Positions 1 to 64,000 of a DNA stretch of 64,000 nucleotides are shown one piece after another (the first letter of the stretch is position 1; every line of letters begins with the position of its first letter). The notes below the pieces were generated by a model. That model made no database searches. It was given only the letters and a program-made list of their open reading frames with translations, and had not been told where the DNA came from. The stretch lies in assembly GCA_965242525.1 (NCBI GenBank), contig OZ251459.1:3552001-3616000 (forward strand), in the 5' to 3' direction. Source of the stretch: an uncultured Candidatus Binatia bacterium. GTDB lineage: Bacteria; Desulfobacterota; Binatia; UBA9968; JAJDTQ01. Position numbers and translations under genes: made by a program.

Positions 1-2
1 AC

Positions 3-1061
3 TGGATCACTGAAGAAACAAGGAAGAAACTAGGCGCTGTCCAACATCCAATTGGAAGTATTGTCTTCGCCAAAATCGGAGCGGCGATCTTCTTGGAAAG
101 AAAGCGTCTCCTGTCACAGGGAAGCTGTATCGACAACAACATGATGGCTTTCACTCTGACGGATCATCATGCTTGCCAGCGGTTCTTCTACTATCTTCTT
201 CTCAACCTTGAACTTGGAAAGCTTGTCTCGACAACTGCACTCCCGTCGTTGTCTGGACGACAGATTGGCACGATCACTGTTCCCATACCACCTACCGATG
301 AACAACGCGCCATTGCCGAAGCCTTGTCAGAGGTGGATGATTTGCTCGCCGCTTTGGAAAAGCTGATCGCCAAGAAGCAGGCCATCAAGCAGGCCGCTAT
401 GCAGCAACTTTTAACCGGCAAGACCCGGTTGCCGGGATTCAGCGGAGAATGGGAGACAAAACAGCTAGGGACACTCGGCTTCTTCTCGAAGGGACGCGGA
501 ATCAAACGTGAGGATATTTCCAGTACAGGCTTTCCATGCATCCGCTATGGAGAATTGTACACGCGCTATAGAGACTACATTTTGAACGCAGTAGCGCGTA
601 TTCCTTCGTCTGTTGCTCAGATGGCGCTGCCGATTAAAACAGGCGATCTACTATTTGCCGGGTCGGGTGAGACATCGGAGGAAATCGGCCAATGCGCGGT
701 CTATCTTTGTGATGAACCTGGTTATGCAGGCGGGGATATTATAGTATTGACGCCCTTGGGCCAAAACTCGCTTTATCTGGGCTATCTGATGAACCGGCCA
801 GCAGTAGCAAGACAAAAAGCTCGTATGGGACAGGGAGATGCAGTCGTTCATATTAACCCTCGTAACTTGGCTCAAATTGAGATTGATCTTCCAGCATTGG
901 AAGAACAAGCCGCCATCGCCGTCGTCCTCTCCGACATGGATGCCGAAATTGCCTCCTTGGAACGGCGCCGCGACAAGATTCGCACCCTCAGACAGGGCAT
1001 GATGCAGCAACTCCTGACCGGGCGGGTACGGCTTATCGAAACATATGAGTCATGGCCATAA
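3..1061 (+). CDS. hsdS: Type I restriction-modification specificity subunit, 5' truncated by window edge
   Basis: Frame is open from base 3 (WITEETRKK...). Two conserved HsdS helical regions (IPPTDEQRAIAEALSEVD...QQLLTGKTRLPGF; PALEEQAAIA...QQLLTGRVRL) follow TRD-like segments. hsdR lies downstream. Confidence 0.93.
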   Translation, partial: WITEETRKKLGAVQHPIGSIVFAKIGAAIFLERKRLLSQGSCIDNNMMAFTLTDHHACQRFFYYLLLNLELGKLVSTTALPSLSGRQIGTITVPIPPTDEQRAIAEALSEVDDLLAALEKLIAKKQAIKQAAMQQLLTGKTRLPGFSGEWETKQLGTLGFFSKGRGIKREDISSTGFPCIRYGELYTRYRDYILNAVARIPSSVAQMALPIKTGDLLFAGSGETSEEIGQCAVYLCDEPGYAGGDIIVLTPLGQNSLYLGYLMNRPAVARQKARMGQGDAVVHINPRNLAQIEIDLPALEEQAAIAVVLSDMDAEIASLERRRDKIRTLRQGMMQQLLTGRVRLIETYESWP

Positions 1062-1214
1062 GCGCGAGAGAAAGAGACTTTCATGGAAGGGTCTCTGTTC
1101 AGGTTCGGCTAGCACCCGAGGGCGCAGACCGTTTCCGCGTCTTTATTGTTGGATAATTCCCAAACTTTACCGAAGTGAGGTTCGGACATGGAATAGGGAC
1201 AGATTCGTGAATTT

Positions 1215-1499
1215 TTGAATGAAAAGCTGATCGCCTACTTGAAGCAGAAAAGGGAGAATGATATGCTGAATAATCAGGTCTCGCTGAAGATCAAACTTTT
1301 AGAGTGGAGGAACAATTTGGCAAAACTCTTTGCTCGGATAATTCCAAAGTCCGATAACAACTTGAAATTGATCGTTATTCTAGCAACCTTGTTTATGACA
1401 TTTTTGCTGATTCAAGGCGGGGCAACTGGCTTTGGAATGGGATACTGGTTTGCAGCGGTGATTTTTCTGATTACGAACTTATTGTCTAAGATTCGTTAG
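1215..1499 (+). CDS. Small AT-rich putative membrane protein (two C-terminal TM helices); start may be ATG 1263
   Basis: Hydrophobic segments LIVILATLFMTFLLIQGG and YWFAAVIFLITNLL; DNA is markedly AT-rich compared with the rest of the window. Confidence 0.45.
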   Translation: MNEKLIAYLKQKRENDMLNNQVSLKIKLLEWRNNLAKLFARIIPKSDNNLKLIVILATLFMTFLLIQGGATGFGMGYWFAAVIFLITNLLSKIR

Positions 1500-1572
1500 A
1501 GCATCCACGGTAACGAAGGCAATAGGCAGTGATTGCAGAAGATCAGGGAATTGGCAGGCGGGAGAGTCGTCC

Positions 1573-3120
1573 ATGATCGAGCAACGCTTCCGCACCCTCG
1601 GGGAACAGTTGCAGGGCAAGAAGCCACACCTGCCGCACTTCCTGGCGGAGATCCACTTGCAGGGCATTCGCGGCATCGACGACCTGCGGGTGGTGTTCGA
1701 CTACCCGGTGAGCGTCATTGCCGGCGGCAACGCCAGCGGCAAATCGACGGTGCTGTTCGCGGCCGCCTGCGCCTACAAGGTGCCGGGCGCGGGGGTCAAG
1801 GACTTCGTGCCGTCCACGCTGTTTCCCGATTACCGTCCCAGGGTAGGCGCACGCGAGGACGAAAAGGGCGAAGTCCTCATGGAGTTCGACTACGCCACGC
1901 CCGACGGGCGGCGGTCCATGCGCTGGCGGCGCGCCAAGGGGTGGAACCGCAGCTTCCTTGGCCGCAAAGACGCGCGCCAGCCGGAACGCCCCCTCTATCT
2001 CAGGACACTCAGCAATCTCAGCAACCCGTCCGAAGTGCGCGGCGTGCTCAGCCTGTCGCGCCTGAATGCCGCGCCGCGGGAAACTCCGCTGACGGCCTCG
2101 CAGATCGAGTTCGCCCAACAGATGCTTCCCTTCAGGTACGCGGAGGTCGTCAACCTGTCCAGCGGCAGCAAGAACCTGCTCTTTGCCGCGCAGGAAGGCG
2201 GCGCCGCGTACTCGGAACTGCACATGGCCGCTGGCGAGCGCGCCATCCTGCGGCTGTCGCAGGAAATCGCCCAACTCCATGGCGCCCTGGTCCTGATCGA
2301 CGAGGTGGAGGCCGGGCTGCACCCCTGGGTGCAACAGCTTCTCATGTTGCAGTTGCAGCAGCTCGCCCTGCGCAACGACCTGCAAGTCATCGTCACGTCG
2401 CACAGCCCGGTGGTGCTCGACTCGGTGCCCGCCCACGGACGTATCTTCCTGGAACGCGACGAAACGGGCCGGGTCACGGTGCTGCCGGCCTTTCGGGACG
2501 TGGTGCAGGACGCGCTATATGGACGCTCGGGCGACGCCCTCAACCTGTTGTGCGAGGACGACGCCGCGGAAGGCATGCTGCACGGCGTTTTCGACGCCCT
2601 GCTTCCCCGCCAGAGAATCAGGCCAGAGTCCGTTCGGATCAGACGAAACACGGGCGCCGGCGAATTCCCGACGCACGCCAGGGCGTTCAGAAAGTTCGGC
2701 CAGATCCGGAACTTCGTCTTCGTGCTGGACGGCGACAAGCGGGACAGCGGCATCGAACCGCGGATACGAGAGAGCGCCGGCATCGAGGTGCCGATCCTGT
2801 TCCTCCCCGGCCGAGACGCGCCGGAAGTCTGGATATGGGACAGGTTGCGGAGGAATACGGACGCCGCGGCCGGGATCGGTCTCGCCCCGGGTGACCTGTC
2901 CGAGCACATGGTCCGGCTGGACTCGGTTTACGATTCGGCGTCCGACCGGCCGTCGGAGATCGCCAAGTCCAAGCTCCGCAGCCTGTCCGAAGCCTTGGAC
3001 TGGAAAGTACCGGACGTATGCCGTGTGGTTGCCCGGCTGGAAGCCGGCCGCAAAGAGAGCGACATCCAGCCCTTGGTGGAAGGGTTGCAGGGCGCGTTAC
3101 TGCAATGGCGGGCAGAGTAG
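1573..3120 (+). CDS. ABC-type ATPase fused to a TOPRIM-like nuclease domain (OLD-like ATP-dependent endonuclease)
   Basis: Walker A GGNASGKST, signature-like HMAAGE, Walker B LIDEVEAGLHP, H-loop TSHSP; C-terminal LLCEDD and VLDGD acidic motifs typical of TOPRIM; GGGAGAG RBS. Confidence 0.75.
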   Translation: MIEQRFRTLGEQLQGKKPHLPHFLAEIHLQGIRGIDDLRVVFDYPVSVIAGGNASGKSTVLFAAACAYKVPGAGVKDFVPSTLFPDYRPRVGAREDEKGEVLMEFDYATPDGRRSMRWRRAKGWNRSFLGRKDARQPERPLYLRTLSNLSNPSEVRGVLSLSRLNAAPRETPLTASQIEFAQQMLPFRYAEVVNLSSGSKNLLFAAQEGGAAYSELHMAAGERAILRLSQEIAQLHGALVLIDEVEAGLHPWVQQLLMLQLQQLALRNDLQVIVTSHSPVVLDSVPAHGRIFLERDETGRVTVLPAFRDVVQDALYGRSGDALNLLCEDDAAEGMLHGVFDALLPRQRIRPESVRIRRNTGAGEFPTHARAFRKFGQIRNFVFVLDGDKRDSGIEPRIRESAGIEVPILFLPGRDAPEVWIWDRLRRNTDAAAGIGLAPGDLSEHMVRLDSVYDSASDRPSEIAKSKLRSLSEALDWKVPDVCRVVARLEAGRKESDIQPLVEGLQGALLQWRAE

Positions 3121-3278
3121 CAGCCTGAGTCCGGCTCACGCCGGGCACAAGCGTTTCCTGGTATCGCGGCAGCTTGTCCTCTGATGCCTTGATCCGCCTT
3201 TAGCAGATTCGTCAATGTTGTGGGATACTGGAGACTATCCGGAAGGCTTTCGATTCAGACTATGAATGGCCTCAGAAC

Positions 3279-4427
3279 ATGATTCCTCTCCGCATCTTCA
3301 TCAGCAGTGTACAAAACGAGTTTGCGCAGGAGCGCGAAGCGTTGCGCGACTACTTGCGCGAGGATGCGGGGCTGGACGACCTCGACTCCGAGTGGATGAC
3401 CCTCTTTGTCCGTACCGCGCGCAGAGCCAGAAAATTTCCGCTGCCGGAGGACGTGCATCCCGAGGGATTGCTGAAGCATCTGAACCTGCTGAACAAGGGG
3501 CGGTTGACGAATGCTGCCGTATTGTTGTTCGGGAAGTCGCCCCAACGGTTCCTGATCTCCTCCGAGATCAAGTGCGCGCACTTTCACGGAACCGAGGTCG
3601 AAAAGCCGATCCCTTCGTATCAGGTTTACAAGGGCACGGTGTTCCAACTGGTCGATCAGGCCGTGGATTTCGTGCTCGGCAAGATCGATAGAACGGTAGG
3701 CACGCGGTCGGAGAGCGTCCGTGCGCCCAGGACTTACGAAATCCCGCCGGAGGTCGTCACCGAGGCCGTCGTCAACGCGGTAGCGCACCGCGACTACACG
3801 AGCAACGGCAGCGCACAGGTGATGCTTTTTTCGGATCGCCTGGAGGTTCGGAACCCTGGCCGGTTGTCGTCGCCGCTGACCTTGGAGGAGCTGCGCGTTG
3901 CGCACAACTCGGTGCCTGTCAATCCCCTGCTGGCGGAGTCCTTGTACCTCGCCGAATACATCGAGCGAATGGGAACGGGAACGCTGGACATGATCCGCCG
4001 GTGCGCCGCGGCGGGTCTCCCGGAACCCGAGTTTGCCGTCACTGATGGATTCGTGACGACCCTCCGGCGGGCGTTGCTTGCGGAACGTATAGAGGGGCAA
4101 GGCAGCCAGACAGGGGGGCAAGCAGGGGGGCAAGCAAGGGGGCAAGCAAGGGGGCAAGCAGGGGGGCAAGCAGCACTGTCCGCCAGAGATGCAGCGATAT
4201 TGGAATCGTGCAGCAAAGGACCCGCTACGAGTCGAGAGTTGCAGGCTGCGGCCGGCTACTTCGATCGAACGCGCAGCTTCGAGCAACGCTTGTCACGCCT
4301 TCTAAAGGAAGGATTATTGGCAATGACCGTTCCCGACAAGCCAAGAAGCCCTCTGCAGAAGTACTGTCTGACCACCAAGGGGAGAGCAGCATTGGCGATG
4401 ACAGAGAAAGGAAGTGCGGAGACGTGA
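3279..4427 (+). CDS. HATPase_c_4 (RecG-C-like) plus C-terminal winged-helix protein; N-terminal DUF4062 domain apparently truncated by an internal deletion
   Basis: N-terminus LRIFISSVQNEFAQEREAL resembles the start of DUF4062; EAVVNAVAHRDY, DRLEVRNPG, NPLLA, IERMGTG are HATPase_c_4 motifs; PDKPRSPLQKY at the C-terminus. Confidence 0.7.
   Translation: MIPLRIFISSVQNEFAQEREALRDYLREDAGLDDLDSEWMTLFVRTARRARKFPLPEDVHPEGLLKHLNLLNKGRLTNAAVLLFGKSPQRFLISSEIKCAHFHGTEVEKPIPSYQVYKGTVFQLVDQAVDFVLGKIDRTVGTRSESVRAPRTYEIPPEVVTEAVVNAVAHRDYTSNGSAQVMLFSDRLEVRNPGRLSSPLTLEELRVAHNSVPVNPLLAESLYLAEYIERMGTGTLDMIRRCAAAGLPEPEFAVTDGFVTTLRRALLAERIEGQGSQTGGQAGGQARGQARGQAGGQAALSARDAAILESCSKGPATSRELQAAAGYFDRTRSFEQRLSRLLKEGLLAMTVPDKPRSPLQKYCLTTKGRAALAMTEKGSAET
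4111..4170 (+). repeat. Five tandem 12-bp repeats CA(G/A)GGGGGCAAG encoding a (G/R)GQA linker
   Basis: Direct reading of the sequence. Confidence 0.9.
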
Positions 4428-4461
4428 GCCCTGTGGGATCAGCATGGCATTTGCCAGACGC

Positions 4462-4666
4462 AGAGAGCGACGTCCAGCCCTTGGTGGAAGGATTGCAGGG
4501 CGCTTACTGCAATGACGGGCAGGGTAGCGGTCTGTGGGCCATGCCAAGGGCCAAGCTGGGGGCCATGCTGATCGAAGCAGGGTGCAAGCAGGGAGGGCAA
4601 GTAGGGGTGCAAGCTGACTTGACGGACAGAGATGCAGCGATACCGGAATCGGGCGCGAAGGACCCC
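4462..4666 (+). pseudogene. Degenerate copies of the 3' end of the ATPase gene and of part of the HATPase gene
   Basis: 4462-4528 is near-identical to 3054-3121; about 4590-4666 resembles 4160-4225. Confidence 0.75.
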
Positions 4667-4717
4667 CTGCGAAGCGAGGGTTACGGGCGCGGCCGGGGCT
4701 TTGGCGGGTAGAGTAGC

Positions 4718-4939
4718 ATGGCCATAAACGAAGACCAGAACATTGAATGGAAGATGTCGTGGCGTGACGAGTACCTGAAGTGGATCTGCGGGTTCGCCAA
4801 TGCGCCGGGCGGCGTGCTGGAGATCGGCAGGAACGACCGGCGCGAAGTCCTTGGGGTGAATTTGGACAGGCTGCGGGCCGCGGGAGTCATCCGGCACGTC
4901 GGGGCGACCAAGGCCGGGCGCTGGGAGATGCTGAAGTGA
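4718..4939 (+). pseudogene. Internally deleted AlbA_2/Schlafen-like ATP-binding gene (N-terminus joined to C-terminal wHTH)
   Basis: EDQNIEWKMSWRDEYLKWICGFANAPGGVLEIG (AlbA_2 start) is joined directly to LRAAGVIRHVGATKAGRWEMLK (typical wHTH end); only 73 aa. Confidence 0.7.
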
Positions 4940-7900
4940 GCACCGTCGGCCAGCGGGAGATCCACACGCAGAGGCAAACGGTCGCGTTCTTCCGGGACGC
5001 GCTCGGCTACGCCTTCCTCGGCAACCGGAAGGACCGCCCCGGCAACGGCAACGTCGAGGAAGCGCTGCTCACCGGCTTCCTCGAACGCCGGGGGCATGAC
5101 GGCAGGATCATCGGCAAGGCGCTGCGCGAGCTGCGCAAGGCCGCGGCGCTCGGCGGCGGCAAAACCCTCTACGACGCCAACCGCGAGGTTTACGGCCTGC
5201 TCCGCTACGGGGTGAAGGTCCGGCCGGACACCGGCGGGCCGCACGTCACCGTCTGGCTCATCGACTGGTCGAACCCCGACGACAACGACTTCGCCGTGGC
5301 CGAGGAGGTGACCGTCGCCGGGGAGAAGAACACCAAGCGGCCCGACTTGGTGCTGTACGTCAACGGCGTTGCCCTGGGGGTGCTGGAGTTGAAGCGATCC
5401 ACGGTGTCGGTCGGCGAGGGCGTCCGCCAGAACCTCGACAACCAGAAGCCGGAGTTCATCCGGCCGTTCTTCGCCACCGTGCAGCTCCTCATGGCCGGCA
5501 ACGACACCGAGGGGCTGCGCTACGGCGTGGTCGAGACGCCGGAAAAGCACTGGCTCCGCTGGAAGGAAGCCGACGCCCACCCGGCCGCGGGCGGCAACCC
5601 GATGCTGCGCGAGCTTGGCCAACTCTGCGCCAAGCCGCGGCTGCTGGAGATCGTGCACGACTTCATGGTCTTCGACGCGGGCGTCAAGAAGACCTGCCGC
5701 CACAACCAGTACTTCGGGGTGCGGGCCGCACAGGCGCGGGTCCGGAGCCGCGAGGGCGGCATCGTCTGGCATACCCAGGGCAGCGGCAAGAGCCTCACCA
5801 TGGTGTGGCTGGCCAAGTGGATCCGCGAGCACGTCGAGTCTGCCCGGGTGCTGCTGGTTACCGACCGTACCGAGCTGGACGAGCAGATCGAGAAGGTCTT
5901 CAAGGGGGTGGACGAGGACATCCACCGCACCACCAGCGGCACGGACCTGGTGCGGGCGCTCAACGCCGGCGACCGGTGGCTGGTGGGGTCGCTGATCCAC
6001 AAGTTCGGTGTGTCCGAGGAGGCCAGCGACGAGGACGTGGAGACCTACCTCGACGAGGTCCGCAGGAGCCTGCCCAGAGGCTTCCACGCCAAGGGCGAGC
6101 TGTTCGTGTTCGTGGACGAGTGCCACCGGACCCAGTCGGGGAAGCTCCACGGGGCGCTGAAGAAACTGCTGCCGGACGCCATGCTCATCGGCTTCACCGG
6201 GACGCCGCTGCTCAAGGGCGACAAGCAGCGGAGCATCGAGACCTTCGGGTCGTACATCCACACCTACAAGTACGACGAGGCGGTGAGCGACGGCGTGGTG
6301 CTGGACCTGCGCTACGAGGCGCGCGACATCGACCAGCGCCTCACCTCGGAGGACAGGATCGACCAGTGGTTCGAGGTCAAGACCCGGGGACTGACCGACG
6401 TGGCCAAGGCCCAGCTCAAGCAGCGCTGGGGCACCATGCGCAAGGTGCTGAGCTCACGGGACCGGCTGGAAAAGATTGTCGCCGACGTCCTGCTCGACAT
6501 GGAGACGCGGGACCGCCTCCAGAGCGGACGCGGCAACGCCATGCTGGTCTCCGACAGCATCTACTCGGCCTGCCGCATCTACGAGATGTTCGACAAGACC
6601 GACCTGAAGGACAAGTGCGCCATCGTCACCTCCTACAGGCCCATGGTCTCGGACATCAAGGGCGAGGAGACCGGCGAAGGACGCACCGGCAAGCTGCTCC
6701 AGTACGACGTCTATCGAAGGATGCTGGCGGCGCACTTCGACGAGCCGGAAGAGACGGCGATGCACAAGGTCGAGCGCTTCGAGCAGGAGGTGAAGCGGCG
6801 TTTCGTGGAGGAGCCGGGGCGGATGAAGCTCCTCATCGTGGTGGACAAGCTGCTGACCGGCTTCGACGCGCCGCCGGCCACCTGCCTCTACATCGACAAG
6901 CCCATGCGGGACCACGGCCTGTTCCAGGCCATCTGCCGGGTCAACCGCCTCGACGGCGAGGACAAGGAATACGGCTGCGTCATCGACTACAAGGACCTGT
7001 TCCGGTCGCTGGAGCAGTCCATCGAGGACTACACCGGCGAGGCGTTCGACGGCTACGACGCCGAAGACGTGAAGGGTCTGCTCAAGGACCGGCTGCGAAG
7101 CGGGCGGGAGCGGCTGGAGGAGGCGCGGGAGGCGGTGAAGGCGCTCTGCGAGCCGGTGGAGCCGCCGCGCGACAGCGCCGCCTACCTGCGCTTCTTCTGC
7201 GCCGCGGAGGGCGGCGGCCACGCGCAACTCAAGGACAACGAACCCAGGCGCGTGGCCCTCTACGAACTGACCGTGGCGTTCCTGCGGGCCTACGCCAACC
7301 TGGCCAACGAGATGCAGGAGGCCGGGTACTCCGAGGCCGAAGCGCGGGAGGTCCGGGCCGAGGCGGACCACTACGAGAAGGTGCGCCTGGAAGTCAGGCT
7401 GGCCAGCGGCGACTACATCGACATGAAGCTGTACGAACCGGCCATGCGGCGCCTGCTCGACACCTACATCCGGGCCGAGGAGAGCGAACGTTTCTCGGAC
7501 TTCGACGACCTGACGCTGGTGCGGATGATCGTCGAGCGAGGGGCGGCCGCGGTGGAGTCCCTGCCCGCGGGCATCCGCCGGAACCCCGAAGCGGTGGCCG
7601 AGACCATCGAGAACAACGTCCGGCGGATCATCATCGACGAGATGGCCGTCAACCCGAGGTACTACGAGAAGATGTCGGAGTTGCTGGACGCCCTGATCCG
7701 CCAGCGCCGGCAGGAGGCCATGGACTACAGGGAATACCTGGCCAAGGTCGTCGCCTTGACGAAACGGGTCCACACGCCGGAGACCGGGGCGTCCTACCCT
7801 CCGAGCATCCACACCGCGGCGCTTCGGGCGCTCTTCGACAACCTGGAGGACCCGCAGTCTCCGTTGACGCTGGACCCGCCGGCGCCCTACGACCACAAGC

Positions 7901-8091
7901 CGCCTGCGGATACCAGGGAGGCGAAAGCGCTCGCCCTGGACCGGGCCGTCCGCGGCGTCAAGAAAGCGGACTGGCGGGGAAACCGGTTCAAGGAGATCGA
8001 GGTCCGCAACGCCATCCAGTCGGTGCTGGACGGCGACGATGGACTGGTGGACAGGATGTTCGACATCGTGAAGGCCCAGCGTGACTACTGA
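4936..8091 (+). CDS. hsdR: Type I restriction endonuclease subunit R
   Basis: Nuclease RPD...ELK, Walker A HTQGSGKS, DECH, GFTGTP, LLTGFDAP, QAICRVNR; GTG start overlaps the upstream TGA (GTGA). Confidence 0.95.
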   Translation: MSTVGQREIHTQRQTVAFFRDALGYAFLGNRKDRPGNGNVEEALLTGFLERRGHDGRIIGKALRELRKAAALGGGKTLYDANREVYGLLRYGVKVRPDTGGPHVTVWLIDWSNPDDNDFAVAEEVTVAGEKNTKRPDLVLYVNGVALGVLELKRSTVSVGEGVRQNLDNQKPEFIRPFFATVQLLMAGNDTEGLRYGVVETPEKHWLRWKEADAHPAAGGNPMLRELGQLCAKPRLLEIVHDFMVFDAGVKKTCRHNQYFGVRAAQARVRSREGGIVWHTQGSGKSLTMVWLAKWIREHVESARVLLVTDRTELDEQIEKVFKGVDEDIHRTTSGTDLVRALNAGDRWLVGSLIHKFGVSEEASDEDVETYLDEVRRSLPRGFHAKGELFVFVDECHRTQSGKLHGALKKLLPDAMLIGFTGTPLLKGDKQRSIETFGSYIHTYKYDEAVSDGVVLDLRYEARDIDQRLTSEDRIDQWFEVKTRGLTDVAKAQLKQRWGTMRKVLSSRDRLEKIVADVLLDMETRDRLQSGRGNAMLVSDSIYSACRIYEMFDKTDLKDKCAIVTSYRPMVSDIKGEETGEGRTGKLLQYDVYRRMLAAHFDEPEETAMHKVERFEQEVKRRFVEEPGRMKLLIVVDKLLTGFDAPPATCLYIDKPMRDHGLFQAICRVNRLDGEDKEYGCVIDYKDLFRSLEQSIEDYTGEAFDGYDAEDVKGLLKDRLRSGRERLEEAREAVKALCEPVEPPRDSAAYLRFFCAAEGGGHAQLKDNEPRRVALYELTVAFLRAYANLANEMQEAGYSEAEAREVRAEADHYEKVRLEVRLASGDYIDMKLYEPAMRRLLDTYIRAEESERFSDFDDLTLVRMIVERGAAAVESLPAGIRRNPEAVAETIENNVRRIIIDEMAVNPRYYEKMSELLDALIRQRRQEAMDYREYLAKVVALTKRVHTPETGASYPPSIHTAALRALFDNLEDPQSPLTLDPPAPYDHKPPADTREAKALALDRAVRGVKKADWRGNRFKEIEVRNAIQSVLDGDDGLVDRMFDIVKAQRDY

Positions 8092-8092
8092 G

Positions 8093-8314
8093 GGAAACCC
8101 GGAATCATTTCGGTTCGAGTTCCCTCGCTCCATGGGAAAGCGCGTCCTTCGACTTCGGGAACCTCTGGACAATCAGGGCAGGACGCACTTTCCCATAGGG
8201 AGAGGCGCCTCGATCCGGAATTGATCAGAGGTTCCTGTAATGGATGCCTCCAAGGAAGATACAACTACGCTCAGGACGAACGGAGATGAACGGAGGTAGT
8301 CGTTCAGGGTTTAC
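8093..8314. mobile_element. Composite MITE (family A) with a nested second copy at 8158-8235
   Basis: Outer ends GGAAACCCGGAATCATT / GTCGTTCAGGGTTTAC flanked by TGAG/CGAG; inner ends GGAACCTCTGGACAATC / ATTGATCAGAGGTTCC. Confidence 0.7.
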
Positions 8315-8333
8315 CGAGGGCGAGGACGGCCGC

Positions 8334-9107
8334 ATGGACATCGACAGGACGCGGCGGTTCGAGGAGCAGGGCGGGGCCGCGGAGGTCGAGGACGGCTCCA
8401 TGGACATCGGCGGGACGCCGGTGGAGGTGGTCCGCAAGGACATCAGGAACCTGCACGTGGGCGTGTACCCGCCGAGGGGCCGGGTGCGGGTGGCGGCGCC
8501 GCTGCGCCTGGACGACGAGGCCGTGCGCTTGGCGGTCGTGGCGCGTCTGGGCTGGATCCGTCGGCGGCAGGCCGAGTTCCAGCGGCAGGACCGCCAGTCC
8601 CGCCGGGAGTTCGTGACCGGCGAAAGCCATTACTTCGAGGGGCGGCGCTACCGGCTCGACGTGACCGAGCGCCCCGGCCCGTCGACGGTCCGTTTGCTGG
8701 ACAACACGAGGATGATGCTGCGGGTTCGCCCGGGCGCCGGACGAGACACCCGGGAGGCCATCCTGCATCGCTGGTACCGCCGTCGGCTTCGCGGCCGGTT
8801 GCCGGCCCTCCTCGCCAAGTGGGAGCCGCGCGTGGACGTGCAAGTGGCCGAGGCGCGCATCAAGAGGATGAAGACCCGCTGGGGCACGTGCAACCGGGAC
8901 GCCCGCCGCATCTGGCTGAACCTGGAGCTGGCGAAGAAACCCGCGCCCTGTCTCCAATACGTGGTGCTGCACGAGATGGTCCACCTGATCGAGCCGCGTC
9001 ACGACGACCGTTTCCGGGGCCTGATGGACAGGCTCATGCCCCGGTGGCGCCTGCACCGGGACCGCCTCAACCGCACGCTGCTCGCTCACGAGGACTGGCG
9101 TTACTGA
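8334..9107 (+). CDS. YgjP-like (DUF45/M48-type) metal-dependent hydrolase associated with type I RM; alternative start 8400
   Basis: HEMVH zinc motif, MKTRWGTCN, IWLNLELAK; usual position after hsdR. Confidence 0.85.
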   Translation: MDIDRTRRFEEQGGAAEVEDGSMDIGGTPVEVVRKDIRNLHVGVYPPRGRVRVAAPLRLDDEAVRLAVVARLGWIRRRQAEFQRQDRQSRREFVTGESHYFEGRRYRLDVTERPGPSTVRLLDNTRMMLRVRPGAGRDTREAILHRWYRRRLRGRLPALLAKWEPRVDVQVAEARIKRMKTRWGTCNRDARRIWLNLELAKKPAPCLQYVVLHEMVHLIEPRHDDRFRGLMDRLMPRWRLHRDRLNRTLLAHEDWRY

Positions 9108-9125
9108 AACGCTGAACGATTATCC

Positions 9126-9200
9126 CCGTTCATCCTGAGCGTAGCGAAGCGAAGTCCTCCGTTCATCCTGAGCGTAGCGAAGCGAAGTCGAAGGACGCGC
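9126..9200 (+). repeat. Two tandem copies of dispersed REP-like motif A (CGTTCRTCCTGAGCGTAGCGAAGCGAAGTCGAAGGACGCG)
   Basis: Same motif at about 15 loci: 25685, 25980, 27896, 34865, 35683, 36148, 40173, 40274, 43438, 44549, 44809, 48045, 51357, 62722. Confidence 0.9.
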
Positions 9201-9616
9201 TCCGGGAGTCGGCGAGGGCTTCGAGACCCGTCGGTCGCGCCGCGGCTATATGGCGAGCGCGCCAAAGAACAACAGCAGGTTCTCCATGCCCGTTCCCTCC
9301 CTTCCTTGTGCATCACCATCACCGCCTGGCGGCGCGCCACCCCGCCAGCCGCCGCCAGTAGCCGCCCGCCCAGGTCATCCCCACGCCGCCCCCCGATGGT
9401 GTCAGCAGCAGGAGGCAGTCAGCGGCGGGGGCAACTGGCCGAAGCGAAGGAGCCGAACGCCTGAGCGCCTCCCGTTTCTCAGCACTTTTTACCCCCTGTT
9501 TTTGCCGACATTTTCAGCCGTTTCCCGCCCATTTCTCCCCGTTTTTTGCCCGAAACCGTCACTATTCTTGTCTCCCGCCCTTCCCTCGATCCCCCACGAT
9601 TCCCCAACCCCCAACG

Positions 9617-9642
9617 CCACTTAGCGCCACTTCACTCCACTT
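9617..9642 (-). promoter_or_regulatory. Three AAGTGG boxes at 10-bp period (MraZ-box-like)
   Basis: CCACTT at 9617, 9627 and 9637 on the + strand. Confidence 0.4.
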
Positions 9643-9754
9643 CTCAAGTATTTTGTCTCTCAATACCCCCACCAGTATCGACGAACAGATGGCTGAAACG
9701 GGTTGAGCCGGTTCGCTTCGTCCGGCGCTGTCAGTTAGGCGCGTTTCCGCGGGA

Positions 9755-9784
9755 TTGACACCGCAGGGCGTCTCTCGTTAGGTT
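9755..9784 (+). promoter_or_regulatory. Putative sigma70 promoter of the ferritin-like gene
   Basis: TTGACA-N18-TAGGTT, then GGAGGG RBS before ATG 9812. Confidence 0.5.
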
Positions 9785-9811
9785 GACGCCACAGTCGGAG
9801 GGACCGCGGCC

Positions 9812-10492
9812 ATGACCGGAAGGGAATTCGTCGAATCGTTGTGGAGTCGATACCATGATGACCTGGAGGGGCCGGTCATCGCCATCCGCAAGGCGCTGGC
9901 GGAGCTGGACCCGAAGACGCCGGAGTTCGTGGCGCTGATGCAGCGGCAGGCGAAGAAGGAGTTGGCCCATGCGGTGGCGTTCACCAGGGCGCTGCTGCAA
10001 TACGGCGAACTCGGCGCCCACGAGCGGGCCCAGGTGGCCGAGCAGGCGGCGGACGAGTACCGGCACTACGCCCTCATCGAGGACTACCTCGACGGCCGCG
10101 GGGCCGCGGGCGATGTTCCCGCGGACGCCTACGACGGCTACTTCGGGCAGTTCCTCACCGGCGACGTGCGCGCGTTCCGGCTCTGCAACATCGCGGAGAA
10201 GTCCGCGGTGGTCTTCATGCAGCACATGCGGGACGTGACCCCGGACCCGGTGGTGCGTCAACTCGCCAAGGCCATCGTCGATGACGAAGAAGGCCACGAA
10301 GACCGCGTCATGGAAAAGCTCGCGCGCTTCGCGGAAGACCCCGGCAACCGCGAGCTGCTGGAGAAGATGTTCGTCCAGAGTTGGAGCAGCCAGAAGGAAG
10401 GCGTGATGCGGGAAGGGCGCGAGATCGGCATCGACGTGGACGGAATCCTCCGGGACCTGAGCGCCCGCCGCGGCCCGCATCAGCCGAGCTAA
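9812..10492 (+). CDS. Ferritin-like diiron-carboxylate domain protein
   Basis: ExxH motifs (ELAH, EYRH, EEGH) in a helical protein; RBS present. Confidence 0.7.
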   Translation: MTGREFVESLWSRYHDDLEGPVIAIRKALAELDPKTPEFVALMQRQAKKELAHAVAFTRALLQYGELGAHERAQVAEQAADEYRHYALIEDYLDGRGAAGDVPADAYDGYFGQFLTGDVRAFRLCNIAEKSAVVFMQHMRDVTPDPVVRQLAKAIVDDEEGHEDRVMEKLARFAEDPGNRELLEKMFVQSWSSQKEGVMREGREIGIDVDGILRDLSARRGPHQPS

Positions 10493-10651
10493 CCCCCTGC
10501 CGCCCCTCGCCCGGACGAGCGTACCCTCCCCCCTTGAGGGGGAGGGACAGGGGGGGGGGGGTCAACCAACCCGCTGCAGCACGCAGCAACCACACCAACA
10601 GAGCCGCACGCTCGTGACCCCGCGAGCCGGGGACCACGCCGGCAACCGGCT

Positions 10652-11599
10652 TCAACTCCAGAAGCCGTGCTTTCGAGAGACCTCCATGTAGTGCTCCAGC
10701 CCCTTCTCCAGGGAGTACTGCGGCTCGTAGCCGAGGACGGCCTTGGCCGCGGACAGGTCCACCCGGGGGCGCGCCTTGCCTTTGCCCGCCCCCTCGGCCA
10801 GATCCACCGTCCGGTCCGGCAAGAGCTTGCGCAACGCCCGGAGGAAGTCCTGCGATCCGTAGATCCGGCCCGCGCCCACGTTGAACGACTTGCCGGGCGC
10901 GTCCCTGGCGGTGCAGGCCAGCGCAATGCCCCGGCCCACGTCCGCGGCGTACACGAAATCGTTGGGTCCCACGTGCCGGTCCTCCAGCCGGATGGGGCCG
11001 TCGTCCAGGCACACGCGCACCAAGTCGTTCATGGCGATGCCGCCCCCGGAGCCGCCGCGGTAGTGTCCGGGTCCATAGACCCCCGTGGGCCGGATGCGCA
11101 CGCATTCCATGCCGTAGTAGCTCTCGTACGCTCCGAGCAGGACCTCGTTGGCCACCTTGGTGGCCGGGTAGAAACGGTTGCCCCAGAGCGGAAAGTCCTC
11201 CCTGACCGGACCCCGGCGGATGTTGGCCCAGTCATAGACGCCGAAGGTGCTCACGTGCACCAGCCGTTTGACACCGGAGAGCTGGCAGGCCTCGAACACG
11301 TGCACCGACCCCACGGTGTTGGTGCGGAAGCCCCGGAAGGGCGGGGACTCCACCTGCCCGCCGATGAGCCCCGCGGTGTGCACCACCACGTCCGGCTTGG
11401 CCCGGGACAGGGCTCGAAGCAGGTTGGGCAGGTCCAGCAGGTCGCCGCGCAGCGTCGTCACCCGCCGCTTCCCCGCCATGGCCGCGACGTAGCCGGGGTC
11501 GGGATTGACGTCGTAGAGGTGGACCGAGTGCCCCGCCTCCGTAAGCTCCTTCGCCGCATGACATCCGATCATGCCGGCTCCGGTAATGAAGATCTTCAT
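10652..11599 (-). CDS. NAD-dependent epimerase/dehydratase (extended SDR)
   Basis: ITGAGMIG Rossmann start, YPATK (YxxxK). Confidence 0.88.
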   Translation of the reverse strand: MKIFITGAGMIGCHAAKELTEAGHSVHLYDVNPDPGYVAAMAGKRRVTTLRGDLLDLPNLLRALSRAKPDVVVHTAGLIGGQVESPPFRGFRTNTVGSVHVFEACQLSGVKRLVHVSTFGVYDWANIRRGPVREDFPLWGNRFYPATKVANEVLLGAYESYYGMECVRIRPTGVYGPGHYRGGSGGGIAMNDLVRVCLDDGPIRLEDRHVGPNDFVYAADVGRGIALACTARDAPGKSFNVGAGRIYGSQDFLRALRKLLPDRTVDLAEGAGKGKARPRVDLSAAKAVLGYEPQYSLEKGLEHYMEVSRKHGFWS

Positions 11600-11727
11600 G
11601 CCGTTCCTCCGTCCAGGTTCCGCCCACTCATGGCGCCCGCTGCGCGCAGCCGCCCCGACTTTCTTCCGATCTCTCGAATACTCTCGAACACGCGAGCGGG
11701 CGCCCCATCGCCCGGCCTGCCTCGGAC

Positions 11728-13299
11728 CTACCCGGCCCGCTCCACCTCGAAGGCGGCGATGTTGCGGTCTTCCTTGCTGAACTCCACCCCGATCAGGTGG
11801 ACGGGCTGGCCCACGTGCCGGTACTTGTCGGCGTAGCCCTTGGCCTTCAACTGGGCCAACGCTTCCCCCGTGGCCTCCTTCTCCACCGTCTTGAACTCGA
11901 ACACGTAGATGTGGTTGTCGAGGCGCACCGTCATGTCCGCACGTCCGACGCTTCCGCTATCCTCCGCCGTCAGGTCGAAGCCCTGGGCCGCAAAGCAGGA
12001 ATAGACCACGCTGGCGTAGTAGCCCTCGTATTTCTGGATGGCGTTCCTGACGTGCCACTGGTAGGGAACGCCGGCAAAGACGGCCCGGAAAAACGCCTCC
12101 AGCCCCGCGAAGTCGTTGGCGGACAGCAACTTCCGGAGGGATCCGTCCCGCGTCAAGTGCTGGGACTCGTCAGGCAGCAAGGCCATCAGCAAACGCTCGT
12201 TCAGGCTCTGGCGCACTTCCCGGTTGGGGTAACCCAGGCGGTAGCGTATGACGCCTTCCCGGTTCTCGTAGTCGAGGACCGTGAGGTAGCCGGTCTGGAA
12301 CAGCAGCGCCTCCGTGGCCATCTCATCCACGTCGAAGGCCGACAGCAGGGCCTCGTCGCCGGTCATGCGGTCCAGGTTCAAGGTGGAGACGCGGCGCTGC
12401 TTCAGGAGGTCGATGAGGAACTTGGGGGAGCCGGTCTCGAACCAGTGGGCCTTGAACTCGCGGACCTCGAACAACAGCAGGACGTCGAAAGGGTTATAGA
12501 CCTTTTCGTTGCCCCGCCAGCAGTAGCCGTTGTACCAGTGCCGTATCTCGTCCCGGTCCAGGCCGGGAAGTTCGGGCGCGAACACGGTGTCCAGGTCTCC
12601 GTCCGTGTAGCCGCAGATGGCGGAGTAGCGCGGGTCCAGGGTGATGTCCTTCAGGTTGTTGAGGCCGGAGAAGATGCTCACCTTGGAGAACTTGCTGACC
12701 CCGGTGAGAAAGGCGAACTTGACGTGCGCGTCGCTGGACTTGATCGTGGAGTACAGCCCGCGCAAGTAGTCCCGGTTGGCCTGGGCCACTTCCGGCGCCT
12801 CCAATGCGTCGAGTATCGGCTTGTCGTACTCGTCCACCAATACCACCACGCGCGCTCCCGTGCTTTGGTGCAGCGCCCGGACCAGATGCCGGAGGCGGGT
12901 CGGGCCGCTGCCTGACCGGGCATCGACTCCGGCGCTTTCCTCCAATTCGTCGAGCTGGTCCGTCACGTCTTCCTTCAGCCAGTCCGGATCCTTGTAGTTG
13001 CCGCTGCCGAAATCCAGCCGCACCACCGGGCAGCGCACGTCCCAGTCCCAATGGTCGTGGATGGCCAGCCCCCGGAACAACTCCTCGCTCCCCTCGAACA
13101 GTTCCTTGATGGTGTCCAGCAGCAGGCTCTTGCCGAAGCGCCGGGGACGGGACAGGAAGTAGCAGCGGCCTTCGTCCACCAGCCGCCGGACCCAGGGGGT
13201 CTTGTCCACGTAGTAGCAGTCCTCCTCCCGGATCACCCGGAAGGTCTGGACGCCGATGGGCAGCTTGCGTTTGGCTGGGCCGTCTTCGGGAAGGCTCAT
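11728..13299 (-). CDS. AAA-ATPase-like protein with C-terminal PD-(D/E)xK nuclease domain
   Basis: LPIGVQTF, YYVDKT, SRPRRFGKSL, DEYDKP; C-terminal GRADM...FEFK...ALAQL. Confidence 0.9.
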   Translation of the reverse strand: MSLPEDGPAKRKLPIGVQTFRVIREEDCYYVDKTPWVRRLVDEGRCYFLSRPRRFGKSLLLDTIKELFEGSEELFRGLAIHDHWDWDVRCPVVRLDFGSGNYKDPDWLKEDVTDQLDELEESAGVDARSGSGPTRLRHLVRALHQSTGARVVVLVDEYDKPILDALEAPEVAQANRDYLRGLYSTIKSSDAHVKFAFLTGVSKFSKVSIFSGLNNLKDITLDPRYSAICGYTDGDLDTVFAPELPGLDRDEIRHWYNGYCWRGNEKVYNPFDVLLLFEVREFKAHWFETGSPKFLIDLLKQRRVSTLNLDRMTGDEALLSAFDVDEMATEALLFQTGYLTVLDYENREGVIRYRLGYPNREVRQSLNERLLMALLPDESQHLTRDGSLRKLLSANDFAGLEAFFRAVFAGVPYQWHVRNAIQKYEGYYASVVYSCFAAQGFDLTAEDSGSVGRADMTVRLDNHIYVFEFKTVEKEATGEALAQLKAKGYADKYRHVGQPVHLIGVEFSKEDRNIAAFEVERAG

Positions 13300-13386
13300 G
13301 GAAACACCATAACCCCTTGCCGAAGCGGGGTCAAAACCGATACTCGGCCTTGTCCGGGTGGGGTGGACGGGTTACATTGCACTGCC

Positions 13387-14817
13387 ATGCCGCATGTCCG
13401 ACCCGTCATCCGGGGCGCTTCCGCGGTGCTCGCCCACGTTCCGGGCCTGGTTCGCTACGGCTCCAAGCCGTTCCGGGAGGCCGGGGCGCGCCCGGAGTTC
13501 CTGCAGGAACTCGTCCGGGGCCTGTGGAGCTACGACGAGGCGCGCCGCTACCTGCCCAACCAGGTGTTCATCGGGAGCCAGCCGCCAGACCGTCTGTGGG
13601 AGGTGGAGCCGCCGTGGTTCGACAAGCTGGACCATGCGGAGGACGGGCGGACCCCCTTCGGCCGTGTCATGGAGGAGCGCTGGTTCCTGGCGCTGTTGGC
13701 GTGCGCGGACCCTTTCGGGCACGTGGTGCTGCGGGAACGGTTCTGGGAGGAGACAGGCCCCGTGCTGTCGGCGTCGCCCCTGACCGCTCCCCTGGTTTCC
13801 GGGGCGCCGCGGCTCCTGGGCGACGCCGAGGCCCGGCCCGACGGCCTGCCGCTGTTCCCGGGCGGCGAAGGCGCTCCGGTGGGGGCGGTGAAGTCCGGGC
13901 ACTCCGAGGACGAATCCCTTTCCGCGCCGGTGCTCCTGGAGAACCTCTGCTGCAAGGTGTCCGGCGCTCTGGCGGTCCGCGAACTGCCGGGTCAGGTGCA
14001 GGGGGCGAGCCTGGAGGACGTGGACCTGGTGCTGAGTTGCTCGGAGGAGGCGGTGGGGGACCGTTACCAGCGCGGCGGCGGCAACATGGGCAAGGCCGTC
14101 GCCGAGTTCGCGGGATGCGGGCGCAGCACCGGGCTCGACATCAAGGACTTCTGCGCCGCGCCCATCCCCGCGGTGGTCATCGGCGCCTCGCTGGTGCAGA
14201 GCGGCGTCTTCCGGAACGTGGTGGTGGTGGGCGGCGGGTCGCTCCCCAAGCTGGGCATGAAGTCCCTCTACCACCTGGAGCGGAACGTCCCGGTGCTGGA
14301 GGACGCGCTGGCCGCGGTGGCCGTCTGGATCGGCCCGGACGACGGCAGGAGTCCGGTGGTGAACCTCGACTGCGTGGGCCGCCATCCGGTAAGGGCCGGC
14401 GCCGCCCTGGACAAGCAGTTCCGGGAGCTGGTCCTGGAACCGCTGCGGCGGTTGGATTGGGGCATGGACCGCATCGACCGGGTGGCCACGGAGTTGCACA
14501 ACCCGGACATCACGGTGGCGGCCAAGGCCGGGGACGTGGCCGCCAGGAACTACCGGATGATGGCGGCGATGCTGGCTGCGGCCGGGGAGATCGACCGAAG
14601 CGAAGTGGCGGGGTTCGCGCGGGAGAAGGGGGTGTGCGGCTACGCCCCCACCCAGGGGCACATCGCCTCCGGCTTCGTGTATGTGCCCCACGCGCTCCGG
14701 GAGATCGCGGCCGGGACCATCCGGAACTGCCTCCTGGTGGCCCGGGCGAGCCTGTTCCTCGGACGAATGACCGAACTCACCGACGGCCTGTCGGTGCTGA
14801 TCGAGCGCAACGGATGA
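13387..14817 (+). CDS. grdC: Glycine/sarcosine/betaine reductase component C, FabH-like subunit
   Basis: CSEEAVGDRYQRGGGNMGKAVAE, FCAAP, GGSLPKLGM, TELHNPDIT, GYAPTQGHIAS, SLFLGRMT; adjacent to grdA. Confidence 0.9.
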   Translation: MPHVRPVIRGASAVLAHVPGLVRYGSKPFREAGARPEFLQELVRGLWSYDEARRYLPNQVFIGSQPPDRLWEVEPPWFDKLDHAEDGRTPFGRVMEERWFLALLACADPFGHVVLRERFWEETGPVLSASPLTAPLVSGAPRLLGDAEARPDGLPLFPGGEGAPVGAVKSGHSEDESLSAPVLLENLCCKVSGALAVRELPGQVQGASLEDVDLVLSCSEEAVGDRYQRGGGNMGKAVAEFAGCGRSTGLDIKDFCAAPIPAVVIGASLVQSGVFRNVVVVGGGSLPKLGMKSLYHLERNVPVLEDALAAVAVWIGPDDGRSPVVNLDCVGRHPVRAGAALDKQFRELVLEPLRRLDWGMDRIDRVATELHNPDITVAAKAGDVAARNYRMMAAMLAAAGEIDRSEVAGFAREKGVCGYAPTQGHIASGFVYVPHALREIAAGTIRNCLLVARASLFLGRMTELTDGLSVLIERNG

Positions 14818-14835
14818 AACCGAAAGGAGGATCGC

Positions 14836-15306
14836 ATGACGGGAGGACCCATCGACCTGAACGGCAAGAAGCTCATCATCCTCGGGGAGAGGGACGGCGT
14901 CCCCGCCCCGGTGATCGAGGAGGCCGTAGCGGGACTGGGCGGCGAGGTGGCCTACGCCGCCACCCAGTGCTTCGTTTGAACGGCCGCCGGGGCCATGGAC
15001 CTTGAGGATCAAGGTCGAATCAAGGAACTGGCGGAAGCGTACGGGAAGGAAGGCATCGTGGTGCTGCTGGGCGCTCCCACCACCGAGAGCGTCCAGGTGC
15101 AGTTCGAGACCGTCACCACCGGCGACCCTTCCTATGCCGGCCCCCTGGCCGGAGTGGATCTCGGGCTGGACGCCTACCACGTCTTCGAGCCCAGGATGAA
15201 GGCCACCATCCGGCCCGAACGATACGCGGACCTCATCGAGACCCTGGAGATGGGCCTCGAGTCCGACGAAATCGTCTCCGCCCTGGCCGAGATGCGGGCG
15301 GGATAG
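14836..15306 (+). CDS. grdA: Glycine/sarcosine/betaine reductase selenoprotein A (Sec at codon 48, TGA 14977-14979)
   Basis: AGGAGG RBS, IILGERDGVP, TQCFV-U-TAAGAMDLEDQ, ETVTTGDPSYAGPLAGV; both halves are in one frame across the TGA. Confidence 0.93.
14998..15016 (+). promoter_or_regulatory. Candidate SECIS hairpin of grdA
   Basis: GACCTTGA-GGA-TCAAGGTC perfect stem beginning 18 nt after the UGA. Confidence 0.7.
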
Positions 15307-15327
15307 GCGGACGGGCGCCGGCCGTCC

Positions 15328-16575
15328 ATGTTCCTGCTGCGACCCTGGCTGAGACGCGCCCACGCCCGGAGCGAGAAGCGCTGGGCGAGGGAGGTGGAAC
15401 GGTGCGTCACCGTGGACCACCTCCGTCAGGTGATGGAGAAGCGCGTGCCGCCTATCGTCCGGGAGTACTACCGGGGCGGCGCCGACCAAGAGATCACCCT
15501 GCGGGACAACGTCGAAGCCTTTCGGAGGGAACGTTTCAAGCCCCGGTCCGGGGTCCGGCTTCCGTCGGTGGAGATGCGCACCGAGATCCTCGGACACGAG
15601 ATCGACCTGCCGGTGATCGCCGGACCCATCGGCAGTCCCCGGATGCTCTGGCCCCGGGGCGAGGCGGTCGCGGCCAAGGCGGTGGGCGAGGCCGGGACCA
15701 TCTGCACCCTCTCGACCCTTACCGGAACCGACCTGGAGGAAGTCCGGGCCGCGTCCCGGGGACCGTGCTGGTTCCAGCTCTACCTCCTGGGCGGAGAGGA
15801 GGTAGCGGCCCGGGGCCTCCGGCGGGCCAGGGACGCCGGCTATTCCGCACTCGTGCTCACCATCGACACCCCGGTGCCCGGAAACCGCGCGCACCACGAA
15901 TGGATGGGCGCGTCCCGGGCCATCAACGGCTCCCGGATGGAGAAGCTGCGGTTCGCGCCGCAGATGGCGCGGCGCCTCTCCTGGCTGAAGAGCTATTGCG
16001 CGGACGGCGGGATGATGGAGTTCCGCAACGTCATCCGGGACGACGGCGCGCCCATGCCCTACGCCGACATCGGCGCGCAACTGCGGGCCTCCGCGGTCAC
16101 CTGGGAGCACCTGCCGTGGATACGGGAACTCTGGGGCCGCGAGAGGCCCGTGGTCGTCAAGGGCGTGCAATGCGTCGAGGACGCCCGGCTCGCCGCGGAG
16201 CACGGCGCCGAGGCCATCGTCGTATCCAACCACGGCGGACGGCAGATGGACCGGGTCCATCCGACGCTGCACATGCTGAAGGAGGTCGCGCCCGCGCTCG
16301 CGGGCTCCGGCGTGAAGATCCTCCTGGACGGGGGCGTCCGGTCCGGCGCGGACGTGGCCATCGCGCTGGCCCACGGCGCCGACGCCGTGCTCGCGGGACG
16401 CGCGTACGTCTACGGTCTCGGGGCCGGGGGCGAGGCGGGCGTCCGCAAGGCCTTCGCCATACTGAAGAAGGAGCTGGAGGACACCATGCGGCTCCTGGGC
16501 TGCGCCTCGGTCCACGATCTGCGCGCCGAGACCCATCTCCTGCCCCATCCCTTCGCCGGGACGGACCGGCCGTGA
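15328..16575 (+). CDS. FMN-dependent alpha-hydroxy acid dehydrogenase/oxidase (L-lactate/glycolate/mandelate family)
   Basis: WFQLY, LTIDTP, VVKG, SNHGGRQ, DGGVRSGADV. Confidence 0.92.
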   Translation: MFLLRPWLRRAHARSEKRWAREVERCVTVDHLRQVMEKRVPPIVREYYRGGADQEITLRDNVEAFRRERFKPRSGVRLPSVEMRTEILGHEIDLPVIAGPIGSPRMLWPRGEAVAAKAVGEAGTICTLSTLTGTDLEEVRAASRGPCWFQLYLLGGEEVAARGLRRARDAGYSALVLTIDTPVPGNRAHHEWMGASRAINGSRMEKLRFAPQMARRLSWLKSYCADGGMMEFRNVIRDDGAPMPYADIGAQLRASAVTWEHLPWIRELWGRERPVVVKGVQCVEDARLAAEHGAEAIVVSNHGGRQMDRVHPTLHMLKEVAPALAGSGVKILLDGGVRSGADVAIALAHGADAVLAGRAYVYGLGAGGEAGVRKAFAILKKELEDTMRLLGCASVHDLRAETHLLPHPFAGTDRP

Positions 16576-16624
16576 AAGCCGCCCGGCCGGGCCCGCTTCG
16601 AACCCTGCCCCGTGCGCGCCTGCT

Positions 16625-18511
16625 TCACGCGCGCACGGTCTCGCCCGCGGCGTCCCTCATGAGGTCCTCGGGCAGGTCGTCGAAGGACACGTAGTTGAGG
16701 GCGTAGAGCCGCGCATACAGGCCCTTCCGGGCCGTCAGCTCTTCGTGGACGCCGGTCTCGACGATGCGGCCGTCCTGGAGGACCATGATGCGGTCGGCGT
16801 TGCGCACCGTGGCGAGCCGGTGGGCGATGACGATGCCGGTGCGCCCTTCCAGCAGCCGGGCGAGGCCCACCTGGATCTGGCGCTCGGTGTAGGAATCGAT
16901 GTTGGCGGTGGCTTCGTCGAGGACCAGCACCTTGGCGTCCGCCACCAGCGCCCGGGCGAAGCTCAGGAGCTGGCGCTGGCCCAGGGACAGGTTGCCGCCG
17001 CCCTGTTCGAGCACCGTGTGGTAGCCGTCCGGCCAGCGCATGATGAAGTCGTGGGCGCCCACGACCCGCGCCGCCCGCTCCACGTCTTCGTCGGCGGCGC
17101 CGGTGGCGCGGAACCGGATGTTCTCCAGGATCGTGCCGGTGAACAGGAACGGGTCCTGCAGCACCATGGCGATGTGCCGGCCCAGAGCCGCGGTGGAGTA
17201 GTCGCGCACGTCGCGGCCGTCGAGCAGGACGGCGCCCTCCCACACGTCGTAGAAGCGGTGCAACAGCGCGGTGATGCTGGTCTTGCCGGATCCCGTAGGT
17301 CCCACTAGCGCTACCGTCTCCCCCGGCTCGATGGTGAAGCCGACGCGGGTGAGCACCGGTTGGTTCCGCTCGTAACCGAAGGTCACGTCCCGGAACTCGA
17401 TGCGGCCTTCGATGGCCTCGGGCGACAGGGCGCCGGGCCGGTCGTTGACCGACAGGGGCACGTCCAGCACCTCGAAGATGCGCTGGCCGGAAGCCATGGC
17501 GCGCTGCATGATGCTGTACTGCACGGTGATGGAGCGGATGGGGTCGAAGAACCGCTGCACGTAGAAGAGGAAGGCCACCATCACGCCGACGTCGAGGGCG
17601 TCGTCGAGCACCAGCGATCCCCCCACCACGATGACCACCCCGAGGGCGGCGCCGGTCAGCGTATCGACGATGGGCACCAGCACCTGGGCGTACCGGGCGG
17701 ACCGCAGGTGGGCGTCGAGGTTCTCCGCCGCCTTGTCGTCGTAGAGGTCGAAGTTGACCGACTCGCGCCGCATGCCCTGCACGGTGCGGACCGCGTGGAT
17801 GCCTTCGGCCAGTGCGCCGTTGGCGATGGAGTTGGTCTCGCGCGCCCGGCGGAAAGCGACGCGCGCCCGGGGCAGCCACACCATGCGCACCAGGAACAGG
17901 ACCGGCACCACCGACAGGGTCAGCAGACCGAGCTGGAAGTCGAGCCACAACATGATGACGACGATGCCGAACAGCAGCACGAGATCGCCGAAGGCCGAGA
18001 TCGAGTTCTCCAGGAACTCCTGCAGCGAGTACACGTCGCCCTGCAGGCGCGACATCATGCGGCCGACTTCCGTCTTGTCCATGAAGGCCAGGGCCACGTA
18101 TTGCAGGTGGGCGAACATGGCTCGGCGCAGGTCGAATATGACCTGCTCGCCGGTGCGGCCCACCAGCCACTCCTGCAGGAAGTTGGCTCCGTAGTTCACC
18201 AGGACCACCGCGGCGAAGACCGCCGCGGTGAACGCCAACAGGCCCGGGTCGCCGCCCCGGGGAACGATGGCGTGGTCGATGGCGTGGCGGATGACGAGAG
18301 GGATGGCGAGCTGGGCGCCGGTGAAGACCAGGAGGGCGCCGATGCCGAGGGAGAGCCGCCGCCGGTAGGGCTGGACGTAGGCGAAGAAGCGCCGGACCAC
18401 GCGGCGGTCGAAGGCGGCGCCGAACATCTCCTCGTCACGGTTGACCTGGGAGCCCACCACCGCCCGCGGCGGACGGGCGCCCCTGCCGTTGGCGGGAGGC
18501 GGCCCCGTCAT
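16625..18511 (-). CDS. ABC exporter, fused TMD-NBD (consensus Walker B)
   Basis: GPTGSGKT, LSLGQRQ, VLDEAT, IAHRL. Confidence 0.92.
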   Translation of the reverse strand: MTGPPPANGRGARPPRAVVGSQVNRDEEMFGAAFDRRVVRRFFAYVQPYRRRLSLGIGALLVFTGAQLAIPLVIRHAIDHAIVPRGGDPGLLAFTAAVFAAVVLVNYGANFLQEWLVGRTGEQVIFDLRRAMFAHLQYVALAFMDKTEVGRMMSRLQGDVYSLQEFLENSISAFGDLVLLFGIVVIMLWLDFQLGLLTLSVVPVLFLVRMVWLPRARVAFRRARETNSIANGALAEGIHAVRTVQGMRRESVNFDLYDDKAAENLDAHLRSARYAQVLVPIVDTLTGAALGVVIVVGGSLVLDDALDVGVMVAFLFYVQRFFDPIRSITVQYSIMQRAMASGQRIFEVLDVPLSVNDRPGALSPEAIEGRIEFRDVTFGYERNQPVLTRVGFTIEPGETVALVGPTGSGKTSITALLHRFYDVWEGAVLLDGRDVRDYSTAALGRHIAMVLQDPFLFTGTILENIRFRATGAADEDVERAARVVGAHDFIMRWPDGYHTVLEQGGGNLSLGQRQLLSFARALVADAKVLVLDEATANIDSYTERQIQVGLARLLEGRTGIVIAHRLATVRNADRIMVLQDGRIVETGVHEELTARKGLYARLYALNYVSFDDLPEDLMRDAAGETVRA

Positions 18512-20436
18512 GCCCGCGCCCCCTCCGCGGCTTCCCCCGCGGCCTCCACTTGGCCGTCCAGGGTCTGGAGGGCGAACAGCGCGGCGTACTTCCCGTCCAT
18601 GGCCACCAGCGCGTCATGGGCGCCCCGCTCCACCACGCGCCCGTCTTCGAGGAAGAGGATCTCGTCGGCGTGGCGCAGCGCCCCGAGGCGGTGGGACGAG
18701 ATGATGGTGGCGCAGTCGTCCGTGCGCTCCCTGAGGGCTTCGCGGATGCGCTGCTCGGTGCCGGCGTCGATGGCGGCCATGGAGTCGTCGAGCACCAGGA
18801 CCGCCGGCTCCAGCATGGCGGTGCGCGCGATGGCCACCCGCTGCTTCTGCCCGCCCGACAGGGACACGCCCCGTTCGCCCACCAGCGTCTCGTAACCGTC
18901 CGGCAGCCGGTGGATGAAACCGTCGATGTGCGCGGTGGCCGCGGAGCCGCGAATGGCCTCGTCCGGGGCCCAGGGGTCGCCGTAGGCGATGTTGTTCTCC
19001 AGGGAGGAGGTGAACAGGAACGGGTCCTGTTGCACCACGCGCACCGCCCGGCGCAGGGAATCCAGGGTCACGTCGCGGACGTCCTGGCCGTCCACCGTGA
19101 TCCGTCCGCCGGTGACGTCGTAATAGCGCGGGACCAGGTGCGCGATGGTGGATTTGCCGCTGCCGGGCGGACCCACGATGCCGAGGGTCTTGCCCCGCTC
19201 CACCCGGAAGGACACTCCGCGCAGGACCGGGGACGCCTCCCCGCCGGGATAGGCGAAGGACACGTCCTCGAACTCCAGGACTCCATCGGTGACCTCCATG
19301 GCCCGGGCCCCCTCCCGGTCGCGTATGACGGGCTCCAGGTCGAGCACGGCGAACAGGCGCGAGCCGCAGGTGGAGGCCCGGGCGAAGGAGTTGACCACCA
19401 TGCCGAGCTGGCGCACGGGCTGCTGGAGGATGGTCATGAAGGCGAGGAACTCGGTGAGCGCGCCCACGGTCATCTGCCCGTTGATCACGCGCGTCCCGCC
19501 GGCCCACAGCACCAGGCCCATGGCCGAGAAGAACGCCAGGTTCATGGCCGCGGACGCGGAGACCCGGGTGCGGATGCGCCGCGCAGCCAGGGCAAGGGCC
19601 TGGTCCGACGCGGCCCCGTACTTGTCGAGCTCGTGGGGTTCCGCGCCGAAAGCGCGGACCACGCGGATGCCGGTGAGGTTCTCGTCCATGATGCGGCCGA
19701 GCACGGCCATCCTCTCCTGCAGCGCGAACCACATCTCGCGCAGCCGGAGCCGCACGGTGGTGGAGCGCCAGGCCACGAACGGCACGAAGCTGAGACCCAG
19801 GGACCCCAGGAACCAGTCGGTCGAAAGCAGCAGCCAGGCTCCGGCCCCGACCAGGACCGCCAACAGCAGGACTCGCAAGGGACCGGTGTTCATGAAGGCC
19901 CGGACTCCTTCGAGGTCGAGCATCCCGCGGGTGATGAGCTCGCCCGTGTGGACACGGTCATGGAAGGAGAAGTTCAGGTGCTGGAGCTTGTCGTAGAAGT
20001 CGAGCCGGAGCCGGTAGGCAAGGTGGTGGCCGAGGGTCTCGCCGCAGTAGTTGTGGACCAGGGTGAACAGGCCGCGCAGGACCGAAGCCCCGAGCAGCAT
20101 CATGAACGTGTGGGAGAGGACCTCGCGCGCCTCCTCCGCGGACACGGACGCGCTGCCCAGCAGCCCCACCGCGCCGTCCACCGCGTCGCCCAGGTATTGG
20201 GGGATCAGGAGCTGGAACATGGCCGCGGCCAGGACCGCGGACACCGCGAGCGCCAAGCGTATGCGCTGCCTTGCCGCGAGCCGGAAGATGCGCCACCAGA
20301 CCGCGGCGTCGTCCCCGGCATGACGGTCGTCGTCGATGGCCATGCCGGCGTAGGTGCGCGCGTAAGCCGACCCGGGTCGCCGGAAATGCCGCCCGTCGTC
20401 AGGGGGCGGGTCCCTCGGGGTGTGGTTGGCGGCCAT
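18508..20436 (-). CDS. ABC exporter, fused TMD-NBD (degenerate Walker B); heterodimer partner; start could be 20343
   Basis: GPPGSGKS, LSGGQKQR, VLDDSM; ATGA overlap with partner. Confidence 0.9.
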   Translation of the reverse strand: MAANHTPRDPPPDDGRHFRRPGSAYARTYAGMAIDDDRHAGDDAAVWWRIFRLAARQRIRLALAVSAVLAAAMFQLLIPQYLGDAVDGAVGLLGSASVSAEEAREVLSHTFMMLLGASVLRGLFTLVHNYCGETLGHHLAYRLRLDFYDKLQHLNFSFHDRVHTGELITRGMLDLEGVRAFMNTGPLRVLLLAVLVGAGAWLLLSTDWFLGSLGLSFVPFVAWRSTTVRLRLREMWFALQERMAVLGRIMDENLTGIRVVRAFGAEPHELDKYGAASDQALALAARRIRTRVSASAAMNLAFFSAMGLVLWAGGTRVINGQMTVGALTEFLAFMTILQQPVRQLGMVVNSFARASTCGSRLFAVLDLEPVIRDREGARAMEVTDGVLEFEDVSFAYPGGEASPVLRGVSFRVERGKTLGIVGPPGSGKSTIAHLVPRYYDVTGGRITVDGQDVRDVTLDSLRRAVRVVQQDPFLFTSSLENNIAYGDPWAPDEAIRGSAATAHIDGFIHRLPDGYETLVGERGVSLSGGQKQRVAIARTAMLEPAVLVLDDSMAAIDAGTEQRIREALRERTDDCATIISSHRLGALRHADEILFLEDGRVVERGAHDALVAMDGKYAALFALQTLDGQVEAAGEAAEGARA

Positions 20437-20519
20437 CTATCGAGGTTGCGGGCGCCGAGACCCCGGGGGAACCGTGGAGCGGAGCATGCCGCGGGCGCGC
20501 CGCTCCCGGCCGGGGCGCT

Positions 20520-20978
20520 TCATCGGGTTTGCTGCCCCTGGCGTATCAGCTCCTGGATGCCGCGTCCGACGTCCCTCAGTATCTCGCCTTGCTGGTCGAG
20601 AGCCTGTTGCCGCTGGTCGAGTTGCTGGCTGAGCGCCTCCCGCTGCCGGTCGAGTTGCCGGTCGAGGGCCTCCCGCTGCCGGTCGAGTTGCCGGTCGAGG
20701 GCTTCCCGCTGCTGGTCGAGGGCCTGGCGTTGCAGCTCGAACTGCTGGTTGAGGGTTTCCTGCTGCTGGTCGAGCTTCCGGCTGTTCTGGTTGAGCACTT
20801 CCTGCTGCTGGTCGAGTTGTCGGCGGTGCTGTTCGATTTGCTGCCGACGCTCTTCCGAGGTCCTGTCCATCCGCCGCATTCCCATATAGATCAACAGGCA
20901 CTGCGTGAATCCCACGGTGCAGATGGCGATGGGCGTAATGAGCTCGCCAAGGGTAACGACGGGAACGATCTCGATCAT
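20520..20978 (-). CDS. Membrane-anchored Gln-rich coiled-coil repeat protein
   Basis: GGAGGAGG RBS, N-terminal hydrophobic helix, QREALDRQLDR repeats (exact 33-bp duplication 20635-20700). Confidence 0.6.
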   Translation of the reverse strand: MIEIVPVVTLGELITPIAICTVGFTQCLLIYMGMRRMDRTSEERRQQIEQHRRQLDQQQEVLNQNSRKLDQQQETLNQQFELQRQALDQQREALDRQLDRQREALDRQLDRQREALSQQLDQRQQALDQQGEILRDVGRGIQELIRQGQQTR

Positions 20979-21234
20979 GGGGTGTTCCTCCTCCTGCAAG
21001 GATGGTGTTTATCCTTGTATTCGGCAGGTTCCGGGGATTCTATTGCTTGTCCGTCGTTGGGTCAAGCTGCCGTCAACCGGCTTGACCCGGGTATTCGTCA
21101 GGGTTTTTCGGGTGTTGGAGATGCTTGGACCCCATCCGGTTCCGACGGAAGTCCGGTGTGGGGAACCCGCGGCGGCGCCGGGCGCCCCGCACCGTCCGCG
21201 GCCCTCCGCGGCCGGAGGCGATTGGGGGGCGGCG

Positions 21235-22059
21235 CTACGCGATCCTGTCCACCAGCATCAGGACCACCGCGAGGACGATCACTGCGATGACGATCGCCTG
21301 CAACCGTCCCGGGGGGATCCTCTTGCACAGGACCGCGCCGTAGTGGACACCGGCCAGGGATCCCAGCGACATGAAGGCCGCGATCTCCAGGTCCACGTCG
21401 CTCGCGCCCTGTCCCCGGCCCACGAACGCATACAGGAAGGACATCACCGTCATCAGGAGGACCGCCACGAAGATGGAAGTCCCCACGTACCGGGAGGTCT
21501 CCCGGTAGAAGATCAGCAGCGCGGGGATGATCAGCACCCCGCCGCCGATGGACGTCATCCCCATGACGGCGCCCACCAGGAAGAGACAGGAGCGCCTTGC
21601 CAGGGCCCCGCCCCTCGACCGGAAGAGCCGGTCGAACCGACGGTAGTCGAAGAGCAGCAGCGCCGCCAGCGACAGGCAGATGGAGGCCATGACGAGGTAA
21701 CTGACCGCCTCCTGCAGCGTCTCCACCCCGCTCGGGGAAAGCGACATCTTGCTCCATTTGACGGCCAGGGAGCCCAGCACCACTCCCGGCGCCGCGGCCA
21801 GGAAGAACCGGAGCCCGACTTCCGCGTTCAGGGTGCCCTGCCGGTAGTGCTCGACCGCTGCCCAGACCTTGGTCAGGACGCCGTAGAGTCCGGCGGTGCC
21901 CACGGCCGTGATGGGCTCGAGCTTCATGACCAGGAGCAGGAGGGGGACGGTGAGCACCCCGCCGCCGATGCCGGTAAGGCCGATGAGGAAGCCCAGCACC
22001 GCGCCGGACAGGACGAAGAGGATTATGTCGGGCAGGGGCGTCAGAACAGGATCTCCCAA
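21235..22059 (-). CDS. Sulfite exporter TauE/SafE family membrane protein (start approximate)
   Basis: GLTGIGGGVLTVPLL and GMTSIGGGVLIIPAL internal repeats; highly hydrophobic. Confidence 0.85.
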   Translation of the reverse strand: MGDPVLTPLPDIILFVLSGAVLGFLIGLTGIGGGVLTVPLLLLVMKLEPITAVGTAGLYGVLTKVWAAVEHYRQGTLNAEVGLRFFLAAAPGVVLGSLAVKWSKMSLSPSGVETLQEAVSYLVMASICLSLAALLLFDYRRFDRLFRSRGGALARRSCLFLVGAVMGMTSIGGGVLIIPALLIFYRETSRYVGTSIFVAVLLMTVMSFLYAFVGRGQGASDVDLEIAAFMSLGSLAGVHYGAVLCKRIPPGRLQAIVIAVIVLAVVLMLVDRIA

Positions 22060-23402
22060 CAATCTTCCAGCGAGCGGACCCCCACCAGCTCGGGACCCCG
22101 CACCTCCGGTAGCTGCCGGCGGTTGCCCTCGGGCAGTATGCACTTGCGGAACCCGAGCTTGCCCGCCTCGGCCACCCGCGCCTCGGCCCGGGTCACGGTG
22201 CGGATCTCCCCCGCGAGACCCACCTCGCCCACGAAGATCGTGTAGGGGTCCACCGCCCGGTCCATGGAGCTGGAGGCGACTCCCACCGCCACCCCCAGGT
22301 CCGCGGCGGGCTCCGACACGCTCACGCCTCCGGCCACGTTGATGAACACGTCCTTGTCGAAGAAGCTCATCCCCTTGCGCTTTTCCAGGATGGCCAAGAT
22401 CAGGGCCACGCGGTTGGCGTCCACGCCGATGCAGGTGCGCCGGGGCAGGTTGAGGAAAGAGCGGGTCACCAACGACTGGACCTCCACCAGGATCGGGCGC
22501 GTCCCCTCCATGCTGGGGACCACCACCGAACCCGACCCTCCCAGGGGCCGCTCGGAAAGGAAGATCTGCGACGGGTTGGGCACCTCCCGGAGGCCGGCTT
22601 CCTGCATCTCGAACACGCCGATCTCGTTGGTGGAGCCGAAACGGTTCTTGACCGCCCGCAGGATGCGGAAGCTGTGGCCGCGCTCGCCTTCGAAGTAGAG
22701 CACCGTATCCACCATGTGCTCGAGCACTCGCGGCCCGGCGATGGCGCCGTCCTTGGTCACGTGCCCCACCAGGAAGACGCCGACGCCGCTCTTCTTGGCC
22801 AGGGAGATGAGCGCCCCCGAGCACTCCCGCACCTGGCCGATGCTGCCGGGCGCGGAAGGGACGGCGGAGGTGTGGACGGTCTGGATGGAGTCCACCACCA
22901 GCACCCCGGGCCGGACCGCCTTGACCTGCTCCAGTATGCGTTCCAGCGAGGTCTCGCTCAGCACCAGCAGGCTCGAAGACGCCGCCGAGATCCTCCGGCC
23001 GCGCATCTTGACCTGCTGCTCCGACTCCTCGCCCGAGACGTAGAGGCAGGCGGGGCCGTCATGGCTCAGGGACGCCGCGGCCTGGAGCAGCAGCGTCGAT
23101 TTGCCGATGCCCGGGTCGCCGCCGATGAGCACCGCGGAACCGTCCACCAGGCCGCCCCCCAGGACCCGGTCGAACTCCTCGATGCCCGAACGCACGCGGC
23201 TGTCCGTGTCCGCGGTGGCCTCGTGGATGGGCGAAGGCGAGCGCCCGGGGCCGGAGTCCTCGCTCCCCCGCGCATGGGGCCGGGCCGTCACGGCCTCCTC
23301 GGCGAGGGAGTCCCACCGGCCGCAGTCCGGGCAGCGTCCCAGCCATTTGGGAGACTGGAAACCGCAGTTCTGACACTCGTAAACGACTCGGGCTCGCGCC
23401 AT
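22041..23402 (-). CDS. radA: DNA repair protein RadA/Sms
   Basis: CxxC...CxxC zinc finger, GDPGIGKST, KNRFG. Confidence 0.97.
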   Translation of the reverse strand: MARARVVYECQNCGFQSPKWLGRCPDCGRWDSLAEEAVTARPHARGSEDSGPGRSPSPIHEATADTDSRVRSGIEEFDRVLGGGLVDGSAVLIGGDPGIGKSTLLLQAAASLSHDGPACLYVSGEESEQQVKMRGRRISAASSSLLVLSETSLERILEQVKAVRPGVLVVDSIQTVHTSAVPSAPGSIGQVRECSGALISLAKKSGVGVFLVGHVTKDGAIAGPRVLEHMVDTVLYFEGERGHSFRILRAVKNRFGSTNEIGVFEMQEAGLREVPNPSQIFLSERPLGGSGSVVVPSMEGTRPILVEVQSLVTRSFLNLPRRTCIGVDANRVALILAILEKRKGMSFFDKDVFINVAGGVSVSEPAADLGVAVGVASSSMDRAVDPYTIFVGEVGLAGEIRTVTRAEARVAEAGKLGFRKCILPEGNRRQLPEVRGPELVGVRSLEDCWEILF

Positions 23403-23499
23403 GGGCCACTCCCCACCCCGGTCCATCATAGGGCGAGCCGCGGCGAAATGCCATTTGTCAAACCGGGGACCAGCAATTAAGTATGTGGGGACCGGCGTC

Positions 23500-24621
23500 A
23501 TGGCCTCCTACCTGCACATCGACATGGACTCGTTCTACGTGTCCGTGGAACGGGTCCTGGACCCGTCCCTGGAGGGCAAGCCCGTGATGGTGGGGGGCGA
23601 CGGGCGCGGCGTGGTGACCTCCGCCTCCTACGAGGCGCGGCAATACGGGGTCCGGTCCGCCATGCCGGGCTTCCGGGCGCGCCGGCTCTGCCCCCACGGC
23701 GTCTTCGTCCCCGCCCGGCGGGGAGTTTACGTGGACTTTTCCGGGAAGGTGTTCGAGTTGCTCCGCTCCTTCTCGCCGGACGTGCGGGCTTTCTCCATCG
23801 ACGAAGGGCTGGTCAACCTCACCGGCACGGACCGGCTCATGGGGCATCCCATGCGCACGGCCCACGACATCATCGGACGCATCCAAGGCGACCTGGGGCT
23901 GCCGTCGTCCGGGGGGCTCGCCGCCAACCCGACCCTGGCCAAGATCGCCGCCACACTGGCCAAGCCCCGGGGCCTGCTCTACGTTCCCCCCGGGTCCGAA
24001 GAGCGTTTCCTCGCCCCGCTGGACGTGGCGGTGGTCCCCGGCATCGGCCCCAAGACGCGCCGCGAGCTCGCGGACCGCGGCATCGCCACGGTCTCCCAGC
24101 TCCTCGCCCACCCCCGGCTCCGCCGCCGTTACCTGGACCTGGACCGTCCCGCGGAGGAGGGTGCCCGCGCCCGCGAACATTCGGTGGGGAGCGAGACCAC
24201 CCTCGCGGAACCGCTCACGGACCGGGCCGAGATGGAGCGGGTGCTGGGAGGGCTGGTGGAAGACGTGGCCAGGAGGCTGCGCCGCCAGGAGGGCCGGGCC
24301 CGGCGCATCACCGTCAAGATCCGCTACTCGGACTTCAAGACCATCACGCGCTCGCGCACCCTCGAAGCGCCCACGTGCTTCGACATGGAGATCTTCAAGG
24401 TGGCGCGGGAACTGGCCGCGGGCAACCGCGCCCCCGGCAAGCCGGTGCGCCTGCTGGGGGTGGCCGCGAGCCGCATCACCGCCGCGGGCTGGCAGGAGTC
24501 CATGTTCGACTACGGCGAGCGGGCGTCCATGGACAGGCTCTACCGGGGCATCGACCGGCTGGGCCGCAAGTACGGCCAGGGCACGGTCACGCTGGGGGCC
24601 GGAAAGGACCGCGAGGATTGA
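23500..24621 (+). CDS. dinB: DNA polymerase IV (Y family)
   Basis: HIDMDSFYVSVE, SYEARQYGVRSAM, SIDE. Confidence 0.93.
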   Translation: MASYLHIDMDSFYVSVERVLDPSLEGKPVMVGGDGRGVVTSASYEARQYGVRSAMPGFRARRLCPHGVFVPARRGVYVDFSGKVFELLRSFSPDVRAFSIDEGLVNLTGTDRLMGHPMRTAHDIIGRIQGDLGLPSSGGLAANPTLAKIAATLAKPRGLLYVPPGSEERFLAPLDVAVVPGIGPKTRRELADRGIATVSQLLAHPRLRRRYLDLDRPAEEGARAREHSVGSETTLAEPLTDRAEMERVLGGLVEDVARRLRRQEGRARRITVKIRYSDFKTITRSRTLEAPTCFDMEIFKVARELAAGNRAPGKPVRLLGVAASRITAAGWQESMFDYGERASMDRLYRGIDRLGRKYGQGTVTLGAGKDRED

Positions 24622-25655
24622 ACGGCCAACCGCTCCAACCCTTCCTTGCCGCCTGCCGCCGCGTCAGGACCCCCTACACCCCGGTCTGGCTCATGCGGCA
24701 GGCGGGGCGCTACATGGACCATTACCGCAACCTGCGGGCCAGGGTCGGCTTCCTGGAACTGTGCAAGACCCCGGACTTGGTGGCGGAGGTGACGGTCACC
24801 CCGGTAGAGCGACTCCAAGTGGACGCCGCCATCCTGTTCGCCGACATCCTGCTCCTGCTGGAGCCCATGGGCGTGGGTCTCGAATACGGCAACGCCGGGC
24901 CGGTGATCCAACGGCCGCTGAGGACGGCCCGGGACATCGACCGGCTGCGCGACCCGGCGCCGGGAGAGTCCCTCTCCTACGTGTATGATGCGGTCCGCGC
25001 CACGCGCGCGGCCCTGGGCGGGCGGACGCCCCTGATCGGGTTCTGCGGCGCCCCCTTCACGCTGGCGTCGTACCTGGTCGAAGGCGGGTCCTCGCGCAAC
25101 TACGTCCACACCAAGCGGCTCTTCCACACCGACGCCGGCGCCTGGCGCGCGCTCATGGACCGGCTCGTGGCCGCCACCGTGTCCTACGTCAACTCCCAGA
25201 TCGAAGCCGGCATCGAGGCGCTCCAGGTGTTCGACAGTTGGGTGGGCTGCCTTGCCCCCGAGGACTACCGGGAACACGTGCTGCCGCACATGCGCCGGCT
25301 GATGGCGGGGGTGGCCCCCGGGGTCCCGGTCATCCACTTCGGCACCGGCGCCTGCGGCCTCCTGGAGCTCATGCGGCAGGCGGGCGGCGACGTGCTCGGG
25401 GTGGACTGGCGCGTGGACCTGGACCGGGCATGGAGCCGCGTGGGCCACGACGTGGCCATCCAGGGCAACCTGGACCCCGTGGCCCTGCTGGCGCCGCCCG
25501 CGGAGATCCGCAAACGGGTCCGGGACATCCTGCGGCGGGCCCAGGGCCGCCCGGGCCACATCTTCAACCTCGGCCACGGCGTCCTTCCGGAAACCCCGGT
25601 GGACCATGTGAAGGCCATGGTGGACGCGGTCCATGAGATCAGTTCGTCCCGATGA
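24618..25655 (+). CDS. hemE: Uroporphyrinogen decarboxylase
   Basis: PVWLMRQAGRY, GNLDP, IFNLGHG; TTG start overlaps the dinB stop. Confidence 0.95.
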   Translation: MNGQPLQPFLAACRRVRTPYTPVWLMRQAGRYMDHYRNLRARVGFLELCKTPDLVAEVTVTPVERLQVDAAILFADILLLLEPMGVGLEYGNAGPVIQRPLRTARDIDRLRDPAPGESLSYVYDAVRATRAALGGRTPLIGFCGAPFTLASYLVEGGSSRNYVHTKRLFHTDAGAWRALMDRLVAATVSYVNSQIEAGIEALQVFDSWVGCLAPEDYREHVLPHMRRLMAGVAPGVPVIHFGTGACGLLELMRQAGGDVLGVDWRVDLDRAWSRVGHDVAIQGNLDPVALLAPPAEIRKRVRDILRRAQGRPGHIFNLGHGVLPETPVDHVKAMVDAVHEISSSR

Positions 25656-25949
25656 GGCTCCGAACGATCGGGCAGAGGGCATGAGCGCGCCCTTCGACTT
25701 CGCTTCGCTACGCTCAGGACGAACGGGGATCGGAGCCCGGGGCCGCGGCGCCGGTCATACGATGTTCCCTCCGCTCAGGACGAACGGGGGCCGGAGACGC
25801 AGTCCGGGTGCTGCCGGCCGAGGTCCCGGCTCCGCTCAGGACGAACGTGGGTCGGAGGGTCAGGGCAAGGGAGTCCATCCTCCATGTCTCGCCGCCCTTG
25901 CCCGCGGGTCCGCGCGTGACCCCATGAACCGCGACTTGCCGAAGCAGCC

Positions 25950-27488
25950 ATGACCAAAGGACACTCGGAACGATTACCTCCGTTCGTCCTGAGCGTAGCG
26001 AAGCGAAGTCGAAGGACGCACTTTCCCCCAGGGAGAGGGAGTTCAAGCCGAAATCGTTCAGGGTTTCCCAAAGACGTCGTCGTCATGGGCGGAGGCGCCT
26101 CCGGTCTGGCCGCGGCCCATCGGCTGGCGGAACTCAGCCGGGCCGGGCCCTCCGAGTTCCGGGTCACGCTGCTGGAGGCGTCCCACCGGCTCGGCGGGGT
26201 CATCGCCACCGAGCACACCGGCGGCCTCCTCCTGGAGCTCGGCCCGGATTCCTGCATCACCGACAAGCCCGCGGCCTTGCGCCTCTGTGAGCGCCTGGGG
26301 CTCGCCGAACGTCTGGTTGCGCCGCGGCACGGGGGGTTGAAGCTCTACACCGTCCACCGGCAGGAGTTGACGCCGCTTCCCGAAGGGTTCCTGCTGATGG
26401 CCCCCACGAGGCTGGGGCCGGTCCTGCGCAGTCCCCTGTTCTCATGGAGGGGCAAGCTGCGCATGGCCCTGGAGCCGGTGCTGCCCCGGCGCTCCGGTGA
26501 AGAAGACGAGAGCCTCGCGTCGTTCGTGCGGCGCCGGCTGGGCCGGGAGGTGCTGGAGCGGGTGGCCCAGCCCCTCATCGGCAACATCTACGCCGCGGAC
26601 CCGGAAGCCCTCAGCCTGGCCGCCGCCATGCCCCGTTTCCCGGAAATGGAGCGCGCCCACCGAAGCGTCGTCCTCGGGACCCGCCGGGCGCAGACCCGGC
26701 GCGCACGGGCGGAGGGCGAGACCGGCGCGCGCTGGGGCCTGTTCGTCAGCATCGACAGGGGCATGGAAGTGCTGGCGAGCCGCCTCGCGGAGAGGCTGGG
26801 TCCCCGGGCGTTGCGCCTCGGCGAGACGGTCCGGGAGCTCCGCTGGAACCCCGCGGCCCGCCGCTGGAGGGTGGCCACGGGCCGCGGCGGGTTCGACGCG
26901 GACGCGGTCATCTGCGCGCTGCCCGCCTTCGCCGCCGCGGACGTCCTGGGGGCGCTGGACGGGGAGTTGGCCCGCGACCTGAAGGAGATCCCCTTCTCGT
27001 CCACCGCCACCGTCAACTTGGCCTACCGCCGGAGCGACATCGCCCACCCCCTGGACGGCTACGGGTTCGTGGTGCCGCACGCCGAACGCCGGACCATCAC
27101 CGCGTGCACCTTCAGCAGCGTGAAGTACGCCAACAGGGCGCCGGAGGACGTGGCCCTGCTGCGCTGCTTCACGGGCGGCGCCTTGCAGCCGCGCCTGCTC
27201 GACCAGCCGGACACCGTCCTCGAAGCCCGGGTCCGGGAGGACCTGGAGGCGCTCCTCGGCGTCTCCGGCGCACCGACTCTCTGCCGCATCGCCCGCTACC
27301 CGGACGGCATGCCCCAGTACAACGTGGGCCACCTGGAACGCGTGGAAAGGATCGAGGCCCGCCTGGAACGATTCCCTGCCCTCGCCCTGGCCGGCAAGAG
27401 CTACCGCGGCGTAGGCATCGCCGACTGCGTCCATAGCGGCGAAACCGCCGCGGAACGGGTCGCGGACGAACTCGCCCGGGGAGCATGA
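25950..27488 (+). CDS. hemY: Protoporphyrinogen/coproporphyrinogen III oxidase with an in-frame 38-codon MITE insertion after Lys3
   Basis: GGGASGLAAA, ELGPDS, GYGFVVP, MPQYNVGH, YRGVGIADC. Confidence 0.9.
   Translation: MTKGHSERLPPFVLSVAKRSRRTHFPPGRGSSSRNRSGFPKDVVVMGGGASGLAAAHRLAELSRAGPSEFRVTLLEASHRLGGVIATEHTGGLLLELGPDSCITDKPAALRLCERLGLAERLVAPRHGGLKLYTVHRQELTPLPEGFLLMAPTRLGPVLRSPLFSWRGKLRMALEPVLPRRSGEEDESLASFVRRRLGREVLERVAQPLIGNIYAADPEALSLAAAMPRFPEMERAHRSVVLGTRRAQTRRARAEGETGARWGLFVSIDRGMEVLASRLAERLGPRALRLGETVRELRWNPAARRWRVATGRGGFDADAVICALPAFAAADVLGALDGELARDLKEIPFSSTATVNLAYRRSDIAHPLDGYGFVVPHAERRTITACTFSSVKYANRAPEDVALLRCFTGGALQPRLLDQPDTVLEARVREDLEALLGVSGAPTLCRIARYPDGMPQYNVGHLERVERIEARLERFPALALAGKSYRGVGIADCVHSGETAAERVADELARGA
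25959..26068. mobile_element. 110-bp family A MITE inside hemY, CAAA target-site duplication
   Basis: Ends GGACACTCGGAACGATT / AATCGTTCAGGGTTTCC; CAAA at 25955-25958 and 26069-26072; carries REP motif A. Confidence 0.85.
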
Positions 27489-27526
27489 CCCGGTAAGCGA
27501 ACCGTGGCGGGAAGCAGGCAAATGGA

Positions 27527-27865
27527 GGCGCTTTCGGAATTCCTGCGGGTTGTGGCACTCCCCTCCCATGCGATGAGGTCCGATTTCATCCTTGCTGCCT
27601 CGTTCGGGATGGATTCCCGCTTTCGCGGGAATGACGGGGGCGGGCGTCCGCAGGTGACAGGGCGGATGTCTGCGGGAATGACGGGGCGGGCATCCGCAGG
27701 AATGACGAGGCGGGCGTCTGCGGGAATGACGAGGGTGGGCGTCTGCGGGTGACGGGGCGGGGCGTCCGTGACGCCAAACCGCGGACGGCATGGTGGGAAT
27801 GGGAGGGAATCGACCTCATCGCGTGCGTCGGGAGCGCCACAACCCACACGAATCCCTGAAGCGCC
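27527..27865. mobile_element. Family C non-autonomous element with about 55-bp imperfect TIRs, enclosing palindrome B and about six 24-bp tandem units
   Basis: GGCGCTTTCGGAATTCCTGCGGGTTGTGGCACTCCC...GATGAGGTC is mirrored at about 27812-27865; related ends at 35778, 44798, 47827, 48028, 58778, 59228. Confidence 0.7.
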
Positions 27866-27937
27866 GGGATTCCCTTACCCCCGACTTTCCTATCCCCGTT
27901 CGTCCTGAGCGTAGCGAAGCGGAGTCGAAGGACGCGC

Positions 27938-28357
27938 TTACCCGCCGCCGACCTCCTGTCGGCTGAGGCGCGGCTCGTAGAGCATCTGGATCACCACGCC
28001 GTCGGGGTCGGCGCAGTAGAAAGACGCGCTGCCGTCCCGGTGGCGCTTGAACGGTTTGAGGATGGTCACGTCCCTGGCCCGGAACTCGCGTTCCAACTCC
28101 TGTACCCGGTCCATGCGGGAGACGATGAAGCCCAGGTGGTCGAGGGGGGAGGCGGCGGCCCCGGGCGCCTGCCCGTCGGGGAGCTGGTGCAGGGCGAGGT
28201 TGTCGGAGCCGGAGCTGAGATAGACGTTGCCGGGGTCGGGCTGCCACACCACTTCCATGCCCAGCACGTCCTGGTAGAACGCCTTCGAGCGCTCCACGTC
28301 CGTCACGTTGAGGGCCACGTGGCGCATTCCCATCAAGCCGCTGAGCGCCTTGGGCAT
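27938..28357 (-). CDS. VOC/glyoxalase family protein
   Basis: HVALNVTDVERSKAFY, DHLGF, FYCADPDG. Confidence 0.88.
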   Translation of the reverse strand: MPKALSGLMGMRHVALNVTDVERSKAFYQDVLGMEVVWQPDPGNVYLSSGSDNLALHQLPDGQAPGAAASPLDHLGFIVSRMDRVQELEREFRARDVTILKPFKRHRDGSASFYCADPDGVVIQMLYEPRLSRQEVGGG

Positions 28358-28403
28358 GGTTCGGTCCCGGTGGGAAGGAGTCGAGGCCGGCGGGCGGCCG
28401 GCC

Positions 28404-29264
<861 letters not shown>

Positions 29265-29273
29265 GGTCGGCCC

Positions 29274-31610
29274 TCACTGGCTGGTCTTGGCGCCGCCCTG
29301 GCACAGGCGCCAGATCTTCTCGGGCTTGAGGGGCATGTCGATGTGGGTGACGCCGAACGGCGCCAACGCATCCACTACCGCGTTGACGATGGAGGGCGTG
29401 GAGCCGATGGTCCCGGCCTCGCCCACTCCCTTCACCCCCAGCGGGTTCACTTCGGTGGGGGTCTCCGTGCGCGCGAACTCCAGGGCCGGCAGGTCTTCGG
29501 CCCGGGCCACCGCGTAGTCCATGAGGCTGCCCGTGAGCAACTGGCCGTCCTCGTCGTACACCACCTCCTCGAAGAGCGCCTGCCCCAGCCCCTGGGCGAT
29601 GCCCCCCTGCACTTGGCCGTCCACGATCAACGGGTTGATGACCTTGCCGCAGTCGTCCACCGCCACGTACTTCCGGATCTCGACCTCGCCGCTCTGTGGG
29701 TCCACCTCCACCACGCAGACGTGCGTGCCGAAGGGGAAGGTGAAGTTCTTGGGCTCGAACACCGATGTGGCCTGAAGCCCGGGATCCATGCCCGCGGGCA
29801 GCTTGGTGGCCACATGGGCCTGCACCGCGATCTCCTGGATGGTGACGCCCTTGTCGGGCACGCCCTTGACCGTGAACTTGCCGTCCTCGAACTCCAGGTC
29901 CTCGGCGCTGCATTCCAGCAGGTTGGCGGCGATGGCCTGGGCCTTCTCCCGGACCTTCTGAGCGGCCATCAACACCGCGGTTCCGCCCACCGCGATGCCG
30001 CGGCTGCCGAACGTGCCGATGCCGTTGGGCACCACGGCCGTGTCCCCGTGGAGCACGGCCACGTCCTCGATGGGAACGCCGAGCTCGTCCGAGACGATCT
30101 GCGCGAAGGTCGTCTCCTCCCCCTGGCCGTGGGGCGACACGCCGGTCAACACGGTGGTCTTGCCGGTGAAGTCCAGGCGCACGGTGCCGCTTTCCCATCC
30201 TCCCGCGGGCAGCGCCGCGGAAGGACCCATGGCGCAGATCTCCACGTAGGTGGAGAGGCCGATTCCCATGTAGCGGCCTTCCTCCCTGAGCCGCTTCTGT
30301 TCGGCGCGAAGGTCGTCGTAACCCGCCATCTCCAGCGCCTTGTCGAGGGCCGCCTGGTAGTTGCCGCTGTCGTAGGCCAGTCCGGTGGCCACCGGCAGCG
30401 GGAAGTCCGAGGGCCGGGCAAAGTTCTTGCGGCGCACCTCCACCGGGTCCATGCCCAGTTCGCGCGCGACCAGGTCGAGGGTCCGCTCGATCACGAACGT
30501 GGCTTCGGGCCGTCCGGCGCCGCGATAGGCGTCAGTGGCGATCTTGTTGGTGAAGCCGCCGGTGGAGCGGAACCGCACGGTGGGGATCTTGTAGCACCCG
30601 CTGACCATCAGACCCGTGAGGGGCGGCATCCCCGGCGTGAGGAGCTGGTAATAGGCGCCGGTGTCGAGCATGCAGTCGTAATAGACGCCCAGGATCGTGC
30701 CGTCCTTCTTCACCGCGGCCTCCACCGTGCCCACCTGGCCGCGTCCGTGGATGGTGGCCTGCAGGTTCTCGCGCCGTCCTTCGATCCACTTCACCGGACG
30801 CTTGAGCCGCATGGCCAGGTAAGCCAGCAGGCCCTCTTCCCGATAGACGTTCAGCTTGCATCCGAAGCCGCCGCCCACTTCCGGGGCGATGACCCGGATG
30901 TGGTGCTCCGGGAAACCGAGCATGAGGGCGAGTTGGGCCCGCAGGAGATGGGGGATCTGGGTGGAGGTCCAGACGGTCAGTTCATCCTCTCCCGGAAAGT
31001 ACCGGGCCACTACGCCCCGGGTCTCCACCGGGATCGGTGCCAGCCGCTGGTGCACGAACTTCTGCTTGACCACGACGTCCGCCTCGGCCCGGGCCTTGTC
31101 CATGTCCCCCTGGCCGAGCTCGAAGGTGAAGGCCTGGTTGTCGGGCCACTGGGGATGGACCTTGGGCGCGTCCGGGGACAGCGCCCGTTCCAGGTCCGAC
31201 ACCGCGGGGAGCGGCTCGTAGTCCACTTCGATGAGGTCCAGGGCGTCCCGGGCCGTGTAGGAGTCCTCGGCCACCACCGCGGCCACCGGCTCCCCCACGT
31301 AACGCACGCGTCCCTTGGCCAGCACCGGGTGTTCCGGCGTGCGCAGCGTGGGGTTGGACGCAGCGCACGGCACCGACCCCACGCGGTCGCCCAGGTCCGC
31401 GGAGGTCACCGCGGCGGCGACCCCGGGCAGCGCCAGCGCCGCGTCGGTGCGGACGCCGTCGATGCGGGCGTGGGCGTGGGGGCTGCGCAGGATGGCCACA
31501 TGGAGGACGTCCGCCAGCCGGATGTCGTCCACGTAGTGCGAGAGGCCCTGCACCAGGCGCGGGTCCTCCCGCCGCTTCACCTTGGTTCCTACGAGCTTGC
31601 TTACCGGCAT
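29274..31610 (-). CDS. coxL: Molybdenum hydroxylase large subunit, form II CoxL/CutL-like
   Basis: REDPRLV, GGGFG, active-site loop AYRGAGR, GVKGVGEAG. Confidence 0.88.
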   Translation of the reverse strand: MPVSKLVGTKVKRREDPRLVQGLSHYVDDIRLADVLHVAILRSPHAHARIDGVRTDAALALPGVAAAVTSADLGDRVGSVPCAASNPTLRTPEHPVLAKGRVRYVGEPVAAVVAEDSYTARDALDLIEVDYEPLPAVSDLERALSPDAPKVHPQWPDNQAFTFELGQGDMDKARAEADVVVKQKFVHQRLAPIPVETRGVVARYFPGEDELTVWTSTQIPHLLRAQLALMLGFPEHHIRVIAPEVGGGFGCKLNVYREEGLLAYLAMRLKRPVKWIEGRRENLQATIHGRGQVGTVEAAVKKDGTILGVYYDCMLDTGAYYQLLTPGMPPLTGLMVSGCYKIPTVRFRSTGGFTNKIATDAYRGAGRPEATFVIERTLDLVARELGMDPVEVRRKNFARPSDFPLPVATGLAYDSGNYQAALDKALEMAGYDDLRAEQKRLREEGRYMGIGLSTYVEICAMGPSAALPAGGWESGTVRLDFTGKTTVLTGVSPHGQGEETTFAQIVSDELGVPIEDVAVLHGDTAVVPNGIGTFGSRGIAVGGTAVLMAAQKVREKAQAIAANLLECSAEDLEFEDGKFTVKGVPDKGVTIQEIAVQAHVATKLPAGMDPGLQATSVFEPKNFTFPFGTHVCVVEVDPQSGEVEIRKYVAVDDCGKVINPLIVDGQVQGGIAQGLGQALFEEVVYDEDGQLLTGSLMDYAVARAEDLPALEFARTETPTEVNPLGVKGVGEAGTIGSTPSIVNAVVDALAPFGVTHIDMPLKPEKIWRLCQGGAKTSQ

Positions 31611-31613
31611 GGC

Positions 31614-32096
31614 TTATGTCCCAGCTTTCGTTTGTTCCGCGGCCTGCTTCACCGCATCAACGATATGCTTGTACCCGGTACAGCGGCAGATGTTGCCTTC
31701 GAGCCCGTGGCGGATCTCCTCTTCCGAGGGGTTCGGATGTTCGTCGAGGAGCTGCCGCGTGGCCATGATCATGCCCGGAGTGCAGAAGCCGCACTGGAGC
31801 CCGTGGCAGTCCCAGAACGCCTGCTGTATCGGATGGAGTCCGTCCTCGGTGGCCAGCGACTCGATGGTGCGGACCTCGCACCCGTCCGCCTGGACCGCCA
31901 GCAGCGTGCAGGACTTGACCGCGGCTCCGTCCACCAGGACCGTGCAGGCCCCGCACAGGCTCGTCTCGCAGCCGATGTGGGTCCCGGTGAGTCCCAGCAC
32001 GTCCCGCAGGTAGTGCACCAGCAACAGGCGGGGCTCCACCTCGTCCGTCCGGCTGGCGCCGTTGACCTGAACCTCGAGTTTGGCCGTTTTCGTCAT
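31614..32096 (-). CDS. coxS: 2Fe-2S subunit (CoxS-like)
   Basis: [30 protein letters not shown]. Confidence 0.92.
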
Positions 32097-32211
32097 GGTC
32101 CCTCATCCTCGCTGGCCTGAAAATATACCCCGCGCAACCCCAGGTCAACAGGATTTTTTGGGCGTTTCCGACTTTCGCCGGGAAGCGCCAAAAAACGGAT
32201 CGGGTGTTCCT

Positions 32212-33024
32212 TCAGCGGAACTCGCACAGGATCGGGAGGTGGTCGCTCAGCTTCGGAGTCGGGCCGAACACCATCTCACGACTCAGAACCCGCGACCCGG
32301 TCAGGCGGTCGAGCATGGGCGCGTTCACGTAGCAGTAGTCGATCTGGTGTTCGATGATCCCGCGCGAGTGCCGAAACGTCGGTACGGGTTCCCCGTGGAA
32401 GTGGCTGAGGCAATCCGTCAGGCCTGCGGCGTGCATCCTCTCCACGACTTCCCGGTTTCCTCTGTCCTTCGGGTAATCGAACTTGACCGAGCTGTTGAAG
32501 TCGCCGCTGACGATCCAGTTGGCATCGTCGGCGATGTCCGCGTTCCGAAGCAGGGACCACAGGACTTCCGTGAACCAGACACGTGGGTTGTTCTTCAGCT
32601 TGATGCGCGATACATCGACGCCTGTCAGGGCTTCCTCTGGAACGGGAAAGTGCGGCAGGAGAACCGAGACCACACGATACCGCACTCCTTCGCCATCGAT
32701 GACTTCACATTCGAGGATCCTTCCCACGCGCTCGGAGTGGATTCTGTTGACCCATTCGATCTCGGAGGTCAGGTACCGTTTCTCGACGATCTCCCACTTG
32801 GAGAGGACTACGGTCTGGCCTTCCGAATGGCAGTTGTAGCTGGCCAGGATCCAGTCAGGTATCTTGCCCACTTCCTGAAGCATGGCGATGTCCGGATCTT
32901 CGCCATGCAAAGTCCTCCAAAGACCGGAACGCAAGTCTCCGGCCCGGTTGACGTTCCACGTGAGCGTCTTCACCCGGGCTGGAGTAGCGCGGCCCGGCGA
33001 GGTCTTGGCCATGGCAACGCCCAT
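32212..33024 (-). CDS. Endonuclease/exonuclease/phosphatase (EEP) family protein (start may be a few codons downstream)
   Basis: TWNVN, LQEV, GDFNS, IDY, SDHLPI. Confidence 0.88.
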   Translation of the reverse strand: MGVAMAKTSPGRATPARVKTLTWNVNRAGDLRSGLWRTLHGEDPDIAMLQEVGKIPDWILASYNCHSEGQTVVLSKWEIVEKRYLTSEIEWVNRIHSERVGRILECEVIDGEGVRYRVVSVLLPHFPVPEEALTGVDVSRIKLKNNPRVWFTEVLWSLLRNADIADDANWIVSGDFNSSVKFDYPKDRGNREVVERMHAAGLTDCLSHFHGEPVPTFRHSRGIIEHQIDYCYVNAPMLDRLTGSRVLSREMVFGPTPKLSDHLPILCEFR

Positions 33025-33035
33025 CCCTTGTGTGG

Positions 33036-33398
33036 TTAACCGCCCAAGTCATCGACGTCGAGCTTCAGCAGTTCGGCAATGCGTTCGAGCGCCTGGCGTG
33101 ACGGTTTCTTTCCGTCCTCGATGTCCGACAGGCAGGCGGCGGAGACACCCGCAGCATCGGCCAACTCGCCGACCCCCATACCACGGTACTCCCGCCAGAC
33201 CCGAACCGGGTTTTCGCCATTGATGAGCCTGTCCACGACTTCGCCCGGCACGAACTCTTGGTCGGGCTCGTCGAACACCCGCTGAAGCGCAGCGGAGTCC
33301 GCCGCATCCTCGATGGCGCACAACGTGTCATACTCGACAAGCGGGATGACGGCGTATTCCTCGTCGGCGATGGTGATGGTCTTTGGTTTGGCGGTCAT
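33036..33398 (-). CDS. XRE-type HTH antitoxin (HigA-like)
   Basis: GENPVRVWREYRGMGVGELADAAGVS...LSDIEDGK; ATGA overlap with the toxin gene. Confidence 0.85.
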   Translation of the reverse strand: MTAKPKTITIADEEYAVIPLVEYDTLCAIEDAADSAALQRVFDEPDQEFVPGEVVDRLINGENPVRVWREYRGMGVGELADAAGVSAACLSDIEDGKKPSRQALERIAELLKLDVDDLGG

Positions 33399-33649
33399 CG
33401 GTATGCACTCCCACGAGGCTCTATCAGACCAACCATGAGGGTCCTGGTCCTGGCGTCAAGTCGGTACAGTACCCGCCAGTCGCCAACACGCAGCCGGTAA
33501 CCGCCGCCTTGCAGTTGCGCGGCGTTGTTGTCAGGCGCGAATGGGTCCACCGCCAGCGCATCGATCTTGGCCTTTATGGTCCTGGCAGTGTTGGCGGGCA
33601 TTCTCTCCAGCCGACGACGAGCCCCTTTGGAAAAGACAGTATGGAACAT
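33395..33649 (-). CDS. RelE/ParE family toxin (toxin-first, HigB-like order)
   Basis: 84 aa, YRLRVGDWRVLY, PRGSAYR. Confidence 0.88.
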   Translation of the reverse strand: MFHTVFSKGARRRLERMPANTARTIKAKIDALAVDPFAPDNNAAQLQGGGYRLRVGDWRVLYRLDARTRTLMVGLIEPRGSAYR

Positions 33650-33815
33650 ACCGCGGCGAATTTCCTGTTCGCCATCGAAGTCAACCAAGAAAAACGGTAC
33701 ACCGTAACCCGCCCTTCCGCAAGCCTGCTCGACCGACTCCTCGCACGGCGCGGCCAATTCTGGTACAGGTCGTGGGGACCGTCCGCAAGCGCCTTCACGC
33801 ATCCGGCCCGATACC

Positions 33816-34832
33816 ATGCAGCCGCGGCTGACCCTATCCTGTGGCGAATACCGGCGCACGCGCCCGTTGCTGGACGGGCGCGTCACCGTGGCGGGCTACG
33901 ACGTGGAAGTCGTGCCGGACCCGTTCCCGTCCACCGGCGTCCTCGGTGACTACCAGTATCCGCGAACGCTGCGGATGCTGGACCACAAGGCGTTCGACAT
34001 CTGCGAGATGGGCATGGCGCCCTACGTGACGGCGCGCTCGCAGGGCGTTCCACTGGCGGCCATCCCGGTCTTCCATTACCGCCGCTTCCGGCATCCCTAC
34101 ATCTTCTGCCGCGGGGGTTCGGGCATCGAGACTCCCGCGGACCTGGCCGGTCGGCGCGTGGGCGTGCGGCGCCTCAACCTGAGCGCGGGGGTGTGGGCGC
34201 GGGCGTTGCTCCAGCACGACTACGGAGTGGATCTGAACGAGGTCACCTGGGTGGTGACGGTGGACGTGCCGCTGCGCGACGAGGTCCGCAACGGCCTGAA
34301 ACTGGAGGTGGTGCGCCCCGGCGAGGGTCTGGAGGAGCTACTCGTCCGGGGCGACATCGACGCCATGATCGAGGCGTCCGCCCTGGGCGCGTCGGCGCGA
34401 GCGGCGGCCGGCGTGCACCGGTTGCTGGGTGAGGACACGCGCCAAGCCGAGGCGGACTACTATGCGCGCACCGGCTACTTCCCCATCATGCACACCATCG
34501 CCCTGTGGCAGGACGCAGCCGCACGGCACGAGGGCCTGTGCCAAGCCCTGCACGACGCCTTCCTTCGCGCCAAAGCCGCGGGCAACCGCGCCGGCGAGCC
34601 GCGGGCGCGCTACGTCCTGGCGCTGGAAGAGGAAGAGTGGTGGCAGTCCCTCACCGCGGAGCAGACGGAGACCCTGTGCGGCGGCCCGGGGCGCCCCGCG
34701 GACCCCTGGAGCTACTCCCTGGACGAAGACGGGAGGACGGTGGAGGCGTTCCTCGACTACGCTTACGAGCAGGGCCTGACGCCGGAGCGCTATCGGACGG
34801 CCGACCTGTTCGTCCAGCCGGGGAAAGCGTAA
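33816..34832 (+). CDS. 4,5-dihydroxyphthalate decarboxylase-like / SsuA-type binding-fold protein
   Basis: Y.RTRPLLDGRV, FDICEM, IPVF..RRFRH, FPIMHTI, YAYEQGL. Confidence 0.75.
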   Translation: MQPRLTLSCGEYRRTRPLLDGRVTVAGYDVEVVPDPFPSTGVLGDYQYPRTLRMLDHKAFDICEMGMAPYVTARSQGVPLAAIPVFHYRRFRHPYIFCRGGSGIETPADLAGRRVGVRRLNLSAGVWARALLQHDYGVDLNEVTWVVTVDVPLRDEVRNGLKLEVVRPGEGLEELLVRGDIDAMIEASALGASARAAAGVHRLLGEDTRQAEADYYARTGYFPIMHTIALWQDAAARHEGLCQALHDAFLRAKAAGNRAGEPRARYVLALEEEEWWQSLTAEQTETLCGGPGRPADPWSYSLDEDGRTVEAFLDYAYEQGLTPERYRTADLFVQPGKA

Positions 34833-35000
34833 GGAACCTCTGAACAATCCAGACAGGGGGCATGAGCGCGTCCTTCGACTTCGCTTCGCTACGCTCAGGA
34901 TGAATGGGGGGACTTCGCTTCGCTACGCTCAGGACGAACAGGGATGGGGGCGTCAGGGTGAGGGAATCCATCCCGGATGTCTCGATTGTTCAGAGGTTCC
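34833..35000. mobile_element. 168-bp family A MITE with perfect 17-bp TIRs and GTAA target duplication
   Basis: GGAACCTCTGAACAATC ... GATTGTTCAGAGGTTCC; GTAA on both sides, the left copy containing the upstream stop codon. Confidence 0.9.
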
Positions 35001-35143
35001 GTAAGAGGCGGCGCAGTACCCGGGACCGCGGCGCCGGAGCCCGGGCGCCTGTCCGGATCGGCGAACCGCGGCGAGAGACAGGGAAGGGGACCGATACCCC
35101 GGGAGAAACGCTTTCCCGGACAAGCGCGTTCCCGGACAGGCTC

Positions 35144-35620
35144 CTATGCGGGGCTTTCGTCCCATTCCACCGGGTCGCCCACGCGGATCATGCCGCCGGT
35201 GAGCACCTGCGCCCGCAGGCCGCCCCGGTGGACCAGCCCCCGCAGCACGTCCTTGCCCGTCAGCCTGGCGAGGTTGGCGCACGGCTCGCACAGCCGAAGC
35301 CCCCGCAGCTTCACGGCGCCCACCGTGAACTCCCGCTGCACCAGATGGTTCAGTGGAACTCCGCGGGTGGTCACGTTGCGGCGGCTGTCCTTGGAGTCCA
35401 GCGCCGTACCGTAGTCCCGCTCCATGGCCTCCACCGCCTCGGCCTCGATGAGCGTCACCTCCCGGTCCGGACCCGGGTTGTGCGAGTAGCTGCCCGCCTC
35501 GTTGCAGTAGCGGTCCCCTTCGAGCCCCTTGCCCTCCACCGCCCGGACTTCCGGAAGGTTCTGCATGGCGCCCTTGGCGTCCGGCGCGACTTGTATCGAC
35601 ACGACCGATCCTTTCGGCAT
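35144..35620 (-). CDS. MOSC domain protein
   Basis: GLEGDRY, VTLIEAE, RRNV, CEPC, GGLRA. Confidence 0.88.
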   Translation of the reverse strand: MPKGSVVSIQVAPDAKGAMQNLPEVRAVEGKGLEGDRYCNEAGSYSHNPGPDREVTLIEAEAVEAMERDYGTALDSKDSRRNVTTRGVPLNHLVQREFTVGAVKLRGLRLCEPCANLARLTGKDVLRGLVHRGGLRAQVLTGGMIRVGDPVEWDESPA

Positions 35621-35825
35621 GATCTCTCCTTTAGGTTAGGACCTTTTGCGGAGACACGGTTACGGAAACTCCGAACAACCACCCCGTTCGTCCTGAGCGT
35701 AGCGAAGCGAAGTCGAAGGACGCGCTTATCGCCCTGCCCACACCGTGAGACTCTGCCCACAAGGAAGCCGGAAGAGCCCATCTACCAAGCTCCATATGGG
35801 CATGGCGCCGCCCCCTGGATTAGGC

Positions 35826-36062
35826 CTAACGCACGCTTGTGCGGTCGGTCGTCGTCGTGATCGGCGGTTCCCTCGTTGCCGAACGATAGGCGTCCAGCCC
35901 GCGGTCGGCCTTTTGCCAGTCTCGGTAAACTTCCATGAACTCCCGCACGCCCGGACGCGCCAGCGCGGCTTTCAGCATGGCGTCCCTTTGTTGTACGCGT
36001 GTTTTTTTCGCCGTGCGCTTCTCGTCCGTCTTCTTCGTACCCCTAACCCTTGCTGTCGCCAT
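35826..36062 (-). CDS. Small hypothetical protein (78 aa)
   Basis: AGGAG RBS upstream; lower-GC ORF between repeat elements. Confidence 0.5.
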   Translation of the reverse strand: MATARVRGTKKTDEKRTAKKTRVQQRDAMLKAALARPGVREFMEVYRDWQKADRGLDAYRSATREPPITTTTDRTSVR

Positions 36063-36113
36063 CACTCGTTTTCTCCTGTGGGCCGTCCCCGCACGACCCT
36101 TCGTCCGTTCTCG

Positions 36114-36248
36114 GGAACCTCTGAACAATCGGGGCAGAGAGCATGAGAGCGTCCTTCGACTTCGCTTCGCTCAGGACGAACGGGAACAGGAGCGTCAGGG
36201 TGAGGGATCGGGAATGCATCCCGGATGTCTCGATCGTCCAGAAGTTCC
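36114..36248. mobile_element. Family A MITE
   Basis: GGAACCTCTGAACAATC / GATCGTCCAGAAGTTCC; TCTCG on both flanks. Confidence 0.8.
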
Positions 36249-36268
36249 TCTCGTTTACTCAGACGTTC

Positions 36269-37378
36269 CTACAGCCGATCCTCCAGCCAGTCGAGCATGT
36301 AGGGCACGTTGTGGGCCCAGTAGTCGTGGCTGCAATGGATGGCGCCGCCGCGGGCCGCGTCGTCGTAGATCTTGAGGGTCTTGTCCTTGCTGCCGATCTC
36401 GTCGAAGAGGCGTCTGGCGCCGTTCACGTCCATCAGGCGGTCGTTGGCGCCGTGGGTGATCAGCGTGGGACAGGTGACGTTTCCGGCGACCCCTTGCATG
36501 GTGAAGTCCCTGAGGCGCTCCCGGGCGGTCTCGTCGCTCACTCCTCCCAGGAGCCGTCGGACCACCGGTTGGAGGTGCTCGCAGAATAGGTAGAGGTCGT
36601 CGAGCACGCTGTAGCAGCCACTCCAGGCCACCAGCGCCTTGATGCGCGGGTCGAAGGCCGCGGCCCGGGGCGCGTAGTAGCCGGCCATGCTGATGCCCAT
36701 GAGGGCCATGCGATCGGGGTCCACCTCCGGTCGGGACGCCAAGTAGTCGATGCAGGCCCTGGCGGGGACCTCGTAGTTCGCCCGGGTCGGGATCCCCTTG
36801 ACGTACATGGACGATCCTCGTCCCGGCGTGTCCACCAGCAGCAGCGCCCAGCCGTACTCCAGCACCTGCCGGCCGCTGAAGAAGATCTCCTCGGCGAAGG
36901 CGTCGGCGCCCCCGATGAGGAAGACCGCGGGCCACTTGCCCGGCGCCGGGTTCCTGGGGTGGCAGAAATAGCCGTCGTACTCCTCGTCGCCGCAACGGAC
37001 GCTCATGACCTCGATGGGAGGGTCGTGGAGCGCCGCGGCCGCTCGGAAGCACTCCTGCGACTTCCGGAACCGCTGCGCCTTGACGTCGTTCTCCGCGATG
37101 GTCAGGAACACGTCCGACATGCGGAAGTACTGGTTGGCGTGGAAGAAGAACTGCCGGGCCGTGCGCTCATGGCCCGCGGCCAGCGCTTCCCTGGCCCTGG
37201 CCTCGGTCTCGCGGGCCAGACCGAGCCACGCATCCTGCCACGCGCCCTTGTCGCCGGGGTCGAGGCCCCGGCACAGGCGCGCGATGTCGAACGCGTCGCC
37301 GCCCCCCTGCTGGGCTTCGGCCACGAGCCGAAGCGTCTGGGAGCCCATGACCTCGGTGGGAAAGAAGAAGTCGATCAT
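36269..37378 (-). CDS. Alpha/beta hydrolase (2,6-dihydroxypseudooxynicotine hydrolase/FrsA-like)
   Basis: GGAD..AEE, DTPGRG, GISMAGY nucleophile elbow, C-terminal HC. Confidence 0.85.
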   Translation of the reverse strand: MIDFFFPTEVMGSQTLRLVAEAQQGGGDAFDIARLCRGLDPGDKGAWQDAWLGLARETEARAREALAAGHERTARQFFFHANQYFRMSDVFLTIAENDVKAQRFRKSQECFRAAAALHDPPIEVMSVRCGDEEYDGYFCHPRNPAPGKWPAVFLIGGADAFAEEIFFSGRQVLEYGWALLLVDTPGRGSSMYVKGIPTRANYEVPARACIDYLASRPEVDPDRMALMGISMAGYYAPRAAAFDPRIKALVAWSGCYSVLDDLYLFCEHLQPVVRRLLGGVSDETARERLRDFTMQGVAGNVTCPTLITHGANDRLMDVNGARRLFDEIGSKDKTLKIYDDAARGGAIHCSHDYWAHNVPYMLDWLEDRL

Positions 37379-37397
37379 GCAACCGCTCCGCGGCCGC

Positions 37398-38384
37398 CTA
37401 CGGCAGCGAGTAGAGCCGCCGGGCGTTGCCCTCTGTGATGTTGTAACGGTCCTCGGCGCTGAGACCTTCGACGGACTCGAAGATCGGTACTACTTCCTCG
37501 AAGTTGCGCCCGGTCTGCGGGTCCGTGGCGTTCACCGCGCCGAACATCTCGGTGGCGAACAGCACCCGGTCGGACCCCACCCGCTCGATGAGCAACTCCA
37601 TGCCCTCGGCGTCGTAGATGGCCATGTCCCAATAGACCCGTCGGGCCGCCTCCTCGAAGGGCTCCAGCCCCTCCTTCACGTGCATGCCCCGGTGGCGGTT
37701 CCACTGGTACGGCACCGCGCCGCCGCCGTGGGGGATGACGAGCTTGAGCCTGGGGAAGTCCCGGAACACCCGCGAACTCAGCAACTCCACCGCGGCGTTG
37801 TGGTGGTGCCCGATGTAGTAGGAGCTGGTCAGGTGCATGGCCGGGTTCAGGGACGCGCTGGCGTGGACGGTCCCCGGTATGTCCAGCTCCACCATCTTCT
37901 CCCACAGCGGGTACCACCACTCGTGGGCGAGGGACGGCGTCCACGGCTCCCGGCCGCCGCACAGGTCCGGGTTGATGTTGCAGGCGATGAAGCCCTGCTC
38001 CCTGACGCAGCGCTCCAACTCCTCCACCCAACTTTCGGGGCCCACCCCCGGCGACTGGGGGAGCTGGCACACGGGCGAGACCTTGTCCGGCCACAGCCTG
38101 GCGATGCGGGCGATGAGGTCGTTGCACGCCTCGCTCCAGTAACGGCTGACGAGTTCCGACCCGAAATGGTGGCCCATGGCCGAGGCCTGGGGCGAGAACA
38201 GCAGCCGGTCGATGCCGGTGTCGGCCATCCTCTCGAACTGCGGCCGCATGGACTGCTCGAGCTCCTCGTCGCTGATGTTGAGCTTCGCGGGCGCCGGCCG
38301 CGCCTGGTTGATGATCTGCCGCGCGCGAAAGGACTGGAGCTTTGCGGGCGCCGTCGTGTAGTGTGCGTGAGCGTCGATGATCAC
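37398..38384 (-). CDS. Amidohydrolase_2, 4-oxalomesaconate hydratase (LigJ)-like
   Basis: IIDAHAHYTTAP, SPQASAMGHHFG, CQLPQSPG, IPHGGGAVPY, LFATEMFGAV. Confidence 0.82.
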   Translation of the reverse strand: MIIDAHAHYTTAPAKLQSFRARQIINQARPAPAKLNISDEELEQSMRPQFERMADTGIDRLLFSPQASAMGHHFGSELVSRYWSEACNDLIARIARLWPDKVSPVCQLPQSPGVGPESWVEELERCVREQGFIACNINPDLCGGREPWTPSLAHEWWYPLWEKMVELDIPGTVHASASLNPAMHLTSSYYIGHHHNAAVELLSSRVFRDFPRLKLVIPHGGGAVPYQWNRHRGMHVKEGLEPFEEAARRVYWDMAIYDAEGMELLIERVGSDRVLFATEMFGAVNATDPQTGRNFEEVVPIFESVEGLSAEDRYNITEGNARRLYSLP

Positions 38385-38497
38385 GGTGCAACCCCCCGGC
38401 GAGTGTGCGCGTAGTCTAGCAAAGCCCGGCAGGACAGGCTATAGCCTTGGGCCGGACCCTGTCTTCCGAAACCCCAACCCCGGCCAAGGAGCGACTC

Positions 38498-39361
38498 ATG
38501 GCGGAGATCCCGCGTCTCAACGGTGTCATCAAGGCGCTGGAGGAAGGCGGCACGGCCTTCGTGAGCTTCACCTCCATCGACGTGGAGAGCGCCATCGCCA
38601 TGGCGGGCTCCCCCCTCGACGGCGTGGCCTTCGAGATGGAGCATGCGCCCCTGGACATGCCGGGGCTGCGGCACGCCTTGCAGTACATGCTGGACCGGAG
38701 GCAGATCGTGGACCGGGGCACCCTCGCCCCCGCGGTGACGCCCATGGTGCGGATCCCGCCCAACGGCAACGAGATGAACCAGTGGCTGGCCAAGCAGGCG
38801 CTGGACCTGGGCGTGTTCGGCATCATCTTCCCCCACGTCAGTTCGGTGGAGGAGGCGCGCAACGCGGTGTCCGCCTGCCGCTACCCGCGGCTTCCGTCCG
38901 CCCCGAACTACGACCCTCCGGGCATCCGCGGCGACGCCCCCACCCGGGCCGCCCGTTACTGGGGGCTCCGGCAGCAGGAATACTACCGGCGCGCGGACGT
39001 GTGGCCGCTGGCCCCCGACGGCGAGGTCCTGGTGGTGATCCAGTGCGAGGAGGTCCGCGCCATCGAGAACCTGCCGGCCATGCTCGGGGAGGTCCCGGGC
39101 ATCGGGGTGGTGCTCATCGGCGAAGGGGACCTGAGCCAGGAGTTGGGCCATCCCCGGGACTACGACCATCCGGTGGTGGCCGACCACATCAACCGGATAC
39201 TCGACATCTGCAAGGAGCACGGCGTGCCCTGCGGTCATCCGCATCCGAGCGCCGACAACCTGGAACGGCTGGTGGCCGCGGGCTACCGCTTCCTCATGCC
39301 GAGCGCGCCGCGTTCCTTCGCGCTGCTCCACCGGGCGCGGGAGCTCACCGGACGCGGCTGA
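38498..39361 (+). CDS. HpcH/HpaI aldolase family protein
   Basis: FEMEH, VRIP, KQALDLG, IQCE, IGEGDLSQELG; AAGGAG RBS. Confidence 0.88.
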   Translation: MAEIPRLNGVIKALEEGGTAFVSFTSIDVESAIAMAGSPLDGVAFEMEHAPLDMPGLRHALQYMLDRRQIVDRGTLAPAVTPMVRIPPNGNEMNQWLAKQALDLGVFGIIFPHVSSVEEARNAVSACRYPRLPSAPNYDPPGIRGDAPTRAARYWGLRQQEYYRRADVWPLAPDGEVLVVIQCEEVRAIENLPAMLGEVPGIGVVLIGEGDLSQELGHPRDYDHPVVADHINRILDICKEHGVPCGHPHPSADNLERLVAAGYRFLMPSAPRSFALLHRARELTGRG

Positions 39362-39393
39362 CGCATCACGCCAACGGAAAAAGGGCCGGAACC

Positions 39394-40023
39394 ATGAGCA
39401 CCGTGAAACTGGACCCGCCGGAGAGGCTCGCCATGAGCCTGGGGGAAGCCATGTTCACCCAGAGGGCCATCCGCAGGCTCAGGCCCGACCCGGTGAGCGA
39501 CGAAGACCTCGCGCTGCTGATGGACGCGGCGTCCAAGGCGCCCAACTCGCGCAACGAGCAGAACGCGCGGTTCCTGGTGGTGCGGGACCGGGAGCGGGTG
39601 CGCAGGTTCGGGGAGTTGTACCGGGAGGCGTGGTGGGCCAAGCAGCCCGCGGACTGGAAGCCCGAGGACGCTCCCCCGGGGGACCGGCACCTGGCGCCCA
39701 TGCGGTTGGCGGACGCCATGAAGGACGCGCCGGTGGTGGTGCTGGCCGTGTCCAAGGCCCCGGGACACGCAAGCTCCGTGCTTCCCGCGGTGCAGAACCT
39801 GATGCTGGCCGCCCGCGCCCTCGGCATCGGGTCGGTGCTGACCACCCTGCACCCGCGGGTCACCGAGCGGGTCCACGAATTGTTCCGGATCCCGCGGGAA
39901 GCCGAGGTCCATTGCTGCATCCCGCTGGGCTACCCCGAAGGCCGGTTCGGCGCCACCGCGCGCCGGCCCGCTTCGGAGACCACCTACTACGAGGAATGGG
40001 GCAACCCGCCGCCGTGGGAGTGA
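39394..40023 (+). CDS. Nitroreductase family protein
   Basis: QRAIRR..PDPV, AP...NEQ, QNLMLAARALGIGS. Confidence 0.9.
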   Translation: MSTVKLDPPERLAMSLGEAMFTQRAIRRLRPDPVSDEDLALLMDAASKAPNSRNEQNARFLVVRDRERVRRFGELYREAWWAKQPADWKPEDAPPGDRHLAPMRLADAMKDAPVVVLAVSKAPGHASSVLPAVQNLMLAARALGIGSVLTTLHPRVTERVHELFRIPREAEVHCCIPLGYPEGRFGATARRPASETTYYEEWGNPPPWE

Positions 40024-40136
40024 GCCGTGCGCCGTGCGGCGCGGTCGCCGCATGGATCCCGTGCCTCGGCCCCTGCACCGCGCCCTGCCCGGGGTGAGAG
40101 CGGTTGCATTCCGGCGCCATCCTTCAACCCTCCTCG

Positions 40137-40398
40137 GGAACGGCTGACCAATGCCGGGCCTCCCTTGGGGAAGCGCGTCCTTCGACTCCGCTTCGCTCAG
40201 GATGAACGGGGATGGTTGTGCCGCTCGGGACGAATGGGGATGGGAACCTCCGAACAATCGGGACAGGGGCATGAGCGCGTCCTTCGACTTCGCTACGCTA
40301 CGCTCAGGACGAACGGAGGGACTTCGCTACGCTACGCTCGGGATGAACGGGATGGTTGTGCCGATCAGAACGAACGGGGATGGTCGTCCAGACGTTCC
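40137..40398. repeat. Cluster of family A MITE ends and REP motif A copies between convergent genes
   Basis: Left-type ends at 40137 and 40243, right end GTCGTCCAGACGTTCC at 40398; three motif A copies. Confidence 0.7.
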
Positions 40399-40400
40399 CC

Positions 40401-41420
40401 CTACAGCCCGTACAGGGCTCGCGCGTTGTCGCCGAGGATCTTGTCGATGACTCCGGCCGGGACCGAGCCTTCGCTGCGCAGCAGGCGCAGAGCCTCGATC
40501 TGGCTCGACGTGTCGTTGTGGCCGTAGTCGGTGCCGATGACCAGGTTGTCCTCGCCGGCGTCCCGGAGGACCGACGGGAGGTCGTCGGTGGTCTGGCAGG
40601 CCACGTACATGCGGTTCTCGGCCATGACGTTCTCCGGGACCGGCCTCCCGAGCTTCCGTAAGCGGAGCCGGAGGTCGTTGAGGGCATAGGGGACCCACTG
40701 GGCGCTGACCTCGACGAAGCCCCAGCGCAGCTTGGGGAAGAGGGCCGGCGTCCCTTCCATGAGCAGGGAGTGGAAGGTTCCCACCACCGGCAGCTTGAAC
40801 CGCGAGAAGCCGGTCTCCCCCTCGTAGAGGTCGTGTATGGCGGCGCTGTTGGTGCCGGCGTGGACGCAGACGGCGAGGTCCAGTTCGGAGGCCATGTCGT
40901 AGAGCGGGAACAGGTCGGGGTCGCTCAGGCGCTTCTCGTACTCCACCCCGCGCATGAAGACGCCGCAGGCGCCGTTGTCCCTGGCGAACCGCAGCTCGTC
41001 GCGCAGCGCGTCCGGGGAGAGCAGCGGCGGCATGGCGACCCATCGCAGGCGGCCCCGGCCCTTCTTCCATATCTCCGCCAGCCACCGGTTGTAGCTCTTG
41101 CACATGGCCAGCTCGGTGGGCCGGCTGTGGGTGTAGGGGCGCAGCATCAGCGTGGGGTAGAGCACCTGCACGTCCACCTCCAGCTCGTCCATGTGCCGGA
41201 TCCTGGCGTCGAGGTCGCGCATCTCGCGCTGGTCGACCGAGGTGTTGGCGCCGATGTTGTTGTTCTTGGGGTGCAACCGGTTGTCCACCACCCAGTACTC
41301 GACGCCGCCCTCCCGGGTGACCGGGAACGGTGCATGCTTGCGCTCGGCCTCGGCCATGAACTCCCAGGTGAAAGGCGTCTCGATCACGTGGGCGTCGGAA
41401 TCGATGGTTCTCGGGTTCAT
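40401..41420 (-). CDS. Amidohydrolase_2 family protein
   Basis: IDSDAHVIE, VQVLYPT, CVHAG, GTDYGH. Confidence 0.88.
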   Translation of the reverse strand: MNPRTIDSDAHVIETPFTWEFMAEAERKHAPFPVTREGGVEYWVVDNRLHPKNNNIGANTSVDQREMRDLDARIRHMDELEVDVQVLYPTLMLRPYTHSRPTELAMCKSYNRWLAEIWKKGRGRLRWVAMPPLLSPDALRDELRFARDNGACGVFMRGVEYEKRLSDPDLFPLYDMASELDLAVCVHAGTNSAAIHDLYEGETGFSRFKLPVVGTFHSLLMEGTPALFPKLRWGFVEVSAQWVPYALNDLRLRLRKLGRPVPENVMAENRMYVACQTTDDLPSVLRDAGEDNLVIGTDYGHNDTSSQIEALRLLRSEGSVPAGVIDKILGDNARALYGL

Positions 41421-41449
41421 CGCGCTTCTCCGGTCCTGCGCCGCCGCGG

Positions 41450-42541
41450 TCAGCCCGCCTCGATGTCGTAGAGCCGCCGCGCGTTCCCGCCCATGATCCT
41501 GGGCAGCGAACCGGCCGGGATGTCGTCCCGGGCGAGCACCTCGCTGACGACGTTGGGGAACTTGCAGTCCCCGTGGTTGTAGTCCGAGGCGAACACCAGA
41601 CGGTGGTCGCCGATGAAGTCCATGACGAACGGCAAGGTGGTCTCGTCCGGCTCGAAGGAGAAATAGACCTCCCGTTGGCGGATGTACTCGCTGGGAGGCA
41701 TGGTCAGCAGCGGCACGGCCGCCTGCATGTACTCGTAGTGCTCGTCCAGCCGCTCCATCCAGAACGGCACCCAGCCGGCCCCGGCTTCGAGGAACGCCAC
41801 CTTGAGTTTCGGGAACTTCTCCAGCACGCCGCCGCCCACCATGCACATGACGCCGATCATCTGCTCGAAAGGATGGGTGGTGGCGTGCACGAACAGCGCG
41901 TTGTCGAAGCGGTCCGCGGCGGCCGCGGGCCGCCCCGAACCCACGTGGACGCACACAGGCGTCCCGAGCTCCTCGGCTGCGGCGTAGAACGGATCGAAAT
42001 CGGGATGGTCGAGGTTGCGCCCGGCGGAATGCGCCGAGGTGGCCGCGGCCACGAACCCTAGGTCCCGGACGCAGCGCCGGAGCTCCGCGGCCGCCTCCGC
42101 CGGGTCCTGCATGGGCACGCACGCCACGCCCTTGAGCCGCTCGGGCGCGGTGCGGCAGTACTCGTGGAGCCAGTTGTTGTAGGCCCTGGCCACGGCGCAG
42201 GCGTAGTCCTTGTCTTCCAGGAACGGCAGGCTCAGGAACACGGTGGTGCCGAAGTTCACCGAGACCGCAATCTCTTCCAGGTCCATGTCCTCGAGCCGCT
42301 GCACCGGGTCCACCATTCCGGTGGTGGGCCGGGGCGAGCGGTTGTGGGGCACCGCACCGATGCCGCAGCCCACCCCCGAGGGCTTGGCCCAGATACGGCC
42401 TTCCATGAGCAGTTGCTGGCGCCCGTCGGATTCCACCACCCGGGGCGCCTTCTTCCTGTAGGGGCCTTCCAGCAACTCTTCCCACGGGGCGAACTTCTCC
42501 TGCACGTGGCCGTCCGCATCGATGATGGGGAACGTCGCCAT
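41450..42541 (-). CDS. Amidohydrolase_2 family protein
   Basis: IDADGHV, AYNNWL, LEAGAGW, FASDYNH; AGGAGG RBS. Confidence 0.9.
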   Translation of the reverse strand: MATFPIIDADGHVQEKFAPWEELLEGPYRKKAPRVVESDGRQQLLMEGRIWAKPSGVGCGIGAVPHNRSPRPTTGMVDPVQRLEDMDLEEIAVSVNFGTTVFLSLPFLEDKDYACAVARAYNNWLHEYCRTAPERLKGVACVPMQDPAEAAAELRRCVRDLGFVAAATSAHSAGRNLDHPDFDPFYAAAEELGTPVCVHVGSGRPAAAADRFDNALFVHATTHPFEQMIGVMCMVGGGVLEKFPKLKVAFLEAGAGWVPFWMERLDEHYEYMQAAVPLLTMPPSEYIRQREVYFSFEPDETTLPFVMDFIGDHRLVFASDYNHGDCKFPNVVSEVLARDDIPAGSLPRIMGGNARRLYDIEAG

Positions 42542-42559
42542 GGTTGCCTCCTTTGGGCG

Positions 42560-42590
42560 TTGACGGGGACTCCGCTCGCGTCCCCGTCAA
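42560..42590. terminator. 11-bp inverted repeat (terminator, stabilising hairpin or operator)
   Basis: TTGACGGGGAC-N9-GTCCCCGTCAA between co-oriented genes. Confidence 0.4.
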
Positions 42591-42605
42591 CCGGGAAAGC
42601 GCCGG

Positions 42606-43265
42606 CTACTTGATGTGCCTGGCCAGGAAAGCCGTGCTGCGCTCCCACGCCAGGTTGGCGGCGTCCGCGTTGTAGTTCGCTCCGGTCTCGTTGCCGAAGG
42701 CGTGCTTGGCCTGGTAGCGGTAGATCTCGTGGGCCACGTTGCCTTCCTTGAGCCGCGCTTCCAGGGCGTCCACCTGGTCCGGCGTGAAGGAGGTGTCCTC
42801 CAGGGCGAAGTGGCCCTGGAACGGCATGGAGATGGTCCGCGTGTCGGCCGCCTCCTCGGGGGGAACGCCGTACCAGCACACGGCCGCGTCCGCGGCCTTG
42901 GCGTACACCGCGGCCAGCACCGTCAGCGCCCCGCCCATGCAGAAGCCGATGACCCCCACCTTGGGACAACTCTGCTTCAGGTGCTCCACCGCTCCCCGCA
43001 CGTCCGTGGCGGCGTCCGCGAAGTCGAGGTTCTGCATCATGTGGCTGGCTTCCGCCGCTTCCACCGTCACCTTGCCCTTGTAGAGGTCCGGCACCAGGGA
43101 GTGGTAGCCCAGGCCCGCCAGCCGGTCGGCCACGCCCTTGATCTGGTCGTTCACCCCCCACCATTCCTGGATCACCACCATTCCCGGCGCGCCGCCGCCG
43201 GCCGAAGCGAAATAACCCGACGCGTCCTTGTCGTCGGGCCTCTTGAACGTGATCGTCTCTCCCAT
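42606..43265 (-). CDS. Dienelactone hydrolase family protein
   Basis: QEWWG, GFCMGG, HAF. Confidence 0.92.
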   Translation of the reverse strand: MGETITFKRPDDKDASGYFASAGGGAPGMVVIQEWWGVNDQIKGVADRLAGLGYHSLVPDLYKGKVTVEAAEASHMMQNLDFADAATDVRGAVEHLKQSCPKVGVIGFCMGGALTVLAAVYAKAADAAVCWYGVPPEEAADTRTISMPFQGHFALEDTSFTPDQVDALEARLKEGNVAHEIYRYQAKHAFGNETGANYNADAANLAWERSTAFLARHIK

Positions 43266-43390
43266 GACTTCCCTCCTGGAGTTTTTCCGGGCGTCGGACG
43301 CCGATGGGCAGGCAGAATAGTATGTCTCCATTCAAGAGTCCAGCCGTATCACGGCCTGGCCCGTCCTCTCGAAGCTCCCTGCGCGCCAGA

Positions 43391-43533
43391 GGAAACTCGG
43401 AACAATTCCGGCTTGGACCCCCTCTCCGTGCGGGAAAGCGCGTCCTTCGACTTCGCTTCGCTACGCTCAGGATGAACGGGATTCTTCGCTTCGCTACGTT
43501 CAGGACGAACGGGGATGATCGTTCCGGGTTTCC
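43391..43533. mobile_element. Family A MITE (no clear TSD)
   Basis: GGAAACTCGGAACAATT / GATCGTTCCGGGTTTCC, two motif A copies. Confidence 0.7.
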
Positions 43534-43662
43534 CGACGACGTTGTTCCGGGTTTCTCGAAGACGAACCGGCTCGGCGGCTTGGCGGCGGTGACCCGAACC
43601 GAGCCGGGGCACTCGTTCCGGCCGTAGCCGGCCGGCTGCGGAGACGGGTTGCTGCCCGGTCT

Positions 43663-44082
43663 TCAATCCCAGGGGTTCAACAGTTTCGCGCCGGTCGGAG
43701 CGAAGTCTTCGACGTTTCGGGTGACGATGGTCAGCCGGTGGACCAGGGCGGTGGCGGCGATGAGCGCGTCGCGGTCCGACCGACGGTCGGGGACGTGCAG
43801 TCCGGCGCAGCGCCTTGCAACCGCTGTATCGACGGGAAGGATACGGTCGGTGAACGCCCGCAATACCCGGGTATCGAGCCAGGAGCGGAGCATCGAGTCT
43901 TGGGCCGAGTCCCGACGCTCCACCAGCAGTATCCCGATTTCGAGTTCCAGGACCGTGACGGCCGACAGGAAGAGGGTGGCCGTGGAGACGCGGTTCGCCC
44001 AGGCAATCACCTTTGGCTCGGCTTTGCGGTTCTTGGCCTTTCCCAGTTCGGAAACGACGTTGGTATCGAGCAGGTACATCAC
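43663..44082 (-). CDS. vapC: VapC/PIN-domain toxin
   Basis: YLLDTNVVSE, DALIAATA, VTRNVEDF. Confidence 0.92.
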   Translation of the reverse strand: MMYLLDTNVVSELGKAKNRKAEPKVIAWANRVSTATLFLSAVTVLELEIGILLVERRDSAQDSMLRSWLDTRVLRAFTDRILPVDTAVARRCAGLHVPDRRSDRDALIAATALVHRLTIVTRNVEDFAPTGAKLLNPWD

Positions 44083-44336
44083 GACAAGTCCGGGATCCGA
44101 TACATGTCGCGGTTCGACCGGGCCGGCTCGAAATCGACGTCGGCGCCCTCCGGCATGGCCAGCAAGTCAACGATGCCCGCGTCCTTCTCCGTGATCTTCC
44201 GGTAGTCCTCGATGCTCAACAGGACATGCGCCGCACGGCCCCGGTCCGTTATGAAAACCGGCCCCTTCGAGGCGTCCCGCTTGGCCTTGCTCACATCCTG
44301 ATTGAACGCCCTGCTGGTAACGACGGTGATGCCCAT
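44079..44336 (-). CDS. Phd/YefM family antitoxin
   Basis: SRAFNQDVSKAKR, GPVFITDRGR.AHVLLSIE. Confidence 0.9.
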   Translation of the reverse strand: MGITVVTSRAFNQDVSKAKRDASKGPVFITDRGRAAHVLLSIEDYRKITEKDAGIVDLLAMPEGADVDFEPARSNRDMYRIPDLS

Positions 44337-44423
44337 GAACCGGCCCCTCCGTTTCCTCCCAGGATTGCAGGTACATTACTACAAACACCGCGGCAACTCA
44401 ACGGTGCAGCCGCCCACCCTCCG

Positions 44424-44690
44424 TCATTCCCGCGAAAGCAAGCGGGGGCGGGAATCCAGCCGTTCCATGGCGCCCTGCCTCACTGTGCATTAGGAACCTC
44501 TGGACAATCGAGACATCCAGGATGGATTCCCTCACCCTGACCCTATCTCCGTTCGTCCTGAGCGTAGCGAAGCGAAGTCGAAGGACGCGCTCATGCCCCC
44601 TGCCCTGATTGATCAGAGGTTTCATTACATGGATCGAGTGGACCGAGAAGGGCCATCCGCCGAGTGGATTCCCGCTTTCGCGGGAATGAC
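44424..44690. mobile_element. Palindrome-B-bracketed element with a GIY-YIG remnant, interrupted by a family A MITE (44493-44623, TSD ATTA)
   Basis: Inverted GTCATTCCC...GGGAATCCA pair; ATCGAGTGGACCGAGAAGGGCCATCC matches the 58.9-kb remnant. Confidence 0.75.
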
Positions 44691-44959
44691 GGGTGTGGGG
44701 GTTGCAGGAATGACGGGGCAGGCGTCTGCGGAGCAATGACTGCGTGACCCCTTTCGCTTCCCTTCCTCCTACCTGCCCACACAAAAGCCGGAAGAGCCCG
44801 GAGACCTCCCCGTTCGTCCTGAGCGTAGCGGAGCAAAGTCGAAGGACGCCCGGTTGACGCGCGAATCGGATTCTTGTTAAGAGGGTATCCGCGATCCGGG
44901 GCGTCGCGTCCTCGTGCCAGCCCGCGTCCCAACGCGCACAGGAAGAGAGGGTTACGCCA

Positions 44960-45529
44960 TTGACCGAGGATGAAGTACTACAGATTCTGGACTTGGTGGA
45001 GAAGTCGAACTTCGATTATCTCGACCTCGAGGTAGGCGACCTGAAGCTCACGGTCAGCAAGTCGGGCGTCCCGCTCGCCGCCGCGGCTGCGCCCGCGCCC
45101 GCAACCGTCAGCGTCGCCCGGGCCGAGCCCGCTGCGCCGGCCGCTCCGGCCCCCGCCCCTGCGGCTCCGGCCGCGGCGGCCCCCGCGCCCGAGAGCGCGC
45201 CCGCGTCCCAGCCGGCCACCGTCAAGGAAGGCGCCGTCCCCATCACCGCGCCCATGGTGGGCACCTTCTACGCCACGCCCGAACCCGGCGCGCCGCCCTT
45301 CGTCAAGCTCGGCGACCACGTGGACGCCGAGGCCACGGTGGGCCTCGTGGAGGTCATGAAGGTCTTCAACGCGGTGAGCTCCGGCGTTTCCGGCACCATC
45401 GACGAGGTCTGCGTGGAAAGCGGCCAGTTCGTCGAGCACGGCCAGACCCTCTTCCTGGTGCGGCCGGACGGAGACGAAGCGTGCTGCCAGGAAGACAGTA
45501 CCGAATGCCCCGTTCCCGGTGCGACCTGA
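44960..45529 (+). CDS. accB: Biotin carboxyl carrier protein
   Basis: Pro/Ala linker, APMVGTFY, EVMKV biotinylation site. Confidence 0.9.
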   Translation: MTEDEVLQILDLVEKSNFDYLDLEVGDLKLTVSKSGVPLAAAAAPAPATVSVARAEPAAPAAPAPAPAAPAAAAPAPESAPASQPATVKEGAVPITAPMVGTFYATPEPGAPPFVKLGDHVDAEATVGLVEVMKVFNAVSSGVSGTIDEVCVESGQFVEHGQTLFLVRPDGDEACCQEDSTECPVPGAT

Positions 45530-45559
45530 TGGACGGCAGCGCCGGCGGAACCCTCGCCC

Positions 45560-46927
45560 ATGGCCGTTAGCCGTCTCCTGGTCGCCAACCGGGGCGAGAT
45601 CGCGGTCCGCATCATCAAAGCCTGCCAGTCCCTGGGCGTCGAGTCGGTGGCGGTGGTTTCCGAGGCCGACCGGGACAGTATGCCGGCCCGCCTCGCGAAC
45701 CGCACCGTGTGCATCGGCCCGGCCCGCTCCGCGGAGAGCTACCTCAAGGTCGAGGCCCTGGTGGCCACCGCCCTGGGCACCGGTTGCGACGCCCTCCACC
45801 CGGGCTACGGGTTCCTTGCCGAGAAGTCCGAGCTGGCCGAGACCTGCGCCAGGCACGGCATCACCTTCGTGGGCCCCCGGGCCGACAGCATCCGCCAGAT
45901 GGGCAACAAGCTGCTGGCCCGGGCCGCGGTGGGCGCCTTCGGCGTCCCGCTGGTGCCCGGGTCCGACAACGTGGGCAGCTTCCGGGAGGCCGCGGAAGTC
46001 GCCGCGGAGGTGGGCTACCCCGTGCTGCTGAAGGCGGCCGCGGGAGGGGGCGGCAAGGGCATCAAGATCGTCACCGGGGACGGCGAGCTCCAGACCGCGT
46101 TCGAGACCGCGTCCGCGGAGGCCCGGGCCGCTTTCGGCGACCCCACCCTGTACATGGAGCGTTACGTCCCCAACGCCCGCCACATCGAAGTCCAGGTCAT
46201 GGGCGACCGGTTCGGCAACGTGGTGCACGTGGGCGAGCGGGACTGCTCGCTGCAGCGGCGCTACCAGAAGGTGGTGGAGGAGGCGCCCGCGGCCTGCATC
46301 CCGGAGGAGTTGCGGGAGCGCATCCGCGAGGCCGGACACAAGGTCGCCCGGGAGATCAAGTACGAGAACGCCGGCACCGTGGAGTTCATCTACGACGAGG
46401 ACCGGCAGGACTTCTTCTTCCTGGAGATGAACACCCGCATCCAGGTGGAGCACCCGGTCACCGAGATGGTCACGGGCCTGGACCTGGTGCGGGAGCAGAT
46501 CCGCATCGCCGGCGGCGAGAGGCTCTCCTTCTCGCAGGAGGACGTCCGCTTCGACGGCCACGCCATCGAGTGCCGCATCACCGCGGAAGCGCCGTGGCAG
46601 GGGTTCCGGCCGTGCCCCGGAACCCTCACCGATTGGCGTCCGCCCCAGGGACCGGGTATCCGGGTGGACACCCAATGCTTTCCGGGCTACCGCGTCCCGC
46701 CGTTCTACGACTCGCTGCTGGCCAAGCTCATCGTCCACGGGGCCGACCGGGGACAGGCGGTGGCGCGCATGAAGCAGGCCCTTGCGCAGTTCGCCGCGGC
46801 CGGCATCGACACCACCGTCCCGTTCCTGCAGGCGGTGATGGAAGAGCCGGACTACGTGAGCGGCCGGGTCAGCACCCGCTGGCTCGAAGGACGCCTCGAC
46901 GAGATCGCAGCCCGCCGCGGGCAGTGA
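45560..46927 (+). CDS. accC: Biotin carboxylase
   Basis: LVANRGEIA, HPGYGFLAE, ERDCSLQRR, EMNTRIQVEHPVTE. Confidence 0.93.
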   Translation: MAVSRLLVANRGEIAVRIIKACQSLGVESVAVVSEADRDSMPARLANRTVCIGPARSAESYLKVEALVATALGTGCDALHPGYGFLAEKSELAETCARHGITFVGPRADSIRQMGNKLLARAAVGAFGVPLVPGSDNVGSFREAAEVAAEVGYPVLLKAAAGGGGKGIKIVTGDGELQTAFETASAEARAAFGDPTLYMERYVPNARHIEVQVMGDRFGNVVHVGERDCSLQRRYQKVVEEAPAACIPEELRERIREAGHKVAREIKYENAGTVEFIYDEDRQDFFFLEMNTRIQVEHPVTEMVTGLDLVREQIRIAGGERLSFSQEDVRFDGHAIECRITAEAPWQGFRPCPGTLTDWRPPQGPGIRVDTQCFPGYRVPPFYDSLLAKLIVHGADRGQAVARMKQALAQFAAAGIDTTVPFLQAVMEEPDYVSGRVSTRWLEGRLDEIAARRGQ

Positions 46928-47002
46928 GCCGCCCGACCCTCACTCGACCTTCGACCCTTGCCCGAAGGCGCTCGCAAGGCGCGCCGCCAGCCCGCGTTCC
47001 GC

Positions 47003-47809
47003 TCACCCGCGGATGAAGTCCCGGATCGCCCGGTGCGCCGTGTCCGGGTTCGAGAAGAAGTAGCTGTGCCGCTCTCCCGGCAGGACCACGAGCCGGGCGT
47101 CGGGAATGCCCTCGGCGAGCATCTCCGCCCCCTTTCGGTGGGACATGTCGCTCACCACCGTGTGGTCGTCCTCTCCCACCAGCACCAGCGTGGGCGCGGC
47201 GATGTCCTTGAGCCGGTGGCGGGTGTCGTGCTCCTGCCGTGCGATCACGTGCCGGAAGTAGCATTCCACCGAGGCCAGGTTGGCCATGCGCACCTCCAGG
47301 AACCTCTCGATCTCGGCCGGGTGCTCCTTCGCGTACGACTCGGTCCAGCCCACCTCGACGGTGTGGTCCCGCACGTATTTCTCGTAGCCCATCTCCACCA
47401 TCTCGGTGGCGATCCTGAGGGGTATGCCCCGGGCGCCGGGGTGGGCCGCCCCGGACGAGGCGAGTATGAGCTTGTCCACCCGCCCGGGGTGCTCCAGCGC
47501 CAGCAACTGCGCCACCCTGCCGCCCATGGAATGGCCGCACACCACGGCCCCGGCGGCGTCCAGGTGCTCCATGACCGCGGCCACGTCGTCGGCGAACATG
47601 CGCGTGGTGTAGCGCATGGGGGTCCGGGTGGACCTTCCGGTGCCCCGGAAGTCCGTGACGATGGTGCGGTGGTCCCGGGAGAACTCGGTCACCTGGAACA
47701 GGTTCCACACGTCTCCGTCGCACGCGGTCTCCGCGATGAAGACGAAAGGCCGTCCGTCCCCGTGGACCTCGTAGTAGATGTCGGCGTCGCCGACGTTCAG
47801 CGTTGGCAT
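47003..47809 (-). CDS. Alpha/beta fold hydrolase
   Basis: DFRGTGRS, GHSMGG. Confidence 0.9.
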   Translation of the reverse strand: MPTLNVGDADIYYEVHGDGRPFVFIAETACDGDVWNLFQVTEFSRDHRTIVTDFRGTGRSTRTPMRYTTRMFADDVAAVMEHLDAAGAVVCGHSMGGRVAQLLALEHPGRVDKLILASSGAAHPGARGIPLRIATEMVEMGYEKYVRDHTVEVGWTESYAKEHPAEIERFLEVRMANLASVECYFRHVIARQEHDTRHRLKDIAAPTLVLVGEDDHTVVSDMSHRKGAEMLAEGIPDARLVVLPGERHSYFFSNPDTAHRAIRDFIRG

Positions 47810-47826
47810 GATGTCCTCCCAAATCC

Positions 47827-48086
47827 GGCGCTTCCGGAAATCGTGTGGGTTGCGACACCCATCATCCCGTCATTCCCGCAAAAGCCTCATCCCGTCATTC
47901 CCGCGAAAGCGGGAATCCATCCGGTTTCCTCGCTCTCGTTGTACAAACTTCTCATACAGTGCGCCCATGGGGTTTGCTCGCAGGGTCTGGATTCCGTGAA
48001 ACCCTGCCACACAGAAGCCGGGAGAGCTACTATGACCAACGACCCCGTTCGTCCTGAGCGTAGCGAAGCGAAGTCGAAGGGCGCGC
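47827..48086. mobile_element. Family C element with palindrome B and a GIY-YIG 3' remnant, followed by REP motif A
   Basis: GGCGCTTCCGGAAATCGTGTGGG left end; 47894-47948 matches 58854-58908. Confidence 0.65.
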
Positions 48087-48095
48087 TTGCCGCCC

Positions 48096-49943
<1,848 letters not shown>

Positions 49944-49970
49944 GGTGGCTTCGGTCCTCAGCCCGCCCCC

Positions 49971-51230
49971 TCAGCCCTCGTCCCGGGCCCGGCGCACCTC
50001 TTCCGCCAGGACCGCCAGCCCGCGCTCGGTGCGGCCCCAGTCGTCGGCGTAGGAGATGCGGACGCACTCCCGCTTGTGCGGCCAGTCGTCGTGCTCCAGC
50101 CCCGGGAAGAAGTAGTGGCCGGACACGACGATGACCCCGCGGGCCTTGAGCCGTCGATAGAGTTCGACGTTGTCGATGGGCAGGCCCGGCATCCACAGCC
50201 ACAGGAAGAACGCTCCCTCCGGGCGATGGATGCGCACGTCGCAGTCCTCGAGCCCGCGGCGCAGCAGGTCCACCACCCGCTCCGCCCGCCCGGCGTAGTG
50301 CGGGCGCACCACCTCACGGCCCAGGGCGAGGACCTCGCCGCTGTCCACGAGCTCGGTGGCCAGGGCCGGACCCAGGCTTCCCGGGGCCAGGCAGAAGATG
50401 GCGTTGGCCGCCTCCAGGGCGGCGACGACCTCTTCCGCGGCCACCACGATGCCGGTGCGGAGCCCGGGCAGCCCGAGCTTGGAAAGGCTCATGCACAGGA
50501 TCGTCCGCGGGTTCCAGGCCAGGGCGGGTTCCCCGAAGACGATGCCGGGAAAGGGCTGCCCGTAGGCCACGTCCACGATGAGCGGAACGTCCCGGGTCCG
50601 GGCCAGGGCGTCCAGGCGCTCCATCTCCGCGTCGGTGACCACGTTGCCGGTGGGGTTGGTGGGACGCGACAGGCAGATGGCGCCCACGTCCTCCACCGCC
50701 TCCACCGCGTCGAAGTCCACGCCGTACTTGAACAGCTTGTCCCCGAGGTCGGTGAGCACCGATCGGCGCGACGCCAGCAGGCCGGGAGTGAGGCCCAGGT
50801 CGGCGTAGCCGATGTACTCGGGCGAGAGCGGCAGCAGCACCCGGCGAAAGCCGCCGTCCCCGGTGGGTCCGGCCAACAGGTTGAACAGGGCCAGGAACGC
50901 CGACTGGCTGCCGTTGGTGACGGCGACGTTGCGCTCGCTCAGATCCCATCCCCGCTCGCGCCGCAGCAGCCGCGCCACCGCCCGGGCGAAACTCCGGTCC
51001 CCGGACGGCCCGTCGTAGTCCCCCACCGCCCGCTCGAACGCGTCGCCCCGCCGCAGCAGCGCCTCCATGTGCCGGCGGAAGACCTCCTGCGCGGCCGGGA
51101 TGGGACTGGGGTTGCCTCCGCCGAGGTTCATGATCTCCCCGCCCGCGGTCACGAACTCCCCCAGGTCCTCCATGAGCGAGCGCGTGCCCGATTCGCCCAT
51201 CAGCCGCCTGCCCAGCGCCGACAGCTTCAT
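49971..51230 (-). CDS. avtA: Valine--pyruvate aminotransferase
   Basis: LGGGNP, TNGSQSAF, PEYIGYAD, SRPTNPTGNV, SLSKLGLPGLR. Confidence 0.92.
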   Translation of the reverse strand: MKLSALGRRLMGESGTRSLMEDLGEFVTAGGEIMNLGGGNPSPIPAAQEVFRRHMEALLRRGDAFERAVGDYDGPSGDRSFARAVARLLRRERGWDLSERNVAVTNGSQSAFLALFNLLAGPTGDGGFRRVLLPLSPEYIGYADLGLTPGLLASRRSVLTDLGDKLFKYGVDFDAVEAVEDVGAICLSRPTNPTGNVVTDAEMERLDALARTRDVPLIVDVAYGQPFPGIVFGEPALAWNPRTILCMSLSKLGLPGLRTGIVVAAEEVVAALEAANAIFCLAPGSLGPALATELVDSGEVLALGREVVRPHYAGRAERVVDLLRRGLEDCDVRIHRPEGAFFLWLWMPGLPIDNVELYRRLKARGVIVVSGHYFFPGLEHDDWPHKRECVRISYADDWGRTERGLAVLAEEVRRARDEG

Positions 51231-51597
51231 CCCCCGGATCCTCCTTCCCCGATGCGCCCGGCCCCGCGGCCCGGCGCCCCGGAACCATAGCACAGAAACG
51301 CGGACCTTCGGGATGCTGCGCAGGAAACTCGGACCAATCGGGACAGGGAGGGCATGAGCGCGTCCTTCGACTCCGCTTCGCTATGCTCAAGACGAACGAG
51401 GACAGGAGGTTGGGGCGAGGGAATCGGCGTTCTCCGCAAGGGTCCCCTTGCCGGTTCCCGCAGGCAGGGACGGGATCCGGAGCCGCTGGCGGATTCGGGC
51501 GCCGAACGATTTGCAACCGGACCGATTATCCGCTTTAATTTCCCGGAAATACCGAAGCGCGGAGTTTTACTCTGACATCACGAAGGGGGTCCACACC

Positions 51598-52644
51598 ATG
51601 GGAAAGACAATACTGGCCGTCGCCCTTGCGGCAGTCCTCGGGCTGCTGGCGGGCGGCGTTGCGGTCGCCGACGACCGTTTCTTCGAAGGCAAGACCATCC
51701 GGGTCATCGTGGGCTACTCGCCGGGCGGCGGATACGACACGTACACCCGGCAGGTGGTGCGCCACATGGGCAGGCACATTCCCGGAAACCCGGGCTTCGT
51801 GGTGCAGAACATGACCGGCGCCGGCAGCCTGGTGGCGGCCAACTACATCCAGAAGAGGGCCAGGCGCGACGGCACGGTCCTGGGCGTGTGGAACAGCGGC
51901 CTCGTGACCATGCAGGGCCTCGGCGACCCGAAGGTGCGGATCAAGGGGGAAGAGCTGAGCTGGATCGGCGCTCCGGTCAAGGGCATACCGGCTTGCGCGT
52001 TCATGGGCTGGTCCGGGGTGACGAAGCTCGAGCACATCACGGACGCCGACAAGCCGGTCAAGGTGGGCGGCACCCGGACGGGCTCCACCGGCATCGACCT
52101 GCCCAAGATCCTCAACCGGACCATCGGCACGAACTTCGACGTGGTGGCGGGCTATGCCGGAACCGCCAAGTCGCGGCTCGCCATGCAGGCCAAGGAGGTC
52201 GCGGGCGCGTGCTGGGGCTGGGAATCCATGCGGGTCACGGCCCGGTCCATGCTCGACGCCAAGGGGCCGGACAAGATGATCCCCGTGCTCACGCACCGGA
52301 AGATCCCCGACCCGGAACTCGCGAACGCCCTCGTCATACCGGACCTGATCGCCGAGCGGGGCGGCAAGAAACACGTCGCCACCTATACCGCATGGGTGAA
52401 CCAGTATGAGTTCCAGCGTCCGTTCGTGGCCCCTCCCGGCGTCCCAGCCAAGCGGCTCGCGCAGCTACGGGAAGGGTTCGCCAAGACGCTGGAGGACCCG
52501 GAGTTCCTCAAGGAGGCCGAGGATGCCAAGCTCATCATCGACTACGTGTCCGGCGAGCAGATCGAAGGATACGTGGGCCAGATCCTCGGCATGTCCCAGG
52601 AGTCGAAGGAAGCGCTGGACTTCCTCGTGCGGAAGCGCAAGTAG
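51598..52644 (+). CDS. Tripartite tricarboxylate transporter substrate-binding protein (Bug/TctC-like)
   Basis: Signal peptide, GYSPGGGYDTY, NMTGAGS, RPFVAPPGVP. Confidence 0.88.
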   Translation: MGKTILAVALAAVLGLLAGGVAVADDRFFEGKTIRVIVGYSPGGGYDTYTRQVVRHMGRHIPGNPGFVVQNMTGAGSLVAANYIQKRARRDGTVLGVWNSGLVTMQGLGDPKVRIKGEELSWIGAPVKGIPACAFMGWSGVTKLEHITDADKPVKVGGTRTGSTGIDLPKILNRTIGTNFDVVAGYAGTAKSRLAMQAKEVAGACWGWESMRVTARSMLDAKGPDKMIPVLTHRKIPDPELANALVIPDLIAERGGKKHVATYTAWVNQYEFQRPFVAPPGVPAKRLAQLREGFAKTLEDPEFLKEAEDAKLIIDYVSGEQIEGYVGQILGMSQESKEALDFLVRKRK

Positions 52645-52682
52645 GGTTTCCTCCGGTCCAACGCCGGAGGCGTTTCGGGGAG

Positions 52683-52714
52683 GAGGGGGCGTTCGCGCAT
52701 GCGGACGCCCCCTC
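52683..52714. terminator. Hairpin between convergent genes
   Basis: GAGGGGGCGT-N12-ACGCCCCCTC. Confidence 0.45.
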
Positions 52715-52728
52715 GCGCTTTGGCCCCC

Positions 52729-53769
52729 TCACGCCAGCCGCACCGCGTGGTCCTTGCGGGCGGTGACGTGGCCGACGATGGCCGCGGCGGGGACGTCGTG
52801 TTCCACCAGCGCCCGGACGAGGGCCTCGCCGTCCTTCTCGGCAACGGCGATGAGCAGGCCGCCGGAGGTCTGGGGGTCCAGGGCGACTTCGGCCAGGGCG
52901 TCGGAGACGCCGGCGTCGATGACGGTCTTGTCGTCCAGGTACTCGCGGTTGCGCTTGCAGCCGCCGGTGAGGTTGCCGGTCTCGGCGAGGGCCGCGGCGT
53001 CCCGGATGAGGGGCAGGCGGGCGGCCTCGAAGACGATGCTGACGCTGCCGTCGCCGGTCATCTCCAGGCCGTGCCCCAGCAGGCCGTAGCCGGTGACGTC
53101 GGAGCAGGCGTGGACGTCGTAACCCTGCATCACCGCGGCGGCGTACTTGTTGAGGGCGGCCATGGAGGCCACGGCCTGCTCGATGCTCGCCTCCGACGCG
53201 TTGCCCCTCTTCAGGGCGGTGGTGGCGATGCCGGTCCCCAGGGGCTTGGTGAGGACCAGCACGTCGCCCTCGCGGGCCCCCACGTTGCGGAGTATGCGGT
53301 CGGGGTGGACCACGCCGGTCACCGACAGCCCGTACTTGATCTCCTCGTCGATGATCGAATGGCCGCCCGCGACGACCGCGCCGGACTCCTCGACCTTGTC
53401 CGCGCCGCCGCGCAGCACCTCCCCCAGTATCCCGATGTCCATCTTCCCCCGGGGAAAGCAGACGATGTTCAGGGCGGTGGCCGGCTCGCCGCCCATGGCG
53501 TACACGTCGCTCAGGGAGTTGGCGGCCGCGATCTGGCCGAACATGTACGGGTCGTCCACGATGGGCGTGAAGAAGTCCACGGTGTTGACGATGGCCAGAT
53601 CGGGGCGCAGCCGATAGACGCCGGCGTCGTCGGCCGTCTCGGTGCCCACGAGCAGCTCCGGGGATGTGAACCTGGGTAACTGGCGCAAGACTTGCGCCAG
53701 GTCGGCAGGGCCGAGCTTGGCCGCTCAGCCCGCGGCCTTGACTTCCTGGGTCAGTCGGACGGTTTCCAT
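52729..53769 (-). CDS. selD: Selenide, water dikinase; selenoprotein with Sec at codon 15 (TGA 53727-53725)
   Basis: AAGGAG RBS, METVRLTQEVKAAG-U-AAKLGP continues in frame into DDAGVY, TVDFFTP, DPQTSGGLL. Confidence 0.95.
53680..53700 (-). promoter_or_regulatory. Candidate SECIS hairpin of selD
   Basis: CTGGCGCAA-GTC-TTGCGCCAG beginning 24 nt after the UGA. Confidence 0.55.
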
Positions 53770-53794
53770 GACGGCTCCTTGGGCGTTCGCGGCT

Positions 53795-55705
53795 TCAACT
53801 CCTCCCCGTCTTGAGCTTCCTCACGTCGCCCACGCGCATGGTGACGCCGGTGCGGTCGAAGTACTCCAGGACGGGGATGGTGTATTTGCGGCTCGACTGC
53901 AGGATGTCCCTGAACGTGGCCGCGCTCATCTCCGGGTGGCTCTCGAAGTAGTCATATAAACTGGCCCTTATCCTGTCAATGGAGTCCTTCAGGTAGTAGA
54001 GCTCCGTGGTCACCCGAACGATCTCCCCCTGCCGTTCCATGACGCGGACCACCTCGTTGAGCCGGGGGCGCTCGACCCCCAGGGCCTTCTCCACCTCCTT
54101 CAGGTAGGGCGGGCTCAGGGGCGTCCTGGCCAACGCCGCGGTGATCTTGCCGGACAGGGACTTCTCCTGCGCGCCGAGCTCCACCCGGTGGTCCGGCAGG
54201 CGCAGGTGGTTGCCGTCCCGGACGCAGGCCCCTTCGGCCGCAAGCAGGTCCGCCAAGTCCCGGAACAGCCGCACCGACACGTTGGCGGCGAGCCTCCCCC
54301 GGACCTCTTCCAGGTCCATTCCCGGGGCCAGGGGATGGCTTCGGTGGAACTCCTCCAGGGTCGAGCGGAGCCGCCGCCCGAAGCCGTTCCACTTGTCTTC
54401 TGTGGTATAGACCCGCTCCCTTTCGGAATCGAAGGAGCGCAGTCCGTCGGTCCGTTCCAGCCAGCCCCGGGTCTCTTCCTGCTTCAGGTCGAGGAACTGG
54501 CTGATGGCGCCGATGCCCGTGGCCAAGCTCGCGGCGCCGTCGAGGAAGCTCCGGATGACCTCCGGCGTGTCCCCTTGGTGCAGCGTCCGCAGCCTCTCCT
54601 CCGCGCCCCTTTCCCTGCGCCGGCGCCGGGGCGCCCGTGGGTCGATCACCAGGCCTCCGCCCAGGGTCTTCTGCGCGGTCTCGTCCCGCACGATGAAATG
54701 GTCCCCCCGCATGACCAGGAGCGGCTCCGTCAGCAGCACTTGGCAATAGGCCGTCTCCTTGGGATCCACCTTCTCCGCGCCGCCCAGGAAGACCACCTTG
54801 CCCATGCGCTCCGCGGTCCCCAGGTGGATGCGCACCCGCTGGTGGTTGCGGAGGCCCTTGGCGGCCGCGGGCCTCACTTCCAGGTGCGCGTCGAACCGGC
54901 TCGACGCCAGGGTGAGGTCCTCATGGCAGATCATGTGGCCGCGCTCCAGGGCGCCCCGGTCCTGGCCGGTCAGGTTCAGGGCCACGCGCTGGCCCCAGCC
55001 CGCGGCCTCCACCGGCTGGCCGTGCACCTGGATGCTGCGCACGCGGAACTTCCGGCCGCCGGGAACCGCGTGGACGCGGTCGCCGGTGCGCACTTGGCCG
55101 GCCAGCGCGGTGCCGGTGACGACCACCCCGTGGCCCTGCAGCACGAACACCCGGTCCACGGGCAGGCGGAAGAAGCCGCTGGGCGCGGCCCGATCGATCC
55201 CCCCCAGGAGCTCGAAGACGCGCGTCCGCACCTGCTCCAGCCCCGCGCCCGAGACCGCGGAGAAGCGCACCACCGGGGAGCCTTCCAGCGCGGTGCCGAA
55301 GGTCAGGATCTCGATCTCCTCCTCCACGTCCCGAACCCGCGCGTCGGACGCCAGATCCACCTTGGTGACGACGAACAGGGCTGACCGGACGCCCAGCAGG
55401 TGTACGATGTCCAGGTGCTCCTCGGTCTGGGGCATGACGCCATCGTCCGCGGCCACGGTGAACAGCACCAGGTCCATGGCGTGGGCCCCGGCCAGCATGT
55501 TGCGGATGAAGCGCTCGTGCCCGGGCACATCGACGATGCCCGCCTCGGAGCCGTCCGGCAGCCCCAGGTGCGCGAACCCCAGGTCGATGGAGATGCCGCG
55601 CTCCTTTTCCTCCTTGAGGCGGTCCGTGTCCGTTCCGGTGAGGGCCTTGATGAGGCTCGTCTTCCCGTGGTCGATGTGTCCCGCGGTGCCGATGACGTAG
55701 GGCAT
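53795..55705 (-). CDS. selB: Selenocysteine-specific elongation factor
   Basis: [20 protein letters not shown]-terminal winged helices ([13 protein letters not shown]). Confidence 0.97.
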
Positions 55706-55727
55706 GGCGTTCCCGGCGAGGCGCGGG

Positions 55728-57143
<1,416 letters not shown>

Positions 57144-57350
57144 GGGTGCGGCTGGTTCCGGGATGCTCGAAGCCGCGCCCCCGCGGGCCGGCGCGGCCCA
57201 CCGGACGAGGCCGGAACCTCTTCGAGACGCCGTTCGAGCCCTGCGCCAACCTAGCCTGTCCGCGGGGGAGACGCAAACCTCGCCGCCCCCGGGCGGCGCC
57301 GCATCAGCGCCGGCCCGGGCCGCCCGCCCCGGCAGCCTGCGAACCTTGCC

Positions 57351-58559
57351 GTGAGGAACGCGACAACCACCCCGGAAACGCCGTCCCGGCGTTGGTTCTA
57401 CCTTTGCATCGCCACCTTGGCGCAGACGGCGCTGTCGGTCATCCACCTGGGCGTGCCGACCCTGGTCCCCCTGATCCAGGCGGAGTTGGGCCTGAACCTC
57501 ACCGAGGTGGGCGTCCTCGTTTCCATGAGCAACGTCGGCGTGGTGGCCTCGGTCCTGGTGGCCGGCAGGGCCGCGGACCGTTTCGGCGAACGGCTGGTCA
57601 TCGGCTACGGCGCGGTGGCGGGCGGGGTCCTGGCCATGACGGTCCACTTCGCCGGGAGCTTCGCCGCCCTGCTGGCGGTGTTCCTGCTGCTGGGGGCGCC
57701 GGTGGCCACGGGCACCCCGGCCGGCAGCAAGGCGGTGGCCGGGTGGTTCCCGGACCGGGAGCGGGGAACCGCCATGGGCATCCGGCAGACGGGGATCCCC
57801 CTGGGCGGCGCCCTCGCGGCCCTCACGCTGCCGTCCCTGGGACTGGCCTTCGGCTGGCGCTGGGCGCTTTTCGCCGCGGGGGCGGTCACCGTGTGCACGG
57901 GGGCGGTGGTGCTGCTCTGCTACCGGGAGCCGGAGCAGCGCCGGGCCAGCGCCGCGGCCCCGGCGGGCGGGCTCGGGGACATCGTCCGACGCAAGGACAT
58001 CTGGGCCGTGACCTTCTACGCCGCCGTCCTTGCCGGTTGCCAGTGGTGCTACGTGAGCTACATCGAGCTCTACCTCACCGAGGACATCCTCTTTTCCCTG
58101 GTCTTTGCCGCGGCCCTCCTGGCGGCGGGCCAGGTCTGCGGCGGGGCCGGCAGGATCGGGTTCGGCGTGGTGAGCGACCGGCTCTTCCTGGGGCGGCGCA
58201 AGCCTGTCATGGTGATGTTGGGCCTTCTCGCCATCGGCATGGGCCTGGCCACAGCCTTCCTGTCCGCGGCCACGCCCGCGTGGCTGGTGACCGTGGTGGT
58301 GTCGCTGCTCGGTCTCGGGGTCATGAGCTGGCAGGGGCTGTACCTCGCCCTGATCTCCAAGATCGTGGGGACCCGTGTGGCCGGCGTCGCCATCGGCCTG
58401 ACCAATACCGTGGCGTTCCTCGGCGTCGTCGTGCTGCCGCCGGTCTTCGGCTTCATCGCCGACTGGTCCGAGTCCTACGAAACGGCATGGATGGCCGTGT
58501 CCGCGGCCATCGCCCTGCCCCTGTTGTTCCTGTCCGGGGTGAAGGAATCGCGCCCGTGA
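57351..58559 (+). CDS. MFS transporter
   Basis: About 12 hydrophobic segments, GRAADRFGER motif A, WFPDRERGTAMG. Confidence 0.9.
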   Translation: MRNATTTPETPSRRWFYLCIATLAQTALSVIHLGVPTLVPLIQAELGLNLTEVGVLVSMSNVGVVASVLVAGRAADRFGERLVIGYGAVAGGVLAMTVHFAGSFAALLAVFLLLGAPVATGTPAGSKAVAGWFPDRERGTAMGIRQTGIPLGGALAALTLPSLGLAFGWRWALFAAGAVTVCTGAVVLLCYREPEQRRASAAAPAGGLGDIVRRKDIWAVTFYAAVLAGCQWCYVSYIELYLTEDILFSLVFAAALLAAGQVCGGAGRIGFGVVSDRLFLGRRKPVMVMLGLLAIGMGLATAFLSAATPAWLVTVVVSLLGLGVMSWQGLYLALISKIVGTRVAGVAIGLTNTVAFLGVVVLPPVFGFIADWSESYETAWMAVSAAIALPLLFLSGVKESRP

Positions 58560-58777
58560 GGCCGGACCGGGGCCGCGGCTCCCCTGCCTCCGGCGGCCCT
58601 GCGAGGGGGACCCACCGGGGCCGCGGTGCGCGCCCCTCGACCCAGGCACGGTCCTGAACCGGAAAAACTGGTTGCCAATCATCCTGAAAACTGGAAAGAT
58701 TCCTGTCCAGTTTCAGGGGAAATCGGTTATAATCCCGACCGGATCAGCACCATGCTCGAATCACTGAAGGAAATCAT

Positions 58778-59228
58778 GGCTCTTCAGGAATTCGTGTGGG
58801 TAAGGTAGGAGCGAAAGGGATCACGCTGCCGTTGCTCCACGGACGCCTACTCCGTCATTCCCGCGAAAGCGGGAATCCATCCAGTTTCATCGCTCTCTTT
58901 GTACAAACCTCTCCAGGTTGGATGACCCTTCTCGATCCACTCGATCTTCCTTGCCCGATGCCATTTCCTGACCGCCTTTCCTCTCTGGATAGCGCTTTCC
59001 ATGTGTTCAGGAACCTCGTATCCAATCAACCTGTGCACAGTGGCAGGGTGCCCTGGGGTTGAGTCGGAAGGATGGATTCCCGCTTTCGCGGGAATGACGG
59101 GGTGGGGCGTTTGCGACGCCAAACCGAGGACTTCAGGGTCGGAATGGGAGGAAAGCGGACTTCATCGCATGCGTGGGGAGTGTCACAACCCACTCAAAAG
59201 CAGGAAGATCCACATTATTCGAGACGCC
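58778..59228. mobile_element. Family C element enclosing an inverted palindrome B pair (58854-58879, 59073-59098)
   Basis: GGCTCTTCAGGAATTCGTGTGGG left end; 59116-59192 resembles 27771-27847. Confidence 0.7.
58892..59038 (-). pseudogene. C-terminal half of a GIY-YIG nuclease
   Basis: VHRLIGYEVPEHMESAIQRGKAVRKWHRARKIEWIEKGHPTWRGLY matches the LVYYE...AI.REK..K.W.R..KI.LIE..NP.W.DL pattern; GIY and YIG motifs are absent. Confidence 0.8.
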
Positions 59229-59239
59229 GGTCGCCACCT

Positions 59240-60349
59240 TCAAGCGGCTGCCGCGGACAGCCGCGCGTAGCGTCGGCGGTGGTGGGCGGCGTTGCCGTAC
59301 TGGGCCGAGAGGACCATGGCGCGGCGGAGGTAGAGGCTGGCGTCGTACTCGTCGGTGAAGCCGATGGCGCCGTGCATCTGCACCATGGATTTGGTCACCG
59401 AGAGCGCCGCGTCCGAGGCGCGGGCCTTCACCGCGGCCGCCATGGCGTGGTTGCCGCGTCCCTGGTCCAGCGCGGCGCACACTTGATAGAGCAGGGAGCG
59501 AGTGAGCTCGATGTCCACGTGGTCGTTGACCGCCCGGTGTTGCAGGGCCTGGAAGGAGCCGATGGGGCGGCCGAACTGCTCGCGCGTCCCCAGGTAGTCC
59601 ACGGCCAGGGCCAAGCCCCGCTCCATCACCCCCAGCATCTCGGCCGAGGTCCCCAGCAGGAGCCGGTCCAGGGCCGCGGCGGCGAGGGCGGCTCCCCGCG
59701 CACCGTCCGCGATCACCTGGTCCGCGGAGGTCACCACGTCCGCCAGGGTCAGTGCGGCCTGGTCGGTTCCGTCCACCCGCGTCCGTCCCTCCAACTCCAG
59801 TCCCGGGGCGGAGCGCGGCACGAGGCAGACCACGACGCCATCCCGTGCGCGGGCGTCCACCACGAAGCCGTGGGCCGCGGGCGCTCCGGGGACCGCGCCT
59901 GTGCGTCCGGTCAACCGGAAGCCCCGGCCCGCGGGCGCGGCGGCCACGGGCGGGCTTTCCGGCCCCGCGGCCACCGGGTCGTGCAGCGCGGGCAGGATGA
60001 CGGAGCGGCCCGCGGTCAACTGGTCCAGGGCTGACTCCAGGCTCGCGGGTCCCGCGGCCAGGACCGCGGCCGAGGCCATCATGGCGGTGACGGGCTCGGT
60101 CATGAGACCCCGGCCCGCGGCTTCCAGCACCAGCGCCGCCTCGGTGGCTCCCAGTCCCAGGCCGTTGCGCTCTTCCGGCGCCAGCAGGGAGAGCCAGCCG
60201 GCCTCGGCCACTACCGCGAGGCGCGCCGGGTCGAAGCCGTGCTCCCGGGTGCGCACGGCCCGGTGCCGGGCCGGGCCTGCGTGCCGGCCGACCAGCTTCT
60301 CCGCGCTCTCCCGAAGGATCGTCTGCGCCTCATCGAGAACGAGTTCCAT
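59240..60349 (-). CDS. Acyl-CoA dehydrogenase family protein
   Basis: REQFGRPIGSFQALQHR, QMHGAIGFTDE. Confidence 0.92.
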   Translation of the reverse strand: MELVLDEAQTILRESAEKLVGRHAGPARHRAVRTREHGFDPARLAVVAEAGWLSLLAPEERNGLGLGATEAALVLEAAGRGLMTEPVTAMMASAAVLAAGPASLESALDQLTAGRSVILPALHDPVAAGPESPPVAAAPAGRGFRLTGRTGAVPGAPAAHGFVVDARARDGVVVCLVPRSAPGLELEGRTRVDGTDQAALTLADVVTSADQVIADGARGAALAAAALDRLLLGTSAEMLGVMERGLALAVDYLGTREQFGRPIGSFQALQHRAVNDHVDIELTRSLLYQVCAALDQGRGNHAMAAAVKARASDAALSVTKSMVQMHGAIGFTDEYDASLYLRRAMVLSAQYGNAAHHRRRYARLSAAAA

Positions 60350-60485
60350 GTGTTGACCTTTCACCTCTCTCGCGCCGCCCGTCCGGAGGCGCCGCTTGCG
60401 CCGGCAACGACGGTCCGGGGTCCTTCCGGGGAGACTTTGGGAAGGTCTGAGCAATTCCGGCTTGGATTCCCTGTCCCTGCGTTCC

Positions 60486-62669
60486 CTAACGCGGTGACGC
60501 GGCCACTGCCAGGGCGTCCAGGGCGAGACCGCCTTCTCCCCGGGGGAGGGCCAGGAAGGGGTTGACGTCCAGGCTCTCGATCACGTCTCCGGCCGCGGCC
60601 GCCAACCGGCCCACCGCCACCAGTGCATCGACCACCGCGTCGCGGTCGTAGGGGCCGCTGCCGCGATACCCGTCCAGCAACCGCCCGACCCGGGTCGAGT
60701 CGATGAGCCGGACGGCTTGCTCGCGCCGGATCCCCGGCGGCCCGAAGGCCACGTCCTGCATGAGTTCCAGCCACACCCCGCCCGTGCCGAACATCACCAC
60801 CGGACCCATCTCGGGGTCGCGCTGCACGCCCAGCGCCAACTCCAGTCCGGCCGGGGCCATCCCGGCCACCAGCCAGCCTTCCAGGCGGATGTCCGGGTCG
60901 TAGGCGGCGACGTTGCGCGCGATGTCCCGACATGCCCGCTGCACGGCTTCGGCGTCCCCGACCCCTACGCGGACCGCGCCGGCGTCGCTCTTGTGCGTCA
61001 GCGCGGACGCCACCCCCTTGACCGCCACCGGATAGCCGATGCGCTCGGCCAGGGCCAACGCCTCGTCCTCGGTGCGCGCAAGCCCCTCCTCGGGCACGGG
61101 GACGCCGAAGGCCCGAATCAGTTCCTTGGACTCGGGCTCGCTCAGGGGAACGGCCTGCGGCATGCCTTTCACCCGCCGCCGCAGTTCTTCGAGGCGCTCC
61201 GTGCAGGAGGACGGGAGGGGCGGCGCCGGGTCCCCCTGGGCGTCCCGGGAGCGGGTGCGGTAGTCCAGCACCGCACGGACGGCGCGGAACGCCCGCTCGG
61301 GCTCGTTGAGGCAGGGGACGTGCGGAAAGCGCCGCCGGGCCGCGCGGCTGAACTCCGTGAGGTCGTAGGACGTGGGAGAGACCAGGGCGAACGGTTTCCG
61401 GCCGGGTCCGAGGAGCCTGGCGTCCACCGCCTCCAGGGTGTCCAGCACGCGTGCGGTGCGGCGGCGGTTGGCGTCGTTCAGGCCCTCGTGGGGAGGCAGG
61501 TCTTCCTGGAACACCATCAGGTCCACCCCGGGGTCGTCACGGACCACCTGCACCAACTCCAACACCGTTTCCAGGGGACGGTTGAGGAAGCCGGCCGCGT
61601 CCAGGGGGTTGCTGACGGGCTGCCCGTCCCCCAGGATCTCGCGGATCCGGGCGCCCGTCTCCGGCGCAAATTCGGGGAGGGGCACACGGTGGCGGGCGGC
61701 TGCGTCCTCCACCAGGCCGCGGACCCCGCCGGAATAGACCAGTGCGCCGACGCGCTCCCCTCGGGGAACGCTCGCGTGCAGCAGCCACTCGATGACGTCC
61801 ACCGCGCGGTCGGCGCTCTCCACCCGGATGACGCCGGCCGGGCCGGTGGCCGCGTCGAAGGCTTCCACCCGGCCGGCCAGGGATCCGGTGTGGGACAGGG
61901 CGGCGCGGCGTCCGCCCTCGGACGTCCCCATCTTGAGCACCACCACGGGCTTGCCGGCGTCCCGCGCCCGGCGGCAGGCGGCGAGGAAGTCGTCCGCCCG
62001 GCGCACCGCCTCCACGAGGCAGAAGACGAGCCGGACATCCGGGTCGGTGACGAAGTAGTCGATGTAGTCCGCGGCGACGAGGCCGGTCTCGTTGCCGCTG
62101 GTCACCACGTAGCCCACGTCCATGCCCCGGTCCAGGAGGGCCCGCGCGATGTTCGGAGTGGTGGTGCCGCTCTGTCCCACCATGGCCACGGGACCGGGCG
62201 TGAGCTCCCGCACCCGGTCGTCCGGCAGGGTCAGGAGGCGCGCCCGCGCCGAGAGGTTGCCGAGGCAGTTGGGGCCGGAGACCGCGAGGCCGGTCTCCTC
62301 GATGGCGGCGCGCAACTCCGCTTCGAGCCGCCGGCCCTCCGGATTGGCGCTCTCGGAGAAACCCGCGGCGTAGAGGGTGGCGCTGCGGGCGCCCAGGGCC
62401 GCGGCCTCCCGGAGGATGGCCGGGACGCTGGCCGCGGCGCGCATCACCACCAGATGGTCGGGGACCGTGGGGAGGGCGCGCAGGTCCGGGAAGCACTCCA
62501 CGTCCCATATGCGCGCGTGGTTCGGGTTCACCGGATAGACGGGGCCGGCGAAGCCGAAGCGGACCAGGTTGGCGAAGATGCGCGCGGTCCAGCCCGACGG
62601 GTTCTCCCGCGCGCCAAGGATGGCGACGCTCGCGGGATGGAGCAGGGCGGCTACCTTTTCCGTGTTCAT
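60486..62669 (-). CDS. Acetate/acyl-CoA ligase (ADP-forming) family, fused subunits
   Basis: PASVAILGA, VYPVNP, GPNCLG, SHTGSLAG, HKSDAGAV, DVNPF. Confidence 0.92.
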   Translation of the reverse strand: MNTEKVAALLHPASVAILGARENPSGWTARIFANLVRFGFAGPVYPVNPNHARIWDVECFPDLRALPTVPDHLVVMRAAASVPAILREAAALGARSATLYAAGFSESANPEGRRLEAELRAAIEETGLAVSGPNCLGNLSARARLLTLPDDRVRELTPGPVAMVGQSGTTTPNIARALLDRGMDVGYVVTSGNETGLVAADYIDYFVTDPDVRLVFCLVEAVRRADDFLAACRRARDAGKPVVVLKMGTSEGGRRAALSHTGSLAGRVEAFDAATGPAGVIRVESADRAVDVIEWLLHASVPRGERVGALVYSGGVRGLVEDAAARHRVPLPEFAPETGARIREILGDGQPVSNPLDAAGFLNRPLETVLELVQVVRDDPGVDLMVFQEDLPPHEGLNDANRRRTARVLDTLEAVDARLLGPGRKPFALVSPTSYDLTEFSRAARRRFPHVPCLNEPERAFRAVRAVLDYRTRSRDAQGDPAPPLPSSCTERLEELRRRVKGMPQAVPLSEPESKELIRAFGVPVPEEGLARTEDEALALAERIGYPVAVKGVASALTHKSDAGAVRVGVGDAEAVQRACRDIARNVAAYDPDIRLEGWLVAGMAPAGLELALGVQRDPEMGPVVMFGTGGVWLELMQDVAFGPPGIRREQAVRLIDSTRVGRLLDGYRGSGPYDRDAVVDALVAVGRLAAAAGDVIESLDVNPFLALPRGEGGLALDALAVAASPR

Positions 62670-62707
62670 GGGACCGGCGGAAGTATATTCCACGGCTCCC
62701 GGACATG

Positions 62708-62810
62708 GCAACTTTCATCCCCCGTTCGTCCTGAGCGTAGCGAAGCGAAGTCGAAGGACGCCCCTTCCCATAGGCAGAACGGTCTCAAGCCGGATTCGAC
62801 CGGACGTTCC
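62708..62810. mobile_element. Family A MITE (left end degenerate), TSD CATG; supplies the stop codon of the AAA gene
   Basis: CATG at 62704-62707 and 62811-62814; right end GATTCGACCGGACGTTCC; motif A inside. Confidence 0.6.
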
Positions 62811-64000
62811 CATGGAGTATCCGCGGCAGGCGTTCGACCAGGTACAGCGGCAGCGACAGCAGCGGATACCGCACCTGCTCGGAACCGCGGCCGCGCCGAA
62901 CCCGGGTGTCCACCGTTTGCAGCGACGGAGGGTTGACGTCGAAACGGACGGCCAGGGGCACGCGCTTCTCGGCCACGAACTGGTGCAGGGACTTCAAGGA
63001 GCCGGCGCGTCCGGCCTTCACCTCCATGGGCACGATATGGCCGCCGAACTCCGCCACGTAGTCCACCTCGGCGTTGTTCGACCGGCCCTCGCGGAGCCAG
63101 TAGGTGAGTTCGCGGTTCGGTCGTTGGGCGAGCAGGTATTGCAGGTGCTGGCCGATGAACTGCTCGGCGCCGGAGCCGGCGTTGACGAGGTCCGTGTCGG
63201 GCCGCGACGCCATGCTCTCCCAGCCGAGGCCGCAGACGGCGTTCATCAGGCCCACGTCGAGGAAGACCAGCTTGAAGACGTTGTCCTTGGCGTCGGCCTG
63301 GAGCGGCAGACCCGAGCAATGGCTGTGGGTCACCTTGGCGATGACCCGGGCCATGGCCAGGATCTCCACGTCCCGGCGGATGGTGGCGCTCTGCTCGTCG
63401 GGCGAGACGTTGCTGTACTTCACCTTGCAACCCGCCTGGCGCGCGGCGAAGTTGAACACGCGCAGCATCCGGGTGAGGTCGCGGCGGGCGGCGTACTTGG
63501 GGAAGTCGTCGCGATACGTTTCGAGGATGCCGGCGTGGACGGCGCTGACGGCTCGCAGGCTGGCGGACTCGGCATACACGCTGACGGCCTCCGGCATGCC
63601 GCCCACGAACTGGTAGAGGCGCAGGGATTCGAGCAGCCGGCGGTGGACCAGGGGGTCGATAGGGGGCGCTCCGCGGCCGGACGGCCACTCGAAACCCTCG
63701 ACCTCGCCGGCGAGGCGGTCCTTGCCGGTGGCCTTGAGGAACTCGGTGAACGTCATCGGCCCCATGTTCAGGTACTCCACCCGTCCCACCGGCATGGGGA
63801 AGGCCTGCTCGGCCAGCGCGAACTCCGTCAGGGAGCCCGCGGCGATGACGGGACGATCGGGCGTTTCCTCCAGAAAATAGCGGAGCGAAGCAAGGGCGCG
63901 GGGCGCGGCTTGTATCTCGTCGATGAACAGCACCCCGCGGGGCGGCAGCGGCGCGTTCGTCACCGCCTCGACCAGGTTGAGCAGCGCAGCCGGGTCCGTG
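62785..64000 (-). CDS. AAA_14 ATPase with DUF4143 domain, 5' end beyond the window
   Basis: LFIDEIQ, AAGSL, PVGRVE, VGGMPEAV, DVGL, EVDY...PMEVKAG. Confidence 0.9.
   Translation of the reverse strand, partial: TDPAALLNLVEAVTNAPLPPRGVLFIDEIQAAPRALASLRYFLEETPDRPVIAAGSLTEFALAEQAFPMPVGRVEYLNMGPMTFTEFLKATGKDRLAGEVEGFEWPSGRGAPPIDPLVHRRLLESLRLYQFVGGMPEAVSVYAESASLRAVSAVHAGILETYRDDFPKYAARRDLTRMLRVFNFAARQAGCKVKYSNVSPDEQSATIRRDVEILAMARVIAKVTHSHCSGLPLQADAKDNVFKLVFLDVGLMNAVCGLGWESMASRPDTDLVNAGSGAEQFIGQHLQYLLAQRPNRELTYWLREGRSNNAEVDYVAEFGGHIVPMEVKAGRAGSLKSLHQFVAEKRVPLAVRFDVNPPSLQTVDTRVRRGRGSEQVRYPLLSLPLYLVERLPRILHGNVRSNPA

Follow-up and report, generated by a model that had tools for sequence, protein, structure and literature searches.

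The window, a 64-kb stretch of DNA with a G+C content of 68%, has as its closest public relatives metagenome-assembled genomes (MAGs) titled Candidatus Binatia. It contains hemE (24375-25655), assigned to uroporphyrinogen decarboxylase on the basis of Pfam URO-D and TIGR01464, and, after a spacer of 294 bp, hemY (25950-27488, plus strand), an open reading frame of 512 codons with its insert that was assigned to protoporphyrinogen oxidase from the ORF list and from Pfam, NCBIfam and structure matches. The hemY product matches Pfam Amino_oxidase over residues 51-504 (E 4e-58) and scores 270.1 bits against NCBIfam TIGR00562 (proto_IX_ox; curated cut-off, 97.85), with residues 41-506 aligned to profile positions 3-466 of 470. 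Among solved structures, 3i6d is the nearest match (E 1e-79), and the solved HemY-type oxidases 3i6d, 2ivd, 3nks and 1sez share family and fold with the window protein in alignments that span residues 40-506. None of the seven solved chains matched aligns to residues 1-33, and the best-scoring one starts at query residue 40. The product is thus, by family, a HemY-type protoporphyrinogen oxidase, for which enzymatic activity is predicted.

The additional N-terminal residues derive from a discrete insertion. The gene opens with its original first three codons, ATG ACC AAA (Met-Thr-Lys; 25950-25958, plus strand), which are common to the orthologues and are preceded by DNA collinear with that of a related Candidatus Binatia MAG locus, L001. 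These codons are followed by a MITE-like element of 110 bp (25959-26068, plus strand) that is missing from L001 and every homologue. Its left and right terminal inverted repeats (25959-25974 and 26053-26068, plus strand) pair with each other, 13 of the first 16 bases matching the reverse complement of the opposite end, or 15 of 20 if 20 bases are considered. Between them lies the family core (25980-26022, plus strand), a hairpin-forming module of 43 nt that is common to all copies and is 95% complementary to 25684-25726 (43 nt) in the hemE-hemY spacer. A 4-bp target-site duplication, CAAA, abuts the element on both sides (25955-25958 and 26069-26072); with boundary bases counted, the direct repeat is CCAAAG (25954-59 and 26068-73). 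The remainder of hemY (26073-27488, plus strand) begins with GAC GTC GTC GTC ATG GGC and, from Asp42 on, runs collinear with the orthologues. The first-pass annotation had placed a 110-bp element with terminal inverted repeats and a CAAA duplication directly after ATG ACC AAA, and this description proved exact to the base.

Element and duplication together add 114 bases, i.e., 38 codons without a single stop, as that annotation had calculated. The 110-bp element has no open reading frame besides those that read through it, and its codon composition differs sharply from that of its host gene: GC3 is 0.47 in the insert versus 0.92 across the rest of hemY, the pattern expected of recently arrived non-coding DNA. 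Removal of the insert in silico yields a protein whose first 10 residues (MTKDVVVMGG) are identical to the N terminus of P0001, the closest insert-free relative (96% identity), which agrees with the earlier proposal that excision restores a normal FAD-binding start.

Orthologues lack the insertion, as the first-pass annotation had anticipated. The 38 residues are absent from all 17 aligned orthologues, each of which starts with M, then T or S, then K or R, like the window protein before the insert. The closest HemY relatives are 96% identical over 92% of the query, the 90% cluster of P0001 has 18 members, and the best 120 homologues are almost all 474 amino acids long, exactly 512 minus 38. 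Of these 120, 105 have the FAD glycine motif GxGxxG beginning at residue 9, a further 13 have it beginning at residues 8-18, and two are N-terminally truncated; 7-17 residues therefore lie ahead of the motif in all 118 full-length homologues. In the window HemY the motif starts at residue 47, whereas in no best-120 homologue does it start later than residue 18.

At the nucleotide level, L001 is syntenic with the window (93.7% identity over 2165 bp across hemE), and its hemY (L001 10004-11421) is 89.6% identical to that of the window over 1418 bp. In the pairwise alignment of the two, the flanks are collinear and a 114-bp gap falls exactly at the insertion site. This empty site was read from the pairwise alignment together with blastn synteny, as a MAFFT nucleotide alignment had misplaced the 114-bp gap. 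The insert was found in no other sequence among the homologues, loci and protein representatives searched. By these sequence comparisons, the 38-residue insert is derived and recent.

The element belongs to an abundant repeat family. With ≤2 mismatches allowed, the window contains 24 occurrences of its core 14-mer (13 exact) versus 0.96 expected, and none of 100 shuffles reached 24. A blastn search with the 110-bp element returned 21 high-scoring segment pairs (HSPs) in the window (itself and 20 further) and, in 76 loci, 11 HSPs confined to four (three in L001, one in L010, two in L016 and five in L017); the exact core is present in three of the 76. In total, the 64-kb window holds approximately 16 family loci, with 11 left-type and nine right-type end sites. 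Copies have a modular layout consisting of a 16-bp end, a short linker, the hairpin-forming core of ~43 bp (tandemly duplicated in some copies), a variable module and the opposite end. Seven copies, 78-223 bp long, are two-ended. Four of these seven are immediately flanked by 4-5 bp direct repeats (CAAA, GTAA, TCTCG and ATTA), one has a 3-bp repeat and two have none; the calculated chance of a 4-bp flank match is ~1/256 per copy.

A separate composite copy of the family (25656-25900, minus strand), with three core units 61 bp apart, occupies the hemE-hemY spacer. This spacer region measures 245 bp in the window versus 77 bp in L001, and a repeat-rich block downstream of hemY measures 448 bp versus 36 bp; the spacer copy, the hemY copy and the downstream block are three window-specific insertions that surround or enter hemY. 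Conversely, a two-ended copy of 134 bp (11937-12070) is found only in L001, the window being uninterrupted there. Insertions are thus polymorphic in both directions between genomes that are ~93% identical. The hemY element combines the characteristics of a MITE: short length without a transposase gene, terminal inverted repeats, a target-site duplication, dispersed copies and presence/absence polymorphism. Four-base-pair duplications with ends starting in GG are typical of some IS5-like groups. No transposase domain was detected among the 39 window proteins, and no end pair encloses a transposase, as in a parent insertion sequence, in the window or the 76 loci. The whole window has no Rfam match at the gathering threshold; a permissive Rfam search of 25600-28000 gave a lone snoRNA match (E 0.81), outside the element and attributed to chance. 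Sequence evidence supports a non-autonomous, MITE-like family that has recently been mobile in a Candidatus Binatia-like lineage, and the earlier proposal that a separate family of this kind inserted in frame after hemY codon 3 is upheld by the orthologue alignment, the empty site, the census and the duplications.

Several copies lie at gene boundaries. Some are placed directly against stop codons (that of hemE at 25653-25655, 8089-8091 and 34830-34832), another lies next to 48096-48098, and the stop codon at 9105-9107 is inside an element end; in the case of hemE, it is one end of the spacer copy that follows the stop codon directly. In this genome of 68% G+C, all four clear duplications are A/T-rich, and the ACC AAA of the first hemY codons forms a similar A/T-rich island. 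From these four duplications, a small sample, we infer that a preference for A/T-rich targets concentrates insertions at gene boundaries. An apparent preference of the family for A/T-rich tetramers, which would be clustered at such boundaries, may explain why the element entered hemY at this site. Of the ~16 window loci, only the hemY copy is inside a conserved coding region, the rest being intergenic or touching gene ends.

The open frame probably requires no special explanation. Since element plus duplication amount to 114 bp (3 × 38), the downstream frame would be kept at any insertion of the hemY copy, and because four of the six frames of the element are stop-free, approximately two-thirds of insertions would leave an open frame. 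The frame-preserving outcome was probably unremarkable luck. Furthermore, for only three of the seven two-ended copies do length and duplication add up to a multiple of three, and with one of ~16 loci intragenic and copy lengths that are not multiples of three, there is no sign that the family is adapted to coding regions.

The predicted structure places the added residues outside the enzyme. An AlphaFold2 model (60-sequence alignment; mean pLDDT, 81.2; pTM, 0.82) has an intact enzyme core, while residues 1-37 have pLDDT values of <50 and no secondary structure. The tail includes seven Arg, two Lys and one Glu, giving it a pI of 12.0 and a charge of approximately +8. The predicted first strand of the Rossmann fold, β1, consists of residues 41-46 and is followed by G47-G52, the glycines of which are invariant in alignment A2.

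The most probable interpretation, held with a probability of about 0.68, is that a MITE insertion between codons 3 and 4 of hemY, with duplication of CAAA, produced an in-frame, tolerated tail as a recent accident. A non-autonomous element mobilized by a transposase would have entered hemY in one of its four stop-free frames, such that reading continues into the unchanged gene. Translation would still start at the original ATG, and the product would be a protoporphyrinogen oxidase carrying a strongly basic, disordered tail of 38 residues before Rossmann β1; such a tail would be tolerated since it amounts to an extension of the N terminus. Judged from the sequence and the model, a tolerated N-terminal tail is the most likely state of the window HemY. 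The first-pass annotation saw here a repeat family creating new peptide sequence in a core enzyme. The event is best read as a recent, probably neutral or slightly harmful accident rather than an adaptation.

The insertion could instead have silenced or crippled hemY, leaving a very recent null or hypomorphic allele in a cell that uses another oxidase or haem uptake. This is unlikely, but several observations are compatible with it. The insertion is private to the window among everything searched, and the second family copy, in the hemE-hemY spacer, could disturb co-transcription. The putative ribosome-binding site, compared by eye, reads GAAG in the window versus GGAG in L001 and may be the weaker of the two. 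The inverted ends of the element can pair from coding base +10, which might lower initiation; folding compared with shuffles gave no significant extra stability for the element (z, -1.37) or the hemY 5' region (z, -0.49). The hemY reading frame is free of stops and frameshifts, yet an intact frame is weak evidence of function because 96% identity to insert-free relatives leaves little time for decay.

Other evidence argues against loss of function. All conserved residues are kept: the window HemY has no private substitution at columns that do not vary among the 59 other A2 sequences, and its single private change at columns conserved at ≥95% is matched by one each in the insert-free P0001 and P0002. 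Window-private substitutions number nine (after two alignment artefacts at the insert were dropped) versus three in P0001 and five in P0002, a relative-rate count that is uninformative on relaxed constraint because P0001 and P0002 are sisters. In addition, the tail lies outside a predicted fold that is itself undisturbed, and N-terminal positions of proteins are generally permissive. No second protoporphyrinogen oxidase, on which a cell lacking HemY might rely, is encoded among the 39 proteins of the window (64 kb of genome). As to other signals near the start of the gene, a promoter scan of 25500-26200 detected no promoter-like site, and a terminator scan of the same interval picked up a single weak terminator-like site, which lies within the left end of the element on the minus strand.

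The comparison with Rickettsia palindromic elements (RPEs) made in the first-pass annotation is apt as an analogy, judging by a 2024 review (PMC10969869) which describes in-frame MITE-host gene fusions as “not unusual” and RPEs as the extreme case, at ~150 bp per element and with, in some families, close to half the copies located in ORFs. For RPEs in frame within housekeeping genes, the review cites Ogata et al. 2000. By description, the two share a short palindromic mobile repeat in a conserved metabolic gene, a frame that is kept, a few dozen added residues and a structurally permissive place. Taken further, the analogy would make the present family a counterpart of RPEs in a free-living, G+C-rich lineage, its four stop-free frames repeatedly supplying real proteins with basic, disordered tails or linkers, some of them retained and functional. 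Candidates are HemY, the protein P0121 and the gene ending at 62785, the last eight codons of which would be supplied by family sequence. This broader role is improbable. A large share of copies in frame inside ORFs, the hallmark of RPEs, is not seen in the window family, which differs from RPEs in having one of ~16 loci intragenic and copies of 78-223 bp with lengths that are not multiples of three. The hosts also differ, the present one being free-living, Binatia-like and 68% G+C, and that of RPEs being intracellular with a reduced genome.

Protein searches provided no evidence of recurrent use of the repeat-derived peptide in real proteins. Among longer proteins, a peptide search gave six candidates and one match, P0121, a solute-binding protein of 581 amino acids, the annotated N terminus of which carries the same frame of a related family copy. 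Its start may be over-called, as the repeat stretch precedes a signal-peptide-like segment. An exhaustive phmmer search with a 41-amino-acid stretch against 1.84 billion representatives gave two matches. One, P0122, is an unrelated protein with a 15-fold internal repeat and was treated as a false positive; the other, P0123, is a probably spurious ORF of 98 amino acids in which the core peptide is repeated three times in tandem.

Still less probable is that the HemY tail itself has been co-opted, e.g., as a basic membrane- or nucleic acid-binding tail, or that the insert acts as an mRNA-level regulator of hemY. The strongly basic composition and the occurrence of the same family reading frame at the head of annotated P0121 would fit such a role. 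However, the insert is absent from 96%-identical relatives, hence no conservation is demonstrable, its GC3 indicates no coding adaptation, the P0121 stretch may be an over-called start, and the hemY copy is the sole intragenic one among the window loci.

There is a very small chance that translation begins at Met46 (ATG, 26085-26087, plus strand), which would leave the insert as an untranslated leader. Apart from ATG 25950, this is the sole in-frame ATG, GTG or TTG codon within 25950-26090, and a purine-rich run (26031-26041) lies upstream of it inside the element. The run is, however, ~44 bases from ATG 26085, which is too far for ribosome-binding site action. Moreover, Met46 is the last residue of strand β1, directly before the glycine motif, and a start there would remove this strand and leave the product without the residues that precede the motif in every full-length homologue among the best 120. 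The family profile and the solved homologues likewise align from residues 40-42. Any production of the enzyme would thus entail translation of the insert, in agreement with the earlier argument that the downstream ATG lies after the first beta strand.

It is equally doubtful that an assembly error, or a minor population variant, accounts for the insertion. In favour of this reading, the source is probably itself a MAG, like its nearest relatives, and the repeat is abundant. Against this stand the exact junctions, the family-typical 4-bp duplication and the intact frame, and a mis-join of repeat copies would not recreate a collinear hemY on both sides. Ancestry of the 38 residues, with loss in the relatives, can be practically dismissed, as the extension is missing from all 118 full-length homologues in the best 120 and the segment combines inverted ends with a duplication at its flanks, many dispersed copies and a foreign codon composition.

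The MITE insertion in hemY adds one more clear-cut case to a known phenomenon, the in-frame MITE fusion, and it leaves the understanding of gene remodelling by MITEs unchanged. Further in-frame examples given in the same review (PMC10969869) are intragenic ERIC, QMITE1 and Anabaena MITEs. For Coxiella MITEs, basic MITE-encoded peptides and C-terminal overlaps with, or extensions of, functional genes are described in another study (PMC5896051). The present family resembles QMITE1/2 of Coxiella, ERIC and the Anabaena MITEs in its terminal inverted repeats, short flanking direct repeats and mostly intergenic copies, in ends that often touch stop codons and in the occasional basic peptide encoded in frame in real genes. 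The Coxiella QMITE cases in functional genes differ in being C-terminal overlaps, whereas the hemY case is internal, after codon 3, and they belong to another sequence family and phylum.

REP elements and REPINs are likewise abundant, G+C-rich, hairpin-forming and mostly extragenic. The window copies differ from them in having 16-bp terminal inverted repeats and flanking duplications of 4-5 bp, neither of which REP elements are known to carry. No RAYT-type gene is present among the 39 window proteins.

A literature search found no relevant paper on such repeats in Binatia or Binatota, and as far as this search shows, an active MITE family in the uncultured class Binatia is undescribed. The locus also provides an unusually clean natural experiment, in which the same essential haem-pathway enzyme occurs with and without a transposon-derived tail of 38 residues in genomes that are 96% identical at the protein level. 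For annotation, the open frames of the family give spurious N-terminal extensions and small ORFs, as P0121, P0123 and the ORF starting at 8244 illustrate.

The spacer between hemY (25950-27488, plus strand) and the upstream hemE (24375-25655) is occupied by a composite second copy of the MITE-like family (25656-25900), which lies on the strand opposite to hemY and contains three core units, the hairpin-forming modules of the family (~43 bp), at 61-bp spacing. One end of this element is directly 3′ of the hemE stop codon; at the other, the element is truncated. The spacer measures 245 bp in the window, compared with 77 bp in L001, the syntenic locus of a Candidatus Binatia MAG in which the hemY site is empty. 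In four other relatives (L008, L012, L021, and L023), the spacer holds a second, palindrome-based repeat family rather than the MITE-like family. The hemE-hemY junction has thus served repeatedly as a landing site for small repeats.

The second repeat family, which is distinct from the MITE-like family, is organized around a palindrome of the form GTCATTCCCGC...GCGGGAATGAC and is also found in the window, at 27527-27865 and 44660-44740. It includes tandem units of 24 bp (27625-27760) and inverted arms of 54 nt (27527-27580 and 27812-27865), and its copies in the four relatives are located just upstream of hemY.

Ends of the MITE-like family touch or overlap neighboring stop codons at 8089-8093, 9105-9120, 34830-34833, 48094-48098, and 27938-27943. 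The genes concerned encode a type I restriction R subunit and YgjP-like, solute-binding-like, RecQ, and glyoxalase-family proteins, and the TGA stop at 9105-9107 falls within the end of a family copy. The 3′ end of a DUF4143/AAA_14 gene (62785-63963, minus strand) also overlaps a copy (62785-62810), with its final eight codons and stop inside the end of the element, and its C terminus may have been replaced by the element.

Translated copies of the MITE-like family are present among gene calls in public protein collections. Two such proteins, P0123 (98 amino acids), a small open reading frame (ORF) composed of three tandem core peptides, and P0121 (581 amino acids), a solute-binding protein with an annotated head derived from the repeat, suggest that the family gives rise to annotation artifacts. 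Within the window, one MITE-like copy (8093-8315) contains a nested second copy of 78 bp (8158-8235). The YgjP-like ORF (8244-9107) stays open back through this element as far as the ATG at 8244; however, the Pfam match of the ORF begins only at residue 72, and a gene caller would therefore probably overextend it. The 2-kb region at 39362-41449 contains no ORF with gene-like codon bias; inside it, at 40100-40400, five or more degenerate core units of the MITE-like family are clustered.

The minus strand carries a RadA/Sms-like gene at 22041-23501 (Pfam KaiC, AAA_25, ChlI, and zinc ribbon) for which L001, although syntenic elsewhere, lacks a collinear match. In L001, the blocks that flank window positions 22065-23487 are only 65 bp apart (7634-7699). 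Defense and addiction genes are located at 1573-8091 and 43663-44336 and comprise an AbiEii-like AAA ATPase, the type I restriction R subunit, and a PIN/Phd-YefM toxin-antitoxin pair.

Follow-up and report, generated by a model that had tools for sequence, protein, structure and literature searches.

The closest described relatives of the elements reported here belong to the Ssn/NTS system, in which single-domain GIY-YIG nucleases, among them SsnA of Neisseria meningitidis, act on repeated hairpins (Chenal et al., Nat Commun 2025, PMC11893778). According to that paper, Ssn enzymes bind the single-stranded form of the NTS hairpin and cut just upstream of it, and the gene is present in 81% of the genomes with more than 200 SRM. 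The IS-like NTS-ssnA-NTS layout and the analogies to IS elements and to RAYT/REP were already drawn there, while the Discussion leaves open both the spread of NTS to hundreds of copies and the mobility of NTS-ssn-NTS (PMC11893778). Judged from PF01541, the hairpin consensus and the layout, the system at the present locus is this known Ssn/NTS system, putatively family cd10448, and the view of the initial annotation that it was "under-described" had been overtaken by that publication. As in the published description, a 28-nt hairpin with a dRS3 core accompanies a small GIY-YIG gene in an inverted NTS-gene-NTS arrangement, hairpins number in the hundreds per genome, and hairpin number and gene presence are imperfectly linked. 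As far as that description goes, the cassettes here differ in that most are dead, internally deleted and multi-copy, and in that they lie inside ISL3-type MITEs with outer tandem arrays of 24-25-nt half-NTS units.

REP/REPIN-RAYT systems, reportedly the subject of work by Nunvar in 2010, by Ton-Hoang in 2012 and by Bertels and Rainey, would be analogous in that inverted hairpin doublets are tied to one single-copy, hairpin-flanked gene whose enzyme recognises single-stranded hairpins; however, the enzyme here is of the GIY-YIG rather than the HUH/Y1 type, and the genome has no RAYT. To our knowledge REPINs carry no RAYT gene fragments, whereas the doublets here contain ssn fragments. The Neisseria intergenic mosaic elements (NIMEs) are RS repeats bounded by dRS3. 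Here too a dRS3-type core bounds short mosaic repeat units in intergenic DNA, but the organism group is another, the units between hairpins are gene fragments, and transposon ends bound the whole. The classical target duplication of ISL3 elements is 8 bp long, and their ends are of the form GG..TCCGGAATT.., as given in PMC7643977. Like the ISL3 family and its MITE derivatives, the elements described below have terminal inverted repeats starting GGC(T/G)CTTC..GGAATT and, at some end pairs, 8-bp direct duplications, and they are internally deleted, non-autonomous copies with ends in common with transposase remnants; unlike the ISL3 MITEs known to us, they carry as cargo a nuclease-plus-hairpin cassette with expandable half-hairpin arrays. 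Our literature search found no description of an ISL3-type MITE with such cargo and nothing relevant beyond PMC11893778, the available main text of which does not speak of a pseudogene, remnant, ISL3, MITE, miniature or tandem in this sense.

The window analysed is a stretch of 64,000 nucleotides. The 26-nt hairpin GTCATTCCCGCGAAAGCGGGAATCCA occurs 5 times in it (0 expected) and 227 times genome-wide; exact copies of its 20-nt core number 5 in the window (27613, 44668, 47897, 58857 and 59076) and 0 in each of 100 shuffles. At the locus of main interest, GTCATTCCCGCGAAAGCGGGAATCCA at 58854-58879 and its reverse complement at 59073-59098 form a head-to-head pair. The features of this locus and of the other hairpin-bearing loci in the window are as follows.

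58752..58777, plus strand: start of an interrupted gene (8 codons, MLESLKEI..); homology to G036 ends exactly at 58777/58778
58778..58800, plus strand: left terminal inverted repeat of an ISL3-type MITE (GGCTCTTCAGGAATTCGTGTGGG); nhmmer terminus at 58778
58854..58879, plus strand: NTS hairpin, forward copy; exact sequence match and DNA fold
58877..59074, minus strand: dead ssn (GIY-YIG) remnant, residues about 46-99 and a short N-terminal piece
59073..59098, minus strand: NTS hairpin, inverted copy; exact sequence match and DNA fold
59189..59211, minus strand: right terminal inverted repeat of the ISL3-type MITE (reverse complement GGATCTTCCTGCTTTTGAGTGGG)
44423..44798, unstranded: second cassette of the same deletion class; right NTS at 44665-44690, ISL3-type end at 44798
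44493..44623, unstranded: unrelated nested MITE with ends GGAACCTCTGGACAATCG..; sits in a dead gene, TTA at either flank
47827..48028, unstranded: ISL3-type MITE of 202 bp; NTS at 47894-47919, short-form ssn core
27527..27865, unstranded: ISL3-type MITE with one NTS; inverted NTS at 27610-27635 and a 24-nt array

The entire MITE spans 58778-59211 (434 bp), and its left end at 58778 is the same end that is found on ISL3 transposase remnants. Judging by homology, the gene starting at 58752 is cut off by this MITE; in the relative G036 the same gene start leads into an ORF of ~1.3 kb with a Walker-A-like GPRRSGKST motif. No target duplication is present at the window MITE, whose 8-bp flanks are GAAATCAT and ACATTATT, and no empty site was found, the intergenic region being unalignable in G005 and G010 and occupied by ~2 kb of other genes in G036. 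The forward NTS has an 8-bp stem (ATTCCCGC/GCGGGAAT), a GAAA loop and oriented flanks GTC..CCA, with a DNA fold of -9 kcal/mol (z -4.7). An intrinsic terminator is an improbable reading of the hairpin: CCATCC follows the stem, with no T run.

The initial annotation had the palindrome and its inverse enclose a GIY-YIG remnant at 58854..59098, and this is borne out: this genome also encodes an intact GIY-YIG protein, to whose residues 46-99 the minus-strand frame between the hairpins aligns at 65% identity (tblastn E 7e-17), and at about 59044-59074 there is a small fragment from the 5' end of the ssn gene. The deletion has removed the segment containing the YIG motif, Arg28 and His32; both catalytic Tyr residues are gone, and Gly stands at the position of catalytic Glu65. 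Having lost the GIY/YIG half and the catalytic Glu, the window copy therefore cannot act; by its sequence, 58854-59098 is a dead copy of the Ssn cassette. The remnant alone matches 0 Pfam families at E up to 10, thus falling short of the PF01541 cut-off, since the gene half that carried the GIY and YIG motifs is missing. A match to a GIY-YIG profile, on which the remnant's identity had been staked, is accordingly absent from the remnant but strong in its intact paralogue (below).

The copy reported earlier at 44424-44690 is real, but its left NTS (44423-44458) is disrupted by a 10-nt insertion and the unrelated MITE is nested within it; no left ISL3-type end was detected for the cassette at 44423..44798. 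This nested MITE holds a second palindrome, CCGTTCGTCCTGAGCG..CGAAGTCGAAGGACG, and the same element type was met at further loci. What had been listed as a third fragment, at 47894-47948, is the start of a short-form cassette with a truncated right NTS, and one half-NTS unit precedes the NTS in the surrounding MITE. The palindrome described as lone at 27610-27635 is indeed a single hairpin, followed by a 6-copy array of 24-nt half-NTS units at 27625-27766; the left end of its MITE, at 27527, was read by eye and not by HMM.

Elsewhere on the chromosome there is one intact copy, encoding a 104-aa single-domain GIY-YIG protein with PF01541 over residues 5-77 (E 1.5e-15, 57.6 bits against a cut-off of 22.6 bits). 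The only other Pfam family on it is a weak T5orf172 match (E 0.028) under that family's cut-off, NCBIfam assigns no family, and the sole match in a PDB sequence search is a weak one to the UPF0213 protein 1zg2 (E 0.048). A forward NTS precedes the ATG by 12 nt, and on the other side an inverted NTS overlaps the last 8 codons and the stop. Tyr7, Tyr18 and Glu65 are invariant among 8 homologues; from the one-residue offset, rather than from an alignment, we infer that they correspond to Y6, Y17 and E64 of the N. meningitidis enzyme, for which the Y6A, Y17A and E64A mutants are reported to have lost cutting (PMC11893778). By its substitution pattern, the intact copy is under purifying selection (dN/dS 0.05 against congeners; 0.16 for G017 against G015). 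A second small GIY-YIG locus (C1:3870142, with two TAG stops) was rejected as a member, having no NTS nearby, a different palindrome and membership of another subfamily.

Homologues up to 78% identical occur in Chloroflexota, Planctomycetota, Nitrospira and several proteobacterial classes. Among the best 80 homologue loci in other phyla, 28 have the hairpin on both sides and 49 on at least one side; with the sole intact copy here also flanked on both sides, the expectation that intact homologues carry the palindrome is upheld to that extent. One Dehalococcoidia assembly has three intact cassettes that share NTS and half-NTS arrays.

The published consensus CGTCATTCCCGCGMAVGCGGGAATCYRG is matched over all 28 nt by 60 of the 227 hairpins and over the first 27 by 219. 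Local NTS match the published degenerate SRM pattern, which matches neither the G014-type hairpin nor the second palindrome; the earlier equation of ATTCCC-N8-GGGAAT with the dRS3 core agrees with the definition quoted in PMC11893778. Hairpin pairs are predominantly forward-inverted (54, vs 6, 3 and 3 in the other orientations), with an inner spacing of 26-305 bp. Interior homology of at least 20 nt to the intact cassette was found in 44 of the 53 other pairs (2 are marginal and 7 have none), and an exact NTS lies no more than 150 bp from every one of the 26 protein-defined ssn loci.

The dead copies share their breakpoints. One internal junction is common to 6 of 8 aligned remnants, and the same junction sequence occurs at 44424-44690; three of the remnants with this junction have a second deletion in common, and an identical short form of 119-120 bp exists in 8 copies. 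Since the internal deletion of the window copy is found in at least six other copies, this copy multiplied after dying, in keeping with the original suggestion that deletion derivatives had spread as such. Of 8 MITEs that were aligned, 2 have the core between the two NTS in the opposite orientation with respect to the MITE ends. The flanking hairpins have fared differently from the genes: of the 52 hairpin positions that flank the 26 remnant loci from the protein search, 33 hold an exact 26-mer and another 9 a 26-mer with one error, whereas the interior divergence from consensus of seven sister copies, 7.6% (102/1334 cells), predicts only about 13% exact 26-mers. That palindromes stay nearly invariant while the coding remnant decays had been noticed from the window; that the hairpins are exact while ssn remnants drift suggests that the hairpins themselves are subject to selection or conversion.

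The ISL3-type end motif occurs 189 times in this genome (G000), vs 3 times for a reversed control. An ISL3-type end lies within 450 bp of 153 of the 227 NTS, where 200 random draws gave a mean of 9.2 and a maximum of 19; for 117 NTS the end is on the outer side. The other 74 of the 227 have no such end within 450 bp, nor do 8 of the 26 ssn loci within 500 bp. Both ends are present at 27 of the 54 hairpin pairs, one at 13 and none at 14. Allowing for 1 mismatch at most, 16 of 57 end pairs have an 8-bp target duplication, while each of three controls with shifted positions gave 0 of 57; among the end pairs that contain NTS, the count is 13 of 45. Like the window copy, the three other sister copies that keep both ends have none. 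The same ends bracket a PF01610 transposase remnant at one locus (L042), and at another (L041) a transposase N-terminus follows one such end after 26 nt (PF01610 E-values 3e-35 and 8e-32). All 6 PF01610 matches in this genome are partial or interrupted, and no intact ISL3 transposase was seen among them. A comparison of 19.5 kb of the window and 400 kb of G036 gave no clean pair of filled and empty sites for an NTS-bearing MITE; both flanks could be mapped for 17 of the 32 repeat clusters, and the regions are mosaics of nested repeats.

Within the genus, the ISL3-type end motif, counted at 180 in G000 in this comparison, is abundant in one further genome, G036 (167 copies), with 0-5 copies in each of the other 26. 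Multi-copy ssn fragments are confined to the two genomes with the MITE family, G000 (23 matches) and G036 (7 matches), an association that rests on one lineage because these two are mutually closest relatives; the other 21 genomes tested have 0 or 1 ssn match, except G004, which has two pieces of one broken gene. The exact pattern of ISL3 end plus NTS occurs 19 times in G000 and 0 times in G001, G012, G015 and G017. Hairpins are nevertheless numerous in congeners without the ISL3 motif (630 in G031, 539 in G017, 441 in G001 and 338 in G015), and another route of NTS spread therefore exists. G017, G015, G031 and G039, which have an intact ssn and hundreds of NTS, show exactly one ssn match each and no fragments. 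In the NTS-rich G001, G012 and G033 this Ssn has no match; G001 has nothing beyond a UvrC-type GIY-YIG and a single weak match (E 6e-4), and G012 has a different small GIY-YIG. Thus the anticipated correlation of palindrome number with gene presence is imperfect, the gene being present in 5 of the 8 genomes with at least 200 NTS. One doublet-bearing segment of ~270 bp without ISL3 ends is found in G017 but not at the corresponding site of four congeners; it is a clear insertion, yet spacer divergence blurs its edges and leaves no target duplication readable. Copy-specific complementary bases lie just outside the doublet hairpins in 5 of 8 copies in G017/G015.

On balance we think it likely that an Ssn/NTS cassette, dead in the window, was copied inside an ISL3-type MITE rather than by the GIY-YIG enzyme, as had been proposed. 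The cassette is a gene for a single-domain GIY-YIG nuclease of ~95-104 aa between two inverted NTS. By analogy to PMC11893778, a live Ssn would bind the NTS only as single-stranded DNA and cut a few bases upstream, and the one intact copy could serve all 227 hairpins in trans. From either ISL3 end inward, the complete element has variable 24-25-nt half-NTS repeats and then an NTS, with the ssn remnant in the middle, and an ISL3 DDE transposase acting on the outer ends would have copied dead cassettes round the chromosome. The MITEs, their ends and the 8-bp duplications are observed, and from them we infer that the ISL3 transposase, rather than the GIY-YIG enzyme, moved the dead cassettes, most of whose multiplication seems to have taken place inside this miniature transposon. 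Mobilisation of a classical REP/REPIN by a RAYT (HUH Y1) transposase, the GIY-YIG gene being only a bystander, would account for the general look of short extragenic palindromes in inverted doublets, but can practically be dismissed. PF01797 (Y1_Tnp) has 0 matches in this 98.96% complete genome, whereas the same search was positive in 6 of 14 control genomes, and the gene between the palindromes is a GIY-YIG gene at 26 of 26 loci; the RAYT/IS200 explanation is refuted for this assembly, and the palindrome belongs with the small GIY-YIG nuclease, as first claimed.

The more serious competitor, raised in the Discussion of Chenal et al. (PMC11893778), has NTS-ssn-NTS as an autonomous mobile element with the GIY-YIG nuclease as its transposase or homing enzyme; the remnants would then be non-autonomous derivatives that it produced by deletion, and the ISL3 ends no more than a place where it often lands or a common neighbour. 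We consider this unlikely, although the cassette is kept as a unit across phyla, as the 28 hairpin-bracketed loci among the best 80 homologues attest, some genomes have several intact cassettes (the Dehalococcoidia assembly has three), 338-630 NTS doublet copies occur in congeners without the ISL3 motif, the doublet-bearing insertion without ISL3 ends is polymorphic among congeners, and the core is inverted in some MITEs. A self-copying cassette should leave some fragments in G017, G015, G031 and G039, which have none; ssn fragments are found only where the ISL3 MITE family occurs, and G001, G012 and G033 are rich in NTS while lacking a match to this Ssn. Moreover, with the two NTS on opposite strands, the strand-specific cut described in PMC11893778 would nick opposite strands at the two ends; a single strand could not be freed in the IS200/IS605 manner. 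It is equally doubtful that NTS-ssn-NTS constitutes a class of self-mobile elements outside all current IS families, with a GIY-YIG single-strand nuclease of ~95 aa as transposase or homing enzyme and NTS doublets as non-autonomous offspring. If it did, the 24-25-nt half-NTS arrays on the cut side of the hairpin would be scars of repeated cleavage and repair, the complementary bases outside the G017/G015 doublet hairpins would be scars of the same process, and the ISL3 MITE would be merely a second vehicle that captured the cassette in this lineage. Spread by homologous recombination or gene conversion, copying inter-hairpin DNA into other hairpin pairs without transposition, seems more improbable still. 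Near-identical hairpins and adjoining arrays at all loci could provide homology arms, the core inversion and a loop flip (GGAA vs TTCC) between sister copies in another genome both show recombination within palindromes, and dRS3 repeats are proposed as recombination sites in Neisseria (PMC11893778, Discussion). However, 26 nt is short for RecA-dependent exchange, and recombination explains neither the 8-bp direct duplications outside the ISL3 ends nor the lack of fragments in NTS-rich congeners without the MITE.

What seems to be new here is the occurrence of dead, multi-copy Ssn cassettes hitch-hiking in ISL3-family MITEs. This genome offers a natural dissection of the system: one live gene, some 25 dead copies whose shared deletions are nested, a DDE-type vehicle of the classical kind that would account for how they spread, and sister species that expand the hairpins without vehicle or gene fragments. 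Three questions thereby become separable, namely how the gene multiplies, how the hairpin does, and why the hairpin stays exact, and the comparison indicates species pairs in which each of them is testable. For annotation, hairpin pairs around nuclease-gene fragments need not imply that the nuclease moved them.

The window (C1:3552001-3616000) belongs to genome G000 (4.23 Mb, 7 contigs). Contig C1 carries every one of the 227 copies of the ATTCCC-N8-GGGAAT core in this genome; the loop is GAAA/TTTC in 224. Two such hairpins (NTS) enclose the GIY-YIG remnant at 58854-59098, and the initial annotation's description of this pair was confirmed, coordinates included: the 20-nt core of GTCATTCCCGCGAAAGCGGGAATCCA occurs 5 times in the window and not at all in 100 shuffles. 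As single-stranded DNA, both hairpins of the pair fold with a stem of 8 bp and a GAAA loop (-9 kcal/mol; z -4.7 and -4.2).

Features in the window (bare coordinates) and elsewhere on contig C1
58854-58879, + strand: forward NTS hairpin, 26-nt GTCATTCCCGCGAAAGCGGGAATCCA
59073-59098, - strand: inverted NTS hairpin, reverse complement of GTCATTCCCGCGAAAGCGGGAATCCA
58778-59211: window MITE, 434 bp
C1:3303655-3303966, - strand: intact ssn, 104 aa (PF01541, E 1.5e-15)
C1:3303429-3304226: element of the same frame around the intact ssn, 798 bp
44541-44585 and 48040-48085: second-palindrome sites
9126-9189, 40286-40350 and 43451-43513: second-palindrome arrays

The tie between palindrome and GIY-YIG nuclease proposed in the initial annotation is right, though it had already been published in 2025 (PMC11893778). 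In that paper Chenal et al. define the NTS as CGTCATTCCCGCGMAVGCGGGAATCYRG, with the dRS3 core inside it, and describe Neisseria meningitidis SsnA, a 94-aa single-domain GIY-YIG protein whose binding to the NTS requires single-stranded DNA and which cleaves just one strand, a few bases upstream; cutting is lost in the Y6A, Y17A and E64A mutants. By a degenerate motif, they report the hairpin on one side of 71% of homologues and on both sides of 42%, and their Discussion likens NTS-ssnA-NTS to an insertion sequence and draws the parallel to RAYT/REP (PMC11893778). The NTS consensus is matched at 27 of 28 positions in 219 of the 227 G000 hairpins and at all 28 in 60; the published degenerate pattern fits them as well. 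Tyr7, Tyr18 and Glu65 are invariant among eight homologues. Judged by sequence, the G000 hairpin and, most likely, the GIY-YIG gene belong to the known Ssn/NTS system.

A Pfam GIY-YIG search of G000 found two small genes, one a pseudogene of another subfamily with no NTS. The other, the intact ssn, has exactly the predicted bracketing: the forward NTS ends 12 nt ahead of the ATG, and the inverted NTS overlaps the last codons and stop. No RAYT-type gene was found in the genome. Using the intact Ssn protein as query, tblastn identified 26 loci in G000 (E < 1e-3), every one with an exact NTS within 150 bp. The window remnant corresponds to about residues 46-99 of intact Ssn (65% identity); it does not match the Pfam GIY-YIG model by itself, because its N-terminal half is missing. 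Among neighboring NTS less than 1500 bp apart, 54 pairs are head-to-head, with 6, 3 and 3 in the remaining arrangements. Inner spacing of the head-to-head pairs ranges from 26 to 305 bp, the maximum being that of the intact cassette, and in 44 of the other 53 the interior is homologous to this cassette over at least 20 nt (2 are marginal and 7 show no homology).

Purifying selection acts on the intact gene, whose dN/dS is 0.05 against two congeners (dS close to saturation) and 0.27 against an alphaproteobacterial relative; for the two congeners compared with each other it is 0.16. The closest orthologues of the intact gene, in congeners G017 and G015 (76-77% identical), lack 5' bracketing; they lie directly after a conserved gene in a common position, with NTS-like copies downstream only, which suggests a copy that is fixed and passed on vertically.

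A scan of 185,579 species genomes yielded 587 candidates, of which 555 were confirmed as relatives. The best 80 of these 555 come from Chloroflexota, Planctomycetota, Nitrospira and several proteobacterial classes, with identity up to 78%. At no more than 4 mismatches in 25 nt, the same NTS lies in the expected orientation on both sides of 28 of the 80, upstream only of 11, downstream only of 10, and on neither side of 31. Within this set, the relatives nearest to the G000 protein are in Chloroflexota/Dehalococcoidia assemblies (75-78% identity, including the hairpin-encoded tail), a pattern suggesting that the cassette often crosses between phyla. In some assemblies there are 2-3 intact cassettes. 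Congeners G014 and G004 have a homologue 57-65% identical that is flanked by a different hairpin, GTCACCCCGGCCTTGAGCCGGGGTCCAGG, and the G004 gene is broken. Within a single genus, then, a change of enzyme goes with a change of hairpin. A second palindrome/GIY-YIG pair is also present in the genus. This hairpin, CCGTTCGTCCTGAGCG..CGAAGTCGAAGGRCG, whose 14-nt left arm occurs 559 times in G000, lies on both sides of another small GIY-YIG gene (MSFWVYILRCGDGSYYTGHTDD..) in congeners G009, G003 and G012, and does not fit the published SRM pattern. The G000 copy of the MSFWVYILRCGDGSYYTGHTDD.. gene, interrupted by two TAG stops, is a pseudogene (C1:3870142-3870351).

When eight remnants were aligned with the intact cassette, six shared the internal junction ..CCCTGCAT|CACTGTGC.., a loss of about 80 nt coding for the YIG motif, Arg28 and His32. 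The window copy at 44424-44690 has this same junction sequence, as the initial annotation had pointed out. A second deletion near the 5' end is found in three of those six, including 58854-59098, where the Glu65 position is Gly. Eight further copies have an identical 119-120-bp short form, with cassette positions 62-93 joined to 299-354. Nested breakpoints shared at different chromosomal sites imply that the deleted forms were copied; the dead ssn copies evidently multiplied after death.

The edges of the window element point to the probable vehicle of this amplification. The sequence shared with G036, the closest relative, breaks off precisely between 58777 and 58778; the window has GGCTCTTCAGG there. 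The motif GGC(T/G)CTTC(C/A)GG..TT(T/C)GTGTGGG occurs 189 times in G000 at up to 5 mismatches (3 for the reversed control), and a profile search gave 213 matches to this ISL3-type end. Such an end is found no more than 450 bp from 153 of the 227 NTS (random mean 9.2, maximum 19, 200 draws), and 117 have one on the outer side in the right orientation. ISL3-type ends lie on both sides of 27 of the 54 NTS pairs, on one side of 13 and on neither side of 14. Ends that face inward less than 1500 bp apart make up 57 pairs. An 8-bp direct repeat (at most 1 mismatch) flanks 16 of these, compared with 0 of 57 in each of three shifted controls, and 13 of the 16 contain at least one NTS. Eight bp is the classical ISL3 duplication length, and ends of similar form have been described (PMC7643977). 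Ends of this same kind also stand on both sides of a truncated ISL3 transposase gene, and another lies 26 nt ahead of a frameshifted transposase N-terminus (PF01610 E values of the two remnants, 8e-32 and 3e-35). A typical element reads ISL3 end, none to several 24-25-nt units (5' NTS half and spacer), NTS, ssn remnant, inverted NTS, units, ISL3 end. The left end of the window MITE cuts a gene after 8 codons (58752-58777 compared with G036:C1:2166700-2170300); no target duplication was found at 58778-59211. The initial annotation had the nuclease spreading its own deletion derivatives. That is not the favored reading for this genome, where the derivatives are carried by ISL3-type MITEs. No description of MITE-borne Ssn cassettes or of degraded ssn genes turned up in the literature searched, including the text and 12 of the 14 supplements of PMC11893778.

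At the same site G036 retains the full gene, which encodes a Walker-A-like GPRRSGKST. Next to it comes a small gene pair resembling a toxin-antitoxin of the nucleotidyltransferase type; G000 lacks about 2 kb that G036 keeps here. A third repeat family, a TTA-flanked MITE about 130 bp long whose ends read GGAACCTCTGRACAATCG, carries the second palindrome. It is nested in a dead ssn cassette (window 44493-44623) and once inside an NTS hairpin loop, and also occurs on C1 near 3103400 and 3816700-3817000.

Comparison across the genus argues the same way. At up to 2 mismatches, the ISL3-type end motif occurs 180 times in G000, 167 times in G036 and 0-5 times in the other 26 genomes. The protein search, covering 23 of 27 congeners, gave 23 Ssn matches in G000, 7 in G036 (all fragments), one each in G014, G015, G017, G031 and G039, two adjacent pieces of one broken ssn in G004, and none in 16 of the 23. 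NTS counts (G031 630, G017 539, G001 441, G015 338, G012 310, G033 236, G000 224, G039 212) are out of step with both end-motif and ssn-fragment counts; gene fragments therefore track the MITE family, not hairpin abundance, an association that represents one lineage, the sister genomes G000 and G036. The anticipated correlation of palindrome number with gene presence held only in part: an intact-looking gene is found in 5 of 8 genomes with at least 200 NTS and in 1 of 16 with fewer, but three NTS-rich genomes show none by the Ssn query. All that G001 yielded was a UvrC-type GIY-YIG match plus a weak one (E 6e-4), and the small GIY-YIG of G012 is a different one.

The NTS of G017 and G015 form doublets of about 100 bp centered on a palindrome of about 50 bp; neither gene fragment nor ISL3 end was found in them. 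In G017 one segment of about 270 bp that carries a doublet has no counterpart at the corresponding position in G015, G031, G001 and G039. Hairpin doublets thus spread by another route. In 5 of 8 G017/G015 doublets the variable 3-9 bases just outside both NTS are mutually complementary and differ between copies; this is the region of SsnA cutting as reported in PMC11893778. Tandem 24-25-nt arrays (GCGGGAATGACGGGGCGGGCGTCT) lie on the outer, upstream side of the NTS only (window 27625-27766, 47862-47910 and most G000 NTS), each unit repeating the outer hairpin half (GTCATTCCCGC) plus spacer, with copy number differing between sister elements. Three intact cassettes in one Dehalococcoidia assembly (L067-L069) have the same hairpins and half-hairpin arrays, so the arrays are a general cassette feature. 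Sister cassettes L067 and L068 differ only in the right NTS, where the loop is inverted (GGAA versus TTCC) between identical stems, which points to inversion or processing inside the palindrome.

The palindromes are nearly invariant while the coding remnants decay, as first noted. At the 26 protein-defined loci, the 52 expected NTS positions comprise 33 exact 26-mers, 9 with one error, 3 with two, 4 with five or six and 3 missing, part of the small error counts being search-window edge effects. Interior divergence from consensus in seven sister copies is 7.6% (102/1334 cells), a rate at which about 13% exact 26-mers would be expected; these seven were chosen via exact NTS, and the protein-defined figure is less biased. 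The hairpins could be kept exact by selection for Ssn binding or by conversion within palindromes.
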